Source: Candidatus Nomurabacteria bacterium (GTDB taxonomy: Bacteria > Patescibacteriota > Minisyncoccia > Phycocordibacterales > UBA9973). Taken from it: 64,000 nucleotides of DNA. The notes beneath the pieces are model-generated. The model worked only from the letters and a program-made list of their open reading frames with translations. It did not search any database and had not been told where the DNA came from. The stretch covers positions 507,524 to 571,523 of the forward strand of contig CP064973.1 in the NCBI GenBank assembly GCA_016699365.1, read 5' to 3'. The position numbers were made by a program, and so were the translations under genes. This document shows, one piece after another, positions 1-64,000 of this stretch. Within the stretch, counting starts at the first letter, position 1, and the number at the start of each line of letters is the position of its first letter.

Positions 1-650
1 GCACGTTCTACTTCTGTAAGATATTTTGCATTTACTTCCTTTTTTTCTTTTAGAAGTTCAACAACCAACGCATGCTCTTTTGGGTATGCATAGGGGAATG
101 CTGCGTCTTCAAGTTCACCCTTGAGCTTACCCATACCGAGTCGGTTTGCTAGTGGTGCATATATTTCAAGAGTCTCAAGTGCAATGCGCTTTTGTTTATC
201 AGGGCGTAGATGTGAAAGGGTTTGAATATTGTGTAAACGATCGGCAAGCTTTATAACAATTACGCGCAAATCTTCAGCCATTGATACAAAGAATTTTCGC
301 ATGTTTTCTACGTTACGTTCTACTCCGCGGTATTTTAATTTTCCTAGCTTTGTAATTCCGTGAACAAGAAATTGTATTTCCTTACCAAAAATTTTCTCCA
401 AGTCTTCTTCGGTTACTTCGGTATCTTCGACAGTATCGTGAAGTAAGCCTGAGGCTATAACAGTACTACTCATACCCAAATCTGCCAGAGTAATAGCTGT
501 AGAATATACGTGATTGAAATAGGGTTCTCCACTAGCCCTCTTTTGAGGTAGATGGGCTTTTTCTGCGTATTCATATGCACGAGTAATAAGCTCAATATCT
601 TTTTCGTTTGGGCTATTTGTGTGCTTTAGTAGCTCCTTTAAGCTTGGCAT
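1..650 (-). CDS. (p)ppGpp synthetase/hydrolase, RelA/SpoT family. N-terminal HD domain; the gene continues beyond the window edge
   Basis: Minus-strand translation from ATG (rc of 648-650) reads MPSLKELLKHTNSPNEKDIELITRAYEYAEKAHLPQKRASGEPYFNHVYSTAITLADLGM...LLHDTVEDT (HD motif)...IKLADRLHNIQTL. This is the typical RelA/SpoT N-terminal hydrolase domain. Confidence 0.8.
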   Translation of the reverse strand, partial: MPSLKELLKHTNSPNEKDIELITRAYEYAEKAHLPQKRASGEPYFNHVYSTAITLADLGMSSTVIASGLLHDTVEDTEVTEEDLEKIFGKEIQFLVHGITKLGKLKYRGVERNVENMRKFFVSMAEDLRVIVIKLADRLHNIQTLSHLRPDKQKRIALETLEIYAPLANRLGMGKLKGELEDAAFPYAYPKEHALVVELLKEKKEVNAKYLTEVER

Positions 651-723
651 ATATAAACTATATCCTATAAATATTTTTTTGACAAAAAAGATTTATAGTG
701 TTAGATTTTTTAAAATTGTTTTT

Positions 724-1332
724 ATGAATATATACATAGCCAGGCATGGCGAAAATGAAGATAATGCAAAAGGTATTCTAAATGGGCATCGTGACCTACC
801 TCTTACAGATAAGGGATATGAACAGGCAAGGATTCTTGCAGGTAAAATAAAAGAAACCCAGATTAATTTCGACGTGGTCTACTCATCTCCACTTGAGCGA
901 GCGTATGAAACAGGGAGAGTCATAACAAGAGTATTGCGTTTGATGAATCCAGTAGTCCATCCTCTATTGATCGAAAGAGACTTTGGTGTTATGACTGGAC
1001 TCAAGGCCAGTCAAATCGAAGAAGTATGTGGAAGCCGTATTATTAAAGGGGAACACATCACATATTTCCTTGATCCACCAGAAGCTGAAACATTTCCTGA
1101 CCTGATGGTTCGAGCAAGAGAATTCTTGGATTTTTTGCAAGAAGTTCATAGCGAGAATGAGAATATCTTGCTTACTTGTCATGGAGATATTGGCAAAATG
1201 ATTTACGCAGAATTTTACGGTCTTGATTGGGAGGATGTTCTTGTAAATTTCCATTTTGGAAATTGCGACTTACTTTTGCTATCTAAAGATTCTCCAAAAG
1301 AAGATGTTCACGTGTTTGAATTCAAGCATTAA
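724..1332 (+). CDS. histidine phosphatase family protein (phosphoglycerate mutase-like)
   Basis: ATG at 724. The N-terminus MNIYIARHGENEDNAKGILNGHRDLPLTDKGYEQA carries the RHG catalytic motif of histidine phosphatase branch 1. The track ORF 619.. only adds an upstream non-ATG extension. Confidence 0.75.
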   Translation: MNIYIARHGENEDNAKGILNGHRDLPLTDKGYEQARILAGKIKETQINFDVVYSSPLERAYETGRVITRVLRLMNPVVHPLLIERDFGVMTGLKASQIEEVCGSRIIKGEHITYFLDPPEAETFPDLMVRAREFLDFLQEVHSENENILLTCHGDIGKMIYAEFYGLDWEDVLVNFHFGNCDLLLLSKDSPKEDVHVFEFKH

Positions 1333-1389
1333 AGCAAAATCCCGCATGACTTGCGGGATTTTTATTTGTGTGGTATGGTTGGAAAAAAT
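1333..1389 (+). repeat. 57-bp direct repeat copy A: terminator hairpin (AAATCCCGCA-tgact-TGCGGGATTT plus T-run) followed by TGTGGTATGGT extended -10-like box and a GGAAAAAA RBS-like tract
   Basis: Exact 57-nt identity with 1823-1879. The hairpin and T-tract are read directly from the sequence. Confidence 0.9.
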
Positions 1390-1394
1390 AATAT

Positions 1395-1808
1395 ATGGAA
1401 AAATTTGTTATTTCCCATGAGAACGTCATGGAAGTGTCTAAATTAGTAAACAAGGCACTTGGTAGAGGTTTTGACATCAGTGGTATTTGGGGACACTCAC
1501 TTTTGAGTGGTGAGTATGTTGGGATGACTCACAATATCCCAAAGCTTGATACAAGTAATGTGAACGACGGGAAGCATTATGCATACAACGGCGTCCAGAT
1601 GAAGTTTCAAAAGGCAAGAGTTGAAAATGCCGATGCTAAATCACTTGCAGAGATTGCTAAGTACATTTCACAGGGAAGCTCCGAAAGTATCCATTCCGTA
1701 TTTGAAGGAGATGTTGTGATAATAAACAGGGAAAAAGTTTATTTTATTTCCCCTGGCGGGCCGAAGAAAAAAATCGCAGCTCTCGTCCCTTCTGTTGGGC
1801 TAAAATAA
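1395..1808 (+). CDS. hypothetical protein (137 aa) bracketed by the 57-bp direct repeats
   Basis: Intact ATG..TAA ORF (MEKFVISHENVMEVSKLVNK...) with no family recognised. Each flanking repeat supplies a terminator plus promoter. Confidence 0.55.
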   Translation: MEKFVISHENVMEVSKLVNKALGRGFDISGIWGHSLLSGEYVGMTHNIPKLDTSNVNDGKHYAYNGVQMKFQKARVENADAKSLAEIAKYISQGSSESIHSVFEGDVVIINREKVYFISPGGPKKKIAALVPSVGLK

Positions 1809-1822
1809 AATATACTTTACCT

Positions 1823-1879
1823 AGCAAAATCCCGCATGACTTGCGGGATTTTTATTTGTGTGGTATGGTTGGAAAAAAT
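1823..1879 (+). repeat. 57-bp direct repeat copy B (identical to 1333-1389)
   Basis: Exact identity of agcaaaatcccgcatgacttgcgggatttttatttgtgtggtatggttggaaaaaat. Confidence 0.9.
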
Positions 1880-1884
1880 TAATA

Positions 1885-2226
1885 ATGGAACAAGCGTTTA
1901 CGGACTTCAATTTCTTCATTAAGATGGTGGTTATTTTATTTTGGTATTCAGCTCAGCTCTTCATAACTTTTCATTTTTTGAAAAAAATGAAAGAAGAGGC
2001 TGGAACAAGTGCGGAAAAATATTTTAGTAGCCCGCAATTCCTCCGGTCCAAGAAATTGAAATTCATTGTGACCATAATTGCTCTTTTTGTTCTTATAATT
2101 ATTTTCCTTTTGGAAATTTATTTTGACCTAGAAAGAATGATTGTTTTGCAGCTGGTGTTTATATTATTTGCATACTTGGATCATAGGTCATGGAAAGACC
2201 TTCAGGAAAGATATAAAAAAATATAA
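1885..2226 (+). CDS. small hydrophobic membrane protein, hypothetical
   Basis: ATG at 1885 directly after repeat copy B. Two predicted TM helices (VVILFWYSAQLFITFHF, IVTIIALFVLIIIFLLEIYF). The 1858 start would overlap the upstream terminator. Confidence 0.5.
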   Translation: MEQAFTDFNFFIKMVVILFWYSAQLFITFHFLKKMKEEAGTSAEKYFSSPQFLRSKKLKFIVTIIALFVLIIIFLLEIYFDLERMIVLQLVFILFAYLDHRSWKDLQERYKKI

Positions 2227-2233
2227 ATAAAAA

Positions 2234-2266
2234 AAATCCTTTGTTTGATCAAAGGATTTTTCTTTT
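2234..2266 (+). terminator. rho-independent terminator (AAATCCTTTG-tttgat-CAAAGGATTT plus T-run)
   Basis: 10-bp stem and T-tract immediately after the TAA at 2224-2226. Confidence 0.65.
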
Positions 2267-2269
2267 GGC

Positions 2270-2341
2270 TTATTTATTGAGTTTGTGAGGATTGTGATTT
2301 GGGCAAGATTTATTACTACAACGTTCCGGTATCGTTTTAGG
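2270..2341 (-). pseudogene. decayed duplicate of the topA 3' end (last ~23 codons: PKTIPERCSNKSCPNHNPHKLNK*)
   Basis: Minus-strand translation matches the authentic topA C-terminus TKTIPERCSNNKCPNHRPDKLNKPVK*. The nucleotide alignment runs from ggcttattta through caacgttccggtatcgt. Confidence 0.6.
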
Positions 2342-2348
2342 TCACAAG

Positions 2349-2427
2349 TCAATAATTCTTCGTCAAGAATTATTGCTCGCGACCCCGACTCGCGGTTTCT
2401 GTTGCTACAGAAACATCGCTCCGTCCG
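2349..2427 (+). repeat. GC-rich multi-hairpin element, copy 1: hairpin CAATAATTCTT/AAGAATTATTG, core CTCGCGACCCCGACTCGCGG, hairpin GTTTCTG/CAGAAAC, tail ATCGCTCCGTCCG
   Basis: Homologous to 14959-15030 and to the reverse complement of 39521-39593. The second hairpin shows compensatory substitutions between copies. Confidence 0.55.
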
Positions 2428-2461
2428 ACGAAGACGATTATAAATGCAAATAAATTTGCAT

Positions 2462-4690
2462 TTATTTAACTGGCTTATTTAGTTTATCTGGGCGGTGGTT
2501 AGGACACTTATTGTTACTGCAACGTTCAGGTATCGTCTTCGTCCCTTCCATCATAAGGCTTCCGCACATATCACAGATACGGCCTGTCGGTTTTGCTTTG
2601 ATTGCGTTTTTACAATCTGGATAGTTTGAGCAAGAATAAAATATTCCAAATCTTCCTTTGCGCTCCATCATCTCACCTTTTTTACAAACCGGACATTCTA
2701 CGCCAGTCATCTTTTTCTTGCGCTCTTCTTCGTCTTCTTTTATAAATTTACATTTTGGATAACGTGAGCAAGATATAAACATTCCAAAACGCCCTTCGCG
2801 TATTACTAGTTTTCCACCGCCAGATTTTGTAAGTTCCTTTTGTTTACCATCTTTATCTGTTCCGCAGAGTGGGCAAGGTTCTCCAATTTCTTTTGGCCCT
2901 TCCATGATTTTACCTTCAATAGTTCTTCCACCCATACAGTTTGGAAAATCTGCACAAGAAAGAAATTTTCCGTTCTTTCCTAGCTTTATGTACATTTCTT
3001 TGCCGCACACTGGGCAAGGGAATTCTTTTGGTCCAGCTCCTAGGTTTGTAATCTTATCTATTTTGTCTTTTGCTTTTACATCTTTTGTAAATGGCCCATA
3101 GAAATCTTTTAGAGTTTTTACATATTCTTTTTTACCTTCGGCAATATCGTCGAGATTGTCTTCCATATCTGCAGTAAATGTATCTGATATGTAGTCCATA
3201 AAGTTTGCTTCAAGAAAACTTGAAACTACATCACCTGTATCAGTAGGGAAAAGTGTACGGCCTTCTTTTGTTACATATCCGCGCTCTTCGATTGTGCGCA
3301 TGATTGATGCATATGTAGACGGGCGTCCTATACCGCGAGATTCAAGTTCTTTGACTAGTCCAGCTTCAGTGTATCGAGATGGAGGTTGTGTTTCTTTTTC
3401 TGTACTACGTAAGTCCACAAGTGTTATGGTCTCTCCAATAGAAACTTTTGGTAGCTCTACATCTTCTCCTCGAGCGTCTGTATCTACAGTGAGCCATCCT
3501 GGGAAAATAACTCGTGATCCATTTGCAGTGAAGTCTGGAATATCACTATCGATATTTGCTGTAATTTTTGTACGCAACACTTTTGCATCTACCATTTGTG
3601 AAGAAACAGCTCTTTCCCAGATTAGGCGGTATAGTTTTTGCTGTTCTTCGGTGGAGCCTTCGCGAAGATTTTCAACATGAGTCGGGCGGATCGCTTCGTG
3701 AGCCTCTTGAGCGTTTTTGGATTTTGTTTTATAAGTATGAGCTTCGGCATATTCTTTTCCATATTTTTTTGCGATAAGAGCAAGTATCTGATCTTGTGCT
3801 TGTTTACTAAGATTTGTCGAATCTGTACGCATGTACGATATGTGTCCAGCTTCATAAAGTTTCTGTGCGACTTGCATAGTGCGGGATGGAGAAAATCCAA
3901 GACGAGTTGAAGCAACTTGCTGAAGTGTTGAGGTAGTAAAAGGTGCACGTGCTGATCTTTTTTGTTCGGTTTCTTTTACGTCTGTTACTTTCCAAGTTCC
4001 TTTTTTACCTTCTGCAAGAATTTTGTTTACTATTTTCTCATCACGAGGTTCTTCTACACACGAAAGGGTTAGAGCTTCTTTTTTTGAAGTTTTAAAATCT
4101 CCATCAATAACCCAGAATTTTTCAGGAATAAAAGCACGAATCTCACGTTCGCGTTCCATTATGATACGAAGTGCAGGGGATTGCACTCGTCCAGCTGAAA
4201 GTCCATAACGAACCTTTTTCCAGATAAGTCCTGACAGATCGTAGCCGACAAGTCTATCCAATACTCTACGAGCTTCTTGGGCTTTTACAAGTTTTTCATC
4301 TATATCACGAGGGTGCTTGAGAGCTTCCTCGATTGCTTCTTTTGTGATTTCATTGAAAGCTACGCGCTTGATATCACTCTTCACTTTCTTATCTGCATCT
4401 AGAATTTGTTTTATATGCCAAGAAATAGCCTCTCCTTCACGGTCCGGGTCAGTTGCAAGTATTATAGAATCAGCTTTGTGTGCAAGGGTCTTTAGTTCAC
4501 TTATGACTTTTTCTTTACCAACAGAATTTTCATAGTGTGGTACAAACCCAGCTTCTATATCAATAGCTTTTTTATTTGATTTTGGAAGGTCTCGAATATG
4601 TCCAACAGACGCGCGAACAGTGTACTTGCCGTCCAAGTACTTTTCTATAGTCTTTGCTTTTGATGGTGATTCGACGATTAAGAGTTTCAT
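2462..4690 (-). CDS. topA: DNA topoisomerase I with four C-terminal Cys4 zinc ribbons
   Basis: 742-aa ORF. N-terminal TOPRIM region MKLLIVESPSKAKTIEKYL, catalytic region with active-site Tyr (ISYMRTDSTNLS), then repeated CPxCG...C..C zinc-ribbon modules. Confidence 0.95.
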   Translation of the reverse strand: MKLLIVESPSKAKTIEKYLDGKYTVRASVGHIRDLPKSNKKAIDIEAGFVPHYENSVGKEKVISELKTLAHKADSIILATDPDREGEAISWHIKQILDADKKVKSDIKRVAFNEITKEAIEEALKHPRDIDEKLVKAQEARRVLDRLVGYDLSGLIWKKVRYGLSAGRVQSPALRIIMEREREIRAFIPEKFWVIDGDFKTSKKEALTLSCVEEPRDEKIVNKILAEGKKGTWKVTDVKETEQKRSARAPFTTSTLQQVASTRLGFSPSRTMQVAQKLYEAGHISYMRTDSTNLSKQAQDQILALIAKKYGKEYAEAHTYKTKSKNAQEAHEAIRPTHVENLREGSTEEQQKLYRLIWERAVSSQMVDAKVLRTKITANIDSDIPDFTANGSRVIFPGWLTVDTDARGEDVELPKVSIGETITLVDLRSTEKETQPPSRYTEAGLVKELESRGIGRPSTYASIMRTIEERGYVTKEGRTLFPTDTGDVVSSFLEANFMDYISDTFTADMEDNLDDIAEGKKEYVKTLKDFYGPFTKDVKAKDKIDKITNLGAGPKEFPCPVCGKEMYIKLGKNGKFLSCADFPNCMGGRTIEGKIMEGPKEIGEPCPLCGTDKDGKQKELTKSGGGKLVIREGRFGMFISCSRYPKCKFIKEDEEERKKKMTGVECPVCKKGEMMERKGRFGIFYSCSNYPDCKNAIKAKPTGRICDMCGSLMMEGTKTIPERCSNNKCPNHRPDKLNKPVK

Positions 4691-4781
4691 ATATTTATTA
4701 CTTATTTATATAAACACAATAAGTATGTTGCTAAATTAGTACCACGCTTCAATTTTTTTAGCAAATTTGATAATTTTAATT

Positions 4782-5642
4782 TTAAATTCTTATGATCTCT
4801 CCGAACTCTTCTTTTATAAGACCTTTTATCTCCAATACTGATAATATGGAGTTTATTTCTGTAACGGATTTATCTATGGTGCGCAGAACTTCGTCACGTG
4901 CTTTTGGTTCACTTAAAAATTCTAAAATTATCTTTTCGTCCTGAGAGCAATCTTCCAATTCACGGTTTATATCCTCTTTTTTCTCAACAGAAAAACCTAA
5001 GGCTTCTAATAGTTCGTTGGAATTTGTTATAGGTGTTGCACCAAGTCTAATCAACGAATTTGTTCCTTTTGATACAGGAGAGAATATAGAGCCCGGGACC
5101 ACTAAAACATCTCTATTGTATTCAGTAGCAAGACGCGCGGTTATGCGAGTTCCTGATTTTTCTTCAGCTTCTATTATTAGCACAGCTTTTGATATTCCGG
5201 CCATTAGACGATTGCGTCTTGGGAAGGTCCATATAGCCGCAGATTGTTCTGGCTCAAATTCAGAAACAAGACATCCTCCTTGTGTAATTATGCTATCCGC
5301 AAGACCTCTATTTGAATACGGATAAAGATTTTTATTTGAAAGCCCTGATCCAGGGAAGGCTACTGTCTTTAATCCAGCTCTCATGGCGGCTTTATGTGCG
5401 ATAGTGTCTATACCAAGAGCAAGTCCTGAAACTATAACAATAGGGTATCCACGGAGTCCTTCTATTAGCATTTCACAAGCATCGCGTCCATAGCTTGTGT
5501 ATTTTCTAGAGCCGACAATTGTTAGATATATAGAACCAATAGGTGGTAACTTGCCTTTGATGTAAATTTTTTTAGGTGGCTCTGGTATTTCATTCAGGCC
5601 GAAAGGGAAGTCTTCTTTTTTTAGTTCTTCTATATTTTCCAT
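4782..5642 (-). CDS. dprA: DNA processing protein DprA (Smf)
   Basis: Rossmann-like DprA core (GSRKYTSYGRDA...IVSGLALGIDTIAHKAAMRAG...VAFPGSGL) plus a C-terminal winged-helix-like tail. Confidence 0.85.
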   Translation of the reverse strand: MENIEELKKEDFPFGLNEIPEPPKKIYIKGKLPPIGSIYLTIVGSRKYTSYGRDACEMLIEGLRGYPIVIVSGLALGIDTIAHKAAMRAGLKTVAFPGSGLSNKNLYPYSNRGLADSIITQGGCLVSEFEPEQSAAIWTFPRRNRLMAGISKAVLIIEAEEKSGTRITARLATEYNRDVLVVPGSIFSPVSKGTNSLIRLGATPITNSNELLEALGFSVEKKEDINRELEDCSQDEKIILEFLSEPKARDEVLRTIDKSVTEINSILSVLEIKGLIKEEFGEIIRI

Positions 5643-5692
5643 ATGTTTACTTGCTTTGAATATTTTTATACAATTATAAAAAATTATAGCAG

Positions 5693-6004
5693 ATGGTAAA
5701 GAGAATAGATGTTACCCCTTTTCCAAAGAAGAAACTTGAGAGGTTAAATGGAACTAATAATATTGATTTTGTTGAAAATGATGGATGGGTTGGGTTCTTG
5801 ATTCAAATAGAATTTGAAGATGGAAGAATTTTAGAAGAAAGAACTTCTGCTCCGCTCAATTCTGAAACAGAACTTACACCAGCTTATTATTTTACAGTTG
5901 GAGTACAGATGCTTGCTTCTATTATTGGCGCTGAATACAGCTTCGTTCATCACAAGAAAGATTTTACAAAATTAGGAAACCTACAAGAGGACTATGAGAA
6001 TTAA
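5693..6004 (+). CDS. hypothetical protein (103 aa)
   Basis: ATG..TAA ORF followed by a hairpin at 6008-6035. No recognisable motif. Confidence 0.45.
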   Translation: MVKRIDVTPFPKKKLERLNGTNNIDFVENDGWVGFLIQIEFEDGRILEERTSAPLNSETELTPAYYFTVGVQMLASIIGAEYSFVHHKKDFTKLGNLQEDYEN

Positions 6005-6057
6005 AGCTCTAAAGACTAGAGCTTTTTTATTTTGGAATATTTTGTTATAGTTTTAAA

Positions 6058-7371
6058 ATGCTAGACATAAAATTCATCCGTGAAAATCAAGATATTGTAA
6101 AACAGGCTATTTTAAAGAAAAGGGCATCTGTCGATATAGACGAGCTTCTTTCTTTGGATGACAGAAGGCTTGAGTTATCTAAAGTGTGCGAAGGTCTACG
6201 TGCAGAGCAAAATCTTGCTTCAAAACAAATCGCTGTAGAACGTGATGAAAATAAACGTGCTCAGATGATTTCTGAAATGAAATTGATCAAAGATGATTTT
6301 GAAAAGAATGAAGTTAGTCTGAGAGAGATAATGGAATCTTGGCAAAAAATAATGCTTACAATTCCAAATATTCCTTCTGTAGATACTCCCGAAGGAGAAG
6401 ATGATAGTGCAAATGTGGTAATAAAAGAATGGGGTCAGAAACCAGAATTTTCTTTTACACCAAAGGAGCATTTTGAAATTGGTAAAGCGTTAGGAGTTAT
6501 AGACACCGAGACTGCGACTGAAGTAGCTTCATCTAGATTTGCATATCTAAAAGGTGATCTTGTCTTGATGCAGTTTGCATTGATACAAATGTGTTATGAA
6601 TTGCTCGGCAACAAAGAAGTTCTTTCTGATATAGCAAAAAATGCAAACATCTCAATTCCTGTTGATGCTTTTATGCCGATAATACCTCCATTTTTTGTTC
6701 GGCCTGTAGCGCAGGTAAAAATGGCACGTTTTATGGGTGCTGAAAATCACTATATGTTTCCAGAAGATGATCTCATGCTTATAGGTTCTGCTGAACACAC
6801 ACTCGGAACTATGTATATGGATAAGATAATAGAAGAGCGCGATCTACCTATAAGACTTGCTGGATATTCAACCGCTTTTCGAAGAGAAGCAGGTACATAC
6901 GGAAAGGATACAAATGGAATATTAAGACAACATCAATTTGATAAATTAGAGATGGAAGTTTTTTCTTTGCCGGAGAACTCAATGCAAGAACAAAATTTTC
7001 TAGTCGCAATACAAGAGCATATACTTCAGAAGCTAAATATTCCTTATCAAGTCCTATCGGTCTGTTCTGGTGATATGGGATTCCCAGACTATAGACAAGT
7101 AGATATAAATTCTTGGATGCCAGGGCAAAATAAATATCGTGAGACTCACAGTGCTGACCTTACAGGAAATTTTCAATCAAGAAGATTGAATACTCGCGTT
7201 AGACGCGCAGATGGAAAGATAGAACCTGTTCATATGAATGATGCAACTGCAATTGCTATAGGAAGAATGCTGATTGCTATAATTGAAAACTATCAACAAG
7301 AGGATGGTTCTGTAAAAATTCCAGAAGTACTTAGACCATATTTAGGTAATAGAGAGTTTATTGGAAAATAA
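6058..7371 (+). CDS. serS: seryl-tRNA synthetase
   Basis: N-terminal coiled-coil arm (MLDIKFIRENQDIVKQAILKK) and class II motifs (FRREAGTYGKDTNGILRQHQFDKLE). Confidence 0.9.
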   Translation: MLDIKFIRENQDIVKQAILKKRASVDIDELLSLDDRRLELSKVCEGLRAEQNLASKQIAVERDENKRAQMISEMKLIKDDFEKNEVSLREIMESWQKIMLTIPNIPSVDTPEGEDDSANVVIKEWGQKPEFSFTPKEHFEIGKALGVIDTETATEVASSRFAYLKGDLVLMQFALIQMCYELLGNKEVLSDIAKNANISIPVDAFMPIIPPFFVRPVAQVKMARFMGAENHYMFPEDDLMLIGSAEHTLGTMYMDKIIEERDLPIRLAGYSTAFRREAGTYGKDTNGILRQHQFDKLEMEVFSLPENSMQEQNFLVAIQEHILQKLNIPYQVLSVCSGDMGFPDYRQVDINSWMPGQNKYRETHSADLTGNFQSRRLNTRVRRADGKIEPVHMNDATAIAIGRMLIAIIENYQQEDGSVKIPEVLRPYLGNREFIGK

Positions 7372-7386
7372 TAAGATTGTTTTTTC

Positions 7387-8280
7387 ATGGACAATAAAAG
7401 AGTCGTACTGAAGCCATCTCATATAGCAGAGCGTGAACGGAGGGCCAAAAGACGCCGTGTGTATTTTTTTGTGGCCACTATATTAGTGCTTTTAGGTATA
7501 TTGTCTTTTGCTTCACACTTGCGTTCGATAAATATATCAAATGTAATAGTAGAAGGTAATCGCATAAGCAGTGTTCGGGATATAACAAAATCTGCAAACA
7601 AAACTATAGAAGGTAATTATTTTTTTATATTCTCTAAATCTAATATTTTTATATTTTCTAAATCGAGTATAGAAAAGGATTTATTGAACGAATATCCTAG
7701 ACTTGAATCAGTTTCAGTATCGAGACTCGGATTCAACGGCATAAAGATAGTTGTAAAAGAGCGTGAAGGTCAGTATCTGTGGTGCGGATATTTGAATGAA
7801 GAATTTAATATAAATTCTGAATCGGCTTGTTATTTTACTGATGAGGAGGGTTATATATTTGGTACATCTCCGTATTTTTCTGGAGATGCATATTTTAAGT
7901 TTTATGGATCTGAAACGATAAATCGCACACTTAGTCCAATTGGTCAAAACGTAACTGACAAAGCAAGATTTATTGAGCTTATTCGACTAGTCTACGGACT
8001 AGAAGGTTTGGATATTGTTCCTGAGTCTATAAAAATACAAGACAATGGTGAATATCGTATTGTTTTAACAAAGACAGATAATAATCAGACTAATAAATCA
8101 TTTATTCTATTTTCACGAGAAAACAATTTAGAAGAATCTTTGGATAATTTAGCTATCGCGCTATCATCGGTTGATTTCAAGAAGCAATTTGACGAAGAGC
8201 GTTCAAACTTGCTATACATAGACTTACGATTTAAAGACAAGGTCTATTATAAATTTATGCCGAAGACAGCAAACTTTTAA
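7387..8280 (+). CDS. ftsQ: cell division protein FtsQ/DivIB-like (TM anchor plus POTRA)
   Basis: N-terminal TM (VYFFVATILVLLGILSFA) and a POTRA-like segment (NVIVEGNRISS...YPRLESVSVSRLGFNGIKIVVKERE). Contains an in-frame 24-bp tandem duplication at ~7622-7669. Confidence 0.6.
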   Translation: MDNKRVVLKPSHIAERERRAKRRRVYFFVATILVLLGILSFASHLRSINISNVIVEGNRISSVRDITKSANKTIEGNYFFIFSKSNIFIFSKSSIEKDLLNEYPRLESVSVSRLGFNGIKIVVKEREGQYLWCGYLNEEFNINSESACYFTDEEGYIFGTSPYFSGDAYFKFYGSETINRTLSPIGQNVTDKARFIELIRLVYGLEGLDIVPESIKIQDNGEYRIVLTKTDNNQTNKSFILFSRENNLEESLDNLAIALSSVDFKKQFDEERSNLLYIDLRFKDKVYYKFMPKTANF

Positions 8281-9309
8281 ATGAACAGTAAGGATATTGA
8301 AAACAAAGGAAATTTTTGGAAAGGTTTGAATAAACCCTTTTTTTGTCTTGCCCCAATGGCTGATGTTACTGATATTGCATTTAGGACAATAATTTCTAAA
8401 TACAGTAGGCATGGACAGGTTGGAGGTGGACCTGATGTATTTTGGACAGAGTTTGTTTCTGCTGATGGACTTATGAGCGAAGGTAGAGATGCTCTAAAAG
8501 TAGATTTAAAATATGGGACAGGTGAGCACCCTATAGTTGCGCAAATATTTGGATCGAATTTAGAAAATATGTATGGAGCTAGTAAACTTTGCGCGACTTT
8601 GGGTTTTGATGGTGTTGATATAAATATGGGATGCCCAGATAGATCTATAGAGAAACAAGGTGCAGGCGCAAGTCATATAAAAGATCCCGAACATGCAGTA
8701 GAGGTAATACGCGCAGTAAAGCGAGGGATAAAAGATAGCGGCAGAGATATTCCTGTTTCTGTAAAAACTCGAATTGGTTATAACAAGAATAGTATAAATG
8801 AATGGATACCAAAACTTTTAGGAGAAAACTTGGCTGCACTTACGATACATGCCAGAACCAGAAAAGAAATGTCGCTTGTGCCTGCGCGATGGGAACATGT
8901 GCGTGAAGTTGTTGAGATTAGAGATAGGATGGGAGTAGATACACTCATAATAGGCAATGGTGATTTGCAAAATCTAGACATGGCGAAAGAGAAGGTAAGT
9001 GTGTCGCATGCAGATGGTGCAATGCTTGGTAGAGCTATATTCGGAAACCCGTGGCTTTTTGATTCTAATAAAAAAGAAGTTTCTCTAAAAGAGAAACTTG
9101 AAGTTATGTGTGAACATACAGAACTTTTTGAGCGGGAGCTCGGTGGATTGAAAAATTTTGCGATTATGAAGAAGCATTATAAGGCTTATGTTAATGGCTT
9201 TGATGGAGCCAAGGAACTCCGAGTTAGACTTATGGAAGATGCGACCACGGCAAAAGAGGTAAGGGAAATTGTGGAAAACTTCCTTGCAGGTTATAGAAAT
9301 CTGCTATAA
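8281..9309 (+). CDS. dus: tRNA-dihydrouridine synthase
   Basis: TIM-barrel Dus signature (CLAPMADVTDIAFR...GFDGVDINMGCP...KTR). Confidence 0.85.
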   Translation: MNSKDIENKGNFWKGLNKPFFCLAPMADVTDIAFRTIISKYSRHGQVGGGPDVFWTEFVSADGLMSEGRDALKVDLKYGTGEHPIVAQIFGSNLENMYGASKLCATLGFDGVDINMGCPDRSIEKQGAGASHIKDPEHAVEVIRAVKRGIKDSGRDIPVSVKTRIGYNKNSINEWIPKLLGENLAALTIHARTRKEMSLVPARWEHVREVVEIRDRMGVDTLIIGNGDLQNLDMAKEKVSVSHADGAMLGRAIFGNPWLFDSNKKEVSLKEKLEVMCEHTELFERELGGLKNFAIMKKHYKAYVNGFDGAKELRVRLMEDATTAKEVREIVENFLAGYRNLL

Positions 9310-9433
9310 TCATATCAATGTGCTATAAGACTAATCAAAAATGTTTTTGTCGACCGTTTTTGGTTTTTCGCAAAAATGCCTTTCTGTAAAAACAGAAAGG
9401 CATTTTTGTTTTATAAATTTATTAGAAAATAAT

Positions 9434-10270
9434 ATGGTAAAAAATCACAATGGTATCGAAGATACTAAAAGTTTTAGTGCGGTCGTAAATAGTTTACGAT
9501 CATTTTTTATAAGTAGGGGATTTTTAGAAGTTCACACCCAAGACAGACTTTCAATTCTTGCAGCTTGTGAAGATCCTTCTACTGTCGCTACGTACAATTA
9601 CTTGGGCGATGTGTGGCCACTGCCACAGACAGGTCAGATGTGGCTCGAATATGAATTGTTGAAGAACCCCGATGTAGCGGGGTATTTTTGTGTCTCAACA
9701 AGCTATCGCAATGAGCAGAATCCAGTAGAAGGTAGGCATAAATTTATTTTCCCTATGTTTGAATTTGAATCAAAAGGCAACATAGAAGATTTGTTGAATA
9801 TGGAAAAAGAATTATTGGAACATCTAGGATTTACAAAGGATAAATTTGCAGAGAAAACATATGACGAGCTCACGGAAAAATATGGGACAGATGATTTATC
9901 TTGGAAAGAAGAAGGCAAGATGTATGAGGATTTTGGATCAACTGTTTTTTTGAAAAAATTTCCAATACGTACCTCACCATTTTGGAACATGAAAAAAGAA
10001 GGTGAGTATGCAAGAAAAATTGACGTTATAATATCGGGCCACGAAACTATCGGCTCAGCTGAGCGTAGTTCGGATATAGATGAGATGCGTAAACAATTTC
10101 ATACAATAAGCGACGGTGGATACACAGGTAAGTTGTATGAACTTTTTGGGCACGATCGAGTAGAGAAGGAGCTTGAAGAATTCTTGTCTTTCGATTTCTT
10201 TCCTAGGTTTGGAGGGGGGATTGGAATAAGTAGACTTATTGACGGAATGAAAAAAGAAGGTCTGCTTTAG
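9434..10270 (+). CDS. asnA: AsnRS-like class II catalytic-domain protein without anticodon-binding domain; likely archaeal-type asparagine synthetase A
   Basis: Class II motif 1 (RGFLEVHT), motif 2 (YRNEQNPVEGRHKFIFPMFEFE) and motif 3 (GGGIGISRL). ATG at 9434 sits just after a terminator hairpin at 9369-9407. Confidence 0.6.
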   Translation: MVKNHNGIEDTKSFSAVVNSLRSFFISRGFLEVHTQDRLSILAACEDPSTVATYNYLGDVWPLPQTGQMWLEYELLKNPDVAGYFCVSTSYRNEQNPVEGRHKFIFPMFEFESKGNIEDLLNMEKELLEHLGFTKDKFAEKTYDELTEKYGTDDLSWKEEGKMYEDFGSTVFLKKFPIRTSPFWNMKKEGEYARKIDVIISGHETIGSAERSSDIDEMRKQFHTISDGGYTGKLYELFGHDRVEKELEEFLSFDFFPRFGGGIGISRLIDGMKKEGLL

Positions 10271-10337
10271 ACGGCGTTGATCTTTCCTGAACCCAAGGGT
10301 ATAACCTCCCTTGGGTTTTTGGTTTATTCTGCCAGGT

Positions 10338-10346
10338 GCTATAATC
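10338..10346 (+). promoter_or_regulatory. extended -10 promoter element TGCTATAAT upstream of dnaX
   Basis: ggtgctataat lies 7 nt upstream of the dnaX ATG at 10353 and follows the hairpin at 10291-10325. Confidence 0.5.
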
Positions 10347-10352
10347 TCGAGG

Positions 10353-11390
10353 ATGGCAACAGAGCATACATCACTATATAGAAAATACAGACCACAAAAT
10401 TTCAATGATGTTGTGGGACAGGATCATATTGTTAAGGTACTAGAATCTAGTATCAAAGATGGCAAGATTGCTCACGCATATCTTTTTGCTGGTTCCAGGG
10501 GCACAGGGAAGACTTCAATTGCTAGAATCATGGCTAGTGCTCTTGGTGTGACTAATAAAGATTTTTATGAAATAGATGCAGCTTCTAATAATAAAGTAGA
10601 AGATATACGTGATTTACGCGAGGGTGTTAGCACACTACCTTTTGACTCAAAATACAAAATATATATTTTAGATGAGGTGCACATGTTATCTAAAGGTGCT
10701 TTCAATGCACTACTGAAGACTCTCGAGGAGCCACCTGCTCATGTGATATTTATATTGGCTACTACTGAGCTAGACAAAGTTCCTGAGACTATAATTTCAA
10801 GATGCCAAACTTTTAGTTTTAAGAAACCAAATGAATTGCTTTTAGCTGGTGTGGTCAGAGATGTAGTCAAAAAAGAAGGTTTTACAATACCAGAAGATAG
10901 TATTGATCTGATAGCTGTTTTAGGTGAGGGATCTTTTCGTGACACATTAGGAGTTTTACAAAAAGTCCTATCTTCTTCAAAGAATAAAAAAATCAGTTCT
11001 GAAGAGATTGAGTCCATAACAGGAGCACCAAGCTCTACTTTGGTAAATGACTTCTTGTTTGCCTTGTCTGAAAAAAATATAGCTCTCGGAGTTTCTGTTT
11101 TAAATACTTTAAATGAACGCAATATAGACCCTAGGTTGTATTTAAATCTTGTATTGATAAAATTACGCTATGCGCTGTTACTGCGTTATGCCCCAGAGAT
11201 GAGGTCCAATATTTCCGAGCGTATTAGTGCTGTAGATTTGGAATTTCTAGAAGATTTAGTTTCTAGAAAGCCTGACACTATAACTTCTAGAACATTGGAA
11301 GTATTGTTAGATACTTATCAAAATTTACGTAATCCAGTAATACCGAGTTTGCCTATAGAAATTGCATTGATTGATATATGTAATAGATAG
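10353..11390 (+). CDS. dnaX: DNA polymerase III subunit gamma/tau (short form)
   Basis: MATEHTSLYRKYRPQNFNDVVGQDHI...Walker A GSRGTGKTS...DEVHML...SRCQ. Start placed at ATG 10353 rather than the 10311 track start, which lies inside the terminator hairpin. Confidence 0.9.
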   Translation: MATEHTSLYRKYRPQNFNDVVGQDHIVKVLESSIKDGKIAHAYLFAGSRGTGKTSIARIMASALGVTNKDFYEIDAASNNKVEDIRDLREGVSTLPFDSKYKIYILDEVHMLSKGAFNALLKTLEEPPAHVIFILATTELDKVPETIISRCQTFSFKKPNELLLAGVVRDVVKKEGFTIPEDSIDLIAVLGEGSFRDTLGVLQKVLSSSKNKKISSEEIESITGAPSSTLVNDFLFALSEKNIALGVSVLNTLNERNIDPRLYLNLVLIKLRYALLLRYAPEMRSNISERISAVDLEFLEDLVSRKPDTITSRTLEVLLDTYQNLRNPVIPSLPIEIALIDICNR

Positions 11391-11393
11391 TGT

Positions 11394-12365
11394 ATGAATT
11401 TTAATAATCATAAAAAAAGCATATTGATAGGACTCACAGCTTTTATTATTGGTGGGTTATGTGTGTATCTTTATCACGGGCACAGTGATTATAATTTTGA
11501 TTTTTCCCAAGAAAGATTTACAGATAAATATGAATTCATATCTCCACTTTTGGAGTGTGATAGCTTTGAATCAAAAGAATTAAATTCTTTTGATGAAGGT
11601 ATATATGAATCAGCTAGCTTGTTGATGGAAAATGGTTCTATAGATGACCTGTCTTATTATTTTAGAGATTTGAACAACGGTGTGTGGGTTGGGTTAAACG
11701 AAGAGGAAAAATTTGCTCCAGCGTCGCTTATGAAGTTACCACTGATGATTTCTTACTTGAAACAATCTGAAGACGATCTTTCTGTGCTAAAGCAGTCATA
11801 TACATTCAATATTGAGGATGATAATTATAGTAAACAAAATATAGCACCAGAAGAGTTGATGTCCATAGGCACGCCTTACACAGTAGAAGAACTAATTTTT
11901 AGGATGATTGCATATTCTGATAATTCTGCGCTTAGGATTTTATTAAAAAACAGTGGTACTTTTGGTCTTAGAGTTTTTAACGATCTGAGTATAGAGTTAC
12001 CAGAAGATCAGTCAAATGAGGATTTTATGTCTGTTAGAACATACTCAAAATTCTTTAGAACTCTATACAATGGATCTTATTTAAATTATGTAAATTCGGA
12101 TGAAGCATTGAGGGTTTTATCTAAGACGCAATACAAAGATGGTATTGTAGCTGGTGTTCCAGAAGATATAGTGGTGGCTCACAAATTCGGAGAAAGAGAA
12201 AACAATGGGGTTATACAATTGCACGACTGCGGTATAGTTTATCACCCAGATAAACCATATGTTCTATGTATTATGACTAGAGGTAGTGATATAAATAAAA
12301 TGTCTAGCGCAATATCATATTTGTCTAAATATACATACGAAGAAGTTGATGATAATTTCAAATAA
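11394..12365 (+). CDS. serine hydrolase of the class A beta-lactamase / PBP-like family, membrane-anchored
   Basis: N-terminal TM helix; S-x-x-K (SLMK), SDN (YSDNSA) and KTG-like (HKFG) motifs. Confidence 0.6.
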   Translation: MNFNNHKKSILIGLTAFIIGGLCVYLYHGHSDYNFDFSQERFTDKYEFISPLLECDSFESKELNSFDEGIYESASLLMENGSIDDLSYYFRDLNNGVWVGLNEEEKFAPASLMKLPLMISYLKQSEDDLSVLKQSYTFNIEDDNYSKQNIAPEELMSIGTPYTVEELIFRMIAYSDNSALRILLKNSGTFGLRVFNDLSIELPEDQSNEDFMSVRTYSKFFRTLYNGSYLNYVNSDEALRVLSKTQYKDGIVAGVPEDIVVAHKFGERENNGVIQLHDCGIVYHPDKPYVLCIMTRGSDINKMSSAISYLSKYTYEEVDDNFK

Positions 12366-12377
12366 TTTACTAAAATA

Positions 12378-12406
12378 AAAATCAGAGATTACTTATCTCT
12401 GATTTT
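12378..12406. terminator. bidirectional hairpin terminator (AAAATCAGAGAT-tactt-ATCTCTGATTTT)
   Basis: Perfect 12-bp stem flanked by A and T runs between convergent genes. It overlaps the last codons of the GIY-YIG gene. Confidence 0.6.
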
Positions 12407-12655
12407 TATTTTAGTATTTTTGATTAATTCCATTTTTGATTCTCGAGACAATCTTTTTATCTGTGCTTCGCGTACTCTGGCTTTTGCGTATGTTTTGTAT
12501 TTCTCAGAGTATTTCAACGTAACTGGTCTTCGGATCTTTGTATAATGCGCACCGTTTTTTAGATTGTTGTGCGCATATACACGTTTTTCTAGATCGTTTG
12601 TAGATCCGGTGTACAGAGTTTTGTCAGAACACTCGAGAATATATACGAAATACAT
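12389..12655 (-). CDS. GIY-YIG nuclease family protein (UPF0213/YhbQ-like, 88 aa)
   Basis: MYFVYILECSDKTLYTGSTNDLEKRVYAHN. A stand-alone small GIY-YIG domain. Confidence 0.8.
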   Translation of the reverse strand: MYFVYILECSDKTLYTGSTNDLEKRVYAHNNLKNGAHYTKIRRPVTLKYSEKYKTYAKARVREAQIKRLSRESKMELIKNTKIKIRDK

Positions 12656-12667
12656 TTCTTTTATAAT

Positions 12668-14146
12668 TTATTTTTCTAAGTCTAGTGTTTCATCAATTCT
12701 GATTTGTGATACGAATTCTGGTACGTGCGAAACTAGTATCATAGCTCCAGTATATGCGCTAAGTGCCTTTGCGATTACTGGTAGATGACGGAAGTTTATG
12801 TGATTTGTTGGCTCATCTAGGATCAATAATCCTGGGCATAATAGTACAAGTCTTGCAAAAGCCACAAGCCCTTTTTGTCCCTCAGACAATGCACCGATTT
12901 TTGTATTGATTACATCGGACTTTATCAAAAAACTTGATGCAACAGCGCGTAGTTTTTCCTGATCTATTTTTACGCCACTCTCTAGCATTGCATCGGCAAG
13001 ACACTTGAATACCGTATCGTCAAAATTTAGAGTTGAAAAATCTTGTCTATAATACCCAACGCGAATATTGTCAGATATTTTTGCACCACGTGCTCGTCCA
13101 GTAGCCATACTTTCCAAGAGTGTGCTTTTTCCTATTCCATTTGGACCTTTTAGCAACAGATGCTGATTTTTCTTCAATTTTATATTTGCTGTTCGCTCAA
13201 TTATCTTATGAGTAGATGGATGCATAATTGTAAAAGATGAGATATTCATTATTTCTCCCAAGATTTCATTTTGTGCAGGTATCGTAAAATCTCGAATAGT
13301 TTTATCTTCTTTACGAACATCTACCATCTCCTCTTCGAGCTCTTCGGCCAGTTCTTTCATGCGTTTTGCTACCAGACGCAGTCTACCTCCTTTATGAGCG
13401 AATTCATTGGACTTATCTTTTTTAGCTTGGATTTGTTTTGCAAGTTGGGCGTTCTTCATGTTTTCTTTTTCAACTCGAGCGCTTATATCTTTCAAAACAT
13501 CTTTATAGTTTCCGACATATTGTTCTACTTTGCGAGTGTATACATCCAGATATAGAACCCCGGTCGAAAAAGCATTTAGAAAATCTGCATCGTGAGAAAT
13601 AACCATCACAGTTTTTTTATAGTTAACCAAGAAGTCCGTTAGATGTTTTATTCCTGCATGATCTAGGTTGTTTGTGGGCTCATCGAGTAGCAACAAATCT
13701 GGGTCTTGAATCAGGGCGCTGGCTAAAAGCAGACGAGCTTGTTGTCCGCCAGAAAAGGTTTTTATGATTTTGTCGTGAACTTTTGTATGACCTTTTAGGT
13801 TTACGATTTCGAGCACCTCATCAATTTTAGGGTCTATATCATATATTTTTTTATTGAAACAGTTTTGGAAAAAATCCCGTACACTTAGTTCCATATATTC
13901 ACGAGGAATCACTTGTCTTGCGATTGCTATAGATGTTCCGTTGACTATGTTTATAGTCCCATTTTCAGGATTGTGTAAACCAGTAATAAGACCAAATATG
14001 GTACTTTTGCCCGCACCGTTTTGTCCCATGATTGTTATCTTGCTTCCTTCACGCAAAGTAAAACTCACCTCATCCAGGATTGGCTTGTTTGGTCCGTATT
14101 CAAATGTTACTCCTTCAAAACGGAGAATTGCTTCGTTTTTCGCCAT
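12668..14146 (-). CDS. ABC-F family ATPase (tandem ABC domains, no TMD)
   Basis: Two Walker A motifs (GQNGAGKST, GPNGIGKST), two LSGGQ signatures and a linker; no transmembrane domain. Confidence 0.9.
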   Translation of the reverse strand: MAKNEAILRFEGVTFEYGPNKPILDEVSFTLREGSKITIMGQNGAGKSTIFGLITGLHNPENGTINIVNGTSIAIARQVIPREYMELSVRDFFQNCFNKKIYDIDPKIDEVLEIVNLKGHTKVHDKIIKTFSGGQQARLLLASALIQDPDLLLLDEPTNNLDHAGIKHLTDFLVNYKKTVMVISHDADFLNAFSTGVLYLDVYTRKVEQYVGNYKDVLKDISARVEKENMKNAQLAKQIQAKKDKSNEFAHKGGRLRLVAKRMKELAEELEEEMVDVRKEDKTIRDFTIPAQNEILGEIMNISSFTIMHPSTHKIIERTANIKLKKNQHLLLKGPNGIGKSTLLESMATGRARGAKISDNIRVGYYRQDFSTLNFDDTVFKCLADAMLESGVKIDQEKLRAVASSFLIKSDVINTKIGALSEGQKGLVAFARLVLLCPGLLILDEPTNHINFRHLPVIAKALSAYTGAMILVSHVPEFVSQIRIDETLDLEK

Positions 14147-14258
14147 ATATTTCTTGTTAGATTCTTGAGAGTAGACTATAGCAGAAATTGTCTAAATTTC
14201 TAAATTTTTCTTGACCTATTTTCTAGCAGTGCTATTGTTGTAACAAAATAAATAAAGT

Positions 14259-14852
14259 ATGAATATTGTTCTTTCGACACGCAATGTAAGTAAAGCTGAG
14301 CAAATAAAGACTATTTTTTCTGGATCACTGATAAACATAGATACTTTAGATGAAGCGGGAATAAAAGGTGAGGCAGTAGAGGATGGAGACACTCTCAAAG
14401 AAAATGCATTTAAAAAAGCTATCTTTGCTCTCGCCTTTGCTGAAAAAGGATCTTGGGTAATGGCCGAAGATACAGGCATATTTATCGACGCTCTCGACGG
14501 TGCTCCTGGGATAATATCTGCAAGATGGGCCGGGGAGGGTAAGAGTACTCTTGAGATAATGGAATACTGTCTTTCAAAAATGAAAGGTATAAAAAATAGA
14601 AAAGCTTATTTTGAAACTGTGGTTGCTCTGGTTTCTCCGCAAGGCAAAGAATATTTTTTTACCGGTAAGGTCTATGGAATTTTACTTGATGCTCCACGTA
14701 CAGCTCCACAACCCAGCATGCCGTACAGTCCACTTTTTATTCCAAATGGACAAGACAAGACTTGGGCAGAAATGAGCCTTGAAGAAGAAAATAAAATTTC
14801 TCATAGAGGAAAAGCATTTCGCCAAGCACTTCTATTTTTGCAAAAGTTTTAA
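14259..14852 (+). CDS. rdgB: non-canonical purine NTP pyrophosphatase (RdgB/Ham1)
   Basis: MNIVLSTRNVSKAEQI...EDTGIFIDALDGAPGIISARW...SHRGKAFR. Confidence 0.9.
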   Translation: MNIVLSTRNVSKAEQIKTIFSGSLINIDTLDEAGIKGEAVEDGDTLKENAFKKAIFALAFAEKGSWVMAEDTGIFIDALDGAPGIISARWAGEGKSTLEIMEYCLSKMKGIKNRKAYFETVVALVSPQGKEYFFTGKVYGILLDAPRTAPQPSMPYSPLFIPNGQDKTWAEMSLEEENKISHRGKAFRQALLFLQKF

Positions 14853-14854
14853 AA

Positions 14855-14886
14855 ACAAAAACCTCCCAAGTGGGAGGTTTTTTAAA
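14855..14886 (+). terminator. rho-independent terminator (CCTCCCA-agt-GGGAGG plus T-run)
   Basis: aaaacctcccaagtgggaggtttttt directly after the rdgB stop. Confidence 0.7.
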
Positions 14887-14958
14887 TACTTGTTATTAAT
14901 TTTCTTGGCTGTGGGACTTGGACTCGGTCACGAGTTACTAAGTCTGCTCGTGTGAGTA

Positions 14959-15030
14959 CACACTGCGCGGACTAAGTACTCTCGACCCCGACTCGGCGAC
15001 AAGCATTCTTCGTTTCACTTAGAATCTTGT
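14959..15030 (+). repeat. GC-rich multi-hairpin element, copy 2 (core CTCGACCCCGACTCGGCGAC, rearranged flanks)
   Basis: Shares core and CACTGCGCGG tail motifs with 2349-2427 and rc(39521-39593). Confidence 0.45.
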
Positions 15031-15045
15031 ATACCGCCTGCGTCT

Positions 15046-15133
15046 TTCTCGTCCAGGTCTGGCGAGCAATCGAGCATAATTTTTTATAAAATAATTTATA
15101 AAAAATTTCGCTTGCTGCCAGACCTGGACTCGA
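15046..15133. repeat. inverted duplicate of the tRNA-Gln 3' end (GTCCAGGTCTGGC, 13 bp perfect, ~24 bp imperfect) forming a long hairpin with a 34-nt AT loop
   Basis: 15051-15063 is the reverse complement of 15117-15129, which is the T-arm and acceptor 3' half of the minus-strand tRNA. Confidence 0.7.
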
Positions 15134-15185
15134 ACCAAGATAACCTCCTCCAGAGGGAGGTGTCCTACCATTAGACGATCTGGCA
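15115..15185 (-). tRNA. tRNA-Gln (anticodon CUG)
   Basis: Manual fold on the minus strand: acceptor TGCCAGA/TCTGGCA (bacterial Gln U1-A72), D arm GTCT/GGAC, anticodon stem CCTCC/GGAGG with loop CTCTGGA (anticodon CTG), T arm CTTGG-TTCGAGT-CCAGG. CCA is not encoded. Confidence 0.85.
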
Positions 15186-15270
15186 ATATTCTTAACACGT
15201 TCACAATACTATATTAGAGTCTTATTTTCAACGATTTTGAAAATATTCAAAGAACATCTATACTTGATAT

Positions 15271-15897
15271 GTGGAAAATCAAAGTACTCAAACAAATGTT
15301 CGCCTAGTTTTGGCACAGATAGGTGTTATTTTTGTTTTACCAGTATTTTTACTTTATTTTGGATTGGTTCCAGAATCTTGGCGCATAGTTGTATTGTTTA
15401 TATCTTCACTTTTTATTTACGGAATTATTCAACATGAGCGGTGGCAGCAAAAAGATTTTGGATACAGACTCGACAACTTTCGTCACGCACTCTTGCCTTA
15501 TGCTGCATTTACTCTAACAGGAGCAACTTTGATAATCTGGTTTGCAAATCAAAATGGCATGACTCCTGTGGAGGGGTGGTGGACCAATCCACATTTCTTG
15601 TATTTATTCTTGGTCGTTTCTTTTTTGCAAGAGTTTGCTTTCAGAGGATTTCTAATTCCATTACTTAGAAAAGTTTTTTCTGACAGATTGGGAATCGTAT
15701 TAATAAATGCACTATTGTTTACATTGATTCATATTCTGTATCCGATTCCAACCATTATGTTGCCGCTAGCTTTTATTGGAGGTTTAGGCTTTGCGACTGT
15801 GTATATGATTTACCCAAATCTTATTTTGATTAGTCTTGCTCATTCAGTGTTGAACTTTATCGCTGTACTTTTTGGTTTTTTCGTAATAATCTCATAA
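15271..15897 (+). CDS. CPBP (CAAX protease/Abi) family intramembrane metalloprotease
   Basis: Multi-TM protein with EFAFRGFLIP (motif 1) and ALLFTLIH / H-containing motifs. The start is GTG at 15271, so the exact start is uncertain. Confidence 0.7.
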   Translation: MENQSTQTNVRLVLAQIGVIFVLPVFLLYFGLVPESWRIVVLFISSLFIYGIIQHERWQQKDFGYRLDNFRHALLPYAAFTLTGATLIIWFANQNGMTPVEGWWTNPHFLYLFLVVSFLQEFAFRGFLIPLLRKVFSDRLGIVLINALLFTLIHILYPIPTIMLPLAFIGGLGFATVYMIYPNLILISLAHSVLNFIAVLFGFFVIIS

Positions 15898-15898
15898 G

Positions 15899-16542
15899 AT
15901 GCTCGATCAACTAACACTCTATGTACAAAACTCAATCTTGCCTCTTGGAGCGCTTGGAGTTTTTACAGGTTCTATTATCGAAGAGGTAATTGCTATCATA
16001 CCTTCATATATAGTGCAGATGGGAGGAGGTTTTTTGCTTATGGGACTTGATCCTATAAGTCTCGCGTCTATACTTAAACTTTTTATTTTAGTAATAATCC
16101 CTGCGTCACTTGGAGTTACAGTTGGCTCTATATTTGTATACTATCTTGTTTTAAAAGGAGGGGAGCCAATGGTCCGAAAATTTGGTTGGATACTTGGCGT
16201 GAGCTGGGAGTCTATAGAGTTGTTCGTTGCTAAACAGCGCTCTCGGGGAAATGACACTCTGATTGTTTTTATATTCAGAACTCTACCTTTTATACCGAGT
16301 GTTGTAGTTTGTGCTTATGCAGGGATTATTGGCATGACTATGACTAGATACATGGTATTAACTTTTTTGGAACTCTTATACGCGCAGGGGTTTTAGGATT
16401 TATGGGTTGGCAGAGTGGAGTGGCTTATGAAAAATATGGCAAAGATATCCAGAATTTTGAACACATAGGTTTGTATGTGATTGGTTTTATGGTTTTACTT
16501 TTTATCTTCTTGCAGCTTAGAAAAAATAAACTAAATAAATAG
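15899..16542 (+). pseudogene. DedA/VTT-family membrane protein, reading frame broken at a T6 homopolymer (16363-16368). As sequenced, the ORF is 15899-16396; a +1 T restores a ~214-aa protein ending at 16542
   Basis: Frame A gives ...RTLPFIPSVVVCAYAGIIGMTMTRYMVLTFLELLYAQGF*. The -1 frame continues FFGTLIRAGVLGFMGWQSGVAYEKYGKD...FMVLLFIFLQLRKNKLNK*, which matches the DedA C-terminal pattern. Confidence 0.55.
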
Positions 16543-16571
16543 TTTTCCTCATACAGTGGAGTGCAAAATTA

Positions 16572-16580
16572 TGCTATAAT
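16572..16580 (+). promoter_or_regulatory. extended -10 element TGCTATAAT upstream of the surface-protein island
   Basis: attatgctataatttttct ATG. The same TGnTATAAT style precedes dnaX, the 23216 gene, mreB and others. Confidence 0.45.
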
Positions 16581-16586
16581 TTTTCT

Positions 16587-19139
16587 ATGTTTTTTCGTCG
16601 TAGAAGTAAGACGAGTCATATAAAAAATACATGGATAGAAGATGTCACGATTTCTGGTAAATCTAAGGTTCTTTCTCTGCGACCAACCTATTTTGTAATA
16701 AGAATTGATAAACAAAAAATACGCGAACTTTTCAGTAAGGATAAATATTTTATAGGTTATGGTTTGGTTGTATTGATGGTGCTAGCGGTTTCATCTCTAT
16801 CAAATCCTACAAAAGCTGATGTTGTAAATTTCTATCCCACAAGCTGTCTTGGTGGTTGGGAGAATCCTGAAAATGCAACAGGTGCTCCGAGTTTGGAGAA
16901 AGATGACAGTATAGAATCTTTCAATGACGAGAACTCAGCTCGTATGCGTGGCACATCAGATATATTCTGCGGTGGGTTTGAAGGAGAGATACCTCCAGAA
17001 GCAATCGCCAATTCTTTTTCTTTGAGTTTTAGAATTTCTGTCGACGATGGATCTGTTGAACATAGTAAGACAGAGATACTTGTTGTTCCAGAAACTGAAG
17101 ATGTCCGAGTTGGTACTGACAATATAGAAATAATAGAAATAGAAAATTCAAATGACGGGACTCAATCAACTGATTCTTTAGAAAGTGATGTTTTAGATAG
17201 TGGAGTAGATTCTACAGATACTGTTCAATCAGAAGAAGCTCCATCAGTTGCTCCAGAAGTTATTGAGCAAGTAATTGAAGTCGAAGCTCCGGCAGAAGAA
17301 TCTCCAGAGCCAGTAAGTTCACCGGAGCCAGAACCTAGTCCCGCAGAGCCTGCTGGTGAATCTGCATTTCTTAGATTCTTTACAAAGAGAGTGCATGCTG
17401 AAGGTGAAGATATATCAAGTGTGGAAACAGCAGAACCACAAATAGTTGAGGTGGTAGTAGATGAACCTGTTGTGATAGAAGAAATTCCAGAACCACAATC
17501 TGAAAACCTAGAGCAAGCAGATACTAGTTCTGGTGAAGTTATAAATATAGACAGATCTTCATCTGAAAACGGTGAAGCCGATTTGGATAGTACTCCAAAT
17601 GAAGATTCAGAAAATATTGCAGAGGTTATACCAAACGATGCAATATTGAAAATTGTTTATACATTGGATGGAGAAAAGTGGGTGTCACTCGGATATGTTT
17701 CTATGAGTTCTTGGAAAGATTTGAATTTTAGTCTGCCTCTGAAGGAATGGTCAGATGTAAATAGTTTTCAAATAAAATTGGAACAAGTTTCTAGTTTCGA
17801 TGAAAAGCCTGTTGTGTTTTTGGATTCAGTTATTCTTTCAGCTGAATACGACGGACTAGGAGAAGATCCTATAAGACAGCCAGATTTTGGTACAGATGTA
17901 ATCTTGTCTGATAAAACAATTGACGATATAAGAGTAATAAAGATTTTACGCAACGATATACCGATGATTTGGTATACAAAGATTCCACCAGCAGTAGAGC
18001 TTCCAGAAGGTGAGATAATAGAAGAACAGGGTGGTGTAGAAATTATAGTTGTAACAGAAGATGAAACTGAGGGGTCTCTCGATAACCCAGTAGAAGTAGA
18101 GGTTGTAGCTCCAGTAGAAGAGATAGTAGAACCAGAAGTAGTGGAAACAATAGAGGAGCCTGTTGTCGAAACTTTGCCAGTAGATCTGGCTCCGGAAAAT
18201 ACAGAAATAGTTCCATCAGAGAATACAGAAATTATTTCATTTGGTAGAAAAATCAAAAATCTTTTTGGTGTACTGCAAGTATATGCTGAAGGTGAAGATG
18301 GTGGTGGTGAATCTTCAGGAGGTAGTGGTGGCGAGAGTGGTGGCGGAGAAAGCTCTTCTAGCGGAGGAGATTCATCTTCTTCGGCAGAGAGTAGTTCAAG
18401 TACTTCAGAATCTTCTGCGGGTGACGAAGCTTCTTCAGCTAGTAGTACAAGCGACGGAAGTGAAGCTGGTTCTTCTGAGAATTCTATTTCTGATAGTACT
18501 GTAGACAATCCTGATTCATCAGAAAATTCTGTAGTATCAGAAGACAATTCTGAAACATTAAATTCAGATGCAATTATAGAAAATCAAGTAAATGATTCAA
18601 TAAACAAAGTTCTAGATGATATAAATATTGGTGAGAGTGGTAATATTATTATCGACACTATTCATAAATATGATAATAGTGATGTTAAAATCACAGAGGA
18701 TCTTATTTTGAGTACAACAGAAGCTATTGTCCCAGGACTTACTCCTATTTCATATACAGAAGAACAAATCATGAACGAGAGAGCTAGTGGAACAGAGTGG
18801 AATTTGGTTGCGTTGGGATCAAGCGTAGATGTTGCGACCACTGTCGACGTGAGTGGAGGTATAATCTTTTGGTTTGCTCCGGGCAATACTGCAATTTATC
18901 AATACAACACAGCTTCAGGGGGAATTTCTTCTGAAGGAATTAGTTCCACAGTTGATTCTGAGATAAAATATTTAGAACCAAACGGTGATATTTCAGAGAT
19001 ATCTGTAGACGCACAGAATTCCGAACTCATCACACCCAAAGAAGAAAAAGATACTTTAGAAATAGAGTCTATATCGAATTCAGAAAGCATAAAAGAAGAG
19101 GGTGTGGAAGATATTACGACAAAGGAAAAAATTGATTAA
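16587..19139 (+). CDS. large acidic low-complexity surface protein (850 aa) with N-terminal TM anchor
   Basis: A TM helix (GYGLVVLMVLAVSSL), then Glu/Ser/Pro/Val-rich tracts (PEPVSSPEPEPSPAEPAGE; GGGESSGGSGGESGGGESSSSGGDSSSSAESSSS). A ...AEGED motif preceded by a hydrophobic stretch occurs twice. Confidence 0.6.
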   Translation: MFFRRRSKTSHIKNTWIEDVTISGKSKVLSLRPTYFVIRIDKQKIRELFSKDKYFIGYGLVVLMVLAVSSLSNPTKADVVNFYPTSCLGGWENPENATGAPSLEKDDSIESFNDENSARMRGTSDIFCGGFEGEIPPEAIANSFSLSFRISVDDGSVEHSKTEILVVPETEDVRVGTDNIEIIEIENSNDGTQSTDSLESDVLDSGVDSTDTVQSEEAPSVAPEVIEQVIEVEAPAEESPEPVSSPEPEPSPAEPAGESAFLRFFTKRVHAEGEDISSVETAEPQIVEVVVDEPVVIEEIPEPQSENLEQADTSSGEVINIDRSSSENGEADLDSTPNEDSENIAEVIPNDAILKIVYTLDGEKWVSLGYVSMSSWKDLNFSLPLKEWSDVNSFQIKLEQVSSFDEKPVVFLDSVILSAEYDGLGEDPIRQPDFGTDVILSDKTIDDIRVIKILRNDIPMIWYTKIPPAVELPEGEIIEEQGGVEIIVVTEDETEGSLDNPVEVEVVAPVEEIVEPEVVETIEEPVVETLPVDLAPENTEIVPSENTEIISFGRKIKNLFGVLQVYAEGEDGGGESSGGSGGESGGGESSSSGGDSSSSAESSSSTSESSAGDEASSASSTSDGSEAGSSENSISDSTVDNPDSSENSVVSEDNSETLNSDAIIENQVNDSINKVLDDINIGESGNIIIDTIHKYDNSDVKITEDLILSTTEAIVPGLTPISYTEEQIMNERASGTEWNLVALGSSVDVATTVDVSGGIIFWFAPGNTAIYQYNTASGGISSEGISSTVDSEIKYLEPNGDISEISVDAQNSELITPKEEKDTLEIESISNSESIKEEGVEDITTKEKID

Positions 19140-19141
19140 AA

Positions 19142-22100
19142 ATGAAATTTTTATATCTTAAAACAAAAATAAATAAAATTTCAAATTTTTTTAATTTTAA
19201 AAAAGTTCTAACCATTTTTTTAATTGTGGCATTTTTATTTAGTGGTTTTACAGACATGGTTCTGATGCGTGTTTTAGACAAAAGATCAGAAGAGCCTGTT
19301 GTAAAAAATGCAGAAGCGGCCACCTATCAATTTTTCCCAACTGACGTAGTAGTCGAGACAGGCACTGAGCAAAATGTCACATCTGCGACTATTGCTGCAA
19401 CCGAAGGAACAAACTTAGGTTCTCATCAAGGAATGATGACAAACGATGGTTTCCATTGGCAAGTTGCTGGTGCAGGTGCATCTGGTATCTCTATGGTTGT
19501 TACCATAGGTGGAGTCGGGCTAAACGGTGCAAACAAACTCGATATCGGTACAGAGATAGATATGGATGCTACAGCGTACAGTATGCTTTTTCAGATATGC
19601 GACTTTACTTCAACAACCAACGTAGACAACGCAGCCGATGCAAACTGTACTGGAGGCGGGTGGCGTACAATAAACACTCAGAATGCATCAAACGCCGATG
19701 TAGCATATACGGATACTGCAAACGATCAGTTGCGATGGCAACTTTACAATGGTGTTTTTTCCAACGGAACATCTGATGCCGGTACACCTATCGATACACC
19801 ACTTACGTACTTCGTGAATGGAAGTAATGAAATGAAATTTCGGTACTACTCTACAACAAGCTCTACTTCTGTTGTATCTATAGACTATCTAACTGCATTT
19901 GCATATATAGACTCTGTGTACTATGCAGCAGACTATGTAGATCAGGTTTCTGGTGGAGGTACGGAGACAGGGGTGTATGTAAACTCTGTTCCGATAGTTA
20001 ACAACGCTACCGCATGGACTTCTGCAAGTACAAACGACAACAACCGTGTAGGAGTATCTGCAACTTCGCAGGTCGTAGACTTCTATTTGTCATATCAAAA
20101 TATCAAACAGTATACGGGGATGAATACCATACTCGTCGGTTCTTCGGTGAACTGTACTGGTGCAACAACTATCCGACAGTATTTGTACAACTTTACTGAT
20201 AGCGCATGGGATCAGATAGGTTCGGATGTTTCGTGTACGACATCGGACGTAGATAGATATTTTGCGCACAACTCGGCAGTTGATGGAGGATTTGTATTCA
20301 ATGACTACATATCAGCAGGTGAGATGCGCGTTCGATGGGCGTCGACTGCGTCTGTGACAAACGGTATTTTTGTTGACTGGCAATATGTAATGCTCGGTTC
20401 TGTAAATACAGATTCATCTCTGTGTGAGATATCTTTTGGTACAGGTACTGCAACAAACTGCACAAACACTCGAACTCTCAATACTCTTGCTGCAGCATCT
20501 ACTTTTGATATCGCAGGTGAAGACGAAGCTGCTGCTATGGGAACAGGAGAAGCAAATTCATTTTATCCAAACGATACCGATCAGGATACTACTGTTGAAG
20601 AGGGTGTATCTGCAAATATATCTGTACCGGTAACAGTTCCTGCCAATGCACAAGTGGTTGGTATAAACTGGTCTAGTCGTACGACTTCGCGCAGCACTGG
20701 AACTACGAGAGTTACAAATAGTTTGAGGGATTACTCAGGACTAACTTCTACTACTGGTGGATGGACGGATGTCGGAGCTGCAGTAAACGCAACAACACAG
20801 ACTTATCAAGACAATGTTATAACAGCAGCTGTTTTATCATATGGGCAACAAATAAATCCAGAGGACTATGTCGACACAGTGAACGGTCGTATGAATATGC
20901 GTCTACGTACGTCTACGTCAGGAGCGACAACGGACAACTCTACAACAGCATGGGATTTTGCAATGATGTCTATTCAATGGATAGAGGATTCTAGTAATCC
21001 TACAGTTACGTACCAGTTTACACCTACCGGACAAACTCTGGTTACAGGTACAGATACAACAGCAAATAATACTATTGCCGCGGGAGCAAACGGCGCAAAT
21101 ACTGGCTCATGGAAAGGTACACTTGCTGATGACAATCGTCACTGGGAGCTTACTGGAACAGCGAGTGGTATAGATGTAGAGCTTTTCATGAACGGGGTAA
21201 AGCTCAATGGGGCAAACACTATAATAGTACAGTCTGAAATAGACGTAGATGCTACAGCTCCGACATTGCTTGTACAGATATGTGATTGGGTTTCAACTAC
21301 AAGCGTAGACCATGCTGCAGATTCAAATTGTACAGGAGGAGGGTGGAGGACACTCAACTCTCGTGATGCGGTAATAACACCAACTACAGCAACTGCATAT
21401 ACATGGAACGTCTATGACGGTAAGTGGTCCAACGGATCCAATACTCCAGTTTCTACTCCACTTACGAACTTTGTTACAACCGACTCAAACAAGCGCGTTT
21501 TGGTCAGGTACTATTCAACAACAAACGCTACAACAGCCGGTAACTTCGCGATAGATTATTTGCGTATATATCCTGTGATTAATCCTGTCTATGAACCAGG
21601 TGACGCAACAGCACTTACAAACTCTTTTACTGGAGATTACACAAATGCAAATACAGTCACACAAGGAGGTGCAGACAATACGGACCTTCAGTGTCTCGGT
21701 ACAACCGGTGGGCCAGACTGTTATTTGTCATTTTTCAATGTCAAAACGTATCCGAGTATGAATACAATTCTTGCTCGTTCAGAGTTCGCGTGTACAGCAA
21801 CAACAGAAGCTCCTGAAATAAAAATGGCACTAAGGAATTTTACAACTGGTGCATGGGACGACATAACGACAGAAATACCAAACTGTTCAACAACGGACAC
21901 AGTACGTATCGGTGCCAAAAACAATATTACGGTCAGTGACTATGTTTCAAATGGTGAAGTGCGCTTGCGATATTATAGATCATCTGGAGCTGGTACTGGA
22001 GCAATCCAGATAGACTATTCATATATAATGCTTGGAACTACGAATTCGGATTCTGCTGGGGCCTATTGTTTCATATCATTTGGGACAAACTCAGCAAATG

Positions 22101-23149
22101 ATTGTACTGCAACTCGTACAATAGATATGAATGGTTCTACAAACAACGGTACGACATGGCAGATACTTGCAGAAGATGAGTCGACAAACAGAGGAGCAGG
22201 AGAGGCGAATGACTTCTATTCCTTTGATGTAGATATGAACGCGACAGCTTCTCAGGAGGGGTCGGCCTCGCATACCAAATTTAGCTTGAGTGGAGAGCCA
22301 GCGTACGGCGCTATAACAGGTATTTTCTTTTCATCTCAACATATGGCTGGTACAGCTGGTACTGTCGCCTTAAATATCGCAGACTATTCTGGATATAACA
22401 CAGCAGCAGTTGCTGCGGGAGGGTTCATTGCTCTCGGAGCGACTGCAACAACGGCACTTGTATATACAGACAACATAACCGTAGGTACAGCTATATCTGG
22501 AGGTGCAGCTGGTTATATGACAAACCCCGATGACTTGGTAAATACCTCAGGTGATGAAGGTTGGTTTAGGTTGCGTACATCGACAGACGGTAGTTCGGCG
22601 TCAAACGCAGTTCGGCAATGGGATTTTGCAATGATGTCTTTGCAGTGGGTGGAGACCGAAGATAGGACTATATCATTTGATATATCAGATACCACTATAG
22701 GATTTGGTCCACTTACAACATCGAATGCTCGCTATGCAACAGGGGATGCAGCTGGTAGCGATACTGAGGCTACAGCCCATACTCTCACAGCGTCTTCAAG
22801 TGCAGCTGGTGGATATACAATAACAGTAGAAGGTCCTACACTAACTAGTGCTGGCGGCACAATAGATGCAATTGGTAGTACGAATACCGCTTCGAGCGCA
22901 GGAACAGAACAGTTTGGAATCAAGGCTACAGTAGCAGGTATTTCATATTATGATGCCGTAGATGATACATATAGTGGTTCTGGTTATGGATACGACGGCA
23001 CTTCTGGTGCGTCAACATTTGCAACACAGTCACAAGGAGATGGATTTACTTCAACTTATTCAGTTGGTTATATTGCCAACATGTCCACAGGAACAGAAAC
23101 AGGTGCGTATTCTACAGATCTAAACTACATAATGACAGGGAACTTCTAA
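19142..23149 (+). CDS. giant Thr/Asn/Ser/Gly-rich surface protein (1335 aa) with N-terminal TM, two ~510-aa internal repeats and a C-terminal domain shared with the next two genes
   Basis: Repeat 1 (~19440-20990) and repeat 2 (~21130-22660) share ICDFTSTTNVDNAADANCTGGGWRTIN / ICDWVSTTSVDHAADSNCTGGGWRTLN and WDFAMMSIQW / WDFAMMSLQW. The C-terminus ...YIANMSTGTETGAYSTDLNYIMTGNF parallels the paralogs. Confidence 0.7.
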   Translation: MKFLYLKTKINKISNFFNFKKVLTIFLIVAFLFSGFTDMVLMRVLDKRSEEPVVKNAEAATYQFFPTDVVVETGTEQNVTSATIAATEGTNLGSHQGMMTNDGFHWQVAGAGASGISMVVTIGGVGLNGANKLDIGTEIDMDATAYSMLFQICDFTSTTNVDNAADANCTGGGWRTINTQNASNADVAYTDTANDQLRWQLYNGVFSNGTSDAGTPIDTPLTYFVNGSNEMKFRYYSTTSSTSVVSIDYLTAFAYIDSVYYAADYVDQVSGGGTETGVYVNSVPIVNNATAWTSASTNDNNRVGVSATSQVVDFYLSYQNIKQYTGMNTILVGSSVNCTGATTIRQYLYNFTDSAWDQIGSDVSCTTSDVDRYFAHNSAVDGGFVFNDYISAGEMRVRWASTASVTNGIFVDWQYVMLGSVNTDSSLCEISFGTGTATNCTNTRTLNTLAAASTFDIAGEDEAAAMGTGEANSFYPNDTDQDTTVEEGVSANISVPVTVPANAQVVGINWSSRTTSRSTGTTRVTNSLRDYSGLTSTTGGWTDVGAAVNATTQTYQDNVITAAVLSYGQQINPEDYVDTVNGRMNMRLRTSTSGATTDNSTTAWDFAMMSIQWIEDSSNPTVTYQFTPTGQTLVTGTDTTANNTIAAGANGANTGSWKGTLADDNRHWELTGTASGIDVELFMNGVKLNGANTIIVQSEIDVDATAPTLLVQICDWVSTTSVDHAADSNCTGGGWRTLNSRDAVITPTTATAYTWNVYDGKWSNGSNTPVSTPLTNFVTTDSNKRVLVRYYSTTNATTAGNFAIDYLRIYPVINPVYEPGDATALTNSFTGDYTNANTVTQGGADNTDLQCLGTTGGPDCYLSFFNVKTYPSMNTILARSEFACTATTEAPEIKMALRNFTTGAWDDITTEIPNCSTTDTVRIGAKNNITVSDYVSNGEVRLRYYRSSGAGTGAIQIDYSYIMLGTTNSDSAGAYCFISFGTNSANDCTATRTIDMNGSTNNGTTWQILAEDESTNRGAGEANDFYSFDVDMNATASQEGSASHTKFSLSGEPAYGAITGIFFSSQHMAGTAGTVALNIADYSGYNTAAVAAGGFIALGATATTALVYTDNITVGTAISGGAAGYMTNPDDLVNTSGDEGWFRLRTSTDGSSASNAVRQWDFAMMSLQWVETEDRTISFDISDTTIGFGPLTTSNARYATGDAAGSDTEATAHTLTASSSAAGGYTITVEGPTLTSAGGTIDAIGSTNTASSAGTEQFGIKATVAGISYYDAVDDTYSGSGYGYDGTSGASTFATQSQGDGFTSTYSVGYIANMSTGTETGAYSTDLNYIMTGNF

Positions 23150-23179
23150 TTTGTTTTTTTGCAAAATATTATTTTGGTA

Positions 23180-23188
23180 TGCTATAAT
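23180..23188 (+). promoter_or_regulatory. extended -10 element TGCTATAAT upstream of the 23216 paralog
   Basis: ggtatgctataatta lies 28 nt before the ATG. Confidence 0.45.
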
Positions 23189-23215
23189 TAAAGTAACTTT
23201 AGAGAACATACTTAT

Positions 23216-24313
23216 ATGATAAAAAAAATCACAAGTTCAATAATGATACTTTCTGTCATCACTGCAAACTTTGTGGGATTTAGTGATACAGCTTTTGCTG
23301 CAAGTGTAACAACTTTCTCTGATACACTTTCTACACTCACAGCCTCAACTGCGGCGAACCACGAAATACTTTTTATAACTCCAACTGGTGTAGAGGCCAA
23401 CAATGACACGATGATTTTTACTTTTACAGGCTTTGATGGTACATCACTAGACGCAATTGCATTTGGAGATGTAGATCTAGCAGAAAGTACAAATGCCAGC
23501 TGTTCAAACCCAGGTACATGGAACGAGAAAACACTTGCTGCCACAGACGCAGCTTCTACATATGGTGTAGCCACAAACTCCACAACACTTCTTTTTGATC
23601 CACCAACAACATCTGGATATATTACAGCTGGTAATTGTATAAGAATCAAAATCGGAACAAATGCTTCTACTGGTGTTGCTGGTACAAACCAGATTACAAA
23701 CGGAGGAGCTGCAACTGCACACTCAATTGCTATATCAGGAAACTTCGCTGACACAGGAACAGCATCTATAGATATTATTGCTGATGATTCTGTTAGCTTA
23801 AGTGCAACAGTTGATTCAGCTATATCTTTTACTGTAGATGATACAACTATAGGTTTTGGAACCTTGGATGCCGCCGCCGCTAGGTGGGCAACAGGTGATG
23901 CAACAGGAACATCTTCTTTGCCAGGAGATACATCAGGTGCACATCAAATGACACTTTCTACAAACGCAGCCTCTGGATATTCAATCACTTACAACGGAGC
24001 AACGCTCACAAGTGGTGCAAATACTATAGACGTAGCTACTATATCTGAAGATGATGATGGAACTCCTGCCTCAGAGCAGTTCGCGATCGGGCTAGACGAC
24101 AATGGTAGTAATGTAACAATAGTTTCAGACTATGATTTAGCTACTACAAACAGTTATAAGTTTGTTGCAGGTACTACTACAACAGTTGCGTCTGAAACTG
24201 CGCCTACTGCCACAGAGACATTTGATGTTCAGTATATTGCGAATATATCTACAGTGACAGAAGCAGGATCATACTCAACAAATGTTACTTGGATAGCAAC
24301 AGGTAACTTTTAG
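23216..24313 (+). CDS. secreted surface protein, paralog A (signal peptide, C-terminal shared domain ending ...TWIATGNF)
   Basis: Signal peptide MIKKITSSIMILSVITANFVGFSDTAFA. The last ~165 aa are near-identical to the 24407 product and homologous to the C-terminus of the giant protein. Confidence 0.7.
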   Translation: MIKKITSSIMILSVITANFVGFSDTAFAASVTTFSDTLSTLTASTAANHEILFITPTGVEANNDTMIFTFTGFDGTSLDAIAFGDVDLAESTNASCSNPGTWNEKTLAATDAASTYGVATNSTTLLFDPPTTSGYITAGNCIRIKIGTNASTGVAGTNQITNGGAATAHSIAISGNFADTGTASIDIIADDSVSLSATVDSAISFTVDDTTIGFGTLDAAAARWATGDATGTSSLPGDTSGAHQMTLSTNAASGYSITYNGATLTSGANTIDVATISEDDDGTPASEQFAIGLDDNGSNVTIVSDYDLATTNSYKFVAGTTTTVASETAPTATETFDVQYIANISTVTEAGSYSTNVTWIATGNF

Positions 24314-24406
24314 AACATGATATCCACAGTGTTGCTATGATATTTTTTGTGTGTTTATATGGTACAATTTTAAAATAGATTATTAAATTATTATCCAGAT
24401 TCAAAT

Positions 24407-25498
24407 ATGATAAAAAAATTTACAAGCTTCCTAGTAATATTCTCTGTAATCGCTACAAACTTTGTAGGATTTGCAGATAAGGCTCTCGCTGCAAGTGTAA
24501 CAACTTTCTCTGATACACTTTCAACACTACAAGCATCGACTGCTGCGAACCACACAATATACTTTGTAACTCCTACAGGAGTAGCCTCTGGAGGCACAGT
24601 CACTCTTACTTTCGATGCAGACTTTACCGGAGTATCTGCAATTGACGATACAGACTTGGACTTCGCAGAAGGTGACTCTGGTACTTGTACTTCAGCTTCA
24701 TATACAGAAGAAACTCTTGTTGCGTCTGGTGCAACTTCTTCACAGTTCAACGCTTCTGCTTCAGGTCAGGTTATTACTTTTGAATCTGGAGGTGCATCAG
24801 CAACAGTAACAGCAGCTCGATGTATTCGTATCAAGATTGGTACAAACGCAACTTCTGGAGTTACTGGTGCTGAGCAAATCTCAAACGGGGCTGCTGCAAA
24901 CGGACACTCAGTTACAATCGGAGGAACTTTTGGTGACTCAGGTACAGCAGCTATAGATATTATTGCTGATGATTCTGTTAACATAACTGCAACAGTTGAT
25001 CCTACTATTACTTTTACAATATCTGACACCACAGTAGGTTTTGGTACACTAACAACAGGCTCTGCTTCTTGGGCTACTGGAGATTTGGCAGGTGTAACAT
25101 CTGTTCCAGGAGATACATCAGGTGCACATGAAATGACAGTTGCTACAAACGCAGCTTCTGGATACTCAATCACTTACAACGGCGCAACACTTACAAGTGG
25201 TGCAAATACTATAGACGTAGCTACTATATCTGAAGATGATGATGGAACTCCTGCCTCAGAGCAGTTTGCTCTAGGAATAGATGACAACGGTGGAAACGTA
25301 ACTATAGTTTCTGATTACGACCTTGCGACTGCAAACAGTTATAAATTCGTCGCAGGTACTACTACAACAGTCGCATCTGAGACTGTTGCTACAGCAACAG
25401 AAACAATAGATGTGCAGTATATTGCCAATGTATCTGGAGTTACAGAAGCTGGTTCATATACAACTAACGTTACTTGGATAGCAACAGGTAACTTCTAA
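24407..25498 (+). CDS. secreted surface protein, paralog B
   Basis: Signal peptide MIKKFTSFLVIFSVIATNFVGFADKALA. It shares 74-nt and 35-nt identical stretches with paralog A. An extended -10 TGCTATGAT sits at ~24338-24346. Confidence 0.7.
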   Translation: MIKKFTSFLVIFSVIATNFVGFADKALAASVTTFSDTLSTLQASTAANHTIYFVTPTGVASGGTVTLTFDADFTGVSAIDDTDLDFAEGDSGTCTSASYTEETLVASGATSSQFNASASGQVITFESGGASATVTAARCIRIKIGTNATSGVTGAEQISNGAAANGHSVTIGGTFGDSGTAAIDIIADDSVNITATVDPTITFTISDTTVGFGTLTTGSASWATGDLAGVTSVPGDTSGAHEMTVATNAASGYSITYNGATLTSGANTIDVATISEDDDGTPASEQFALGIDDNGGNVTIVSDYDLATANSYKFVAGTTTTVASETVATATETIDVQYIANVSGVTEAGSYTTNVTWIATGNF

Positions 25499-25503
25499 AT
25501 CTT

Positions 25504-26544
25504 ATGCTTAAAAGAACATCAATAGTCACACTATTCGTCGCACTATCATTTGTTTCTTTTGGCTTCACTAAAAACGCTCAAGCGCTAACACTTACTCCTG
25601 TAAGAATAGAAGTTAGTGGTGATGCTGGTAGTACTGTAACAAGTGAGATTACGCTTATAAATGACAGAGATACAGAAGAAACATTCTACTCATCATATGC
25701 AAACTTTGAGGCTCAAGGTGAAACAGGAAGTCCAAACTTCGTAGACCCAACAGAAGGTCTTGGAACATGGATAAAGACAGATGAAGTAGTCGTATTAGGT
25801 CCTGGAACAAGTAAGATCATACCTGTCACAATAACAATACCTTCCAATACTGAACCAGGAGGATACTTTGCTGCTGTATTTTTTGGCACAAATAATCCAA
25901 ACCTTGGAGACGCAGGGAGTGTTTCTATAGGCGCAAAGACTGGAGTCCTAGTACTACTTCGAGTAAATGGTGAAGTAAACGAGCAAGGTGGAATACTAGA
26001 ATACGACACAAAAGATCACAAGAGATTTTTCACATCACTGCCTGTTGATTTTTATTACAGATTTCAAAATACAGGAGGAGATAGAGTTAAGCCAGAAGGA
26101 GATATAACAGTGAAGCATTTTCTAGGTTTTGTTCGAGCGAAAGTTCCAGCAAACCTAGTAGAAGGTAACGTTCTACCAAATCAAATAAGAAGATTTGAAG
26201 CTTCATGGCAGAGTAAGAACGGCAATAGTGTCGCAGTTGATGAGAATTTGAATTTTATTGAAAACGTAAAAAATCAATGGGTCAACTTTGCTTTTGGATA
26301 CTACAAAGCAAATATAAGTCTTGTGTATGGAGAAGGAGACAAGATAACAGAATCTTCTGTAGGAATATGGGTTTTTCCATGGCAACTTCTCATAACTATA
26401 CTAGTAGCCCTATTTATAATAAGATTTATTTGGAAGAAAATATCCATTCATCGCAGAAAAGAATTGATGTCTGAGATGCGCGAAGAGCTGATGAAAGAAA
26501 TGAATAGTAAAAATAGCACTGAAAAGACTCATATACAGTTTTAG
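25504..26544 (+). CDS. secreted protein with C-terminal TM anchor and short basic cytoplasmic tail (DUF916/DUF3324-like architecture, tentative)
   Basis: Signal peptide (cleavage near AQA-LT), a beta-rich ectodomain, then a TM (WQLLITILVALFIIRFIW) and KKISIHRRKEL... tail. Confidence 0.55.
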   Translation: MLKRTSIVTLFVALSFVSFGFTKNAQALTLTPVRIEVSGDAGSTVTSEITLINDRDTEETFYSSYANFEAQGETGSPNFVDPTEGLGTWIKTDEVVVLGPGTSKIIPVTITIPSNTEPGGYFAAVFFGTNNPNLGDAGSVSIGAKTGVLVLLRVNGEVNEQGGILEYDTKDHKRFFTSLPVDFYYRFQNTGGDRVKPEGDITVKHFLGFVRAKVPANLVEGNVLPNQIRRFEASWQSKNGNSVAVDENLNFIENVKNQWVNFAFGYYKANISLVYGEGDKITESSVGIWVFPWQLLITILVALFIIRFIWKKISIHRRKELMSEMREELMKEMNSKNSTEKTHIQF

Positions 26545-26559
26545 TATAGGTAAAGGCCG

Positions 26560-27459
26560 ATGTCTTTATTCAATAAAAACAAAAAGCATATTGTAGGCAT
26601 ATTTTTGCTTGGTATGCTTTTTGTTTTTTCTGCTGAAGTATCCAGTGCTGTTGATTTGAGTATATCTGCGCAGGTTGGTGCAGGGGGCGGTGGAGATGTT
26701 GGCGGGGGCGGAGGAGGTGGGGGTGGTGGAGGCGCAAATGATGGGGACTCCACTGTAAACTTTTCTGGATATGCATATCCACTGTCTCAGGTTATAGTAC
26801 TCCGTGACGGTATAGAGGTTGTACAGACTATTGCTGGTCCTGATGCAAAATTTAGTATAAGTATCTCAGATCTCCCAGAAGGTAACTATACTTTTTCTGT
26901 TCTAGCTGAAGATTATCAAGAAAGAAGATCCACTCTTTTTACATTTCCACTATATCTTACTGATGGATTGACTACTACTATATCCGGAATCTTTATTGCT
27001 CCATCTATTGCAATAGATAAAAGCGTAGTAAAGCAAGGAGAACAGATTACAATATTTGGACAATCTACTCCAAATTCTGAAGTTTCTATTAGTGTGAATT
27101 CGTTGAATGAGTTTATATTGAATACTTTTACTGATAGTAGTGGTATCTATCTATCTGTTTTTAATACAAGCTTACTTGAAATAGGTGATCATACTACACG
27201 ATCATATTCAAAGTACTTAGAAGCCACTTCTTCATATTCTAGTACACTTGCTTTTGAAGTTTCAGACAAAGCTGGGGAGGTTTTGGTGTGTGGTACAAAA
27301 GCCGATGTAAGTTCTGATTGTAGAGTAAACCTAGTGGATTTTTCCATGTTGGCTTATTGGTTTGAGAGAGGAACTCCACCTGTGGCGTTTGATTTATCTG
27401 GAGACGGCAAAATTACTTTGATTGATTTTTCTATAATGGCTTATTATTGGACTGGCTAA
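26560..27459 (+). CDS. secreted Gly-rich protein with C-terminal tandem dockerin-like repeats
   Basis: Signal peptide, a poly-Gly tract (GAGGGGDVGGGGGGGGGGGANDGD), and a C-terminus DVSSDCRVNLVDFSMLAYWFE ... DLSGDGKITLIDFSIMAYYWTG, which is two D-x-[SN]-x-D-G-x-[VI]-x-x-x-D-F-x-x-[LM] segments. Confidence 0.6.
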   Translation: MSLFNKNKKHIVGIFLLGMLFVFSAEVSSAVDLSISAQVGAGGGGDVGGGGGGGGGGGANDGDSTVNFSGYAYPLSQVIVLRDGIEVVQTIAGPDAKFSISISDLPEGNYTFSVLAEDYQERRSTLFTFPLYLTDGLTTTISGIFIAPSIAIDKSVVKQGEQITIFGQSTPNSEVSISVNSLNEFILNTFTDSSGIYLSVFNTSLLEIGDHTTRSYSKYLEATSSYSSTLAFEVSDKAGEVLVCGTKADVSSDCRVNLVDFSMLAYWFERGTPPVAFDLSGDGKITLIDFSIMAYYWTG

Positions 27460-27464
27460 AAAAC

Positions 27465-28364
27465 ATGAGAAACAATTATTTTAAAATACTTTTTATATTC
27501 ACCTTGCTTGTATTCACTAACAATATGATATTTGCTAGTGGCTCTGATGTCGTATTCAAATATCCAGAAAATACAACAAAGACAAGTAGTCCATTTTCCT
27601 TGAGTGTCTTATTGGATACATCCGGAGATGATATCAATGCTATTGAAGGCACTCTGTATTATGATGATAATTTTTTTGAACTAGTAGATATTGTTGATGG
27701 TAATAGTGTAGTTACTTCTTGGGTGAAAAAACCAGTAGAAGAAGGAGGGAAAATAACTTTTTCGGGGATCATGGCAGGTGGGTATCTTGGAACAATTGAG
27801 CCGTTGACCAACAATATCGGTCCAGGTGTCTTGTTTGAATTGGTATTATTGCCAAAGATAGAAGGATCTGGGTCTATTACACTTACAGATACAATTGTAT
27901 ATAAAAATGATGGACTAGGTACTTCAAAAAGTATTGCTACAAAAGACATATCAATAGAATCTAACATAAATGGATTTTCAGATTATATCCAAAATGTAGA
28001 CAATATAAGACCATTGGTTTTTTCTCCTATAATTTCAAAAAATCCGGATATGTTTGAGAATAGATATTTTATTGTATTTGATACACAAGATAAAGAATCT
28101 GGTATAGATCATTTTGAAGTAAGAGAAGGTAGGAGAGATTGGGTATTGGCAGAGAGTCCGTATGTCCTACAAGATCAGACATTGAAGAGTCATATACGTG
28201 TTAAGGCAGTAGATAAGGCTGGTAACGAGCGTGTAGTTAACTATGAAGACAGAATAGATTTTCCTATTTCAATTCTTTCTATACCGATTATTATTATCTT
28301 AATCATAATCATTTCTGTATACTTTTGGTACACTAGAAAAATACGTATTTTAAGTGTAAAATAA
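27465..28364 (+). CDS. membrane-anchored protein with cohesin-like beta-sandwich module and C-terminal TM
   Basis: Start at ATG 27465 (MRNNYFKILFIFTLLVFTNNMIFA; the track start 27447 is TTG). Cohesin-like pattern FSLSVLLDTSGDDINAIEGTLYYDDNFFELVDIVDG...GKITFSG...LFELVLLPKIEGSGSITL. C-terminal TM ILSIPIIIILIIIISVYFW. Confidence 0.5.
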   Translation: MRNNYFKILFIFTLLVFTNNMIFASGSDVVFKYPENTTKTSSPFSLSVLLDTSGDDINAIEGTLYYDDNFFELVDIVDGNSVVTSWVKKPVEEGGKITFSGIMAGGYLGTIEPLTNNIGPGVLFELVLLPKIEGSGSITLTDTIVYKNDGLGTSKSIATKDISIESNINGFSDYIQNVDNIRPLVFSPIISKNPDMFENRYFIVFDTQDKESGIDHFEVREGRRDWVLAESPYVLQDQTLKSHIRVKAVDKAGNERVVNYEDRIDFPISILSIPIIIILIIIISVYFWYTRKIRILSVK

Positions 28365-28369
28365 AATAC

Positions 28370-30121
28370 ATGACTCTTCCTTCGTTTAACATAAGAATTT
28401 TTTCTGTAACACTTTTTTTGTGTATATTTTTTATTGTTCCAAAAAATACAAATGCTGCTTCATTTCAAATATCTCCAACTACAGGCAATGTATCAAATTC
28501 AGGATCAATAACTCTCACGGTTAGTCTTGCGACTAGCTCATCTGTTCCAGTAAATGCTTTTTCAGGTAGGTTGAATTTTCCTACAGAATTAGTTTCGAAT
28601 ACAAATATATCTGTTAGTGGTTCAATCGCAAATTTTTGGACAGTGCAACCCTCAGTCTCTTCAGATGGTGTAATAAGATTTGAAGGTATTGTTTTAAATC
28701 CAGGTTTTAGTGGATCTAGTGGTAAGTTGTTTACAGCTACATTCAAGACAGAAGGTACAGGCACAGCAAACTTTAACCTTACTAGTGCGTCTATATTGGC
28801 AAACGATGGACTTGGTACAAATGTTTTGACTGCTACTTTACCTACATCTGTATTTACAATTGGAAACGCAGCCCCAGTGGCCACTACTCCTGCTACGACT
28901 AGCTCCACTCCGATTGCTCCGGAGATAATGTCTTCGTCACACCCAAATCCAAATGGCTGGCATAAAGAGACTGTAGCTGATCTTTATTGGGATCTTCCAG
29001 AAGATGCCAATGGAGTGTCATTTGTTTTAGATAAAAATCCTGGAACCATACCAGCAAAAGTTTCAAAGGGCTTAGTAAGTTCATATAAGTCTGAACCTCT
29101 AGAAGATGGTGTGTGGTACATGCATGTCATGATAAAGAATTCTGTCGGATGGGGAAGCGTTGCTCATTATAGAGTAGGCGTTGATACAGTTGCACCAGAA
29201 TCTGTGAGTATAACTCACGTCCACGAGGAAATTCCTATGGGCACTAGCAAGTTTGATATATCAGCCGAAGATATAACTTCAGGGATTGCTTACTATGAGA
29301 TAAGTTTTGATGCGGGAGATACGGAAATATTTAAAAAATATTCAGAAACTGATTTGTTTGAATCAAAAATCTTGCCACCAAAAAGATATCTTGTGGTTGT
29401 AAATGCATATGACTTTGCTGGAAATACAACTCCAGCCATTATGTATTTTACTGCAATGCCTGTGAATCAGCCGGTGATTACAGAGTACTCAAAAGAATTA
29501 AATAGTGGAGAATATTTAACTCTTTCGGGTACTGGATATGAAAATCAAAACGTAAGAGTTCGTTTTGAAAAAAGTAAAACATCTTTCTTTTATAAAATAT
29601 TTGCCCACACAAGAAGCGCTGCATTAAATGAAGAAGTAACAAAAGTAGACAAGGATGGGAAGTTCTCTTTTAGAAATGACGAATCTTGGAACGCTGGAAT
29701 ATATTATGTAACAGTTCGAAACGAACTATCCAACGGAGCTTTCAGTGAATACACAACTCCTGTTCAAATAACAGTAGAGAGTGGTGCTTTTGTTAGATTC
29801 ATAGAATCCTCTCTAAGATTCTTGATACCTGTCATTCCTTTCTTGCTTGCAATCATACTTATACTTTTTGCAGGATTGTTTATTTTAAGATTTTTCAAAA
29901 AATACAGAAGAATCCTGTCTAAACAAGTAAGAGAAGCTGAGGGTGTGGCCGATGAATCTATGAGATTGATTGACAGTGAAGTCTTGGATGAGATAAATCT
30001 GCTCAAAAAAGTACGCTCAGGTGAACCTCTATCAGAAAGAGAGCAGGCTTTCCTAACTAAACTTCGAGGGGATTTGGGTGTTGCAAATTCTATAATTCAA
30101 AAAGAAATAAAAGATATATAA
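28370..30121 (+). CDS. large surface protein with N-terminal cohesin-like module, Ig/FN3-like middle, and C-terminal TM plus cytoplasmic tail
   Basis: Signal peptide, cohesin-like segment (GSITLTVSLATSSSVPVNAFSGRLNFPTELVSNTNI...GVIRFEGIVLNPGFSGSSGKLFTATFKTEGTGTANFNL), a TM (FLIPVIPFLLAIILILFAGLFIL), then a charged tail. Confidence 0.5.
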   Translation: MTLPSFNIRIFSVTLFLCIFFIVPKNTNAASFQISPTTGNVSNSGSITLTVSLATSSSVPVNAFSGRLNFPTELVSNTNISVSGSIANFWTVQPSVSSDGVIRFEGIVLNPGFSGSSGKLFTATFKTEGTGTANFNLTSASILANDGLGTNVLTATLPTSVFTIGNAAPVATTPATTSSTPIAPEIMSSSHPNPNGWHKETVADLYWDLPEDANGVSFVLDKNPGTIPAKVSKGLVSSYKSEPLEDGVWYMHVMIKNSVGWGSVAHYRVGVDTVAPESVSITHVHEEIPMGTSKFDISAEDITSGIAYYEISFDAGDTEIFKKYSETDLFESKILPPKRYLVVVNAYDFAGNTTPAIMYFTAMPVNQPVITEYSKELNSGEYLTLSGTGYENQNVRVRFEKSKTSFFYKIFAHTRSAALNEEVTKVDKDGKFSFRNDESWNAGIYYVTVRNELSNGAFSEYTTPVQITVESGAFVRFIESSLRFLIPVIPFLLAIILILFAGLFILRFFKKYRRILSKQVREAEGVADESMRLIDSEVLDEINLLKKVRSGEPLSEREQAFLTKLRGDLGVANSIIQKEIKDI

Positions 30122-30144
30122 AAGAAAATATAATATCTTATAAT

Positions 30145-30981
30145 ATGAATTTTAAAAAAATATTCCTAATCACAATAATACTGTTTTCTTTTTCTAGTCC
30201 AGTGCTGGCCATAGAATCAAATAATACTGGCTTTATATCAGAAAGTGTTTGGTTTTCCGAAGAAGATTTAATCTTGGGGGAAAGTGTAAATATATATACA
30301 GCTTTGTTCAACAATTCCTCTTCTGTACTTGAGGGAAGTGTTACCTTTTTTGACAAAGATGTAGTATTAGGAGTTAAGACTTTTTCTATACCTGAAAAAT
30401 CTGTCAGGGATGTAAAACAATCTTGGATTGTAACATCAGGAGATCATGAGTTGTATGCGAGTCTAAGTATTAAAAAAACTGACATAGAGCTTGGTGAAAA
30501 AATTACAGAACCACTTAAATTCACAATCCAAGCCCCTGTTATTGCAGAAAAAGATTTGGTAGCTGATGAAACCAAAGAATTGCTATCTGATGTAGATAAT
30601 CTACAAGACAAAATAATAGAAAGTATTCCGCCTTCTGTGTCAGAAAAAATATCCGATTCTTTTTCAGGAGTAGAGATTTTTAGAACTGAAACTTCTAGTA
30701 ATATAGAAGCAAAAAAAGACCAGAAACAAGAAATTGTTGATGAGCTTAAGGCCCAGCCAACAAAGGATTCTGTGGATTTGGAAGTTGGTCTTGAAGATGG
30801 AAAGACAAATATTGATATAAAATCAACACCTCTGGATACTCCACTTGCATATGCCGGGTTGTTTTTCTATACAATAGTTAGCTATATATTCAAATCTACA
30901 GTCCTATTTTATGGTTTATGTATAGTTGTAATTTTCTTGATTTTACGTGCTATTTATAGGGCTATACGTAAACGTCCTTAA
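30145..30981 (+). CDS. secreted protein with CARDB/Ig-like N-terminal domain and C-terminal TM anchor
   Basis: Signal peptide MNFKKIFLITIILFSFSSPVLA; CARDB-like pattern (GESVNIYTALFNNSSSVLEGSVTFFDKDVVLGVKTFSIPEKSVRDV...GDHELYASL); C-terminal TM. Confidence 0.45.
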   Translation: MNFKKIFLITIILFSFSSPVLAIESNNTGFISESVWFSEEDLILGESVNIYTALFNNSSSVLEGSVTFFDKDVVLGVKTFSIPEKSVRDVKQSWIVTSGDHELYASLSIKKTDIELGEKITEPLKFTIQAPVIAEKDLVADETKELLSDVDNLQDKIIESIPPSVSEKISDSFSGVEIFRTETSSNIEAKKDQKQEIVDELKAQPTKDSVDLEVGLEDGKTNIDIKSTPLDTPLAYAGLFFYTIVSYIFKSTVLFYGLCIVVIFLILRAIYRAIRKRP

Positions 30982-31042
30982 TACTATAAAAAACGATTTT
31001 TGTAAGACTCGACAGCTACGAAACTCGTGATATACTCATTAT

Positions 31043-31303
31043 ATGCCAAGGCCACTTTTTATAGCCCTAATATTCGCAAGTGTGCTGTTTGCGCCTTGGT
31101 GGTTGTCATTACTCTTGATCTTGAGTGGTATAATTTTTTTAGACTTTGCACTAGAATCCATAATCGCAGCTTTTGTGATTGATATGCTTTACGGAGTTCA
31201 GTTGTCTAGGGCTATAGATGGACCTTTTGTAATTACGCTTATTGCACTTATATTATTTTTTGCTAAAAGAATTTTGAAACCTTATATTTTTATAAACAAA
31301 TGA
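31043..31303 (+). CDS. small 3-TM membrane protein (86 aa), possibly MreD-like, directly upstream of PBP2
   Basis: Hydrophobic ORF overlapping the PBP2 start by 4 nt (ATGA). The MreD-like call is positional inference only. Confidence 0.35.
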   Translation: MPRPLFIALIFASVLFAPWWLSLLLILSGIIFLDFALESIIAAFVIDMLYGVQLSRAIDGPFVITLIALILFFAKRILKPYIFINK

Positions 31304-32985
31304 TTTTCAGAAGACATAGAAGAAAAGTAGCTATACCAGAAGTTGACCCAGATGAAATATTTTTGGATTCTCAAAATATACCTTCATTTGATAGTCAGCA
31401 GTTTGAGGGTAGGATTGAGAGTGCTATACCAAAACGCACGATTGTATTTTTGGGTTCTTTTTTTGTGTTTGTAGGTGTTATCTTTATTTTCAAAGCCGGA
31501 GTGCTTCAAATAAAAATGGGGGAAGCTTATTCACTTAGAAGTGAGCAAAATAGTCTAGACACATTACCTTTGTTTTCTGATAGAGGAATTATTTTTGATA
31601 GAAACGGAGTAGAACTTGTTACAAATAAAATGATTCCAGATTCAGATTTTCCTGTTCGAAATTATACAGACAAGCAAGGATTCTCTCATATTTTGGGTTA
31701 TGTAAGTTACCCAGCAAAAGATACGAGTGGAGTATATTGGCAAAAAGAAATTATCGGAAAAGATGGGATTGAAAAATCCATGAATAGTATTTTATCTGGT
31801 AAAAACGGTCTAAAAATTTTTGAAACAGATGCATTGGGAGATATAAAATCTGAGAATCTAGTGAACGCACCAGAGCATGGTGAAAATGTAAATTTGGCTA
31901 TAGACGCGCGATTGCAAAATGAATTTTCTGAATCGATAGAGAGATTGGCGGATACTGCAGGTTTTATAGGCGGAGCGGGAGTTATTATGGATGTAAATAC
32001 AGGAGAAGTAATAGTTATGACTAGTTTTCCTGAATATGATTCAAATATTCTTTCTTTGGGGAGTGACAGAGCAACTATTTCTTCGTACATACATGACAAT
32101 CGTAAGGTTTTTCTAAACAAAACAATAGGTGGGTTGTATACACCCGGATCCATTGTGAAGCCTTTTGTTGCAGTAGGAGCTCTTATGGAGGGTGTTATTG
32201 ATCCAAGTAAGCAGATCTTGAGTACCGGTTCTATATCTCTACCAAATCCTTACAATCCAGAACTAAAAACTATTTTCAATGACTGGAAAGCTCATGGCTG
32301 GGTAGATATGCGTAAAGCTTTGGCAGTTTCTTCGAACGTTTATTTTTATGCAATCGCCGGAGGTTTTGGTGATCAAAAAGGAATGGGTATAAGCAATATT
32401 AAAAAATACACTCAGATGTTTGGTCTAGGTAAAAAAACTGGCATAGATATGGTCGGTGAACTTACTGGTACTATTCCTTCACCAGAATGGAAAGAGAAAA
32501 ATTTTCCAGGAGACGTATGGAGAGTGGGAGATACTTATAACACTGCTATTGGTCAATATGGATTCCAAGTAACTCCAATTCAAATGGTTCGAGCGGTTGC
32601 TGCTATAGCAAATGGTGGAAAATTGTTGAATCCTACTATTTTAAAAACTGACGAACCTGTTGGTAATATTGAAACAATCAATATACCAGAAGATGTTTTG
32701 AATATAGTTAGAGAAGGTATGAGAATGGTTGTAACAGAAGGCTCAGGAACAATTATGAATTATTCGGGGATTACTGTCGCTGCAAAGACTGGTACAGCTC
32801 AGGTTGGTATATCAAAGAACTATATGAACTCATGGTCGATGGGATTTTTCCCTTATGAGAATCCTAGGTATGCGTTTATCGTCCTCATGGAAAAAGGTCC
32901 AAAGACAAATACAATCGGAGCTAGTCATGTTATGAAAGATGTCCTTTCATATATAAATACTTATGCTCCAGAATACGTGGAATAG
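31300..32985 (+). CDS. mrdA: penicillin-binding protein 2-type class B transpeptidase
   Basis: N-terminal TM; SxxK (SIVKPF), SxN (VSSNVYFY) and KTG (AKTGTAQ) motifs. Confidence 0.85.
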   Translation: MIFRRHRRKVAIPEVDPDEIFLDSQNIPSFDSQQFEGRIESAIPKRTIVFLGSFFVFVGVIFIFKAGVLQIKMGEAYSLRSEQNSLDTLPLFSDRGIIFDRNGVELVTNKMIPDSDFPVRNYTDKQGFSHILGYVSYPAKDTSGVYWQKEIIGKDGIEKSMNSILSGKNGLKIFETDALGDIKSENLVNAPEHGENVNLAIDARLQNEFSESIERLADTAGFIGGAGVIMDVNTGEVIVMTSFPEYDSNILSLGSDRATISSYIHDNRKVFLNKTIGGLYTPGSIVKPFVAVGALMEGVIDPSKQILSTGSISLPNPYNPELKTIFNDWKAHGWVDMRKALAVSSNVYFYAIAGGFGDQKGMGISNIKKYTQMFGLGKKTGIDMVGELTGTIPSPEWKEKNFPGDVWRVGDTYNTAIGQYGFQVTPIQMVRAVAAIANGGKLLNPTILKTDEPVGNIETINIPEDVLNIVREGMRMVVTEGSGTIMNYSGITVAAKTGTAQVGISKNYMNSWSMGFFPYENPRYAFIVLMEKGPKTNTIGASHVMKDVLSYINTYAPEYVE

Positions 32986-33000
32986 TCTATTTTTTGATTG

Positions 33001-33026
33001 ACTTTTAGGCTCTAAAAGTTACAATA
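33001..33026 (+). promoter_or_regulatory. sigma-70-like promoter for greA (TTGACT-17-TACAAT)
   Basis: ttgacttttaggctctaaaagttacaat ends 6 nt upstream of the greA ATG at 33032. Confidence 0.5.
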
Positions 33027-33031
33027 CCCTC

Positions 33032-33502
33032 ATGCAAAAAGATGATGAATATATAAGTATTGAAAGAAAAAAGGCTTTAGAAATAGAGCTTCATGAACTT
33101 CAAACTGTCAAAAGAAAAGAGATACTTGAGAATCTTGAATACGCAAAATCACTGGGTGATTTGTCTGAAAATGCTGAATACCACCAAGCTCGCGATGAAC
33201 AAGGTAAACTTGAAGAACGTATTGCTAAAATAGAACACATAATCAAAGCATCGAAAGTTATAAGTAAAGCAACAGGTGGAACTAGTATAGATATAGGTTC
33301 AAAAGTTGTGGTCTCAAAAGCTGGTTCTGATCAAAAACAAGAATATGAAATAGTTGGTAGTGAAGAGGCTGATATGGCACAAGGCAGACTTTCTCATCGC
33401 TCACCGCTCGGAGTAGCTCTAATGGGAAAAACAAAAGGTGATGTAGTGGATATAGAATCACCAAGAGGAAAGTCGAGTTATAAAATAGTTTCAGTTGAAT
33501 AA
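33032..33502 (+). CDS. greA: transcription elongation factor GreA
   Basis: Coiled-coil N-terminus with acidic tip (LGDLSENAEYHQARDEQ) and an FKBP-like C-terminal domain. Confidence 0.9.
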   Translation: MQKDDEYISIERKKALEIELHELQTVKRKEILENLEYAKSLGDLSENAEYHQARDEQGKLEERIAKIEHIIKASKVISKATGGTSIDIGSKVVVSKAGSDQKQEYEIVGSEEADMAQGRLSHRSPLGVALMGKTKGDVVDIESPRGKSSYKIVSVE

Positions 33503-33508
33503 TTTTTT

Positions 33509-34972
33509 ATGGCAGCATTAGACGAAATTCGTGAGTCGCGTTTACAAAAATTGGCGCGTTTGCGTGAAGCTGGGATGGATCCATATCCAGCGCGTATTTC
33601 TCGCGACCTAAGTCTAAAAGATTTGCGTGAGAATTTTGACTCTAAACAATCCGCTAGTGAAAAAGTTACTGTAGCAGGACGCATCATGGCGATTCGTGGA
33701 CAAGGTGCGATACTTTTTGTCGTACTAGATGATGGAACAGATAAGTTTCAATGTGTTTTCAAAAAGGACACAATTGATGAAAAACTTTTTACTTTATTTA
33801 CTGAAGCCATAGACATAGGAGATTTTATCTCTGTCTCTGGAACACTCTTTACAACAGAGCGTGGTGAGAAAAGCATACTAACAGAATCTTGGAATATTGT
33901 TACAAAATCTCTTTTGCCGCTTCCTGAAAAATGGCACGGTATAACGGACGAGGACGAACGCTATAGAAAGCGATATTTGGACATGCTTATGAATCCAGAG
34001 CTCAGAGAGATTTTTAAAAAGAGATCAAAATTCTGGAATGTTATGAGAGAATACCTTCTATCAAAAGATTTTATAGAAGTAGAAACTCCTGTACTTGAAA
34101 ATACAACCGGGGGTGCAGACGCACGTCCATTTATAACTCACCACAATGCGCTTGATATTGATGTATATTTACGTATTTCAGCAGGAGAGCTGTGGCAGAA
34201 GAAATTACTCGTTGCTGGGTTCCCAAGAACATTTGAAATAGGCCGAATATTTAGAAACGAAGGGATGTCCGCTGAACATCTTCAGGACTATACACAACTC
34301 GAATACTATATGGCGTATTCTGATTTTAACCAGGGTATGGAGATGACAAAAGAGTTGTATCGACTTATTGGAGAGAAGGTATTTGGAACTACAAAATTTA
34401 CTATAAAAGGATTTGAAATAGATCTAGCGGGTGATTGGCAGATATATGACTTTGTTGAAATAATAAAAAAGGAATACGGGATTGATGCGCTCGATACCAA
34501 TGCTCTAGAAATTGAAGATACATTGAAAAAATATGAAATAAAATATGAGGCCAATGATGTAAGTGTCAAGAGAGGAGTTGATCTTCTGTGGAAGAGAGTT
34601 CGCAAGACAATTGGTGGGCCAGGATTTTTGATAAATGTACCAGTATATTTGGAGCCACTTGCAAAGAAGAATCCTGAAAATCAAAAGACAGTTGAACGTT
34701 TTCAGGTGATACTTGCTGGTAGTGAGATGGGTAAAGGATTTAGTGAGTTGAACGACCCAGTAGATCAAAAAGAAAGATTTATGAGCCAGCAAGCACTTCG
34801 CGATGCAGGTGATGATGAAGCACAGATGGCAGATATGGAATTCGTCGAGGCACTAGAACACGGTATGCCTCCAGCATTTGGTTTCGGACTCTCAGAGAGA
34901 TTGTTTAGTTTTCTAATTGATAAACCTGTCAGAGAAACTGTATTATTTCCATTGATGAAGCCTAGAGAATAA
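33509..34972 (+). CDS. lysS: lysyl-tRNA synthetase (class II)
   Basis: OB-fold N-terminal domain, then class II motifs (FRNEGMSAEHLQDYTQLE; GFGLSERL). Confidence 0.95.
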   Translation: MAALDEIRESRLQKLARLREAGMDPYPARISRDLSLKDLRENFDSKQSASEKVTVAGRIMAIRGQGAILFVVLDDGTDKFQCVFKKDTIDEKLFTLFTEAIDIGDFISVSGTLFTTERGEKSILTESWNIVTKSLLPLPEKWHGITDEDERYRKRYLDMLMNPELREIFKKRSKFWNVMREYLLSKDFIEVETPVLENTTGGADARPFITHHNALDIDVYLRISAGELWQKKLLVAGFPRTFEIGRIFRNEGMSAEHLQDYTQLEYYMAYSDFNQGMEMTKELYRLIGEKVFGTTKFTIKGFEIDLAGDWQIYDFVEIIKKEYGIDALDTNALEIEDTLKKYEIKYEANDVSVKRGVDLLWKRVRKTIGGPGFLINVPVYLEPLAKKNPENQKTVERFQVILAGSEMGKGFSELNDPVDQKERFMSQQALRDAGDDEAQMADMEFVEALEHGMPPAFGFGLSERLFSFLIDKPVRETVLFPLMKPRE

Positions 34973-34977
34973 TATTT

Positions 34978-35015
34978 AAAAAAGAAAACCTCCCTGATTG
35001 GGAGGTTTTTATTTT
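34978..35015. terminator. bidirectional terminator hairpin (AAACCTCCC-tgatt-GGGAGGTTT, T-run on both sides)
   Basis: aaaaaagaaaacctccctgattgggaggtttttatttt. Confidence 0.7.
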
Positions 35016-35232
35016 ATGCGAGCAATACTTGTGCGAGCGATGTTGGTGGTCCATCGTACTCGTACCTTTGACCTATTCCGCCAGTTTTTGAGAGTTCGTG
35101 TATCTGGGCGGTGGTGTAAAGTATTTTTTCATTTTCTATTTTTGCCAACAAGATACCTGGCATTATGCTTGAACCATTGTCTTTGGGTACATCTTCGAAG
35201 ATGTTTTTATTTTCTGTAGTGTTATTTTCCAT
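35014..35232 (-). CDS. small hypothetical protein (72 aa)
   Basis: ATG..TAA ORF on the minus strand between lysS and mraZ. No recognisable motif, so weak support. Confidence 0.3.
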   Translation of the reverse strand: MENNTTENKNIFEDVPKDNGSSIMPGILLAKIENEKILYTTAQIHELSKTGGIGQRYEYDGPPTSLAQVLLA

Positions 35233-35318
35233 TTGTGCTGTTTTTTATAGATTACCACAAATAAAATCTTTGTCAAAAAAGAAAATATAGTTATCCACAG
35301 AAGGGAATTTGTTGAGAA

Positions 35319-35364
35319 GTGGGACGAAGTGGAGTATAATTACACCAAGTGGGATTAAGTGGGA
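35319..35364 (+). promoter_or_regulatory. putative MraZ operator: four GTGG(G/A)(A/G) direct repeats phased at 10-bp intervals (35319, 35329, 35349, 35359) flanking a TATAAT -10 box (35335-35340)
   Basis: aaGTGGGAcgaaGTGGAGtataattacaccaaGTGGGAttaaGTGGGAaat lies immediately upstream of mraZ. Phased GTGGG repeat arrays upstream of mraZ are the known MraZ binding-site architecture. Confidence 0.6.
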
Positions 35365-35377
35365 AATATTAAAAACT

Positions 35378-35812
35378 ATGCTAATCGGAGAATACACACA
35401 TTCAATAGACGACAAAAATCGTATATCGCTTCCAGCAAAATTTCGAAAGGAGATGGGGAAGAGTGTTATTCTAGCGCCTGGACTCGACAAATGTATAGCC
35501 ATGTATACAGCTCGAGAATGGGAGCGGGTTTCAGAGAAACTTGCCGAAAGCTCAGTTCTCCAGTCTGACAACAGGAGTTTCGGCCGCTTTATGTTTGGTG
35601 GCGCGGTCGAGGCTCCAGTTGATGCAGCTGGTCGTATTCTCATACCGGATTTTTTAATACAACGTGCAGGTCTCAAATCTAAAGTCGCTCTGATAGGTGT
35701 GCAAAATAGAATTGAACTTTGGAACGACAAGGTATGGCAAGAATACAAGCGTGCGGTTGATTCACAAGCTGATCAACTTGCTGAAAAGTTAGGCCAGATA
35801 GGCGTTCTCTAG
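35378..35812 (+). CDS. mraZ: transcriptional regulator MraZ
   Basis: MLIGEYTHSIDDKNRISLPAKFRKEM... with a duplicated DxxxR-containing SpoVT/AbrB-like fold. ATG at 35378. Confidence 0.9.
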   Translation: MLIGEYTHSIDDKNRISLPAKFRKEMGKSVILAPGLDKCIAMYTAREWERVSEKLAESSVLQSDNRSFGRFMFGGAVEAPVDAAGRILIPDFLIQRAGLKSKVALIGVQNRIELWNDKVWQEYKRAVDSQADQLAEKLGQIGVL

Positions 35813-35815
35813 AAT

Positions 35816-36724
35816 ATGAATTCACAAGAAGGGAATCGTCCACATATAAGCGTTCTTTTAAACGAATCAATAGAAGGATTAGATATAAAGCCAAAAGATA
35901 TCGTGATAGACGGTACTGTGGGGGCTGGAGGTCATACATTTGAAATTTTAAATAGATTTAATGGCTCCGGTGTAAAAGTAATCGCTCTCGATAGAGATGT
36001 TCAGGCCCTAGAGATTGCTAAATCAAGATGTGCGGGTTATGAAAACATTTCTTTTCATAAAGAAAATTTCCGCAACTTAGATAGAGTTCTTGCAGGTTTG
36101 GGCATAGATAAAGTAAATGCGATTCTGCTCGACTTAGGTGTTAGCTCTATGCAGCTCGATACACCTGGACGCGGATTCTCGTTTATGAGAGATGAACCGC
36201 TTTCGATGACTATGGCAAGTGATGGGTCTGATACAGGTGTTACTGCCTATGATGTAGTGAACACTTGGGGAGAAGAAAACCTTGCGGATATCATCTACGG
36301 ATACGGCGAGGAGAGGTACTCAAGACGGATCGCACGAGCAATAGTAGAAGCTAGAGAATTGGCTCCTATAAAGTCTACAGGACAGCTTGCTCTGATAATC
36401 AAAAGCGCAGTACCTGGATCTTATAGAAATGGTCGCATACATCCAAGCACAAAAACTTTTCAAGCTATCCGTATCGCAGTGAACGATGAGCTGGGAGCAA
36501 TCAAAGAAGGTCTAGACAAAGCTTGGGAACATTTAGATAAAGACGGAAGACTTGTAGTTATATCTTTTCACTCCCTAGAAGATCGTATTGTAAAGAATTT
36601 TATTAAAGAACATAAAGACGAAGGAACGATTATCACAAAAAAACCAAAGACTGCTAGTGATGAGGAGATGAGATTGAACCCAAGATCACGCAGTGCAAAA
36701 TTAAGAATTTTTCAAAAAAATTAA
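35816..36724 (+). CDS. rsmH: 16S rRNA (cytosine1402-N4)-methyltransferase RsmH (MraW)
   Basis: HISVLLNESIEGL...DGTVGAGGH...LLDLGVSSMQLD. Confidence 0.9.
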   Translation: MNSQEGNRPHISVLLNESIEGLDIKPKDIVIDGTVGAGGHTFEILNRFNGSGVKVIALDRDVQALEIAKSRCAGYENISFHKENFRNLDRVLAGLGIDKVNAILLDLGVSSMQLDTPGRGFSFMRDEPLSMTMASDGSDTGVTAYDVVNTWGEENLADIIYGYGEERYSRRIARAIVEARELAPIKSTGQLALIIKSAVPGSYRNGRIHPSTKTFQAIRIAVNDELGAIKEGLDKAWEHLDKDGRLVVISFHSLEDRIVKNFIKEHKDEGTIITKKPKTASDEEMRLNPRSRSAKLRIFQKN

Positions 36725-37065
36725 TGACTATAAAAAAAATACAACAAAAAAGCAAAACACTAACTGAGACACGAGGCAGACAACTTTTCTTCTGGATGGT
36801 TTTATGTGCCGGCGGACTATTTGCTATGTATTTATATTTTTTATCTACTACAGTATTTAGTATAGTCACTAGAAAAAATGTAGAAAATGATATTAGAGCT
36901 AAAGTAACCTCTATCGGAGAGCTCGAACTTACATATCTAAATTATTTCTCATCAATCAATAAAACTTTGGCATATGAAGAAGGTTTTATAGAACCAAAAG
37001 AAGTATATTTTGTATCAAGAAACACACTGCTAACAAAAGCAGAAAATTCTTCATATGAACTCTAG
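36724..37065 (+). CDS. ftsL: FtsL-like small bitopic division protein
   Basis: 113 aa with a single TM (LFFWMVLCAGGLFAMYLYFL) and a short coiled-coil-like ectodomain. Sits in the canonical slot between rsmH and ftsI. Confidence 0.5.
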   Translation: MTIKKIQQKSKTLTETRGRQLFFWMVLCAGGLFAMYLYFLSTTVFSIVTRKNVENDIRAKVTSIGELELTYLNYFSSINKTLAYEEGFIEPKEVYFVSRNTLLTKAENSSYEL

Positions 37066-38770
37066 TTTTCTTGTACGTATACGTGTATTGGTAATACTTT
37101 TTGTTTTCGCAATTCTACTTGTGGTTGCGAAGCTTTTTTATCTTCAGGTATTACACAATGATAAATACACTGAGAAAGCTGACAGACAGTATGCCACACC
37201 TACTGGAAGTATGTTTGATCGTGGAAGTATATATTTTAGTACAAAGGACGATACTTTGGTTTCTGCGGCTACACTAAAAACTCTTTTTAAAATAGCTATC
37301 AAGCCAAAAGAAATAGTCCAATCAGAAGAGGCTTTTACCAAGCTTAGTGCTTATATACCACTTGAATACGATGAGTTTATGAAGCAGGTCGCAAAGACCG
37401 AAGACCCTTATGAAGAGATAGCAGTAAAACAGACGAAAGAGGTTGCAGATAGCATAAGTCTACAAAAGATACCAGGTGTTTATATATATAAAGAAAAAAC
37501 AAGATTTTATCCTGGCGATTCACTCGCTTCTCATGTTTTAGGTTTTGTCGCTTACAAGGGTGATGAACTTTCTGGACGTTATGGGCTAGAGAGAAGTTAC
37601 AACGAGACTCTTTCGAGAGGTAAGGAATCAGTATATATGAATTTTTTTGCAGAAATTTTTGCAAATATTCATGACACTATTTTTACTCGTGAGGAAAAAG
37701 ATGGAGATTTGGTTTTGTCTATTGAGCCACAGGTGCAGACTCTTCTTGAAGATGAGCTTATAAAGGCAGTTGAGCGCTATGGAGCAGATTTTGCCGGAGG
37801 AATGATAGTTGATCCACGCAACGGAGAGATGGTTGCGATGGCGCGTGTGCCAGGGTATGACCTAAATGCATTTCAAGATGTATCAAATCCACTATTGTAT
37901 GGAAATACCAATGTTGAGAACGTATATGAGTTTGGTTCTGTTATAAAGCCACTTACTATAGCTTCTGGTATAGATGCTGGAGTCATAACTCCAGAAACTT
38001 CATACAACGACCAAGGTTTCGTGATTTTAAATACAAAAAAGATAAACAACTTCGACCTTAAAGGGCGCGGACCGGGAACTACGATGCAAGATGTACTAAA
38101 TGAATCTTTGAACACTGGAAGTGTATTTGTGATGCAGAAGTTGGGTCATGACAAGTTCCGTGACTATATGCTCTCTTTTGGTATAGGAGAAAAAACAGGC
38201 ATAGATCTACCAAACGAAACAACTGGTCTTATTTCAAACTTAAAAAGTACACGTGAAATTGAATACGCGACTGCAGCTTTCGGACAAGGTATAGCACTTA
38301 CACCTATTGAGGCACTCCGTGCTTTTACAGTGTTTGCAAACGACGGTAGATATGTAACTCCGCACTTAGTAAAAGAGATTAGATACACAGATGGAACAAC
38401 TTATAAGACTGAGGTAAAAGAAAGCGAGCAAGTTATTTCTGAAGAATCTGCTTATACAATTACACAGATGCTCACAGTTGTAGGAGATACGATGATGAAA
38501 ACATACGGATTGTCTTTCCCGCATTATTCTCTAGCTGTGAAGACTGGTACAGCTCAGGTGGCTCTAGAGAACGGAGGTGGATACTATGATGACAAGCATC
38601 TTCACTCTATATTTGGATATTTCCCAGCTTATGAGCCTAGATTCTTGGTATTTATGTACATAATGGATCCAAAAGGAGTTAAGTATTCTGCACAGACTCT
38701 TTCAGGCCCACTTGTGAATACAGCAAAATACTTGAGTACATACTACAATGTACCACCGGATAGTATTTAA
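37055..38770 (+). CDS. ftsI: peptidoglycan transpeptidase FtsI (PBP3-type class B PBP)
   Basis: TM anchor; SxxK (GSVIKPLT), SxN (SLNTGSV), KTG (VKTGTAQ). Confidence 0.85.
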   Translation: MNSSFLVRIRVLVILFVFAILLVVAKLFYLQVLHNDKYTEKADRQYATPTGSMFDRGSIYFSTKDDTLVSAATLKTLFKIAIKPKEIVQSEEAFTKLSAYIPLEYDEFMKQVAKTEDPYEEIAVKQTKEVADSISLQKIPGVYIYKEKTRFYPGDSLASHVLGFVAYKGDELSGRYGLERSYNETLSRGKESVYMNFFAEIFANIHDTIFTREEKDGDLVLSIEPQVQTLLEDELIKAVERYGADFAGGMIVDPRNGEMVAMARVPGYDLNAFQDVSNPLLYGNTNVENVYEFGSVIKPLTIASGIDAGVITPETSYNDQGFVILNTKKINNFDLKGRGPGTTMQDVLNESLNTGSVFVMQKLGHDKFRDYMLSFGIGEKTGIDLPNETTGLISNLKSTREIEYATAAFGQGIALTPIEALRAFTVFANDGRYVTPHLVKEIRYTDGTTYKTEVKESEQVISEESAYTITQMLTVVGDTMMKTYGLSFPHYSLAVKTGTAQVALENGGGYYDDKHLHSIFGYFPAYEPRFLVFMYIMDPKGVKYSAQTLSGPLVNTAKYLSTYYNVPPDSI

Positions 38771-39334
38771 TTATTCTACTGTTATAAAAATTGGAATAGT
38801 TGAAACCAATATTTTAGCTACACCATCTTCTACTAGATAGCCTCTCTTTAGTGGCTCGGTCTCACCAGCTTTTAGAAAACGTTCAGTTCGTACCATAGAG
38901 CCTTGGATGGGGAAGTTTGCAGTTAGATCAGACATATCTGTAAAATTTTCATCTAGCCAGATTATCCACTCCACATCTTCTCCATTTTTGAAACTATACA
39001 ATATGAATTCAGGAGAGCTCTCGATGCGCAGTGGGATACCTGCATTTTCTAGGCGATCTTTTATTTGATTTAAAAACATGTCTTCAATAGACCCTTCTTT
39101 GTATGTGAAGTTTTGCGATAGTAGCGCAAAGCTATATGAAAGCTCTAGGTTATTTGCGGCGCTAGTTGCTACGAGTTCTTGAATTTTTTCTGTTAGTCCA
39201 GATATACTCTCTCGGTCTTGTTCGACTAGTACTGTAGGTCGAGGGTTGTGGTCAGGCAGCAGTCCAATGAGCAGAAATATTACTATACATGAGATTAGTA
39301 TTAAAGTTTGTTTTTTGGTTATTAGGTTGGTCAT
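38771..39334 (-). CDS. hypothetical membrane-anchored protein (187 aa)
   Basis: N-terminal TM (LILISCIVIFLLIGLL). No recognisable family. Confidence 0.45.
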   Translation of the reverse strand: MTNLITKKQTLILISCIVIFLLIGLLPDHNPRPTVLVEQDRESISGLTEKIQELVATSAANNLELSYSFALLSQNFTYKEGSIEDMFLNQIKDRLENAGIPLRIESSPEFILYSFKNGEDVEWIIWLDENFTDMSDLTANFPIQGSMVRTERFLKAGETEPLKRGYLVEDGVAKILVSTIPIFITVE

Positions 39335-39360
39335 AGATTTAGTATATACCCGAAAGTTAT

Positions 39361-39391
39361 TTGCGAAAAGTCATAAAAATTGGTATATTCT
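39361..39391 (+). promoter_or_regulatory. promoter for tRNA-Glu (TTGCGA-17-TATATT, with TGg extended -10)
   Basis: ttgcgaaaagtcataaaaattggtatattc ends ~11 nt before the tRNA 5' end. Confidence 0.55.
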
Positions 39392-39401
39392 CGAGGCAAA
39401 T

Positions 39402-39473
39402 GGCCCTATCGTCTATCGGTTAGGACACATCCTTCTCAAGGATGGAAGCGCGGTTCGATTCCGCGTAGGGTCA
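39402..39473 (+). tRNA. tRNA-Glu (anticodon CUC)
   Basis: Manual fold: acceptor GGCCCTA/TAGGGTC, D arm GTCT/GGAC, anticodon stem CATCC/GGATG with loop TTCTCAA (anticodon CTC), T arm CGCGG-TTCGATT-CCGCG. Layout parallels E. coli tRNA-Glu. Confidence 0.9.
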
Positions 39474-39484
39474 CACATAACAAA

Positions 39485-39512
39485 AAGACTGAACTGCTCC
39501 AGTCTTTTTGTT
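39485..39512 (+). terminator. tRNA-Glu terminator hairpin (GACTG-aactgctc-CAGTC plus TTTTTGTT); the outer stem extends to 18 bp (39474-39517)
   Basis: cacataacaaaaagactgaactgctccagtctttttgttatgtg. Confidence 0.55.
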
Positions 39513-39520
39513 ATGTGTGA

Positions 39521-39593
39521 CGGGCGCAGTGATGTTTTATGAGCACATAAAACCACGAGCCGGGGTCGCGAGAAATTTCCTTCAGGAAATTTA
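39521..39593 (-). repeat. GC-rich multi-hairpin element, copy 3 (minus-strand sense: hairpin AAATTTCC/GGAAATTT, core CTCGCGACCCCGGCTCGTGG, hairpin GTTTTAT/ATAAAAC, tail ATCACTGCGCCCG)
   Basis: The reverse complement aligns with 2349-2427. Hairpin-2 stem bases differ from copy 1 (GTTTCTG/CAGAAAC) but keep their pairing. Confidence 0.55.
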
Positions 39594-39641
39594 CTTGTGA
39601 CACAAAATAGCCAGGTATTTATTTTATGCTAAAATAATTCC

Positions 39642-40031
39642 ATGAATCATTTTGGAGAACATGTAACCCTGGATGGTTACGGAGGAGACGAAGAGCTTTT
39701 GAATAGTAAAGACGTGGTACTGTCTTGTCTTAAAAATCTACCTGCACTACTCGATATGCATATACTCGCAGAACCTGTCGTATATTTTGCAAAGGGCAAT
39801 GACGACAAAGACCCAGGTGGATGGAGTGGTTTTGTGGTGATAGAGGAGAGTCATATCAGCATCCATACTTTTCCTAAAAGGGGATTTGTGAGTATCGATG
39901 TATATACCTGTAAAAATGGTATGGATCAGAAATACATAGAAGATTATTTTATAAAAGAATTTAAACTCACTGACATAGAAACAAATTTCATAATCCGAGG
40001 CAAAAAGTATCCTGAAAAGAATATAATCTAA
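39642..40031 (+). CDS. speH: S-adenosylmethionine decarboxylase proenzyme, class 1B (SpeH-type, pyruvoyl-dependent)
   Basis: ~129 aa with the self-cleavage motif ...VIEESHISIHTFPK... (E-S processing site). Confidence 0.8.
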   Translation: MNHFGEHVTLDGYGGDEELLNSKDVVLSCLKNLPALLDMHILAEPVVYFAKGNDDKDPGGWSGFVVIEESHISIHTFPKRGFVSIDVYTCKNGMDQKYIEDYFIKEFKLTDIETNFIIRGKKYPEKNII

Positions 40032-40034
40032 ATA

Positions 40035-40066
40035 TTAAATCCCGCTTCAGCTGAAGCGGGATTTCT
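40035..40066 (+). terminator. rho-independent terminator (AAATCCCGCTTCAG-CTGAAGCGGGATTT)
   Basis: Perfect palindrome directly after the speH stop. Confidence 0.7.
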
Positions 40067-40075
40067 AGTTCGTAT

Positions 40076-40417
40076 CTAAGATAAAAGTAGAATAATATTA
40101 TTGAGTTCTTCCTTGAGAAGAAGCATCGAGATAACAATATTTTCTCTTTTTTCATCCATAAGTTTACTGTCAATTTCGTCTTTTATTTCTTCTATAGCGG
40201 AACACATCTGGCTAATTTTATCGTTTGAAATTTTTTTGTTCCAATTTGGGAATTGTAGACGGCCACTATTTATTTCTTTCTGTATTTTATAGAAGGTGCT
40301 TTCGTAATAGTAATTCCACATCCCATTTTTTGAAAACGGACAGCAATCCATGAGTTTATCTATACTTTCAAACCGTATAAAGAGCTTTAAAGAAAGTTCG
40401 TAGTTACTATTTATCAT
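40076..40417 (-). CDS. hypothetical protein (113 aa)
   Basis: ATG..TAG ORF; charged, helical; no family recognised. Confidence 0.4.
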   Translation of the reverse strand: MINSNYELSLKLFIRFESIDKLMDCCPFSKNGMWNYYYESTFYKIQKEINSGRLQFPNWNKKISNDKISQMCSAIEEIKDEIDSKLMDEKRENIVISMLLLKEELNNIILLLS

Positions 40418-40473
40418 TGTTTGTACATTTAGTTGTATAAATCATAACATAATTGATTTAAAAAGTCAAATAA

Positions 40474-40503
40474 AAAGACCTTATATCATAAGGTCTTTTT
40501 TAA
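40474..40503. terminator. bidirectional terminator (AAAAAGACCTTATATCATAAGGTCTTTTTT)
   Basis: Perfect hairpin with flanking A and T runs. Confidence 0.65.
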
Positions 40504-40507
40504 TAGT

Positions 40508-41437
40508 TTATTTATTCTTGTGAACCCAGATATACAGGTCTTCGAGGGCTTTTACAGCATCTCCAGCTGCAATGTTGTTCTGGTGGTATAGACCGTTTGT
40601 AGCGTCTCCTGCAGCCCATATACCGGCCACTGAGGCACGTTGGTTCATAGGGTCGACGATTATCTTCTTCTCTTTGTCTAGCTCTACAAAACCAGCTAGA
40701 AAGTCAGTATTTGGTAATTGGCCAATTTCTACGAATATTCCAGTTGTAGGTATAGTGATTTCTTCACCGGTGTTCTTGTTTCTGTAACTTATAGATTCCA
40801 CGAATTGTGAACCACTAACTTTTGTAATTTCTGCGTCGGTTATGATTTTTACTTTTGGATTTGCGCGAAGTTTTTCGACTGTGATTTCATCTGCGCGGAA
40901 TTCAGAGCTTCGATGTATCAGAGTCACGCTTTTGCAATATGCAACAAGTTGGAGTGCAGATTCAAAGCCTGCATTACCACCACCAAGCACCACTACATCT
41001 TGGTCAGAGAAAAGTGGTCCGTCACAAGATGCGCAATATGTAATACCTTTGTTTTCAAATTCAACCGCTCCAGGCACATCTATTTTTCTTCTTTTTGAAC
41101 CAGTGGTGATAAGTACACTTCTAGCCTCGATTTGTTTCCCGTCGTTTGTACTTACTACAAAAATATCGTCTTTCTTTTCAATTTTTTCCCCACGTACACC
41201 TTCCATAAGTGTGAGGCATTTACCACTGTAATCCTCGGCATGCTTTTTAAGACTCTTTGCTAGTTCGGCACCAGATATGGCAGGGGTTCCAATCCAGTTG
41301 TAGATAGTTTCAGATACGCTAGATTGCCCACCGAATTCTTCTGCTATTAAAAGTGTTTCTAAGCGTTTGCGTGCAGCGTAAACAGCGCCGGCAACTCCAG
41401 CAGGCCCTCCTCCTAAAATGATTAGATCGTATGTCAT
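40508..41437 (-). CDS. trxB: thioredoxin reductase
   Basis: FAD motif GGGPAGVAGAVYAAR, redox CASCDG, NADPH motif GGGNAGFESA. Confidence 0.9.
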   Translation of the reverse strand: MTYDLIILGGGPAGVAGAVYAARKRLETLLIAEEFGGQSSVSETIYNWIGTPAISGAELAKSLKKHAEDYSGKCLTLMEGVRGEKIEKKDDIFVVSTNDGKQIEARSVLITTGSKRRKIDVPGAVEFENKGITYCASCDGPLFSDQDVVVLGGGNAGFESALQLVAYCKSVTLIHRSSEFRADEITVEKLRANPKVKIITDAEITKVSGSQFVESISYRNKNTGEEITIPTTGIFVEIGQLPNTDFLAGFVELDKEKKIIVDPMNQRASVAGIWAAGDATNGLYHQNNIAAGDAVKALEDLYIWVHKNK

Positions 41438-41544
41438 AGGTTTTGATTATAACTTAGACATTTTGAATGTGCAAAATTTTAGTTTAAAAGGCTCCTATGG
41501 CGCAGTCGATTATCTAAAGTTTTGTTTCTGGAAAACTCTTTTTT

Positions 41545-41633
41545 ATCCCCACTATTTAAAAGTACGGATATTTTCTTGCTAGAAAATTCCTCGAGTTTCG
41601 CGCCGTCGCGCTCACTAGTCTTTTAAATAGTGG
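41545..41633. repeat. 16-bp perfect inverted repeat (CCCCACTATTTAAAAG ... CTTTTAAATAGTGGGG) enclosing 57 bp with internal hairpins (ATTTTCT/AGAAAAT; CGCG-ccgt-CGCG)
   Basis: Read directly from the sequence. It lies in the 447-bp non-coding gap between ftsZ and trxB. A second ~13-bp inverted-repeat pair sits at 41671-41683 / 41777-41791. Confidence 0.7.
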
Positions 41634-41849
41634 GGATCTGGTATGTTTGAATCCTAACTCAGGCTTTGCCTTGTATCAAGAAACATACACGAACACACGA
41701 GAGTAAGTGTTACGAAGTAAAAAATATTCTGTTTGAGCGAAGCGAGTTTATATTTTTAACAAACTCGAGTGTAGTGAGTGTTTTTCTTGATACACGCAAA
41801 GAAGTTTTTGTGTTACTTTTTTGAAAAAGTGACAAAAGCAAATATAACA

Positions 41850-41880
41850 AAACCCACCAAAGGTGGGTTTTGTATGAAAG
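41850..41880. terminator. bidirectional terminator downstream of ftsZ (AAAACCCACC-aaa-GGTGGGTTTT)
   Basis: Hairpin plus T-run 5 nt past the ftsZ stop. Confidence 0.65.
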
Positions 41881-41884
41881 TTTT

Positions 41885-43078
41885 TTATTTCTTTGGTCGT
41901 CTTAGGAACGCAGGTACTGCACTCCAATCATCTGTATCATCTTCAAAAATATCATCTTCTTTTACCTCTGCTTTCTTTAGATAGTCAGAAGGTAGGGAAT
42001 TGTGTATTTCTTTTTTTGGTTCTATTACCAATTCAGATTTAGGAGTAGGTTGTATTACAGGTTTTGCTTCAAATTCTTTTTGTCCTTGAAAAAGAGATCT
42101 CTTTGAAGAGTCAGTAGGGAATCCAGTTGCGATAACTGTAACCTTCATCTCGCCCTTCTTGAGTCTTTCGTCACGGATAGTTCCAAATATTACACGTGCA
42201 TCTTTGTCGATAGATTCTGTGATTATTTTTGCTGCTTCTTGGATTTCTAGAATTCCCAAGTCGTCACCACCAGATATTGCAAAGAGTACTCCACGTGCGC
42301 CATTTATAGATAGATCGAGTAGAGGTGAGTTTATAGCTTGTAGAGCTGCTGTTTGCGCACGGTTGTCGCCTGAGCCAAATCCGATACCCATCAGTGCACT
42401 ACCTGCATCAGACATAACTGCCTTGATGTCAGCGAAGTCTACGTTGATTATACCTGGAGTTGTGATTAGGTCTGAGATTCCTTCTACTGCTTGGCGAAGG
42501 ATTTCGTCACACAATGCAAAAGCTTGTTTGAATCCAGTGTCTTTGTCAGCGATCATCAAAAGACGATCGTTTGGTATTACGAGTATTGCATCAACTTCTT
42601 TTTCGAGTTCACTGAGTCCATTTTCAGCAAGCTTCATACGTTGATTACCTTCAAATGAGAATGGTTTTGTAACTACTGCTACTGTTAGTATTCCTTGTTC
42701 TTTTGCTGCACGAGCAACTATAGGAGCTGCACCAGTTCCTGTTCCTCCTCCCATACCACAAGCTATGAAAACCATATCAGCACCTTTGATTGTGTCTTGT
42801 ATTTCAGCTTTTGTTTCTTCTGCTGCTTTCTTTCCAACATCAGGGTTCATTCCAGCACCAAGACCTTTGGTAAGGTTCTTACCAATGTGAATTTTCTTGT
42901 CTGCAAGAGACTTGTGAAGGTCTTGAGTGTCAGTATTCATACATATGAATTCAACACCCTTTACCTTAGAGCTAATCATGTGATTTATGGCATTGCCGCC
43001 GGATCCTCCGACTCCAATTACCTTTATTCGTGCAAATGTTTCAATTTCTGGGTTTATTTTAGGCATACAAAACGGCAT
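41885..43078 (-). CDS. ftsZ: cell division GTPase FtsZ
   Basis: IKVIGVGGSGGNAINHM ... tubulin signature GGGTGTGAAP ... T7 loop NVDFADI; disordered C-terminal tail. Confidence 0.95.
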   Translation of the reverse strand: MPFCMPKINPEIETFARIKVIGVGGSGGNAINHMISSKVKGVEFICMNTDTQDLHKSLADKKIHIGKNLTKGLGAGMNPDVGKKAAEETKAEIQDTIKGADMVFIACGMGGGTGTGAAPIVARAAKEQGILTVAVVTKPFSFEGNQRMKLAENGLSELEKEVDAILVIPNDRLLMIADKDTGFKQAFALCDEILRQAVEGISDLITTPGIINVDFADIKAVMSDAGSALMGIGFGSGDNRAQTAALQAINSPLLDLSINGARGVLFAISGGDDLGILEIQEAAKIITESIDKDARVIFGTIRDERLKKGEMKVTVIATGFPTDSSKRSLFQGQKEFEAKPVIQPTPKSELVIEPKKEIHNSLPSDYLKKAEVKEDDIFEDDTDDWSAVPAFLRRPKK

Positions 43079-43174
43079 TTGAGGGATTCCCCCAAACGCG
43101 TACTAAAAGTAGTAATGGACCAAAACTGTTATGTGACCACTATAGCAGATAATATTGAAAAGACACAAGGGGTG

Positions 43175-44329
43175 CTAGGGAAGTAGTTGCTTACCTAAAA
43201 TTCGGAAGAATTTTTTAAGGTTTGCGATGGCTCCTCCACCACTTCCTGCCATAGAGGATTCTTTCTGTATGATTGCAAGACCAAATGCATTACTCCAAAC
43301 AGAATCGCGAATTTTACCTTTTGATATTTCTACAAGCGGATCTATTCCTAGTCTTGCAGGGAGTTTCAGAGAAAGTCTAGCGCCCTCTTCTAGATTTGTG
43401 AACTGAGAACTACCTCCGATAAATATTGCTCCTGCGGGTAACAATCCGTTTCTACGAATTTTTTTAAGATGTGTATCTATAAGTTCGAACATGTCTCCCA
43501 ATCTTGCTTCGATAATATCGTCGAGTTTTCTTTTTGGAAAATTACTCATGATGCTTCCGGTTTTTATACTTTCTGCTTCTTCGAGAGGAATTTTTAGTCC
43601 AAGTGCGATGTCGTTTGTAATATCATTTCCGCCAATAGGGAATACAGCTAGTGTGACAGGTTGGTTATCTTCATAAACGACCAGACTGGTAGTTTCAGAA
43701 CCTATGTTCACAAGTGCACATCCTGCAGTTTTTTGCTTTTCTCCCAAGTGCACTACTCCTGCTGCTACTATACTTGGAACTATATCTATAATATCTACGC
43801 CTGCTTCACTAACTGCACCTATAAGTAAGTCCAAGTGTTGAGCTAGTGATGTATTAAATAGAGTTTTTACTTCGAGCTTGATACCTTTCATTCCTATTGG
43901 AGAACCTAAAACAGGCTTACCGTCTATGCGAAAGCCAATTGGGTGATTGTCTACTATTTTTTTGTTTGCAAGTGTTAGTTCTTCTTCGGATTCAAGCATT
44001 GCCTTCTCGACATCCAAATGGGTAACTTCATTGTCTGCTTTTGATATGATTGCAGCACCAGAACTTGTTTCGCAAGATAGAGTTACTCCTCCAACACCTA
44101 GAGTGACTCTTTTTATAGAGACTCCAGAATTTTTCTCGGCATCTTTCAATGCACGTAAAACTGAAGCAGATACATGAGCTTGATTCACAACATATCCATG
44201 ACGCATTCCACGAGTAGGACTAGAACCCAGACCAATAACCCTAGGGTTTTGTTCTCCTTGTACTTTTTCACACACAACAACACGTGTAGTTTGTGTGCCT
44301 ACGTCTAAGCCGGCTGTAATATTTCGCAT
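43175..44329 (-). CDS. ftsA: cell division protein FtsA (actin-like ATPase)
   Basis: LDVGTQTTRVVV ... DIGGGTT-like (NIGSETTSLV) ... GGSS; sits immediately upstream of ftsZ. Confidence 0.9.
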   Translation of the reverse strand: MRNITAGLDVGTQTTRVVVCEKVQGEQNPRVIGLGSSPTRGMRHGYVVNQAHVSASVLRALKDAEKNSGVSIKRVTLGVGGVTLSCETSSGAAIISKADNEVTHLDVEKAMLESEEELTLANKKIVDNHPIGFRIDGKPVLGSPIGMKGIKLEVKTLFNTSLAQHLDLLIGAVSEAGVDIIDIVPSIVAAGVVHLGEKQKTAGCALVNIGSETTSLVVYEDNQPVTLAVFPIGGNDITNDIALGLKIPLEEAESIKTGSIMSNFPKRKLDDIIEARLGDMFELIDTHLKKIRRNGLLPAGAIFIGGSSQFTNLEEGARLSLKLPARLGIDPLVEISKGKIRDSVWSNAFGLAIIQKESSMAGSGGGAIANLKKFFRILGKQLLP

Positions 44330-44356
44330 GTTTATGTTTGGAATTCGAAAAGAGAA

Positions 44357-44749
44357 TTATTTTATGTGAAAATATTTCTTCCACTTTTCTTCCTTAGCTT
44401 CCATTGTACTACCATGATCGAATCCTAACAAATGTAGCATTCCGTGGATAATTAAGAATCCTGTGAAATTTTTTATATTCATGCCAAATTTTGGAGCTTC
44501 TTTTTTTATTACATCTGGAGCTAGGAGTATTTCGCCAGAATTTTCTGTTAGAGAAAAAGATAGGACGTTTGTGGGCTTGTTCTTGCCTCTATACTTTTTA
44601 TTTATCTTTTTTATTTCCTTATCTTCCAAAAATACGATTGAGAGTTCGTATTTTTTACCCAATATTTTGTCCTTGATATTCGCAAAAGGCAAGCGTGGAA
44701 GCTTGCCTTTTGTTTGGTTGATGATACTGATTGTATCTGGTCTCAACAT
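44357..44749 (-). CDS. ybeY: rRNA maturation endoribonuclease YbeY
   Basis: HGMLHLLGFDH zinc-binding H3xH5xH motif. Confidence 0.85.
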   Translation of the reverse strand: MLRPDTISIINQTKGKLPRLPFANIKDKILGKKYELSIVFLEDKEIKKINKKYRGKNKPTNVLSFSLTENSGEILLAPDVIKKEAPKFGMNIKNFTGFLIIHGMLHLLGFDHGSTMEAKEEKWKKYFHIK

Positions 44750-44752
44750 ATC

Positions 44753-44992
44753 TTAGCGAGAACGTTCTACGATTTTACCAAGTTTTTTTAGTCGTTCAAC
44801 ATTTTTTCTCTTTGCAAGATTTTTTAGTTTACCTTTTTTTAGTGCGAGCTTTGAAAGTGGTCTTTCACTGTATCGATTGCCCTTCACTTTTTGAAGTAAA
44901 CCAGCTTCTTGTACTCGACGAGTAAAACGTCTTAGGACGCTGGCGTTGTTTTCGTTTGTGTTCTTTTTTATTTCTATACTTACGGTTGACAT
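44753..44992 (-). CDS. rpsU: 30S ribosomal protein S21-like
   Basis: MSTVSIEIKKNTNENNASVLRRFTRRVQEAGLLQKVKGNRYSERPLSK..., the basic S21 pattern (ALRRFKR...AG). Start taken at the internal ATG rather than the longer track ORF. Confidence 0.65.
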   Translation of the reverse strand: MSTVSIEIKKNTNENNASVLRRFTRRVQEAGLLQKVKGNRYSERPLSKLALKKGKLKNLAKRKNVERLKKLGKIVERSR

Positions 44993-45034
44993 AAGTGTAA
45001 AGATACCATAGTAAAATGAGTCTTGCAAGGGTTC

Positions 45035-47008
45035 CTAGAGGATACTTCCTGGGTTTATTTCTATTTGTACGTCTAAAGGCAGGCTTGCTAGTTTGGATTC
45101 TATAATAGGGTCCAAATCTTTCTTTTGAGCCAATCTTTCTATAGACCAGGAGTTTTCAGGTATTTTCATGAGAAGAGATACTTTGTATTCATTTTTTCCT
45201 CCTGCAATTACACTTTCCCATATATCAAACTGTACTCCCGAGAACACTTCTTTTAATATATTGGTCACTTCTCCGATTCTTTCCTTTTTACCTTTTGCTG
45301 TAATTTTGAATATCGTTGAATATGGCGGGTAAAAGAAATTTTTTCTATCAGAAAGTTCATTTCTAAAGAATGAGTGTAAAGTTCCGTGCATGTATGCTTC
45401 TAGTACATCCTCTTCACTTCTCGATTGGATGATTAATTCATTTTGTGTATTTACAGATACATCATCTAAAAGTCTTATAACTTTTTCACTAATTGTATAA
45501 GATGGAATCGAAAATAGTGTGTCGAAAGATACAATCACAGACACGGGGACTTTTTTTGTAAAATAGTACATCGCAAGTTCGGTTCCAACCAAGATACTTC
45601 CTGGTGAATTTTCGAATTCCTCTATAAGTGCCACAGCTTCTTTGTGTGATTTTACGCGCTCTTTGTCTATTTGGAATATTTTTCTAGAAGGGAAGCGCTC
45701 TGTTAGTGCTTCAAAAACTCTGTCCGTACCGATTCCTAGAGCTACAAGATTCCAACTTCCACAAGATGAACAGGTTATGTTGGTGCGTTCTTTGTATTTG
45801 CATTTTTGACATATAAATTTTCGCATAGGATCATCATTTTTTTTATCAGACCCAAGTAGGAAAAGTGGAGTTTTGCATTTTGGACAACGAACACGCTCTC
45901 CGCAGTCATTGCAAACAGTTGTGGGGGCAAATCCTTTTCGAAGTGCAAACATAAAAACATTCGTTTTTTCTTTGTCAGTTTTTATTAGTAAGCTTTCTAC
46001 CTCTTCTGAAAATATGAAGCCCTGCTTTTTGTCAGTTTTTATAGAACGGTCTACTAGGGTTACTGATTTTGGTTTTTCGATTCTAAAATTCAAAGGCCGA
46101 ATTTCTAAAAATTCATGTGTTTCAAGTTTATATAGAGTTTCAGAACGGAGTATTGTATCGCATAGCAACAATCTTATTCTGTGGGTGTGTGCATAAAAAT
46201 ACGCTACTGTTCGCATGTCTATATGAGGAGTAGATATAGTCTTGTATGCATCGGAACTCTCGTTCTCTACTATCAGGGTTCCAATATCTTTCCTCGGTAT
46301 ACACAGGAAACTTCCCGTACCTATAATACAAAGAGGATGAGGTTCATCAGTAATTTTTTTGAATGATTTTATCAATACAGAATCTTTTTCTCCGCTATAC
46401 AAAAGCACTGAATGCTCTTCTATGCCACGTGACAAAAAGTCATAAAGTTTTTGTGCGTCGAACCATGTTGGGACCATTATGAAAACTGATTCTTTTCGAG
46501 CAAAAGATTCACGGATGAGTGTTTTGTAGTAGCTCTGTCTCTCGCTTCTAGGTGCCTGCAGAATAAATTTTTCTATAGATTTTTTATCTGTGTTTGCAGT
46601 AGTTGGCTCAGATTTTTTATCTAGTTTTATTTTTTGTACAAATATAGATGGTATAAGCGTGCCAAAAACACTAGGACTACTCGTAGCAAAATATCTTCGA
46701 GTCATCTCCACGACTTCTAGAAATTTTTCATTTAAAAAAGAGTGACCTTTTACACGTAGTATTTTTTTGAGTTTAAAAGAAGCCCTCTTGAATTCTTGTT
46801 TATCAGTTTTTAGATCTTTGCATTCTAGTACGAGTGCATCTATCTCTCTTCTTCCAATTTCAACAACAACCACACTTCCAGGTTCTATAGGATTTGCGGA
46901 AAAGTAAGTCAGTTCTTCTAACTTAGCTACCTTTTTAATTGGGACGACTCGGATGCTGTACATAACTAAAAAATACCATATAGGTTGTTTTCTAACTATT
47001 CTTGCCAA
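45035..47008 (-). CDS. priA: primosomal protein N' (PriA) homolog with degenerate ATPase/helicase motifs
   Basis: N-terminal 3'-DNA-binding domain, then the region aligned to Walker A reads FILQAPRSERQSYYK (E. coli LLAGVTGSGKTEVYL). Motif II reads LIVENESSDAYK (E. coli VIVIDEEHDSSYK). The Cys-rich zinc-binding region is conserved (FAPTTVCNDCG...CPKC...CQKC...CSSCG). Confidence 0.8.
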   Translation of the reverse strand: MARIVRKQPIWYFLVMYSIRVVPIKKVAKLEELTYFSANPIEPGSVVVVEIGRREIDALVLECKDLKTDKQEFKRASFKLKKILRVKGHSFLNEKFLEVVEMTRRYFATSSPSVFGTLIPSIFVQKIKLDKKSEPTTANTDKKSIEKFILQAPRSERQSYYKTLIRESFARKESVFIMVPTWFDAQKLYDFLSRGIEEHSVLLYSGEKDSVLIKSFKKITDEPHPLCIIGTGSFLCIPRKDIGTLIVENESSDAYKTISTPHIDMRTVAYFYAHTHRIRLLLCDTILRSETLYKLETHEFLEIRPLNFRIEKPKSVTLVDRSIKTDKKQGFIFSEEVESLLIKTDKEKTNVFMFALRKGFAPTTVCNDCGERVRCPKCKTPLFLLGSDKKNDDPMRKFICQKCKYKERTNITCSSCGSWNLVALGIGTDRVFEALTERFPSRKIFQIDKERVKSHKEAVALIEEFENSPGSILVGTELAMYYFTKKVPVSVIVSFDTLFSIPSYTISEKVIRLLDDVSVNTQNELIIQSRSEEDVLEAYMHGTLHSFFRNELSDRKNFFYPPYSTIFKITAKGKKERIGEVTNILKEVFSGVQFDIWESVIAGGKNEYKVSLLMKIPENSWSIERLAQKKDLDPIIESKLASLPLDVQIEINPGSIL

Positions 47009-47069
47009 AGTCTATTTTATTCTGTACTATCCGAATTAATATTGCTCACTAAAATAAAACTTAATATAA

Positions 47070-48239
47070 ATGCAAAGATTAACCACAGAGACTAATTTCT
47101 CTACTCACTTGATTGACTCAATCAAGAACGAGGCTGAGCTTGCCATTAGAGCAGGAATATTTCCGGGTTGTGTGATTGGTTTGATTAAACCTAGCGCAAA
47201 TAACGGTAAGGATATCGATGATGTTTTTGATTCACTCATATTGAGTTATGGGGCCTCAAGATACGACCATTCGCCGTTCCTGGGACAGTATTCTGTATAT
47301 GATATTGCAAGTATCACAAAAACTTTCACAGCAATGCTTGCCCTCAAGCTTGTAAATGAAGGTAAAATTTCGCTCGATACAAAGATTGCAAGTATCTTAC
47401 CTTTAGAAGGTGAGCACACAGAAGACGTAACTTTATACCACCTGCTTACTTTTACTGTTGAATTTAATTTGCGTGAAGGTATAGATGTCTTATGGAGTAT
47501 GCCTACAGAAAAAATATTGAATACTATTTTTACTGCAGGGCTTCGAGAAGCTCCCGGGACACATCACCAATATCGAAATTCTACAACCTTACTTCTAGGT
47601 TTAGTAATTGAGACGGTGGTTCAAAAATCAATTGACGTATTGATGAAGGAGGTAATTTTCGAACCTTTTGGGATGCACTACACTACGTATCATCCAAGTG
47701 ACTTTTGCCTGTGGAAAGATGCGATTGTTCCGACTGAATTCGATGAAAAATTTAGAAAGAGAATGATTGTAGGAGAGGTACATGATGAATTGTCTTGGAA
47801 GTTTTATCAGGACAATAAAAGATGTACTGGAGTAGCTGGAGTATTTTCTACACCAAACGACCTTGTGCAGTTTGCAAAAGCAGTGTTGCGAGGATGTCAG
47901 AGTGGTAGATACAAGCTTTACCCAAATGGCTTTCAAGATGAAAGAAATATCGGCATTCAAATGCAAAAGGATCAACTAACTCATTTGCCTGGGCATAGAT
48001 TTGGATTTGGGTGGGATAAATTTTTTCCTGAATATTCACATTGTAAATGTTTCACTGAAAATGCGATTGTGGCTACAGGTTTTACAGGATGTTCAGTAAC
48101 ACTTCATACTGAGAAGAAGCTTGGTATTGTGGTCTGTTCAAACGTTGTGCACCCCAAAAGACGTACTGATAAGGCAATGAAAGAATTCCGTCAGCGTATT
48201 GCAAATCTCGTTGTGTATTGTAAACATTGCGATGATTGA
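47070..48239 (+). CDS. serine hydrolase of the class C beta-lactamase / PBP4*-like esterase family
   Basis: SxxK (ASITKTF), YxN-like and downstream motifs; no signal peptide evident. TGA stop at 48237-48239. Confidence 0.65.
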   Translation: MQRLTTETNFSTHLIDSIKNEAELAIRAGIFPGCVIGLIKPSANNGKDIDDVFDSLILSYGASRYDHSPFLGQYSVYDIASITKTFTAMLALKLVNEGKISLDTKIASILPLEGEHTEDVTLYHLLTFTVEFNLREGIDVLWSMPTEKILNTIFTAGLREAPGTHHQYRNSTTLLLGLVIETVVQKSIDVLMKEVIFEPFGMHYTTYHPSDFCLWKDAIVPTEFDEKFRKRMIVGEVHDELSWKFYQDNKRCTGVAGVFSTPNDLVQFAKAVLRGCQSGRYKLYPNGFQDERNIGIQMQKDQLTHLPGHRFGFGWDKFFPEYSHCKCFTENAIVATGFTGCSVTLHTEKKLGIVVCSNVVHPKRRTDKAMKEFRQRIANLVVYCKHCDD

Positions 48240-48287
48240 TTTTATAAACGACTCGAAAAAGAGTCGTTTTTTTGTTATTATTTCCTT

Positions 48288-49787
48288 ATGTTACCTGAAG
48301 CAGAAAAATATTATGGTGAAAAACTTAGAGTCTTGGCGGATGCGGATATTAGAAGTGCAAGGAGAAACGAACCAGAGGGTATATCTGAGATAAAAAAAGT
48401 TCACCTCACAGGTGTTTGTGGTACTGCTATGGGATCACTCGCGGGACTTTTTCAAGAGGCGGGGTATGAAGTAAGTGGAAGTGACGAAAAATGTTATCCG
48501 CCGATGAGCGATTTTATAAAAGACAATAACATAAAATTTTATGAAGGATTCGATGCTGGCAATGTTGTAGGAAAAGATTTGTCAGTAACTGCAAATATGT
48601 TCGGTGCAGATAATATAGAAGCAGTGGTAGTGAGGAATAATTTTTTACCACAGCTTTCGATGGCTAGCGCAATCAACAAATTTTTCATTAGAGATAGAAA
48701 ATCATTGGTGGTTTGTGGTACGCATGGCAAAACTACGACAACAGGATTACTCGAACATGTTTTTACTGTGTGTGGTAGGGATCCAGGATATTTAGTAGGA
48801 GGAATACCTGTGGGGAGTGAAAAAAGTTATCATGTAGGTTCTGGTGAATATTTCATAATTGAAGGAGATGAATATGATACTTCATATTTTGATAAGAGTC
48901 CGAAATTTTTACACTACAATCCATATATCGCTATAGTTACCTCTATAGAACTTGATCATGTAGATATATATAGAGACTTGGAAGACTACAAACAGGCTTT
49001 TAGATTTTTAGCACAGATTGTAAAACCAGAAGGCTTGTTAATCTTGTGCAAAGAAAATTTAAATACTTTGGAACTTATGAATTTCACAAAAGCAAAAGTT
49101 GTAACTTATGGTTTTGATGAAAGTGCAAATATTTTTGCAAAAGATATAAAAAACGATGAGTCTGGTCAGAGTGCAGATATATATATGAATAAGGTTTTAC
49201 TAGGCAGGATAACAACACCTTTGTTTGGTAAATACAACTTACTCAATACTCTATCTGTTATAACAGCTGCGCTCCATGAAGGCATAGATTTTGAAAATAT
49301 CTCGCATTCGTTGAAACTTTTTAATGGGATGAAAAGACGGCAGGAAATAATAGGAATTGTAAACGGAATTACAGTTATAGATGATTTTGCACATCATCCG
49401 ACTGCTGTACGAGAGACACTCTCTGGGATAAGAGAAAGATTTTTAGGCAGAAGAATCGTGGTTTTCTTTGAACCTCGTTCAGTCACTAGTAGAAGGAAAA
49501 TATTTGAAGCTGATTACGCTAGTTCATTTGGAAATGCTGACATGATATTTTTATCTACACCTGCTCTCCGCAGCGTAGATGATCCAAAAGATTTTATTGA
49601 TCCAAATATTGTAGCAGGATTGATAAGAGAAAAAGGTAAACAGGTTTATGCATTGAATAATGCCGGTGAAGTTTTAGAGAAAGCACTTCCTTTATTGAAG
49701 TCAGATGATGTTGTTGTAATTATGAGCAATAGTTCATTTGATGGAATACACAAAAAACTCCTAGAAAAATTAAAAGACCTCAATTGA
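48288..49787 (+). CDS. Mur ligase family protein, Mpl/MurC-like (UDP-N-acetylmuramate-L-Ala or murein tripeptide ligase)
   Basis: HLTGVCGTAMGSLAGLFQEAGYEVSGSDEKCYPPMS parallels the Mpl N-terminus; ATP-binding GTHGKTTTT; TGA stop inside a palindrome at 49775-49795. Confidence 0.75.
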   Translation: MLPEAEKYYGEKLRVLADADIRSARRNEPEGISEIKKVHLTGVCGTAMGSLAGLFQEAGYEVSGSDEKCYPPMSDFIKDNNIKFYEGFDAGNVVGKDLSVTANMFGADNIEAVVVRNNFLPQLSMASAINKFFIRDRKSLVVCGTHGKTTTTGLLEHVFTVCGRDPGYLVGGIPVGSEKSYHVGSGEYFIIEGDEYDTSYFDKSPKFLHYNPYIAIVTSIELDHVDIYRDLEDYKQAFRFLAQIVKPEGLLILCKENLNTLELMNFTKAKVVTYGFDESANIFAKDIKNDESGQSADIYMNKVLLGRITTPLFGKYNLLNTLSVITAALHEGIDFENISHSLKLFNGMKRRQEIIGIVNGITVIDDFAHHPTAVRETLSGIRERFLGRRIVVFFEPRSVTSRRKIFEADYASSFGNADMIFLSTPALRSVDDPKDFIDPNIVAGLIREKGKQVYALNNAGEVLEKALPLLKSDDVVVIMSNSSFDGIHKKLLEKLKDLN

Positions 49788-49798
49788 GGTCTTTGTTT

Positions 49799-50437
49799 TT
49801 ATTTTGTCACAAGCCATGCACGTGACCAGATTCGGCACACGCCATAGTAATTGTTTTCTACCATAAAGCCGAAGGAGAGCTCTTCTCGCATAAAGTCGCC
49901 GTCTCCGCCAAATTTCCCATCAAGTTTTGGGCTATCAGAAAAGCTTGTCCCCCAATTTCCTCGTTCACTTTCGATAAATGTATAGAGTAGGTCACCTATA
50001 GATAATTCTTGTTCAGGGAATGATTCGTATTCTTGTTCATCAATTACATGGAACATAAACTGAAGTGCAAATTTTGGGACAACTCGCATTTGAAGCAGGA
50101 ATCCATCGGATTGGGGATCTCTGGATTCTTCAATGAAGACCGAATAATCTTTATCGTTTGAATTAACTTCAGTTATACGCAAGAGTGCACCGAAGTCTTC
50201 TTCGGTGATTTCGTTACCAAAATAAACATATCCGCCCGTAGCCTCTTGTGGAGGTGCGGATTTAAATGGATTGGGTACATTTTTGTTTTGATATCCATAC
50301 ACTCCATTTCCTGAAGGTAATAATTTAGATAAATCTCCTGGCTGTGTTTTTACACGTGCATTGGGCCATATTAGTGGAGAAATTTTTACTTTTCCTCCAA
50401 GGTCAAAAATTAGTCTTGTTCCTTTATCTTTTTCCAT
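49799..50437 (-). CDS. hypothetical protein (212 aa)
   Basis: Intact ORF divergent from mreB; no recognisable motif. Confidence 0.45.
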   Translation of the reverse strand: MEKDKGTRLIFDLGGKVKISPLIWPNARVKTQPGDLSKLLPSGNGVYGYQNKNVPNPFKSAPPQEATGGYVYFGNEITEEDFGALLRITEVNSNDKDYSVFIEESRDPQSDGFLLQMRVVPKFALQFMFHVIDEQEYESFPEQELSIGDLLYTFIESERGNWGTSFSDSPKLDGKFGGDGDFMREELSFGFMVENNYYGVCRIWSRAWLVTK

Positions 50438-50500
50438 AATAACAATTTTCTACATTATACATATTTTATTAAATTTGTCAAAAATATAATTAGAAATTTT

Positions 50501-50511
50501 TAAGTATGCTA
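50501..50511 (+). promoter_or_regulatory. extended -10 element TGCTATACT upstream of mreB
   Basis: agtatgctatactatcgggactg ATG. Confidence 0.45.
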
Positions 50512-50525
50512 TACTATCGGGACTG

Positions 50526-51539
50526 ATGGGATTTTTTTCTAAAAAATTGGGTATAGATTTAGGAACCGCGAACACGCTCGTGTTTGTACCAGGCAAGGGG
50601 ATCGTCTTGAACGAACCTTCTGTTGTGGCTGTTTCAGAGATAGACAACAAAATTTTGGCTGTGGGCAATGATGCCAAAGACATGATAGGACGAACTCCAG
50701 ATAGTATTATCGCGTACCGTCCAATGAAAGATGGAGTGATAGCAGACTATAGAGTTACGGAAGCGATGCTTCGATACTTTATAAGCAAGGCTCTTGGGAA
50801 GTGGAACTTCATAAAACCAGAAGTTATGATCTCAGTTCCAGCAGGTGTGACATCAACAGAGCGTCGTGCGGTCGTAGAAGCTGCAATCAAGGCTGGAGCA
50901 AAAAGTGCATATGTTGTGAAGGAGCCGATACTTGCTGCAATTGGTGCAGGTATTCCGATTCACGAATCTCGTGGATACATGATTGTTGATATTGGTGGAG
51001 GTACTACAGACGTTGCTGTGATATCACTTGGAGGTATAGTGTCATGTACTTCGGTTAAATGCGCTGGAAATAAAATCGATGCCGCAATCGCTGATTATAT
51101 AAAGAAAAAGTTTTCACTTGCTATTGGAGACAAGACCGCAGAAGAAGTAAAAATAAATATAGGTGCAGCGGTTATGCTTGAAGAAGAATTCACTATGACA
51201 ATAAAAGGTAGAGACTTTATCCAAGGCCTTCCTCGTACTGCTCAAGTTTCAACAAATGAAATTGTAAAAGCTATAGATGCAGAATTGAAGCAAATGGTTC
51301 GCGCAATCAAAGATGTATTACAAGAAACTCCACCTGAACTTGCAGCAGATATTATCGATCAGGGTATTATCATGACAGGAGGATCTTCCATGCTCAGGTC
51401 TCTGCCCGATCTCGTATATAGAAAGACTGGAGTAAAGGCACGGTTAGCCGATGACGCTCTATATTGTGTAGTAAAGGGAACAGGTGTAGCGCTAAACCAT
51501 CTAGATACATACAAGAAAGCAATTATTTCAAAAAGATAA
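50526..51539 (+). CDS. mreB: rod shape-determining protein MreB
   Basis: GIDLGTANTLVFV ... DIGGGTTDVAVIS ... GGSSML. Confidence 0.95.
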   Translation: MGFFSKKLGIDLGTANTLVFVPGKGIVLNEPSVVAVSEIDNKILAVGNDAKDMIGRTPDSIIAYRPMKDGVIADYRVTEAMLRYFISKALGKWNFIKPEVMISVPAGVTSTERRAVVEAAIKAGAKSAYVVKEPILAAIGAGIPIHESRGYMIVDIGGGTTDVAVISLGGIVSCTSVKCAGNKIDAAIADYIKKKFSLAIGDKTAEEVKINIGAAVMLEEEFTMTIKGRDFIQGLPRTAQVSTNEIVKAIDAELKQMVRAIKDVLQETPPELAADIIDQGIIMTGGSSMLRSLPDLVYRKTGVKARLADDALYCVVKGTGVALNHLDTYKKAIISKR

Positions 51540-51540
51540 A

Positions 51541-52239
51541 ATGCTCAAAGTATTTTTTGAAAATATCACCCTCGATAAACTAGACTCCACTCTTATTGTA
51601 GAAGGAGACAAGGATCAGGTTCTAGATATAATAAAAAATTTCTTAGATAAGTCTGGTATAAGCTGTATAGGCAATCCAGATGTTTCGATAGAAGATTTCT
51701 CAACTTTTACTGTTGAAGATGCAGAAGATTTGTTTGCTCGTTCAAATCTACTATCCTATTCAGGTAAAAAATCTTTCAATATATTTTATTGCGCATCCAT
51801 GACATCTGAGGCAATGAATAAAATTTTGAAACTTTTCGAAGATCCTAAAAAAGACAAACATTTTATATTAGTAGTTCCTAGAAAGATAGATATATTGCCG
51901 ACTCTTTTATCTAGAGCGACAGTGCTCACACTCTCAGGAGAAAAAATTGATAAAAATGCAGAAGAATTTTTAAGCATGAGTATTTCTGATAGATTGGAAT
52001 TTATAGTTTCTTTTCTGGATAAATTTGAAGATGAAGAGGATACTGGAATCAAGAGAGATAGCGTAGTCAGAGTACTAGATTCAATAGAAATTATTTTAAA
52101 TAAATCTGGAGGTGTCGCAGACAATATAAATTCTTTAAAATTGATATCCAAGTACAAGAATTATCTTAGACTTAGGGGTTCAAATCCAAAAATGCTACTT
52201 GAACATCTTGCTCTAGTTTTACCTAAAATACCCGCTTAG
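51541..52239 (+). CDS. holB: DNA polymerase III clamp-loader delta'/delta-like subunit (no Walker A)
   Basis: NKILKLFEDPKKDKHFILVVPRKIDILPTLLSRATVL parallels the delta' signature ALLKTLEEPP..FIL......LLPTIRSRC. Confidence 0.5.
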   Translation: MLKVFFENITLDKLDSTLIVEGDKDQVLDIIKNFLDKSGISCIGNPDVSIEDFSTFTVEDAEDLFARSNLLSYSGKKSFNIFYCASMTSEAMNKILKLFEDPKKDKHFILVVPRKIDILPTLLSRATVLTLSGEKIDKNAEEFLSMSISDRLEFIVSFLDKFEDEEDTGIKRDSVVRVLDSIEIILNKSGGVADNINSLKLISKYKNYLRLRGSNPKMLLEHLALVLPKIPA

Positions 52240-52269
52240 AATTAATAAAAAATATGTTACAATAGTCCC

Positions 52270-52806
52270 ATGTATTCAATAGACACATTTTCACAAAACG
52301 CAAAAAAAGCCGGCGAATGGCTCTTAAAAGAATATTCACAAATTCACACTGGACGAGCTAGTCCAACTGTTTTAGATGGGGTTAGTGCAGAAGCCTATGG
52401 AGTTTTTCAGCCTTTAAAAAATATTTCATCTATAACTATCGAAGATCCGAAAACTCTACGTGTTGTACCTTGGGACAAGACTTTAGTTAAGGTTATAGAA
52501 AAAGCCTTACAGTCTGCAGATATAGGTTTGTCTGTTGCGACAGATGATTCTGGTATTCGAGTTATATTTCCTGCACTTACAACCGAGAACAGAACAAAGT
52601 TAGTAAAAATTCTAAAAGAAAAACTAGAAGATGCTCGTATAACAATACGCAAAGAGCGTGAAGAGGCTATTAGTCAGATGGAAGCTGACAATCTACCAGA
52701 AGATCAAGAGTTTCGAATGAAGGAAGACTTACAAAAGAAAGTTGGTGAAGCAAACGCAAATCTAGAAGCTATATTCAATAAAAAAGAAGCGGAAGTAATG
52801 AACTAA
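52270..52806 (+). CDS. frr: ribosome recycling factor
   Basis: Full-length RRF pattern (HTGRASPTVLDGV ... IRVIFPALTTENRTKL ... IRKEREEA). Confidence 0.9.
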   Translation: MYSIDTFSQNAKKAGEWLLKEYSQIHTGRASPTVLDGVSAEAYGVFQPLKNISSITIEDPKTLRVVPWDKTLVKVIEKALQSADIGLSVATDDSGIRVIFPALTTENRTKLVKILKEKLEDARITIRKEREEAISQMEADNLPEDQEFRMKEDLQKKVGEANANLEAIFNKKEAEVMN

Positions 52807-52812
52807 TATCGT

Positions 52813-53910
52813 ATGTCTATAATAATCTTTATTCTCGTTTTACTAATACTAGTCTTAGTTCATGAGTTGGGACATTTTCTTGTCGCAAAGCGTTTTGGAA
52901 TTCGCGTTGATGAATTTGGTTTTGGTTTTCCACCTCGTGCTAAAACTCTTTTTAAAAAAGGTGAGACTATATACAGCTTGAACTGGATTCCTTTCGGTGG
53001 TTTCGTAAAGATTTTTGGTCAAGACCGAGATGATGAATCAGTGAATGGCGTAGACAAGGATAGAGCCATGATAAACAAGCCTGCATACGTACAGGCTCTC
53101 GTACTTGTAGCAGGAGTTGTTTTCAATCTGGTTTTGGCATGGATTTTGTTTACTGTTGGGTTTGCAAGTGGCATGCCTACTTCCTCTAGCTCATTGCCTA
53201 AAAATACAATTCTTGAAAATCCTTCACTCATGATCACGGATGTTTTAAAAGATTCTCCTGCGCACGTAGCCGGACTTATGCCGGGCGATAAAATTCTTTC
53301 GCTTTCTTCAGGAGAGGAAATATTAGACGGGCTCATAACTCCGACTGAGCTTCAGACTTTTATACAAGCACATGAAGATAGCTCTATATCTGTAACTCAT
53401 GATGATGGAAAAGAAATCAAGGTTGCTGAAATAATTCCAGAAACCAATGACTCTGGTAAAAAAGTAATTGGTATTTCTATGGATACAGTTGGAATTGTGA
53501 AGCTTCCTTTTTTCCGAGCAGTAGCTGAAGGTGCTAGATATACAGCTATTACTACTTGGGGAACAGTTGTTGGGTTTTACACACTTATTCACGATGCAGT
53601 TGTTGGCTCAGGAGATATTAGTTCTGTAACTGGTCCAGTTGGAATAGTAAAGATCGTTGGCTCAGCTTATGATATTGGTTTTATATATTTGCTTTCTTTT
53701 ACTGCAATAATCTCTGTAAACTTGGCGGTTATAAATCTTATTCCATTCCCAGCACTCGATGGAGGAAGATTACTATTTTTACTTATTGAAAAGATAAAAG
53801 GTTCTAGTATAAATCAGAAATTTGCGAATACAGCAAACTTTGTAGGGTTCTGTATTCTAATAGGACTCATGCTTATTGTGACTTATCACGATATAGTAAA
53901 GTTGTTCTAA
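52813..53910 (+). CDS. rseP: RIP metalloprotease RseP (site-2 protease)
   Basis: HELGHFLVAKRFG (HExxH), a PDZ segment, LDG motif (PFPALDGGRL). Confidence 0.85.
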   Translation: MSIIIFILVLLILVLVHELGHFLVAKRFGIRVDEFGFGFPPRAKTLFKKGETIYSLNWIPFGGFVKIFGQDRDDESVNGVDKDRAMINKPAYVQALVLVAGVVFNLVLAWILFTVGFASGMPTSSSSLPKNTILENPSLMITDVLKDSPAHVAGLMPGDKILSLSSGEEILDGLITPTELQTFIQAHEDSSISVTHDDGKEIKVAEIIPETNDSGKKVIGISMDTVGIVKLPFFRAVAEGARYTAITTWGTVVGFYTLIHDAVVGSGDISSVTGPVGIVKIVGSAYDIGFIYLLSFTAIISVNLAVINLIPFPALDGGRLLFLLIEKIKGSSINQKFANTANFVGFCILIGLMLIVTYHDIVKLF

Positions 53911-53996
53911 TTTTTACTATTGCTAAAACTCAAAAATATTGGTAAAGTATAAATGCCTTAAATCTCGGGCATTTTATTTTTATACTCACAAAACTC

Positions 53997-55775
53997 ATGT
54001 CAATCAGAAACATTGCAATCATCGCACACGTGGACCATGGAAAGACAACTCTTGTAGACGCTCTCATGCGCCAGGCAGGAATGTTTGAAGTTGGTTCATC
54101 TATGGACTCAAACGCTCTAGAACAAGAGCGTGGTATTACTATATATTCTAAAAATACGTCTCTTATATATAAAGGAACAAAAATCAATATAGTTGATACA
54201 CCAGGTCACGCGGACTTCGGGTCTGAAGTTGAGCGCGTACTCCGTGCAGTGGATTCAGTTGTTTTGCTTGTTGATGCGCAGGAAGGTCCTATGCCACAAA
54301 CTCGTTTCGTATTGAAGAAATCTCTAGAGTTAGGTCTAAAGCCGATTGTTGTCATAAACAAAATAGATAAACCAGCTGCTGATATAAATCGCGTACACGA
54401 TCAAGTACTTGAGCTTTTTATAGAACTCGGTGCAGATGAGTCACAGATAGATTTCCCGACTCTATATGCTATTGGTCGTGATGGTATTGCAAAGAAAAAT
54501 ATAACAGATGATTCAAAAGATCTATCTCCACTACTAGATACAATTTTAGAAAAAGTTCCAGAAGCTAGTACGAAAGCTGGTGAGCCTTTTCGCGCGCAGG
54601 TTTTCAACCTAGCATATGACAATTTCCTAGGACGTCTAGCTTTGGTGCGTATATATTCTGGAAGTATGAAAACAGGGAAGTCTATATTTGTTAGATTGCC
54701 TGATGGAGAAGTTCGTACTGCTAAAATCACAAAGTTGAATACATTTGAAGGCTTGGTTCGCAAAGAAGTTCCAGAAATATTTGCAGGCGATATCGCCATG
54801 ATAGCTGGAATCAGCGATGTGTATATTGGTGAGACTATAAGTGAAGAAGCAAATGCAGAAGCACTACCAGCGATTGGTATAGACGAACCTACTATTTCCC
54901 TAGATTTCTTTGTAAACGATTCACCTTTTGCAGGACGTGAAGGTAAGTTCGTAACTAGTCGTCAGATTCGTGAACGTCTAGAAAAAGAACTTGAAATAAA
55001 CGTTGGACTAAAAATTGATTTCAACAACATGGACAAGCTTACAGTCTTTGGTCGTGGAGAACTCCATATCGCAGTATTGCTTGAGACAATGCGTCGTGAA
55101 GGTTTTGAACTTTCTGTGTCACAGCCACACGTAATCGTGAAGCATGAAAACGGCGTTGACCTTGAACCATTCGAAGAAGTTATAGTGGATGTCCCAGTTG
55201 AGAGTGCGAGTGCGGTTATAGAGAAACTTACAAAGCGTCGTGCTTCTATGACTGAAATGCATGAAAAGGATGGTATAAATCGTCTCGTATTTGAGATGCC
55301 TACAAGAGGTCTGCTTGGATATCGTGGACAATTCGTGATCGATACAAAAGGTGAGGGGATTATATCTTCACGTGTTCTAGGGTTTAAGCCTTATGCAGGT
55401 GAAATAAAACTTCGTGAAGTTGGATCTATGACTTCAATGATATCTGGAAAAGCTGCAGGGTATGCGCTGTGGAATCTTCAAGATAGAGGAGTTCTATATA
55501 TTGGTCACGGTACAGAAATATACGAAGGTATGGTTATTGGTAATACTTCAAAGGGTGATGAGATGGCAGTGAATCCTATCAAGGGTAAAAATCTTACAAA
55601 CGTGCGCTCATCTGGAAACGATGAAGCTATTGTTCTAAAGCCACCATTTACTTTGTCTATAGAAAGAGGTCTTGAGACAATGAGTGATGATGAATTTTTA
55701 GAGATAACTCCAAAATCTATACGTCTTCGCAAGAAGTGTCTAACAGAGCAAGATAGAATAAAATCCAATAGATAG
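53997..55775 (+). CDS. typA: translational GTPase TypA/BipA
   Basis: [21 protein letters not shown] ... DTPGHADF ... NKIDK; EF-G-like domains; C-terminal BipA-specific domain. Confidence 0.95.
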
Positions 55776-55823
55776 TGGATATTGTCCGGTTTTCCACAGT
55801 CCTTGACTAATTTATTGACTTCT

Positions 55824-55853
55824 GTTATATTCTAAAGTATAGTTTAGATACAA
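55824..55853 (+). promoter_or_regulatory. promoter TTGACT-17-TATATT with TGt extended -10
   Basis: ccttgactaatttattgacttctgttatattct lies upstream of the 55890 gene. Confidence 0.45.
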
Positions 55854-55889
55854 TTTTAATTAATTTTAAACATTTTAAAGAAAAAAAGT

Positions 55890-56918
55890 ATGGCAACCAC
55901 GACTTTTAAACCAAAACAGGTCACAAAAAAAATCCTATCTCCATTGCAGGACAGAGCTTATGATGTAATCATAAGTAGATTTGGTCTTGATGATAGTGCA
56001 GAAAGAAAAACTCTAGAAGCTATCGGCGAGATATATGGTATTACACGTGAGCGTGTGCGCCAGATTGAAAATGCAGCTCTACAATCAGTTCGTAAGTCTG
56101 ATTCATACAAAGAACATGCTCCAGTTTTTAGTGAACTTCGTTCAATAATAGAAGATCTTGGTGGTGTTGTATCTGAAGATGAATTACTTTCAAACCTATC
56201 AAAAGACAAATCAACTCAGAATCATTTTCATCTATATTTGGTTTTAGGTGATGAATTTACAAAACATAAAGAAGATGAGCATTTCAAATCACGCTGGTCA
56301 GTAGACAACGACACAACTGATAAAGTTCATGATTCTTTGAAGAAACTATACACTTCACTTAAAGACGAAGAACTTATTCCAGAAAGTGATCTAATAGAAA
56401 AATTCTTGGATTACGTAAAAGATATCTCAGCAGAATATCGCAACGAAGAAATTGCTCGTCGCTGGTTATCTATTTCAAAAACAATCAATAAAAATCCTCT
56501 AGGTGAATGGGGTAAAGCAGATTCTTCAAACGTTAAGACTCGTGGTATCAAGGACTATGCTTTTCTTATGATGAGAAAAAATGGTGAACCTATGCACTTC
56601 CGTGAAGTTGCTGATGCAATATGTAAAACTTTTGGTAAAAAAACTCATGTTGCTACATGTCACAATGAGCTTATAAAAGATTCTCGCTTTGTACTCGTTG
56701 GACGAGGAAAGTATGCTCTAAAAGAGTGGGGTTACAAACCAGGTGTTGTAAAAGATGTTATAAAGGAAATTCTTAAGAAAGAAGGCCCACTATCAAAAGA
56801 CGAAGTTGTAGAGAAGGTCATGAAAGAAAGATTCCTAAAGAAGAATACAATCCTAGTAAACCTACAAAATCCAAAATATTTCAAGAAAAATAAACAAGGT
56901 CTATATACTCCAGTATAA
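55890..56918 (+). CDS. DNA-binding protein: N-terminal sigma-70 region-4-like HTH fused to a C-terminal HARE-HTH/winged-helix domain
   Basis: LQDRAYDVIISRFGLDDSAERKTLEAIGEIYGITRERVRQIENAALQSVRK (sigma r4.2-like). C-terminal YAFLMMRKNGEPMHFREVADAI...FVLVGRGKYALKEW (HARE-HTH pattern). Confidence 0.5.
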   Translation: MATTTFKPKQVTKKILSPLQDRAYDVIISRFGLDDSAERKTLEAIGEIYGITRERVRQIENAALQSVRKSDSYKEHAPVFSELRSIIEDLGGVVSEDELLSNLSKDKSTQNHFHLYLVLGDEFTKHKEDEHFKSRWSVDNDTTDKVHDSLKKLYTSLKDEELIPESDLIEKFLDYVKDISAEYRNEEIARRWLSISKTINKNPLGEWGKADSSNVKTRGIKDYAFLMMRKNGEPMHFREVADAICKTFGKKTHVATCHNELIKDSRFVLVGRGKYALKEWGYKPGVVKDVIKEILKKEGPLSKDEVVEKVMKERFLKKNTILVNLQNPKYFKKNKQGLYTPV

Positions 56919-56919
56919 A

Positions 56920-56950
56920 AAAGAAACCCCCTAGAGGGGTTTTCTTTTTT
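56920..56950 (+). terminator. rho-independent terminator (AAACCCCCTAGAGGGGTTT plus T-run)
   Basis: aaagaaaccccctagaggggttttctttttt. Confidence 0.7.
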
Positions 56951-57032
56951 ATACTTTTATAATATATATGTGATTTTTTGTTTACACACAAAACCCTTAG
57001 CACTATTCACTACTTTTGTTATACTAATATCA

Positions 57033-57515
57033 ATGAACCAAAAAGGTTTTGCAAATCTACTTCTAATAATCTTCGGGTTTATCCTGGTTGCTTTTATAAT
57101 AGGCTTCTTCGCTTCTCGCAAGAGCTATTCTCCTATAATGTTTCCAAATGTTACAGGAGACAGCAATTCTCCTTTTACAATGTATAGTCAAAACAAATGC
57201 GGGCTTTCGATCACTGATCCTTCCATGAATGAATCTGTTGGTAGAACTATAAACATAAGTGGTTATGTAAATGGTTGTGGGTGGAAATTAGAAGGCTCTA
57301 GTGCTGGTACTGTTCAAGCATTGAATTCTGCGGGGCAAGTTATAAGTGGCACATACAATCTTTACGTAGCAAAACATTCTCCTTTTAGTGCTTCTTATTT
57401 CAACGCTACCTTATATATAAACGGACAAACTTCTGATACAGGTTCTTTGTTATTTAGAAGTAATGGCAATACCGAGGATACACAACTTATAGTTTTACCC
57501 ATAGATTTCAAATAA
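57033..57515 (+). CDS. hypothetical secreted/membrane-anchored protein (160 aa)
   Basis: ATG 57033; N-terminal hydrophobic anchor (FANLLLIIFGFILVAFIIGFFA); Gly/Ser/Asn-rich ectodomain. Confidence 0.5.
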   Translation: MNQKGFANLLLIIFGFILVAFIIGFFASRKSYSPIMFPNVTGDSNSPFTMYSQNKCGLSITDPSMNESVGRTINISGYVNGCGWKLEGSSAGTVQALNSAGQVISGTYNLYVAKHSPFSASYFNATLYINGQTSDTGSLLFRSNGNTEDTQLIVLPIDFK

Positions 57516-57541
57516 ACTCACTAATCGTGTAAGATATATAT

Positions 57542-58804
57542 ATGCAACCTGATTTTTTTACCGGAACATTAATCCAACTCGTACTATTCATATCATCACT
57601 CGCTCCTATATGGGTGCCGATTGTGCTTATGTTGGTAGCTTGGAAAATGTGGGTAAAATATTTACGGGTTAGTTATCTGGCAAGTCTAGAATGGACTCTT
57701 ATTGAAATCCGTATTCCGCGTGATGTCTTCAAATCTCCAGAAGCTATGGAGATTGCTTTAGTAAATGCTTTTCATCAAGGAGGAGGAATGGGTAATTGGT
57801 ATCAAAAATACTGGCAAGGTCGTGTTCATATGTGGTTTTCTTTGGAAATAGTATCGCTTGAAGGCAAGGTTTACTTCTTCATAAGAACCCCAAAACTTTT
57901 TCGTACTCTAGTAGAATCTCAAATATACGCACAGTATCCTCAAGCTGAGATAAATGAAGTGAATGATTACACAGGAAGAATTCCTCATTCAAAGATTGGT
58001 GAGTGGAGTATGTTTGGTAGTGAATTTAGATTAACCAAGCCAGACCCATATCCTATAAAAACTTATGTTGATTATGGTTTAGATAAATCATCTAGTTCTC
58101 TTGACCCGGAGCAACAAATAGATCCTATAACTCAGATGTTAGAATTCATGGGTTCTATTGGAAAGGGTGAGCAGATCTGGTTTCAGATTTTAATAAAAGT
58201 TCATACTAGTAGATACCATAAACCAGGAACATGGTTTGAAACTCGTGACTGGAAAGATTTAGCAAAAGAAGAAATCCAAAAAGTTATAAAGGGTGGTCTA
58301 ATGGTCACCGATGATGCTGTTACTCGAACAACTATGAACCTTACAAAAGGTCAGCAAGATGTGATCGCGGCTATCGAACGCAATGTAAACAAGCAAGGTT
58401 TTGATTGTGGTATGAGAGTTATTTACTTAGCTGAAAAAGATAGATTCAATCCAATAAACATAACTGGAGTGCTTAGTATGGTTAAGCAATATAACTCACC
58501 ATCACTAAATGGATTTGCTCCTACAAATGCAACTGGTTTTGATTATCCTTGGCAGGATCCAAAAGGTCGTCGTACTCAAGCTCTAAAACTTGAAATGTAC
58601 AACGCATATCGCGAAAGATCTTTTTTCTATCCACCACATCATTCGAAAAAAGTTGCAAATAAGTCTGTTCATAGAAAACCTTTTGTTCTATCTAGTGAAG
58701 AACTTGCTACTGTATTTCATTTCCCTGGTCGTGTGGCTGAGACACCTTCGTTTAAACGTATTGATTCAAAGAAAGTTGAGCCACCGGTCAATCTGCCTAT
58801 ATAG
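57542..58804 (+). CDS. hypothetical membrane protein (420 aa) with two N-terminal TMs and a large soluble domain
   Basis: Intact ORF; no known family recognised from the sequence. Confidence 0.5.
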   Translation: MQPDFFTGTLIQLVLFISSLAPIWVPIVLMLVAWKMWVKYLRVSYLASLEWTLIEIRIPRDVFKSPEAMEIALVNAFHQGGGMGNWYQKYWQGRVHMWFSLEIVSLEGKVYFFIRTPKLFRTLVESQIYAQYPQAEINEVNDYTGRIPHSKIGEWSMFGSEFRLTKPDPYPIKTYVDYGLDKSSSSLDPEQQIDPITQMLEFMGSIGKGEQIWFQILIKVHTSRYHKPGTWFETRDWKDLAKEEIQKVIKGGLMVTDDAVTRTTMNLTKGQQDVIAAIERNVNKQGFDCGMRVIYLAEKDRFNPINITGVLSMVKQYNSPSLNGFAPTNATGFDYPWQDPKGRRTQALKLEMYNAYRERSFFYPPHHSKKVANKSVHRKPFVLSSEELATVFHFPGRVAETPSFKRIDSKKVEPPVNLPI

Positions 58805-58807
58805 TTT

Positions 58808-59818
58808 ATGGACACACAAGACTCTTCAACAAACCCTGATATAAACCAAGTAGTTTCAAATAAATGGTTTAATAATAAAAAACGAAATCTAATAATTTCG
58901 TTTTTAATACTTGCCTTATTTTTAGTTACAGTTAGATCTGTTTTTGTTCCCTCGAGTAGTTTCAATGTTGGCTCTTCTATTGAGGTGGAGTACGGAGATA
59001 GTCTTATGACTATATCTGAAAAACTTTATGATGCTGGCGTAATAGAATCTATACCAGTATTTCAGTTTTTTGTAGTTTTGTATGGAAACGACAAGAGTAT
59101 TTTAGCTGGTAGTTATTATTTTGATAGACCTATTTCTACAATCAATGTAGCATTGCGTATGGTTAGAGGTGACTACAACAAGGAAGAGATTAGGGTTACT
59201 TTTCCAGAAGGTATGACTGTATACGAAATGAGTAATTTATTGGACAAAAAGATTTCAAATTTTAATAAAGAGAAGTTCTTAGAGATAGCAGAAGCAAAGG
59301 AAGGGTATCTTTTTCCTGATACATATTTTATATCTCCAAGTGCAGATGAAGAGGATATAATAAATCAGCTCGAGAAAAATTTTGAAAGAAGAATTTCGGA
59401 AATTGAAGAAAAGTTTCTAGAATCTGAACATTCTCTCGAAGATATAATCATAATGGCCTCTATAATAGAAAAAGAGGCGAGTGGTGACGACGATAGATCA
59501 GTTATATCCGGAATACTTTGGAAGAGAATTAGGATCGGTATGGCATTGCAAGTAGACGCAACACTGACTTATATAACTGGTAGGGATTCAAGTGAGCTTA
59601 CTCTAAGTGATCTTGATAGCAAATCTCCATTCAACACTTATGAGAATAAGGGCCTACCACCATCTCCGATTTCGAATCCCGGTATCTTGTCTATTGTAGC
59701 TGCTCTAGAGCCTACAGAGAGTCCGTATCTTTATTATTTGCACGATAGCAATGGGGGTATTCATTACGCAAGAAACTTCGAAGAGCACAAGCAAAACAAG
59801 GCTCTATATTTACAATAA
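58808..59818 (+). CDS. mltG: endolytic murein transglycosylase MltG (YceG-like)
   Basis: N-terminal TM, YceG-like domain with conserved ...FNTYENKGLPPSPISNPG... motif. Confidence 0.8.
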   Translation: MDTQDSSTNPDINQVVSNKWFNNKKRNLIISFLILALFLVTVRSVFVPSSSFNVGSSIEVEYGDSLMTISEKLYDAGVIESIPVFQFFVVLYGNDKSILAGSYYFDRPISTINVALRMVRGDYNKEEIRVTFPEGMTVYEMSNLLDKKISNFNKEKFLEIAEAKEGYLFPDTYFISPSADEEDIINQLEKNFERRISEIEEKFLESEHSLEDIIIMASIIEKEASGDDDRSVISGILWKRIRIGMALQVDATLTYITGRDSSELTLSDLDSKSPFNTYENKGLPPSPISNPGILSIVAALEPTESPYLYYLHDSNGGIHYARNFEEHKQNKALYLQ

Positions 59819-59838
59819 TAATTTTATATTTAAAAAAG

Positions 59839-60390
59839 ATGCACAAACAAAATTTGGCTTTTATTGATACGGAAACTACAGGTCTTGATCCAGAAAATCA
59901 TGAGATTATTCAAATTGGTTGTGTATTGGTTTCGCAAAACCAAGACGCTGATGGTAATCAAGTCTATGAAATTGTCGAAGAATTTGAGCTCAAGGTAAAG
60001 CCAGAAAAAATTGAAAATGCAGACAAGGTTGCTTTGCGTATAAACGGTTACAATGAGGCTGATTGGGTTTTTGCCTACACTCTAAAAGAAGCGATGCAGA
60101 TTTTTTCTGATAAAACTAAAGATGCGATTATGGTAGCTCATAATATGCCTTTTGATTTTGCTTTTTTATTAAAAGCTTTTTCCACTACAAAAGTTGAAAA
60201 CAAACTTCATTATCACAAGCTCGACACTATATCTATTGCATACGCAAAGGCAAAAAAACGTGATGATATAAGTAGATTCTCTTTGAGATTTCTATGTGAG
60301 GTTTTTAAAATAGATAACAAGAAGGCACACACAGCTCTCTCAGATTGTCGTGCTACTTTCGAATTGTATAAAAAACTCATGAATCTATAG
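59839..60390 (+). CDS. DEDDh 3'-5' exonuclease (DnaQ/epsilon-like)
   Basis: Exo I FIDTETTGLD, Exo II AHNMPFDFAFL, Exo III H...D (HTALSDCRAT). Confidence 0.8.
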   Translation: MHKQNLAFIDTETTGLDPENHEIIQIGCVLVSQNQDADGNQVYEIVEEFELKVKPEKIENADKVALRINGYNEADWVFAYTLKEAMQIFSDKTKDAIMVAHNMPFDFAFLLKAFSTTKVENKLHYHKLDTISIAYAKAKKRDDISRFSLRFLCEVFKIDNKKAHTALSDCRATFELYKKLMNL

Positions 60391-60436
60391 TTTTTTGATT
60401 TTTGCAAAATTTTTAAATAAAGGTAGAGTGTCTATT

Positions 60437-61507
60437 GTGAGAGAAAATAAATCTAAAAAAGTCTTTGTGGGAATATCTGGCGGTGTAGATTCGTCGGTTT
60501 CAGCCCACCTGCTTATAAAAGCTGGCTACGATGTAACTGGTGTTTTTATTCGTACCTGGACTCCAGAGTGGATAGAGTGTACATGGAGAGAGGAGCGTCG
60601 TGATGCGATGCGTGTATGTGCGCACTTAGATATTCCATATTTAGAATGCGACGCAGAAGATGTTTACAAAAAAGGTGTTGCAGATTATATGATCGAAGAA
60701 TACAGATTAGGGCGCGTCCCAAATCCAGACGTGATGTGTAATAGAGAAGTAAAGTTCGGTATATTTTGGGAATTTGCAAAAGCTCACGGCGCAGATTTTA
60801 TAGCCACTGGTCACTACGCACAAAACAAATCAGAAGACGGGGTGCACAAGCTTTTAGTTGGAAAAGATGAATCCAAAGATCAGAGCTATTTCTTGTATAG
60901 ACTAAATCAGAGTGATTTATCACATACTCTTTTACCTATAGGGCATATGGAAAAAAGTGAAGTTAGAAATATTGCTATGCGCGCAGGACTTTTTACAGGC
61001 AACAAAAAAGATTCTCAAGGAGTTTGTTTTTTAGGACCCTTGGATATGAAGGATTTTCTCGGGCACTATATTAAAAGTGAAAAGGGAATAGTTCTGGACG
61101 AACAAGGTGTAGAAATCGGTGAACATGAGGGGGCACTTTTCTTTGCACTTGGAGAGAGACATGGTTTTACTATTACAAAAAAAACCAATCAAGATACTAG
61201 ATACTATGTTGTATCAAAAGATATTACGAAGAATACTATAACAGTTAGCCATGAACCAAAGCCTCTAGACAACACAAAGGATATAAAAATTATAAATACA
61301 AATTGGATTAGCGGTGTGCCTGAGGGTGGTAAAAAATTATACGCACAAATCCGTTATCATGGAGAATTGCACCCTGCTGTTTTGTCGAAAATAGAAAATA
61401 ATAATGCAGTTATTTTGTTTGAAGATGACAAGCCCTTGGTTTCAAGTGGGCAGTCTATAGTTATGTACGAGAATGGTGTCTGCTTAGGGGGAGGTATTGT
61501 TGCATAA
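60437..61507 (+). CDS. mnmA: tRNA-specific 2-thiouridylase MnmA
   Basis: PP-loop VGISGGVDSSV; catalytic Cys region. GTG start proposed at 60437 (the track ORF start 60395 is TTG), so the exact start is uncertain. Confidence 0.85.
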   Translation: MRENKSKKVFVGISGGVDSSVSAHLLIKAGYDVTGVFIRTWTPEWIECTWREERRDAMRVCAHLDIPYLECDAEDVYKKGVADYMIEEYRLGRVPNPDVMCNREVKFGIFWEFAKAHGADFIATGHYAQNKSEDGVHKLLVGKDESKDQSYFLYRLNQSDLSHTLLPIGHMEKSEVRNIAMRAGLFTGNKKDSQGVCFLGPLDMKDFLGHYIKSEKGIVLDEQGVEIGEHEGALFFALGERHGFTITKKTNQDTRYYVVSKDITKNTITVSHEPKPLDNTKDIKIINTNWISGVPEGGKKLYAQIRYHGELHPAVLSKIENNNAVILFEDDKPLVSSGQSIVMYENGVCLGGGIVA

Positions 61508-61547
61508 TTCTGTAAATATTGTATAGTAAAGACAAAATCTTTAAGCT

Positions 61548-61997
61548 ATGAACATAGACAACGCCCTGCTCTTGCAGATTCTTGTAACAAGATGGTTACT
61601 ACTTTTTCTTGCGGTATTTATCGTCGGAGAACCGGTAAAATGGATTTTTCCAAAACTGTACGCATGGTACAGTGACTATTGGTACCGTACAAAATATAAA
61701 TTTATATCTATTGAGCTCCGGAGTTATCTGTGGTTCAGGGGGTATTGGGTTGTTTTTTACCTGATGGTTGCGGCATACCACTGCTATATGTACTACAGTT
61801 ATTTCGGTAGTGCACTCATAGCATTTAGTACAGGTATGCTTGTAAGTGCCGGGATAGTAGGACTCATAAGATACTATGGCAGAAAAAGAAATGTTTACGC
61901 ACAGAGTACATATTCTGTGGTTACAATCGCAGTTGCGCTCTTGCTCATACATTTTCTTGAGCCTTGGTTACTAACACAACTTTTGCCTTATGTATAA
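61548..61997 (+). CDS. hypothetical 4-TM membrane protein (149 aa)
   Basis: Hydrophobic ORF; no family recognised. Confidence 0.45.
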   Translation: MNIDNALLLQILVTRWLLLFLAVFIVGEPVKWIFPKLYAWYSDYWYRTKYKFISIELRSYLWFRGYWVVFYLMVAAYHCYMYYSYFGSALIAFSTGMLVSAGIVGLIRYYGRKRNVYAQSTYSVVTIAVALLLIHFLEPWLLTQLLPYV

Positions 61998-62064
61998 ATT
62001 ATTTAACCCTTCCACAGCGGAAGGGTTTTGTTTTATTTTGTATCGAGTATAATTAGGCTTACAT

Positions 62065-62547
62065 ATGGAACAAATATTTACAGCAGAAAATATATTTTTT
62101 ATTGAAAGACTTGGCTTTGCGATGCTCTTGGGTATGGCGATAGGTGCGGAGCGCATAATAGCTCACAAAACTGCCGGCATGCGAACGTACTCACTTGTTG
62201 CTATGGGTTCTGCATTATTTGTAATTATCTCTGAGATGATAATAGACATGCACCCAGGGCTCGACAACAACCCTGCACAGATTCCATCGCTTGTTATCAG
62301 TGGTGTCGGATTCTTGGGAACAGGTCTTATGATTTGGAAAGATTCAAAGCTTTTTGGTCTTACTACGGCCACAAGTATATGGGTTGCAGCAGGTATTGGT
62401 ATTGCGTGTGGATTCGGATTCTTCGAACTTGCAGTCCTTGCAACCATACTCACACTTTTTATATTCGTAGTTTTGTGGTTTTTGGAAAACAGACTACGCC
62501 ATTCATCTTTGGTGCAGCACAGTGATCCCGAAGATTTTAATATCTAG
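62065..62547 (+). CDS. MgtC/SapB family membrane protein
   Basis: GAERIIAHKTAGMRTYSLVAMGSALF matches the MgtC signature. Confidence 0.75.
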   Translation: MEQIFTAENIFFIERLGFAMLLGMAIGAERIIAHKTAGMRTYSLVAMGSALFVIISEMIIDMHPGLDNNPAQIPSLVISGVGFLGTGLMIWKDSKLFGLTTATSIWVAAGIGIACGFGFFELAVLATILTLFIFVVLWFLENRLRHSSLVQHSDPEDFNI

Positions 62548-62563
62548 ATTTATAAGAATAAAA

Positions 62564-62597
62564 AAAACCGTCTCGTGACGGCTTTTTTTATTTGCAA
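62564..62597 (+). terminator. rho-independent terminator (CCGTCTCG-tga-CGGC... plus T-run)
   Basis: aaaaaaaccgtctcgtgacggctttttttatttg. Confidence 0.6.
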
Positions 62598-62617
62598 AAA
62601 TACGCTATATTCAAAAG

Positions 62618-64000
62618 ATGCAATCAAAAGACATAAGGAATAAATTTCTAGCTTTTTTTGAAAAAAGGGGACACTCTATTGTGCCTTCGTCTCCACTCGT
62701 ACCCCAGAACGATCCTTCTGTGCTTTTCAATACAGCTGGTATGCAGCCGTTTGTGCCGTATCTAATGGGAGAGAAACATCCACTAGGCTCTCGTATTGCA
62801 GATATTCAGAAGTGCGTTAGAACCGGAGACCTGGAAGATATTGGAGACAACAGACACTTTTCTTTTTTTGAAATGATGGGGAATTGGTCACTCGGAGACT
62901 ACTTTAAAGATGATGCAATAAAATGGAGTTATGAATTTTTAACTTCAAAAGAAGAAGGTCTAGGTCTCGATCCAAATTTGCTCTATGTAACTATTTTCGA
63001 AGGTGATGAAAATGCTCCACTTGATGAAGAGTCTAAAAAAATCTGGATGAGTCTTGGTATACCTGAGAATCGTATCTATGCTTTACCTGCAGAAGACAAC
63101 TGGTGGAGTCCTGGAGACAATGGCCCTTGTGGTCCATGTAGTGAAATGTTCTACGACATGACAAGTGGGTCTGTAGGAGATTTGAACAAAGATTCATTTA
63201 TCCAAGCAGTAAAAGACGAGCGAGTTATAGAAATCTGGAATGATGTTTTCATGGAATATGAAAAGAAAGAAGGAAAAGTAATTGGTAAACTTGCTCAGAA
63301 AAATGTAGATACAGGCGCTGGGCTAGAGCGCATGACAGCGGTGATGCAAGGAAAAAATACTGCATATGATACTGATATTTTTGAAAATATTATGGTTCAT
63401 GCAAAAACTCTTTCGCCAGAAATTTCTTCACAGAGGGTTATTGCTGATCATATGAGAACTGCTGTATTTATGATTGCCGATGGAGTAATACCTTCAAATA
63501 CAAAGCAAGGTTATGTTCTGAGAAGACTTATTCGCAGAGCAGTTTTGAAATCTGCTAACAAAGAAATCGATAGTGTAAAAATTTCTACCATTGTAGATTC
63601 TGTAGTAAATTTTTATGAAGAATTTTATCCAGAAATAAAACAAAAAACAGAAGTCATAAAGACAGAGATTGAAAAAGAAGTTTCAAAGTTTAAAGAAACA
63701 CTACAATCAGGACTCAAGGAATTTGAAAAAGGAACAGATCCTTTTGTCTTGTTTACAACATATGGTTTTCCTATTGAAGTAACTCTTGAGCTTGCAAAAG
63801 AAAAGGGAGTTGAGATTGATATTGTAGATTTCAATCAAAAAATGTCCGAACACCAGAAGCTCTCGCAGACTTCTTCTGCTGGTATGTTCAAAGGTGGTCT
63901 TGCAAATCACAACGAGCAAACTATTAAGCTCCATACTGCTCACCATTTACTACTTTCTGCACTTCAGGAAGTGTTAGGTAAAGAAGTAAAACAACGAGGT
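62618..64000 (+). CDS. alaS: alanyl-tRNA synthetase (5' portion; gene continues past the window end)
   Basis: MQSKDIRNKFLAFFEKRGHSIVPSSPLVPQNDPSVLFNTAGMQPF...FEMMGNWSLGDYFK. Confidence 0.95.
   Translation, partial: MQSKDIRNKFLAFFEKRGHSIVPSSPLVPQNDPSVLFNTAGMQPFVPYLMGEKHPLGSRIADIQKCVRTGDLEDIGDNRHFSFFEMMGNWSLGDYFKDDAIKWSYEFLTSKEEGLGLDPNLLYVTIFEGDENAPLDEESKKIWMSLGIPENRIYALPAEDNWWSPGDNGPCGPCSEMFYDMTSGSVGDLNKDSFIQAVKDERVIEIWNDVFMEYEKKEGKVIGKLAQKNVDTGAGLERMTAVMQGKNTAYDTDIFENIMVHAKTLSPEISSQRVIADHMRTAVFMIADGVIPSNTKQGYVLRRLIRRAVLKSANKEIDSVKISTIVDSVVNFYEEFYPEIKQKTEVIKTEIEKEVSKFKETLQSGLKEFEKGTDPFVLFTTYGFPIEVTLELAKEKGVEIDIVDFNQKMSEHQKLSQTSSAGMFKGGLANHNEQTIKLHTAHHLLLSALQEVLGKEVKQRG

Follow-up and report, generated by a model that had tools for sequence, protein, structure and literature searches.

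Three adjacent genes in a 64-kb stretch of DNA, hereafter the window, encode a secreted dockerin protein and two membrane-anchored cohesin proteins, and we consider it probable that this trio forms a cognate, non-cellulosomal cohesin-dockerin anchor belonging to a Pam-type donor-strand pilus operon (Table 1). The DNA comes from a patescibacterium of the Parcubacteria group (Ca. Nomurabacteria). Every element described in the first-pass annotation of this region was found where that annotation had placed it. The annotation had suggested that the secreted dockerin protein could be tethered to the membrane through its neighbouring cohesins, a proposal that comparative genomics strongly supports. 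We infer the physical binding, its stoichiometry (one or both cohesins per dockerin) and the insertion of a strand of the dockerin protein into a pilin.

Table 1. Features of the trio and the surrounding pilus operon (window coordinates).
Feature	Coordinates	Strand	Remarks
Probable pilus tip adhesin, 1335 aa	19142..23149	+	Large N-terminal region; C-terminal Pam pilin acceptor domain
Pam-type pilin	23216..24313	+	N-terminal domain, linker, C-terminal domain; CPR_Pam_pilin_C 82.3 bits (cut-off 55)
Donor-strand linker of pilin 23216, DDSVSLSATVDSA	23783-23821	+	
Second Pam-type pilin	24407..25498	+	CPR_Pam_pilin_C 75.2 bits (cut-off 55)
Donor-strand linker of pilin 24407, DDSVNITATVDPT	24968-25006	+	
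Candidate membrane-anchored pilus chaperone, 346 aa	25504..26544	+	Hydropathy, position
Secreted dockerin adaptor, 299 aa	26560..27459	+	Pfam Dockerin_1; AlphaFold2 model; hydropathy
Signal peptide of adaptor	26560-26649	+	
Donor-strand-like peptide of adaptor, VDLSISAQVG	26650-26679	+	
Poly-Gly linker of adaptor	26680-26733	+	
Ig-like domain 1 of adaptor	26746-26997	+	
Ig-like domain 2 of adaptor	27007-27267	+	
Dockerin of adaptor, both repeats	27304-27456	+	
Dockerin repeat 1, DVSSDCRVNLVDFSMLAYWFER	27304-27369	+	Calcium loop plus helix
Dockerin repeat 2, DLSGDGKITLIDFSIMAYYWTG	27391-27456	+	Exact C-terminus of protein; stop codon directly after
Small membrane-anchored cohesin protein	27447..28364	+	Signal peptide, cohesin, Ig/FN3-like domain, transmembrane helix, 13-aa basic tail
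Cohesin module of small protein	27537-27971	+	
Ig/FN3-like middle domain of small protein	27999-28256	+	
Transmembrane helix of small protein	28266-28322	+	
Large membrane-anchored cohesin protein	28370..30121	+	Homology to small cohesin; orthologues' Pfam matches; hydropathy
Cohesin module of large protein	28454-28876	+	
Ig-like domains of large protein	28877-29830	+	
Transmembrane helix of large protein	29831-29887	+	
Conserved cytoplasmic tail of large protein, about 75-77 aa	29888-30118	+	
278-aa protein	30145..30981	+	Signal peptide and C-terminal transmembrane helix; membership in system uncertain

The product of the first gene of the trio, which is 100% identical to Ca. Nomurabacteria protein IPJ63_03040, ends in what its sequence identifies as a genuine dockerin of the type I repeat. 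The two 22-residue segments previously read as dockerin-like do form its C-terminus, the protein scored above the gathering cut-off for Pfam Dockerin_1 (PF00404; 24.3 bits against 22.9, E 3.6e-5), and the calcium ligands predicted at loop positions 1, 3, 5, 9 and 12 are kept in both repeats (D249/S251/D253/N257/D260 and D278/S280/D282/T286/D289). The AlphaFold2 model (pLDDT 85.6) has a strand at residues 34-39, disorder at 41-58, two beta-sandwich domains and a two-helix calcium-loop module, in which each 12-residue EF-hand-like loop is followed by a helix (258-266 and 287-295), as the EF-hand-like fold anticipated for the dockerin would have it. A family profile built from the C-terminal 62 residues of 30 relatives returned solved dockerins only at E<=0.034 (nine sequences; top 2y3n_B, E 1.6e-6), followed by three EF-hand calcium-binding proteins at E 0.04-0.07. 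Positions 1, 3, 5 and 12 of repeat 1 were D, N/S/T, D and D in all 57 relatives with parsable repeats, with isolated exceptions to this pattern in repeat 2. The dockerin was present in 181 of 184 retrieved homologues and formed the end of the protein in 86 of 88 relatives. Hydropathy analysis of the adaptor revealed the signal peptide and no other transmembrane segment, while its tandem Ig stalk matched RbmA (4be5_A, rank 8).

Both downstream genes carry the N-terminal module and C-terminal transmembrane anchor that the first-pass annotation had described, and each product has a signal peptide, a module of about 140 aa and one hydrophobic helix; such a C-terminal segment was found in 172 of 179 cohesin ORFs of related loci. 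The profile check held fully for the dockerin and in part for the cohesins. On its own, the small protein fell just under the Pfam Cohesin (PF00963) cut-off (20.5 bits against 24.1, E 6e-4) and the large protein gave no match, but orthologues of both did match: 13 of 53 for the small protein (best E 2.3e-7) and 24 of 49 for the large one (best E 8.5e-13). The two proteins share 29% identity by BLASTP (E 2e-7), and hhalign aligned their families with a probability of 100% (E 2.2e-38), so that by family membership the large protein is a cohesin as judged from sequence. The small protein has the nine-stranded beta-sandwich (jelly-roll) fold of cohesins, and its gene probably starts at ATG 27465 (299 aa, as in its closest relatives) rather than at TTG 27447. 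Cohesins bind dockerins through the face formed by sheet 8-3-6-5, and the invariant residues of these families lie in strands 3, 5 and 6 and in the loop after strand 8.

Profile searches and the model revealed Ig-like domains only, and no catalytic or carbohydrate-binding module, on the dockerin protein. Although the domain families are those that define cellulosomes, it is extremely improbable that the locus encodes a cellulosome-like system assembling polysaccharide-degrading enzymes on the cell surface: the sole dockerin protein is not an enzyme, no glycoside hydrolase was found in the operon, and each cohesin protein combines one cohesin with one transmembrane helix. We rejected a cellulosome identity since the locus lacks dockerin-bearing enzymes, a carbohydrate-binding module and a scaffoldin with several cohesins.

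The three genes are found together far beyond the window, in which one dockerin and two cohesins make up the full set. The dockerin protein has relatives (1066 clusters at 50% identity, E<=1e-30) in 594 or more species genomes, every one of them a Patescibacteria-type MAG. Loci were retrieved by the dockerin alone; after removal of redundancy, those with 3 kb or more of downstream sequence were counted as assessable. In all 70 such loci, one or more cohesin genes lay directly 3' of the dockerin gene at a median gap of 3 nt; each locus had one to three cohesin genes (two in 56 loci, three in 11). Correlation of dockerin and cohesin pairwise distances was uninformative. A few loci (L070 and L004) encode extra dockerin proteins.

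At two loci, L109 and L156, the protein at the same operon position keeps the N-terminal strand and Ig-like region and has a C-terminal transmembrane helix in place of the dockerin. Neither of these 21-kb loci contains a cohesin ORF, even at E<=10. Each of these two proteins is closest to a different dockerin-bearing protein (58-59% identity), so the swaps are independent; these two were the only ones found. This exchange, coupled with the absence of cohesins, is the strongest evidence that the pair acts as a non-covalent membrane anchor.

The same comparison bears on whether the dockerin binds some other molecule, be it a glycan or protein of the host surface or a cohesin whose gene lies elsewhere, with the adjacent cohesin-like membrane proteins serving, for example, as an assembly platform or adhesins. 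In its favour, loop positions 10-11 are Leu-Val and Leu-Ile instead of the Ser-Thr of Clostridium thermocellum type I dockerins, a few loci encode extra dockerin proteins, and a Tn-seq study speculated that a stand-alone saccharibacterium dockerin protein binds glycans (PMC10633639). Nevertheless, we judge this alternative improbable given that cohesin genes follow at near-zero spacing in every assessable locus and are missing exactly where, in two independent cases, a transmembrane helix replaces the dockerin, that the window pairs one dockerin with two cohesins, that conservation of the dockerin is strong (mean column identity, 70%) and that the conserved cohesin residues fall on the expected binding sheet.

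Judged by its genes, the operon that contains the trio is that of a Pam-type donor-strand pilus, with a tip protein, two pilins and a membrane-anchored chaperone-like protein; the earlier annotation had not placed the trio in it. Profile scores and the linker motif identify the Pam pilin organization, in which a donor-strand linker connects an N-terminal domain to a truncated Ig-like C-terminal domain; conservation of this motif, V.[VIL][ST]ATV, extends over 27 pilins. The tip protein matched NCBIfam CPR_Pam_pilin_C at residues 1198-1335 (55.5 bits, cut-off 55), and no linker-like motif was detected upstream of its pilin domain (PSSM score -7.7). The product of 25504..26544, with a signal peptide, a beta-rich ectodomain, a transmembrane helix (26365-26421) and a 40-aa tail, shares the architecture of PamC/PamD, the PapD-like Pam chaperones with a C-terminal transmembrane anchor, and fits them in size; its fn3_5 and WxLIP_PGBD matches were both weak, and we name it a candidate chaperone from architecture and position alone. 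Of the 87 dockerin-seeded loci, 51 had its gene immediately 5' of the dockerin gene, as did every one of the 33 assessable pilin-seeded loci; the succession chaperone, dockerin, cohesin was found in 28 of the 33 pilin-seeded metagenome loci with enough downstream sequence. The overall order is fixed as tip, pilin, chaperone, adaptor and cohesins. The 278-aa protein encoded downstream of the trio had close relatives only (5 loci), and a family search with it returned no significant match.

A scoring matrix built from pilin linkers only was run on 3817 ORFs, and its best non-pilin matches were the dockerin proteins, at residues 26-46, right after the signal peptide. Examples of this adaptor strand include VNISATVD and VNITATVN, and at several loci it matches the pilin donor strand residue for residue. 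The motif was present in 28 of 47 loci with a chaperone gene compared to 1 of 23 without (Fisher p 5e-6), and in 27 of 36 dockerin-type proteins of pilin-seeded loci, where three of the nine motif-less proteins lay outside the dockerin position. The window's own strand, LSISAQVG, matched the pilin matrix weakly at 5.6 bits, a score reached by 4 of 3734 other 8-mers, and the strand argument therefore rests on the relatives. About a quarter of dockerin-gene loci (21 of 86) have neither pilin nor chaperone genes; at these loci an FN3-like domain heads the adaptor, whose gene follows that of a giant protein, so the anchor is not exclusive to pili.

Pam pili were first described in 2026 and seem easily untethered (Troman et al. 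2026, bioRxiv 10.64898/2026.03.03.709456). The proposed terminator and anchor of the Ca. Mycosynbacter amalyticus Pam pilus is PamR, a pilus-operon gene product that combines an N-terminal strand and two FnIII domains with a transmembrane helix of its own and for which RbmA is given as a structural relative; its strand is proposed to enter the last pilin and so tie the filament to the membrane (bioRxiv 10.64898/2026.03.03.709456). That preprint makes no mention of cohesins or dockerins. Compared by domain architecture, the window adaptor shares the N-terminal strand and the two tandem, RbmA-like Ig/FnIII domains, but it has a dockerin where PamR has a transmembrane helix, and its membrane attachment would lie with a pair of separate cohesin proteins; the variants of L109 and L156 show the PamR architecture, transmembrane helix included. 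This combination suggests that the adaptor may work like PamR with a different architecture. The dockerin protein is probably a pilus-base adaptor and a split version of PamR.

It is also conceivable, although we regard it as rather unlikely, that the membrane anchor is real and that the protein is a stalk for surface display in general, mechanically unconnected to the pilus, with the strand motif serving as a signal for processing or chaperone recognition or packing as a strand on the protein's own Ig domain. The FN3-headed adaptors of loci lacking chaperone and pilin genes fit such a stalk, as do the weak match of the window's own strand and the AlphaFold2 model, which shows a low-confidence strand at residues 34-39 of the monomer. 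However, the motif has one and the same location in nearly all pilus-linked loci, is almost absent elsewhere and is in several cases identical to the pilin donor strand, the gene order is fixed, and the architecture parallels that of PamR.

In the pilus anchor that we favour, the signal peptide would export the adaptor, which has no membrane segment of its own, and its dockerin, with two symmetric calcium-loop/helix repeats, would plug into the cohesin modules carried by the two adjacent single-pass membrane proteins, holding the adaptor at the outer face of the cytoplasmic membrane. At its other end, right after the signal peptide, lies a short beta-strand that a flexible poly-glycine linker connects to a stalk of two Ig-like domains; the strand appears to copy the inter-domain donor strand of Pam pilins and would insert into the last pilin at its open C-terminal domain. 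Since the adaptor has no acceptor domain, this insertion is proposed to stop pilus growth and tie the filament to the membrane, giving a predicted order of tip adhesin 19142, pilins 23216 and 24407, adaptor and cohesins. The two paralogous cohesin proteins may both engage the symmetric dockerin, and the conserved cytoplasmic tail of the larger one may link the appendage to an intracellular component. More tentatively, a dedicated cohesin-dockerin socket could be a universal non-covalent membrane anchor for surface appendages across Parcubacteria-type Patescibacteria, with one conserved adaptor of poly-Gly linker, two Ig domains and dockerin that bears an exchangeable head and whose pilin donor-strand head would terminate and anchor Pam-type pili and whose FN3 head would hold giant surface proteins.

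For the way in which a Pam pilus is fixed to a cell that has neither outer membrane nor sortase, the preprint proposes PamR's own transmembrane helix, while this locus suggests a cohesin-dockerin joint instead in a large part of the phylum, namely the species genomes counted above. If true, cohesin-dockerin pairs would serve a structural purpose that has nothing to do with polysaccharide breakdown, and a function would follow for thousands of "hypothetical proteins" of uncultured ultra-small bacteria. A non-covalent, calcium-dependent joint could be releasable, and the pair may provide a compact orthogonal cohesin-dockerin set for protein engineering. Our literature search found no report of a cohesin-dockerin pair clipping a surface pilus to the cell membrane.

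Non-cellulosomal pairs are known from the glycoside-hydrolase/toxin complexes of Clostridium perfringens (cohesins 2vo8, 2jh2 and 2w1n) and from Archaeoglobus fulgidus (2xdh). In contrast with these, the window's cohesins are carried on single-pass membrane proteins, its dockerin is on an enzyme-free Ig-like stalk, and the trio is a fixed three-gene cassette, phylum-wide, beside pilus genes. The cellulosomal type I comparators include OlpA/OlpC of C. thermocellum (3ul4 and 4dh2) and the Cel48 dockerin of Bacteroides cellulosolvens (2y3n), with which the window system shares two symmetric 22-residue calcium-loop/helix repeats and a cohesin that attaches a secreted protein to the cell, while differing from the Ser-Thr of cellulosomal type I dockerins at loop positions 10-11. 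Unlike cellulosomal anchoring scaffoldins, it involves no enzymes, carbohydrate-binding module or multi-cohesin scaffoldin, and a transmembrane helix takes the place of SLH repeats or a sortase. In chaperone-usher (Pap/Fim) pili, the terminator subunit PapH donates a strand and accepts none, so growth ends; the window system differs from these pili in having no outer membrane or usher and a membrane-anchored chaperone-like protein, and its terminator would be held by the cohesin-dockerin contact.

The 26560 product, a 299-aa protein that we call the adaptor, was proposed in the first-pass annotation to end in two 22-residue dockerin repeats and to be tethered to the membrane through cohesins encoded by the two downstream genes. 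Both segments are indeed its final residues, and residues 248-294 score 24.3 bits against the Pfam Dockerin_1 profile (curated cut-off 22.9). Loop positions 1, 3, 5, 9 and 12, checked as calcium ligands, are D249/S251/D253/N257/D260 in repeat 1 and D278/S280/D282/T286/D289 in repeat 2. Since single-sequence searches of solved structures returned only glycine-linker artefacts for the adaptor and nothing useful for the downstream proteins, we relied on family profiles. The profile of the C-terminal region matches solved dockerins (best 2y3n_B, E 1.6e-6), including C. thermocellum CelS and A. cellulolyticus Cel5. Its relatives have the consensus GDLNxDCRVNLVDFSIxAYWYKRxxPPxxxDLNGDGKVxLVDFSIMAYYWTG in common; positions 1, 3, 5 and 12 of repeat 1 are D, N/S/T, D and D in 57/57 parsed relatives, with isolated exceptions in repeat 2, and the dockerin is the exact protein end in 86/88. 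Speculatively, the LVDFSI.AY.W signature found in both repeats would permit either orientation of binding, or two cohesins bound simultaneously.

The two downstream proteins each have a signal peptide and a single C-terminal hydrophobic helix. The first protein scores 20.5 bits (E 6e-4), below the Pfam Cohesin cut-off of 24.1, and the second alone has no Pfam match; the profile does match 13 of 53 relatives of the first (best E 2.3e-7) and 24 of 49 orthologues of the second (best E 8.5e-13). The family profile of the first retrieves almost exclusively solved cohesins, and ~47 cohesin modules rank ahead of anything else in a Foldseek search with its AlphaFold2 model (53 sequences, mean pLDDT 92.8). 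The N-terminus of the second is 29% identical to that of the first (E 2e-7), iterated profiles seeded with one N-terminus or the other end with an identical set of 179 ORFs, and the two family profiles match each other with a probability of 100% (E 2.2e-38). Taken together, these profile, fold and homology data indicate that both proteins are membrane-anchored cohesins. Their conserved residues, INA, W..P, F.G and NDGxGT, lie on strands 3, 5 and 6 and in the loop after strand 8; the 8-3-6-5 sheet of a cohesin is its dockerin-binding face.

The ORF-list start of the first cohesin gene, a TTG, gives a 13-nt overlap with the dockerin gene. Translation probably starts at ATG 27465, 6 nt past the dockerin stop, because this start gives a 299-aa product of the same length as its closest relatives. 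The larger cohesin ends in a conserved, helical, cytoplasmic tail of ~75 residues (consensus of 59 relatives, E..EAE...F..L...LT.EE...L..AE..I.KEI.DI) that may couple it to something inside the cell; in the small cohesin the tail is minimal (median 5 aa).

The window (G+C ~37%) contains exactly one dockerin and two cohesins, in a run of + strand genes (16587-30981) separated by very short gaps. The adaptor and IPJ63_03040, a hypothetical protein of a Candidatus Nomurabacteria bacterium from the Parcubacteria group of Patescibacteria, are 100% identical. The adaptor family is large and well conserved, with at least 900 database matches at ~50% identity, 1066 clusters at 50% identity (E<=1e-30) and members in at least 594 species-representative genomes, all Patescibacteria-type MAGs. 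The titles given to some MAGs, for instance "uncultured Gammaproteobacteria" or "Saccharibacteria", were not relied on: metagenome locus L007 carries one of this kind, although the dockerin protein it encodes shares 92% identity with that of the window.

To assess gene linkage, we collected 80 loci through the dockerin protein alone; in the cohesin alignment no stretch had enough conservation to seed a genome scan. Cohesin genes directly follow the dockerin gene in 70/70 non-redundant loci with at least 3 kb of downstream sequence (two cohesin genes in 56 loci, three in 11 and one in 3), at a median gap of 3 nt. Pairwise identities of dockerin and cohesin domains across 72 loci were only weakly correlated (Spearman 0.23-0.41), not above controls, and are uninformative either way.

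Features of the window and of related metagenome loci
Feature	Location	Remarks
850-aa protein	16587-19139	Precedes tip gene; N-terminal membrane segment, long acidic Ser/Glu-rich low-complexity regions; relatives at the equivalent position in 11 loci
Candidate tip subunit	19142-23149	1335 aa
Pilins	23216-24313, 24407-25498	
C-terminal TGNF ends	23132-23149, 24296-24313, 25481-25498	WIATGNF or YIMTGNF
Chaperone candidate	25504-26544	
Adaptor (dockerin protein)	26560-27459	299 aa
Adaptor glycine run	26680-26733	AGGGGDVGGGGGGGGGGG; between N-terminal strand and first Ig domain
First (small) cohesin	27447-28364	ORF-list coordinates
Second (larger) cohesin	28370-30121	
Tail of larger cohesin	29888-30121	
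Cassette with neither pilin nor chaperone	L018:3-9296, L022:301-6865, L057:102-7887	Also in ~18 other loci
Single-ORF cohesin pair	L072:6871-9471	866 aa
Cohesin-dockerin protein	L004:13434-14174	246 aa; just downstream of cassette
Second pilin-plus-chaperone pair	L097:9977-12100 (example)	After cohesin genes in L090, L091, L095, L097, L098
Third arrangement	L107:2291-7668, L161:10001-15050	Pam-type loci; three chaperone-like paralogues, no dockerin adaptor, no cohesins

Upstream of the cassette, three proteins match the NCBIfam Pam pilin C-terminal domain at 82.3, 75.2 and 55.5 bits (cut-off 55). The description of Pam pili, in a preprint of 2026 (10.64898/2026.03.03.709456), places the pilins mainly in Saccharimonadia and Microgenomatia and nowhere mentions cohesin or dockerin. 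Besides its N-terminal domain and its truncated Ig-like C-terminal domain, a Pam pilin has a linker strand, and this strand fills the C-terminal domain of the following pilin. PamC and PamD, the chaperones, are membrane-anchored; the proposed filament terminator and anchor is PamR, in which a strand at the N-terminus is combined with two FnIII domains and a transmembrane helix (10.64898/2026.03.03.709456). The two window pilins have the donor-strand linkers DDSVSLSATVDSA and DDSVNITATVDPT, and the 1335-aa protein has the acceptor domain and no linker, as expected of a tip subunit. The order pilin, chaperone, dockerin protein, cohesins is complete in 28/33 pilin-seeded loci that extend far enough downstream.

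The TGNF terminus common to the three Pam-domain proteins is conserved in the pilin alignment and, used as a search pattern, recovered 255 metagenome relatives. Sortase-type anchoring of the pilins was rejected, since they end in TGNF and have neither an LPXTG motif nor a C-terminal hydrophobic tail. The product of the 25504 gene has the architecture of the membrane-anchored Pam chaperones, although sequence evidence for this assignment is weak. Its family weakly matches an Enterococcus faecium WxL-interacting protein (PDB 9i25/9i1y, E 0.011), and 7/36 members match Pfam WxLIP_PGBD (best E 3.9e-6). A signal peptide, two beta domains and a C-terminal transmembrane helix are common to both, and the Pam "chaperones" may be distantly connected with the WxL loci of Firmicutes.

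The adaptor model (pLDDT 85.6) runs from a signal-peptide helix through a strand (34-39), a disordered poly-glycine stretch (41-58) and two beta-sandwich domains to a two-helix dockerin. Structural matches to its two-domain stalk include tandem Ig/FN3 proteins, RbmA among them; RbmA is also the relative reported for PamR (10.64898/2026.03.03.709456). The glycine run is assumed to be a flexible tether; it spans about nine residues in the family consensus, and a run of at least four is absent in a sizeable minority (e.g. 14/33 in pilin-seeded loci).

When a scoring matrix built from pilin linkers only (V.[VIL][ST]ATV.) was applied to 3817 ORFs, the best non-pilin matches were the dockerin proteins, always at residues 26-46 (e.g. 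VNISATVD, VNITATVN and VNVTATVG). The core strand motif was found in 28/47 loci with a chaperone gene versus 1/23 without (p 5e-6), and in 27/36 adaptor-type proteins of pilin-seeded loci, most of the others being close variants. In the window strand, LSISAQVG, the alternating hydrophobics and the S-A core are retained, but its score against the pilin matrix is only 5.6 bits. These comparisons suggest that the N-terminal strand of the adaptor copies the pilin linker. With a donor strand but no acceptor domain, the adaptor would occupy the cell-proximal end of the filament, from where its dockerin would reach the membrane cohesins.

Among loci collected separately, with the pilin gene as seed, are two (L109 and L156) in which the protein at the adaptor position has the same N-terminal strand and Cys-rich insert and related Ig-like domains, but lacks the dockerin and terminates in a transmembrane helix. 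Cohesin ORFs were not found in either 21-kb locus, even at E<=10. Since the nearest relatives of the two proteins are different dockerin-bearing proteins (58-59% identity), the dockerin was replaced twice. A search with the L109 protein for further transmembrane-helix variants returned only itself, and a dockerin is present in 181/184 homologues, so the evidence for this swap stays at two loci. Taken together, distribution, synteny and the swap argue that the dockerin and its membrane-anchored cohesins would substitute for a covalent membrane anchor, as the tethering proposal predicts.

About one quarter of the dockerin-seeded loci have neither pilin nor chaperone, indicating that the anchor is modular and not restricted to pili. 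The cassette in such loci starts with a giant protein (1000-2500 aa, low-complexity tail) and a conserved ~135-aa protein with an N-terminal transmembrane helix, followed by a longer adaptor (~440 aa), with an FN3-like head instead of the strand before the poly-Gly, and two or three cohesins. Pilus genes lie on both sides of the anchor cassette in those loci where another pilin-plus-chaperone pair comes after the cohesins. In L072, the two cohesin genes read as one ORF in which the transmembrane helix of the first protein leads directly into the signal peptide of the second; this is topologically possible, and either a natural fusion or an assembly error could account for the ORF. The 246-aa protein of L004 combines a cohesin module with a C-terminal dockerin-like repeat pair and resembles an adaptor scaffoldin.

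Within the dockerin and cohesin families the modules themselves are ordinary, and a few relatives are already labelled "cohesin domain-containing" or "dockerin type I repeat-containing" at NCBI. Full-text literature searches returned no paper tying cohesin-dockerin to Patescibacteria surface structures or pilus anchoring. What appear to be new are the fixed three-gene cassette, its phylum-wide spread, its place in a donor-strand pilus operon and its equivalence to a transmembrane anchor; the cassette is directly testable and relevant to specialists in CPR biology and cohesin-dockerin systems. SEML1_0315, an essential dockerin protein of Southlakia epibionticum, was rejected as the same system because this 927-aa protein stands alone and lacks a cohesin context. 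A cellulosome reading was likewise rejected, as there are no enzymes or carbohydrate-binding modules; in further contrast with cellulosomes, this system lacks a multi-cohesin scaffoldin and is anchored by a transmembrane helix.

Follow-up and report, generated by a model that had tools for sequence, protein, structure and literature searches.

Can a PriA protein whose helicase motor has been dismantled still be maintained by selection, and for which job? The question is raised by an uninterrupted open reading frame (ORF) at 45035..47008 on the minus strand of the window, the 64-kb stretch of DNA that was analyzed here. The preliminary description presented its product as a PriA homolog, likely to be catalytically dead, in which the ATPase and helicase motifs are degenerate and the zinc-binding and 3' DNA-binding regions are intact. 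The evidence assembled below points, with good probability, to the PriA ortholog of Paceibacteria (Patescibacteria, candidate phyla radiation or CPR), turned into a pseudohelicase and serving as an ATP-independent platform for replication restart. All features located below lie on the minus strand.

The span first given for the gene is that of the whole ORF. Its stop end stands (stop codon 45035-45037), but its start has been moved from 47008 to the ATG at 46963. The start is placed there because the homologs, which are 630-660 amino acids long and open with MYSIRV or MKIxTVIP, all begin in alignment with this codon. The TTG at 47008 lies upstream in the same frame, and judging from the alignment the 15 codons behind it are almost certainly read-through. 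The coding sequence of the PriA-like pseudohelicase is thus 45035..46963 and encodes 642 amino acids, coordinates that were confirmed by translation. A scan for promoters and terminators around the gene gave no more matches than were found in shuffled sequence.

The profile and sequence matches to PriA are much too strong to arise by chance, in agreement with the homology claimed in the preliminary description. The NCBIfam model TIGR00595 matches residues 161-629 of the 657-residue ORF (146-614 in the numbering of the 642-residue protein, which is used from here on) with an E-value of 2.7e-61. Among the PDB chains, the PriA structures of K. pneumoniae and E. coli are matched by phmmer at E 4e-30, and the family profile gives E 2e-45. 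The TIGR00595 score of 207.7 bits is below the equivalog cut-off of 230.35, the scores for the sub-models PRK05580 and PRK14873 are far under their cut-offs, and PriA_3primeBD is the sole Pfam domain detected in the protein. Relatives are labeled "hypothetical protein" by NCBI and "superfamily II helicase" by IMG; both labels are inaccurate for the PriA-like proteins of Paceibacteria.

The AlphaFold model (pLDDT 86.3, pTM 0.86) provides further evidence of this relationship. Foldseek matches it to PriA structure 8fak (E 2e-38, TM 0.73) and to 6dcr, which has the highest TM-score (0.75), and the next match that is not a PriA has an E-value of 1e-9 and a TM-score of 0.29. The model and the alignment give the same order of domains: a 3' DNA-binding domain (3'BD), helicase lobe 1, helicase lobe 2 with an inserted cysteine-rich region (CRR), and a C-terminal domain (CTD). 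Structure prediction had been proposed as a check on whether the RecA fold survives without a nucleotide site, and the RecA-like lobes, the zinc region and the CTD are all kept in this confident model, which matches solved PriA structures.

The 3'BD (residues 1-110; 46634..46963) is a beta-barrel with helices, modeled as strands at residues 2-74 and helices at 79-111. PF17764, the Pfam family of this domain, scores 26.6 bits, above its cut-off of 22.7. Residues Y20 and F21 do not vary and position 66 (K66) is Lys or Arg, so the claim that this region is intact holds for the domain and for these residues; it does not hold for D17 of E. coli PriA, which aligns with T19, a position that is Thr or Ser throughout the family.

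The domain that follows in E. coli PriA, the winged-helix domain, is absent. E. coli residues ~109-211 have no counterpart and are replaced by a variable linker of 20 residues (111-130; 46574..46633), which is modeled with a pLDDT of ~60 and has a mean pairwise identity of 0.22 among homologs. One of the two best structural matches, 6dcr, is an E. coli PriA from which the winged helix was deleted. The preliminary description mentions neither this loss nor the lineage-wide spread and the Deinococcus precedent that are described below.

The CRR (residues 351-405; 45749..45913) is inserted in lobe 2 and consists of four CxxC pairs followed by S-W-N-L. C351, C354, C360, C363, C385, C388, C398 and C401 are invariant in all 120 sequences compared and align with E. 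coli C436 to C479. The zinc-binding region is therefore intact, as had been stated, and four such pairs are by their number enough for two predicted zinc sites. D353, S403, W404 and N405 align with D438, S481, T482 and H483, the residues with which E. coli PriA docks PriB (PMC10175261), and the S-W-N-L surface is itself invariant. Motif IV is retained upstream of the CRR (45926..45940; RKGFA, compared with RRGFA in E. coli), with R342 invariant and K343 and G344 present in more than 95% of sequences. The C-terminal part of lobe 2 (residues 406-545; 45329..45748) contains motif V (GTE, 45578-45586), whose residues G460, T461 and E462 vary little or not at all, and a remnant of motif VI (DDVSVNTQN, 45440-45466). 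The CTD (residues 546-642; 45038..45328) aligns with the C-terminus of E. coli PriA and is modeled with a pLDDT of ~90. Its landmarks, Y545-P-P and W606, are invariant, and in the alignment it has a 6-residue deletion at E. coli positions 698-703, adjoining the reported site for the SSB tail.

Lobe 1 (residues 131-290; 46094..46573) keeps a RecA-like fold, modeled with a pLDDT of 90-96, and has lost the nucleotide site. The motif equivalences that follow were obtained from two independent alignments, by phmmer and by MAFFT, which agree with one another and fit the predicted secondary structure. The dead Walker A motif, or motif I (46535..46558), reads QAPRSERQ in place of GVTGSGKT; E. coli G224-T231 correspond to Q136-Q143, which puts R142 in the column of K230 and E141 in that of G229. 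The family pattern is Q-x4-[DE]-R-hydrophobic. Of 346 aligned sequences, 344 have Arg in the K230 column and 342 have no glycine at any of the six positions that match E. coli G224-G229. In the AlphaFold model helix alpha-1 begins at R139, after a loop of only two residues behind strand beta-1, and the P-loop is thus modeled as replaced by an extra helical turn.

The remaining catalytic motifs have fared no better. Motif II, or Walker B (46256..46267), is ENES at residues 233-236 compared with DEEH at 320-323 of E. coli; E233 and E235 are invariant in the family, the position of E321 is H, N, K or R, and that of H323 is S or N. The remnant of the aromatic-rich loop (46211..46243) reads KTISTPHIDMR compared with KQQEGWRYHAR, with Pro in place of W333 and an aliphatic residue in place of Y335, two residues that couple DNA binding to ATPase activity in E. 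coli PriA (PMC5175346). Motif III (46154..46162) is altered from GSA355-357 to CDT268-270, in which D269 is nearly invariant across the family. Motif VI has lost both arginines, and a 5-residue deletion in the GRAGRAGK region leaves no Arg there. Motif Ia has a 4-residue deletion, and motif Ib has lost its Arg and conserved its Thr.

Four of these replacements had been proposed in the preliminary description (GVTGSGKTEVY to QAPRSERQSYY in motif I, VIDEEHDSSYK to VENESSDAYK in motif II, GSATP to CDTIL in motif III, and QVAGRAGRAGK to DVSVNTQNE in motif VI), and both alignments arrive at the same equivalences. The peptides quoted there, which also include IMVPTWFDAQK and LRKGFAPTTVCNDCG, are all found in the translation of the ORF. 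The wider statement that every ATPase and helicase motif is degenerate applies to motifs I, II, III and VI, but not to motifs IV (R342-K-G) and V (G460-T-E). A canonical GxGKT or DExH elsewhere in the protein would have pointed to misalignment, but no canonical motif turned up at another place: the strict pattern GxxGxGK[ST] is absent from this protein and from all 361 homologs. Three loose GxGK[ST] strings among the 361 proteins lie at non-homologous sites (two of them close to the CRR, at residues 336 and 385, and the third at residue 70 within the 3'BD of homolog P0263), and a DEPH at residue 206, which resembles DExH, is off the position of motif II. Because the nucleotide site is dismantled in its P-loop, DExH, motif VI and aromatic loop, the protein most likely cannot bind or hydrolyze ATP, translocate or unwind, judging from these substitutions and from published PriA mutants.

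The same dead form is found in at least 569 GTDB species genomes, all of which are labeled Paceibacteria or Patescibacteria. A phmmer search returned 8300 representatives of 50%-identity clusters at E<=1e-10, of which 1243 are at E<=1e-30; the 150 best matches listed are all members of the dead-PriA family, and the named relatives are all Patescibacteria. The question of whether orthologs carry the same substitutions is answered by the Walker A columns described above. Since they do, in more than 340 independent homologs, an assembly error is excluded. A search for the boundary with canonical PriA inside Patescibacteria, seeded with P0208, a divergent family member in which motif II still reads D-x-E-H, gave family members only.

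Purifying selection on the gene, as had been claimed, is evident from a comparison with one relative of 90% amino-acid identity: dN/dS is ~0.05 overall (dS 1.05), 0.012 in lobe 1, and 0.12 in the CTD, the highest value among the folded domains. Relatives with 67-70% amino-acid identity were excluded from this calculation, as their synonymous sites are saturated. Lobe 1 is also the most constrained region across the family, with a mean pairwise identity of 0.54 and 16 invariant columns. By segment, conservation is highest in the old motifs II-V (0.67-0.79, with motif IV at 0.79) and lowest in the old motif VI (0.33). Of ten genes syntenic between the window and its closest NCBI relative, the priA-like gene has the lowest identity (70%, versus 77-96% for the others); the constraint is real yet comparatively relaxed.

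Immediately downstream on the same strand are rpsU (encoding S21), ybeY, ftsA and ftsZ (41885..45028), identified from their translations with Pfam labels from locus L083. Because the S21 gene starts 6-42 nt past the priA stop, priA and these downstream genes are likely to be an operon. Among the 69 related loci that have downstream sequence, the gene order is kept for S21 and YbeY in 31 each, for FtsA in 27 and for FtsZ in 22. On the other side, mreB is divergent from priA in 68 of 84 related loci. No gene for DnaB, a loader, SSB or PriB is present within the 64-kb window.

We propose that the parts of PriA that would serve fork recognition and primosome assembly, namely the 3'BD, the Thr of motif Ib, motifs IV and V, the zinc region and the CTD, remain under strong selection for that use. 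The pseudohelicase would bind to forks that have been abandoned, or to D-loops, where single-stranded DNA of the lagging strand is already exposed. Once bound, it would serve as a platform that needs no ATP and would bring in the replicative helicase, either directly or via a loader or SSB-like partner. In this it would be similar to the PriA of D. radiodurans and to the route by which E. coli restarts replication with PriA and PriB but without helicase activity. Some canonical contacts may differ, since E. coli D17 is replaced by Thr or Ser and the CTD stretch at ~698-703 is deleted. Because the same dead version spans a large group of very small bacteria that have not been cultured, stalled replication is probably restarted without PriA unwinding across these bacteria.

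A bolder version of this proposal, which we consider rather unlikely, gives the dead cleft a use of its own. Q136, [DE]141-R142, E233, E235 and D269 may have been rebuilt into a latch, or into a new site for a ligand or partner, that fixes the RecA lobes; together with the S-W-N-L face they would form a winged-helix-less, ATP-independent platform for loading DnaB in bacteria without PriB, DnaT and DnaC. If this were so, much of the Patescibacteria would be characterized by a distinct restart mechanism, and the arrangement of mreB and priA-rpsU-ybeY-ftsA-ftsZ could allow coordination with cell division.

The conserved position of the gene, divergent from mreB and upstream of rpsU-ybeY-ftsA-ftsZ, could instead mean that the protein is a neofunctionalized PriA derivative which no longer serves restart, for example a DNA-binding or zinc adaptor for division or cell shape, with replication restarted by a canonical PriA elsewhere or by other factors. 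The protein has lost the winged helix and has D17 replaced, it has invariant residues of its own (Q136, R142, E233, E235, D269 and W404) unlike canonical PriA, and it evolves faster than its neighbors, all of which would fit such a change of job. However, neighborhood is weak functional evidence in compact genomes, and only the winged helix is missing from the PriA architecture, of which the 3'BD and the DNA-contact motifs are still part. Neither the window nor 888 kb of sequence from the 84 related loci revealed a second PriA homolog, and Patescibacteria have small genomes with few paralogs. The dead PriA of Deinococcus, moreover, still binds forks and DnaB. On this evidence neofunctionalization is unlikely.

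The invariant charged residues in the old cleft (R142, E233, E235 and D269) and the high conservation of the segments around them might also be read as an active ATPase or helicase with a non-canonical site, in which Arg142 would take the part of the P-loop lysine and E233 and E235 that of Walker B. This is highly improbable. [quoted passage not shown] In the present family the P-loop Gly is missing from all but four of the 346 sequences, an acidic residue precedes the Arg, and a hydrophobic residue replaces the Thr or Ser that should follow it. The catalytic Glu is H, N, K or R, the motif VI arginines are gone along with five residues, the aromatic residues of the coupling loop are lost, and the model has a helix where a loop would be expected. 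The reading of the locus as a pseudogene in decay, or as an artefact of sequencing or assembly, which the sub-threshold NCBIfam score and the NCBI name "hypothetical protein" might suggest, is refuted by the conservation data and has a negligible probability, given an intact frame of 642 codons, the low dN/dS, the confident model and the recurrence of the same substitutions in homologs from many studies.

The pseudohelicase reading has a precedent in D. radiodurans, whose PriA has a K-to-R substitution in Walker A, lacks ATPase and helicase activity, and binds forks and DnaB (Lopper et al. 2015, PMC4504706); because of this precedent the concept is less novel. That paper is the only one found on PriA pseudohelicases, a search for an actinobacterial precedent gave nothing usable, and no report of a dead-PriA family was found in the literature on PriA in Patescibacteria or the candidate phyla radiation. 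The present protein resembles the PriA of Deinococcus-Thermus in the Lys to Arg change in Walker A, the lineage-wide poor consensus of motifs I and II and the retained cysteine-rich region, and it resembles D. radiodurans PriA in its proposed role as a helicase-independent restart scaffold. It differs in belonging to another phylum (Patescibacteria, class Paceibacteria/Minisyncoccia). By comparison with the text of the Deinococcus paper, its degeneration goes further: the P-loop glycines are lost, as are the aromatic-rich loop and motifs III and VI, there are deletions in motif Ia (4 residues) and motif VI (5 residues), and the winged helix is absent. It is thus a second, more extreme natural PriA pseudohelicase, one that is real, under selection and lineage-wide, and whose putative role is that of a scaffold. 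The lineage it represents is also far larger, comprising no fewer than 569 species genomes and some 1,200 clusters at 50% identity. Here the motor has been dismantled beyond one disabling substitution, the winged helix has gone too, and selection is still strong. That such a PriA persists under strong selection lends support to the view that the recognition of forks and the assembly of the primosome, rather than unwinding, make up the essential and ancestral job of PriA.

With the PriA proteins of E. coli and K. pneumoniae (PDB 4nl4, 6dgd and 8fak) the protein shares the order of domains, TM-scores of 0.73-0.75, motifs IV and V, and the Y-P-P landmark, at an identity of ~18-23%. Unlike them it lacks the winged-helix domain, the aromatic-rich loop and functional versions of motifs I, II, III and VI, and its CRR surface has S-W-N where the PriB-docking surface of the enterobacterial proteins has S-T-H. 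The substitution at the P-loop lysine is the same as in E. coli priA300 (K230R), which despite its loss of all three motor activities still supports restart by the PriA-PriB route (PMC5778457; PMC10175261). In E. coli priA300 and the K230A/D mutants, ATPase-dead PriA still assembles a primosome. Those mutants are engineered, each with a single change in an otherwise intact helicase, and have PriB, DnaT and DnaC as partners, whereas the loss described here is natural, ancient and spread over several motifs, and PriB, DnaT and DnaC were not identified in the window. The protein may provide a naturally minimal PriA with which the reloading of DnaB in the absence of PriB, DnaT and DnaC could be studied. 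The likeness to 6dcr lies in composition as well as in TM-score (0.75), as the two have the same domains once the winged helix is removed; in 6dcr it was deleted from an active helicase by engineering, whereas here its absence is natural and family-wide.

The protein encoded at 45035-46963 (-) is PriA, as judged from homology and fold, and is best read as a Paceibacteria PriA orthologue that has become a pseudohelicase. The NCBIfam model TIGR00595 (priA) matches it at E 2.7e-61 over residues 161-629 of a 657-aa ORF (146-614 in 642-aa numbering), with a score of 207.7 bits, below the curated cut-off of 230.35. Pfam finds the 3' DNA-binding domain (3'BD) only, at 26.6 bits (cut-off 22.7). Searches against solved PriA chains give E 4e-30 when started from this sequence alone and E 2e-45 when started from a profile of its family of PriA homologues that lack the ATP motifs. 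An AlphaFold2 model built from an alignment of 114 family sequences is confident (pLDDT 86.3, pTM 0.86), and its Foldseek matches to PriA from E. coli and from K. pneumoniae have E values between 2e-38 and 1e-29 and TM 0.66-0.75; the first match outside PriA is Mfd (E 1e-9, TM 0.29).

The uninterrupted minus-strand ORF covers 45035-47008. Homologues are all 630-660 aa long with their N-terminus at an internal ATG (MYSIRVVP...), and the nearest database protein, which differs at three residues, has 642 aa. This sets the gene at 45035-46963 (-), with 642 codons and a stop; the 15 codons upstream of the ATG, beginning with a TTG, are read-through. Coordinates of the gene's parts were verified through translation. 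The S21 ORF as listed (44753-45028, -) likewise starts from an upstream TTG; since S21 homologues have 79 aa, its true start is the ATG at 44992 (MSTVSIEIKK...), 42 nt from the priA stop.

The window is low in GC (about 0.36) and contains the housekeeping genes topA, dprA, serS, ftsQ, clamp-loader subunits, mraZ/mraW, PBPs, ftsA/ftsZ, mreB, frr, bipA and mnmA. Gene order around the PriA-like gene is conserved among relatives: mreB lies upstream and divergent in 68 of 84 related loci (median gap 68 bp), and rpsU, ybeY, ftsA and ftsZ lie downstream in 22-31 of 69. The relatives' records are labelled Candidatus Paceibacterota, Nomurabacteria, Moranbacteria, Vogelbacteria, Taylorbacteria, Minisyncoccia or 'Patescibacteria group'. 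Queried with E. coli PriA, tblastn detected no further PriA-like sequence, either in the window or across 888 kb surrounding the gene in 84 relatives. It is unlikely that the protein is a repurposed paralogue rather than the orthologue itself. Unlike the 68 relatives with direct adjacency, the window has three genes between mreB and the PriA-like gene (47070-50437), encoding a PF00144 beta-lactamase-like protein, a Mur ligase (Mpl-like) and a 212-aa protein without a Pfam match. The same arrangement is present in the closest NCBI MAG, GCA_031972635.1.

Family-specific peptide patterns occur in at least 600 stretches of GTDB species genomes, at least 569 of them confirmed. A phmmer search run exhaustively against 1.84 billion cluster representatives yielded 1243 matches at E<=1e-30, rising to 8300 at E<=1e-10 and to 11073 at E<=1e-3. 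Among these 11073, the best 150 (bit scores >=355) are all of the dead form. Naming differs between databases, NCBI using "hypothetical protein" and JGI/IMG [quoted passage not shown]. Many ENA MAGs with a family member are labelled 'uncultured Candidatus Saccharibacteria bacterium', probably a generic label; their proteins are indistinguishable from Paceibacterota-labelled ones.

Motif equivalences are concordant between MAFFT alignments with E. coli PriA (reference sequence from NC_000913.3) and the HMMER alignment with K. pneumoniae PriA, and are upheld across 346 family sequences. At motif I (Walker A), E. coli G224-V-T-G-S-G-K230-T corresponds to Q136-A-P-R-S-E-R142-Q, the family pattern being an invariant Q and, further on, [DE] followed by R and a hydrophobic residue. 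The K230 column is Arg in 344 of the 346 sequences, and the six positions aligned to G224-G229 are glycine-free in 342. A strict Walker A is absent throughout all 361 retrieved family proteins. In the model, strand beta-1 is predicted to end at Q136 and helix alpha-1 to start at R139, with the phosphate-binding loop down to two residues. Motif Ia (VPEIGLT) becomes VP----T, a 4-residue deletion across the family; motif Ib (GTRSAL) becomes GTGSFL, with Thr invariant and Arg lost; motif II (D320-E-E-H) becomes E-N-E-S (E/D, H/N/K/R, E, S/N in the family); motif III (GSA) becomes CDT, its Asp nearly invariant; and motif VI (Q-V-A-G-R-A-G-R-A-G-K) becomes D-V-S-V-N-T-Q, with both Arg lost and a 5-residue deletion. 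The aromatic-rich loop K328-QQEGWRY is replaced by KTISTPHI, W333 by Pro and Y335 by an aliphatic residue; alanine substitutions at these two positions reduce the E. coli ATPase most (PMC5175346). Motifs IV (RRGFA to RKGFA) and V (GTQ to GTE) are conserved in the family. On these alignments the loss is selective: ATP binding and hydrolysis motifs I, II, III and VI and the coupling loop are gone, and motifs IV and V, which contact nucleic acid in SF2 enzymes, are kept. The segments of old motifs II, III, IV and V still have the highest mean pairwise identity in the family (0.67-0.79), and old motif VI is the least conserved segment (0.33). That the protein is a non-canonical ATPase is highly improbable.

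A sub-group of about 30 family members (P0129, P0153 through L081, and P0208) has kept Asp at the first position of motif II (D-[KR]-E-[SN]; D-C-E-H in P0208), often with an Arg-rich stretch, L-x-R-[LI]-R, where motif VI would lie. In all of them Arg still replaces the P-loop Lys and the P-loop is without glycine. These members may be intermediates that branched off earlier.

All eight zinc-ligand cysteines are found in every one of 120 sequences. The E. coli PriB-docking residues on the cysteine-rich region, D438, S481, T482 and H483 (PMC10175261), align with D353, S403, W404 and N405. Because these are invariant or nearly so, yet read S-W-N against S-T-H in E. coli, the surface may be a conserved docking face for a partner other than PriB. 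In the 3'BD, Y20, F21 and K66/K67 are conserved, and Thr/Ser takes the place of D17, which contacts the 3' end in E. coli. Nothing in the protein corresponds to the winged-helix domain (about E. coli 109-211); the 3'BD is joined to lobe 1 by a 20-residue linker of poor conservation and low model confidence. Of the two top Foldseek matches, one is the engineered winged-helix-deletion PriA structure 6dcr, which has the highest TM-score. The C-terminal domain is retained but lacks the 6 residues aligned to E. coli 698-703.

Comparison with a relative at 90% amino-acid identity (Logan SRR29476925) gives a dN/dS of 0.05 at a dS of 1.05, which is near saturation; constraint is strongest in helicase lobe 1, where dead motifs I to III lie (dN/dS 0.012). 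A pseudogene or artefact has next to no probability. When ten syntenic genes are compared between the window and the GCA_031972635.1 locus (L083), identity is 70% for the PriA-like protein and 77-96% for MreB, FtsZ, TrxR, FtsA, S21, YbeY and the others. The PriA-like protein thus evolves fastest of the ten, and constraint on it is looser than on its neighbours.

Other loci in the window were also noted. Seven consecutive large ORFs at 16587-28364 (+), of 850, 1335, 365, 363, 346, 299 and 305 aa, have no Pfam match at E<=1e-5; GC reaches 0.42-0.435 near 20-24 kb, compared with about 0.36 in the rest of the window, and the sole match of the following ORF (28370-30121) is a weak Ig-like one. The region may be a lineage-specific surface/secreted-protein cluster or a foreign island. 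A 309-aa protein at 9341-10270 (+) consists of a class II aminoacyl-tRNA synthetase core (tRNA-synt_2) alone, without an anticodon-binding domain, and resembles EpmA/PoxA-type truncated paralogues; a full-length synthetase of the same class is at 33509-34972. DNA_pol3_delta2 domains occur in two separate proteins, at 10311-11390 (+) and 51541-52239 (+), namely an AAA+ clamp-loader subunit of 359 aa and a short protein of 232 aa. A 342-aa protein at 55890-56918 (+) pairs N-terminal sigma-70 region 4 with a HARE-HTH domain, an unusual combination.

[quoted passage not shown] It probably still functions in replication restart, since the parts for fork recognition and assembly are kept under selection, the E. 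coli K230R mutant priA300 supports the PriA-PriB route (PMC5778457; PMC10175261), and D. radiodurans PriA retains fork and DnaB binding (PMC4504706). Without unwinding, it would act only at forks and D-loops with lagging-strand ssDNA already exposed; alternatively, another helicase could supply that ssDNA.

A literature search found no paper tying PriA to Patescibacteria or CPR as a pseudohelicase. The natural PriA pseudohelicase is already known as a concept from Deinococcus-Thermus, and a 2017 review (PMC5778457) names Deinococcus as the sole exception. The Paceibacteria family is notable for the size of the lineage, for how completely the motor has been dismantled, and for having lost the winged helix as well.
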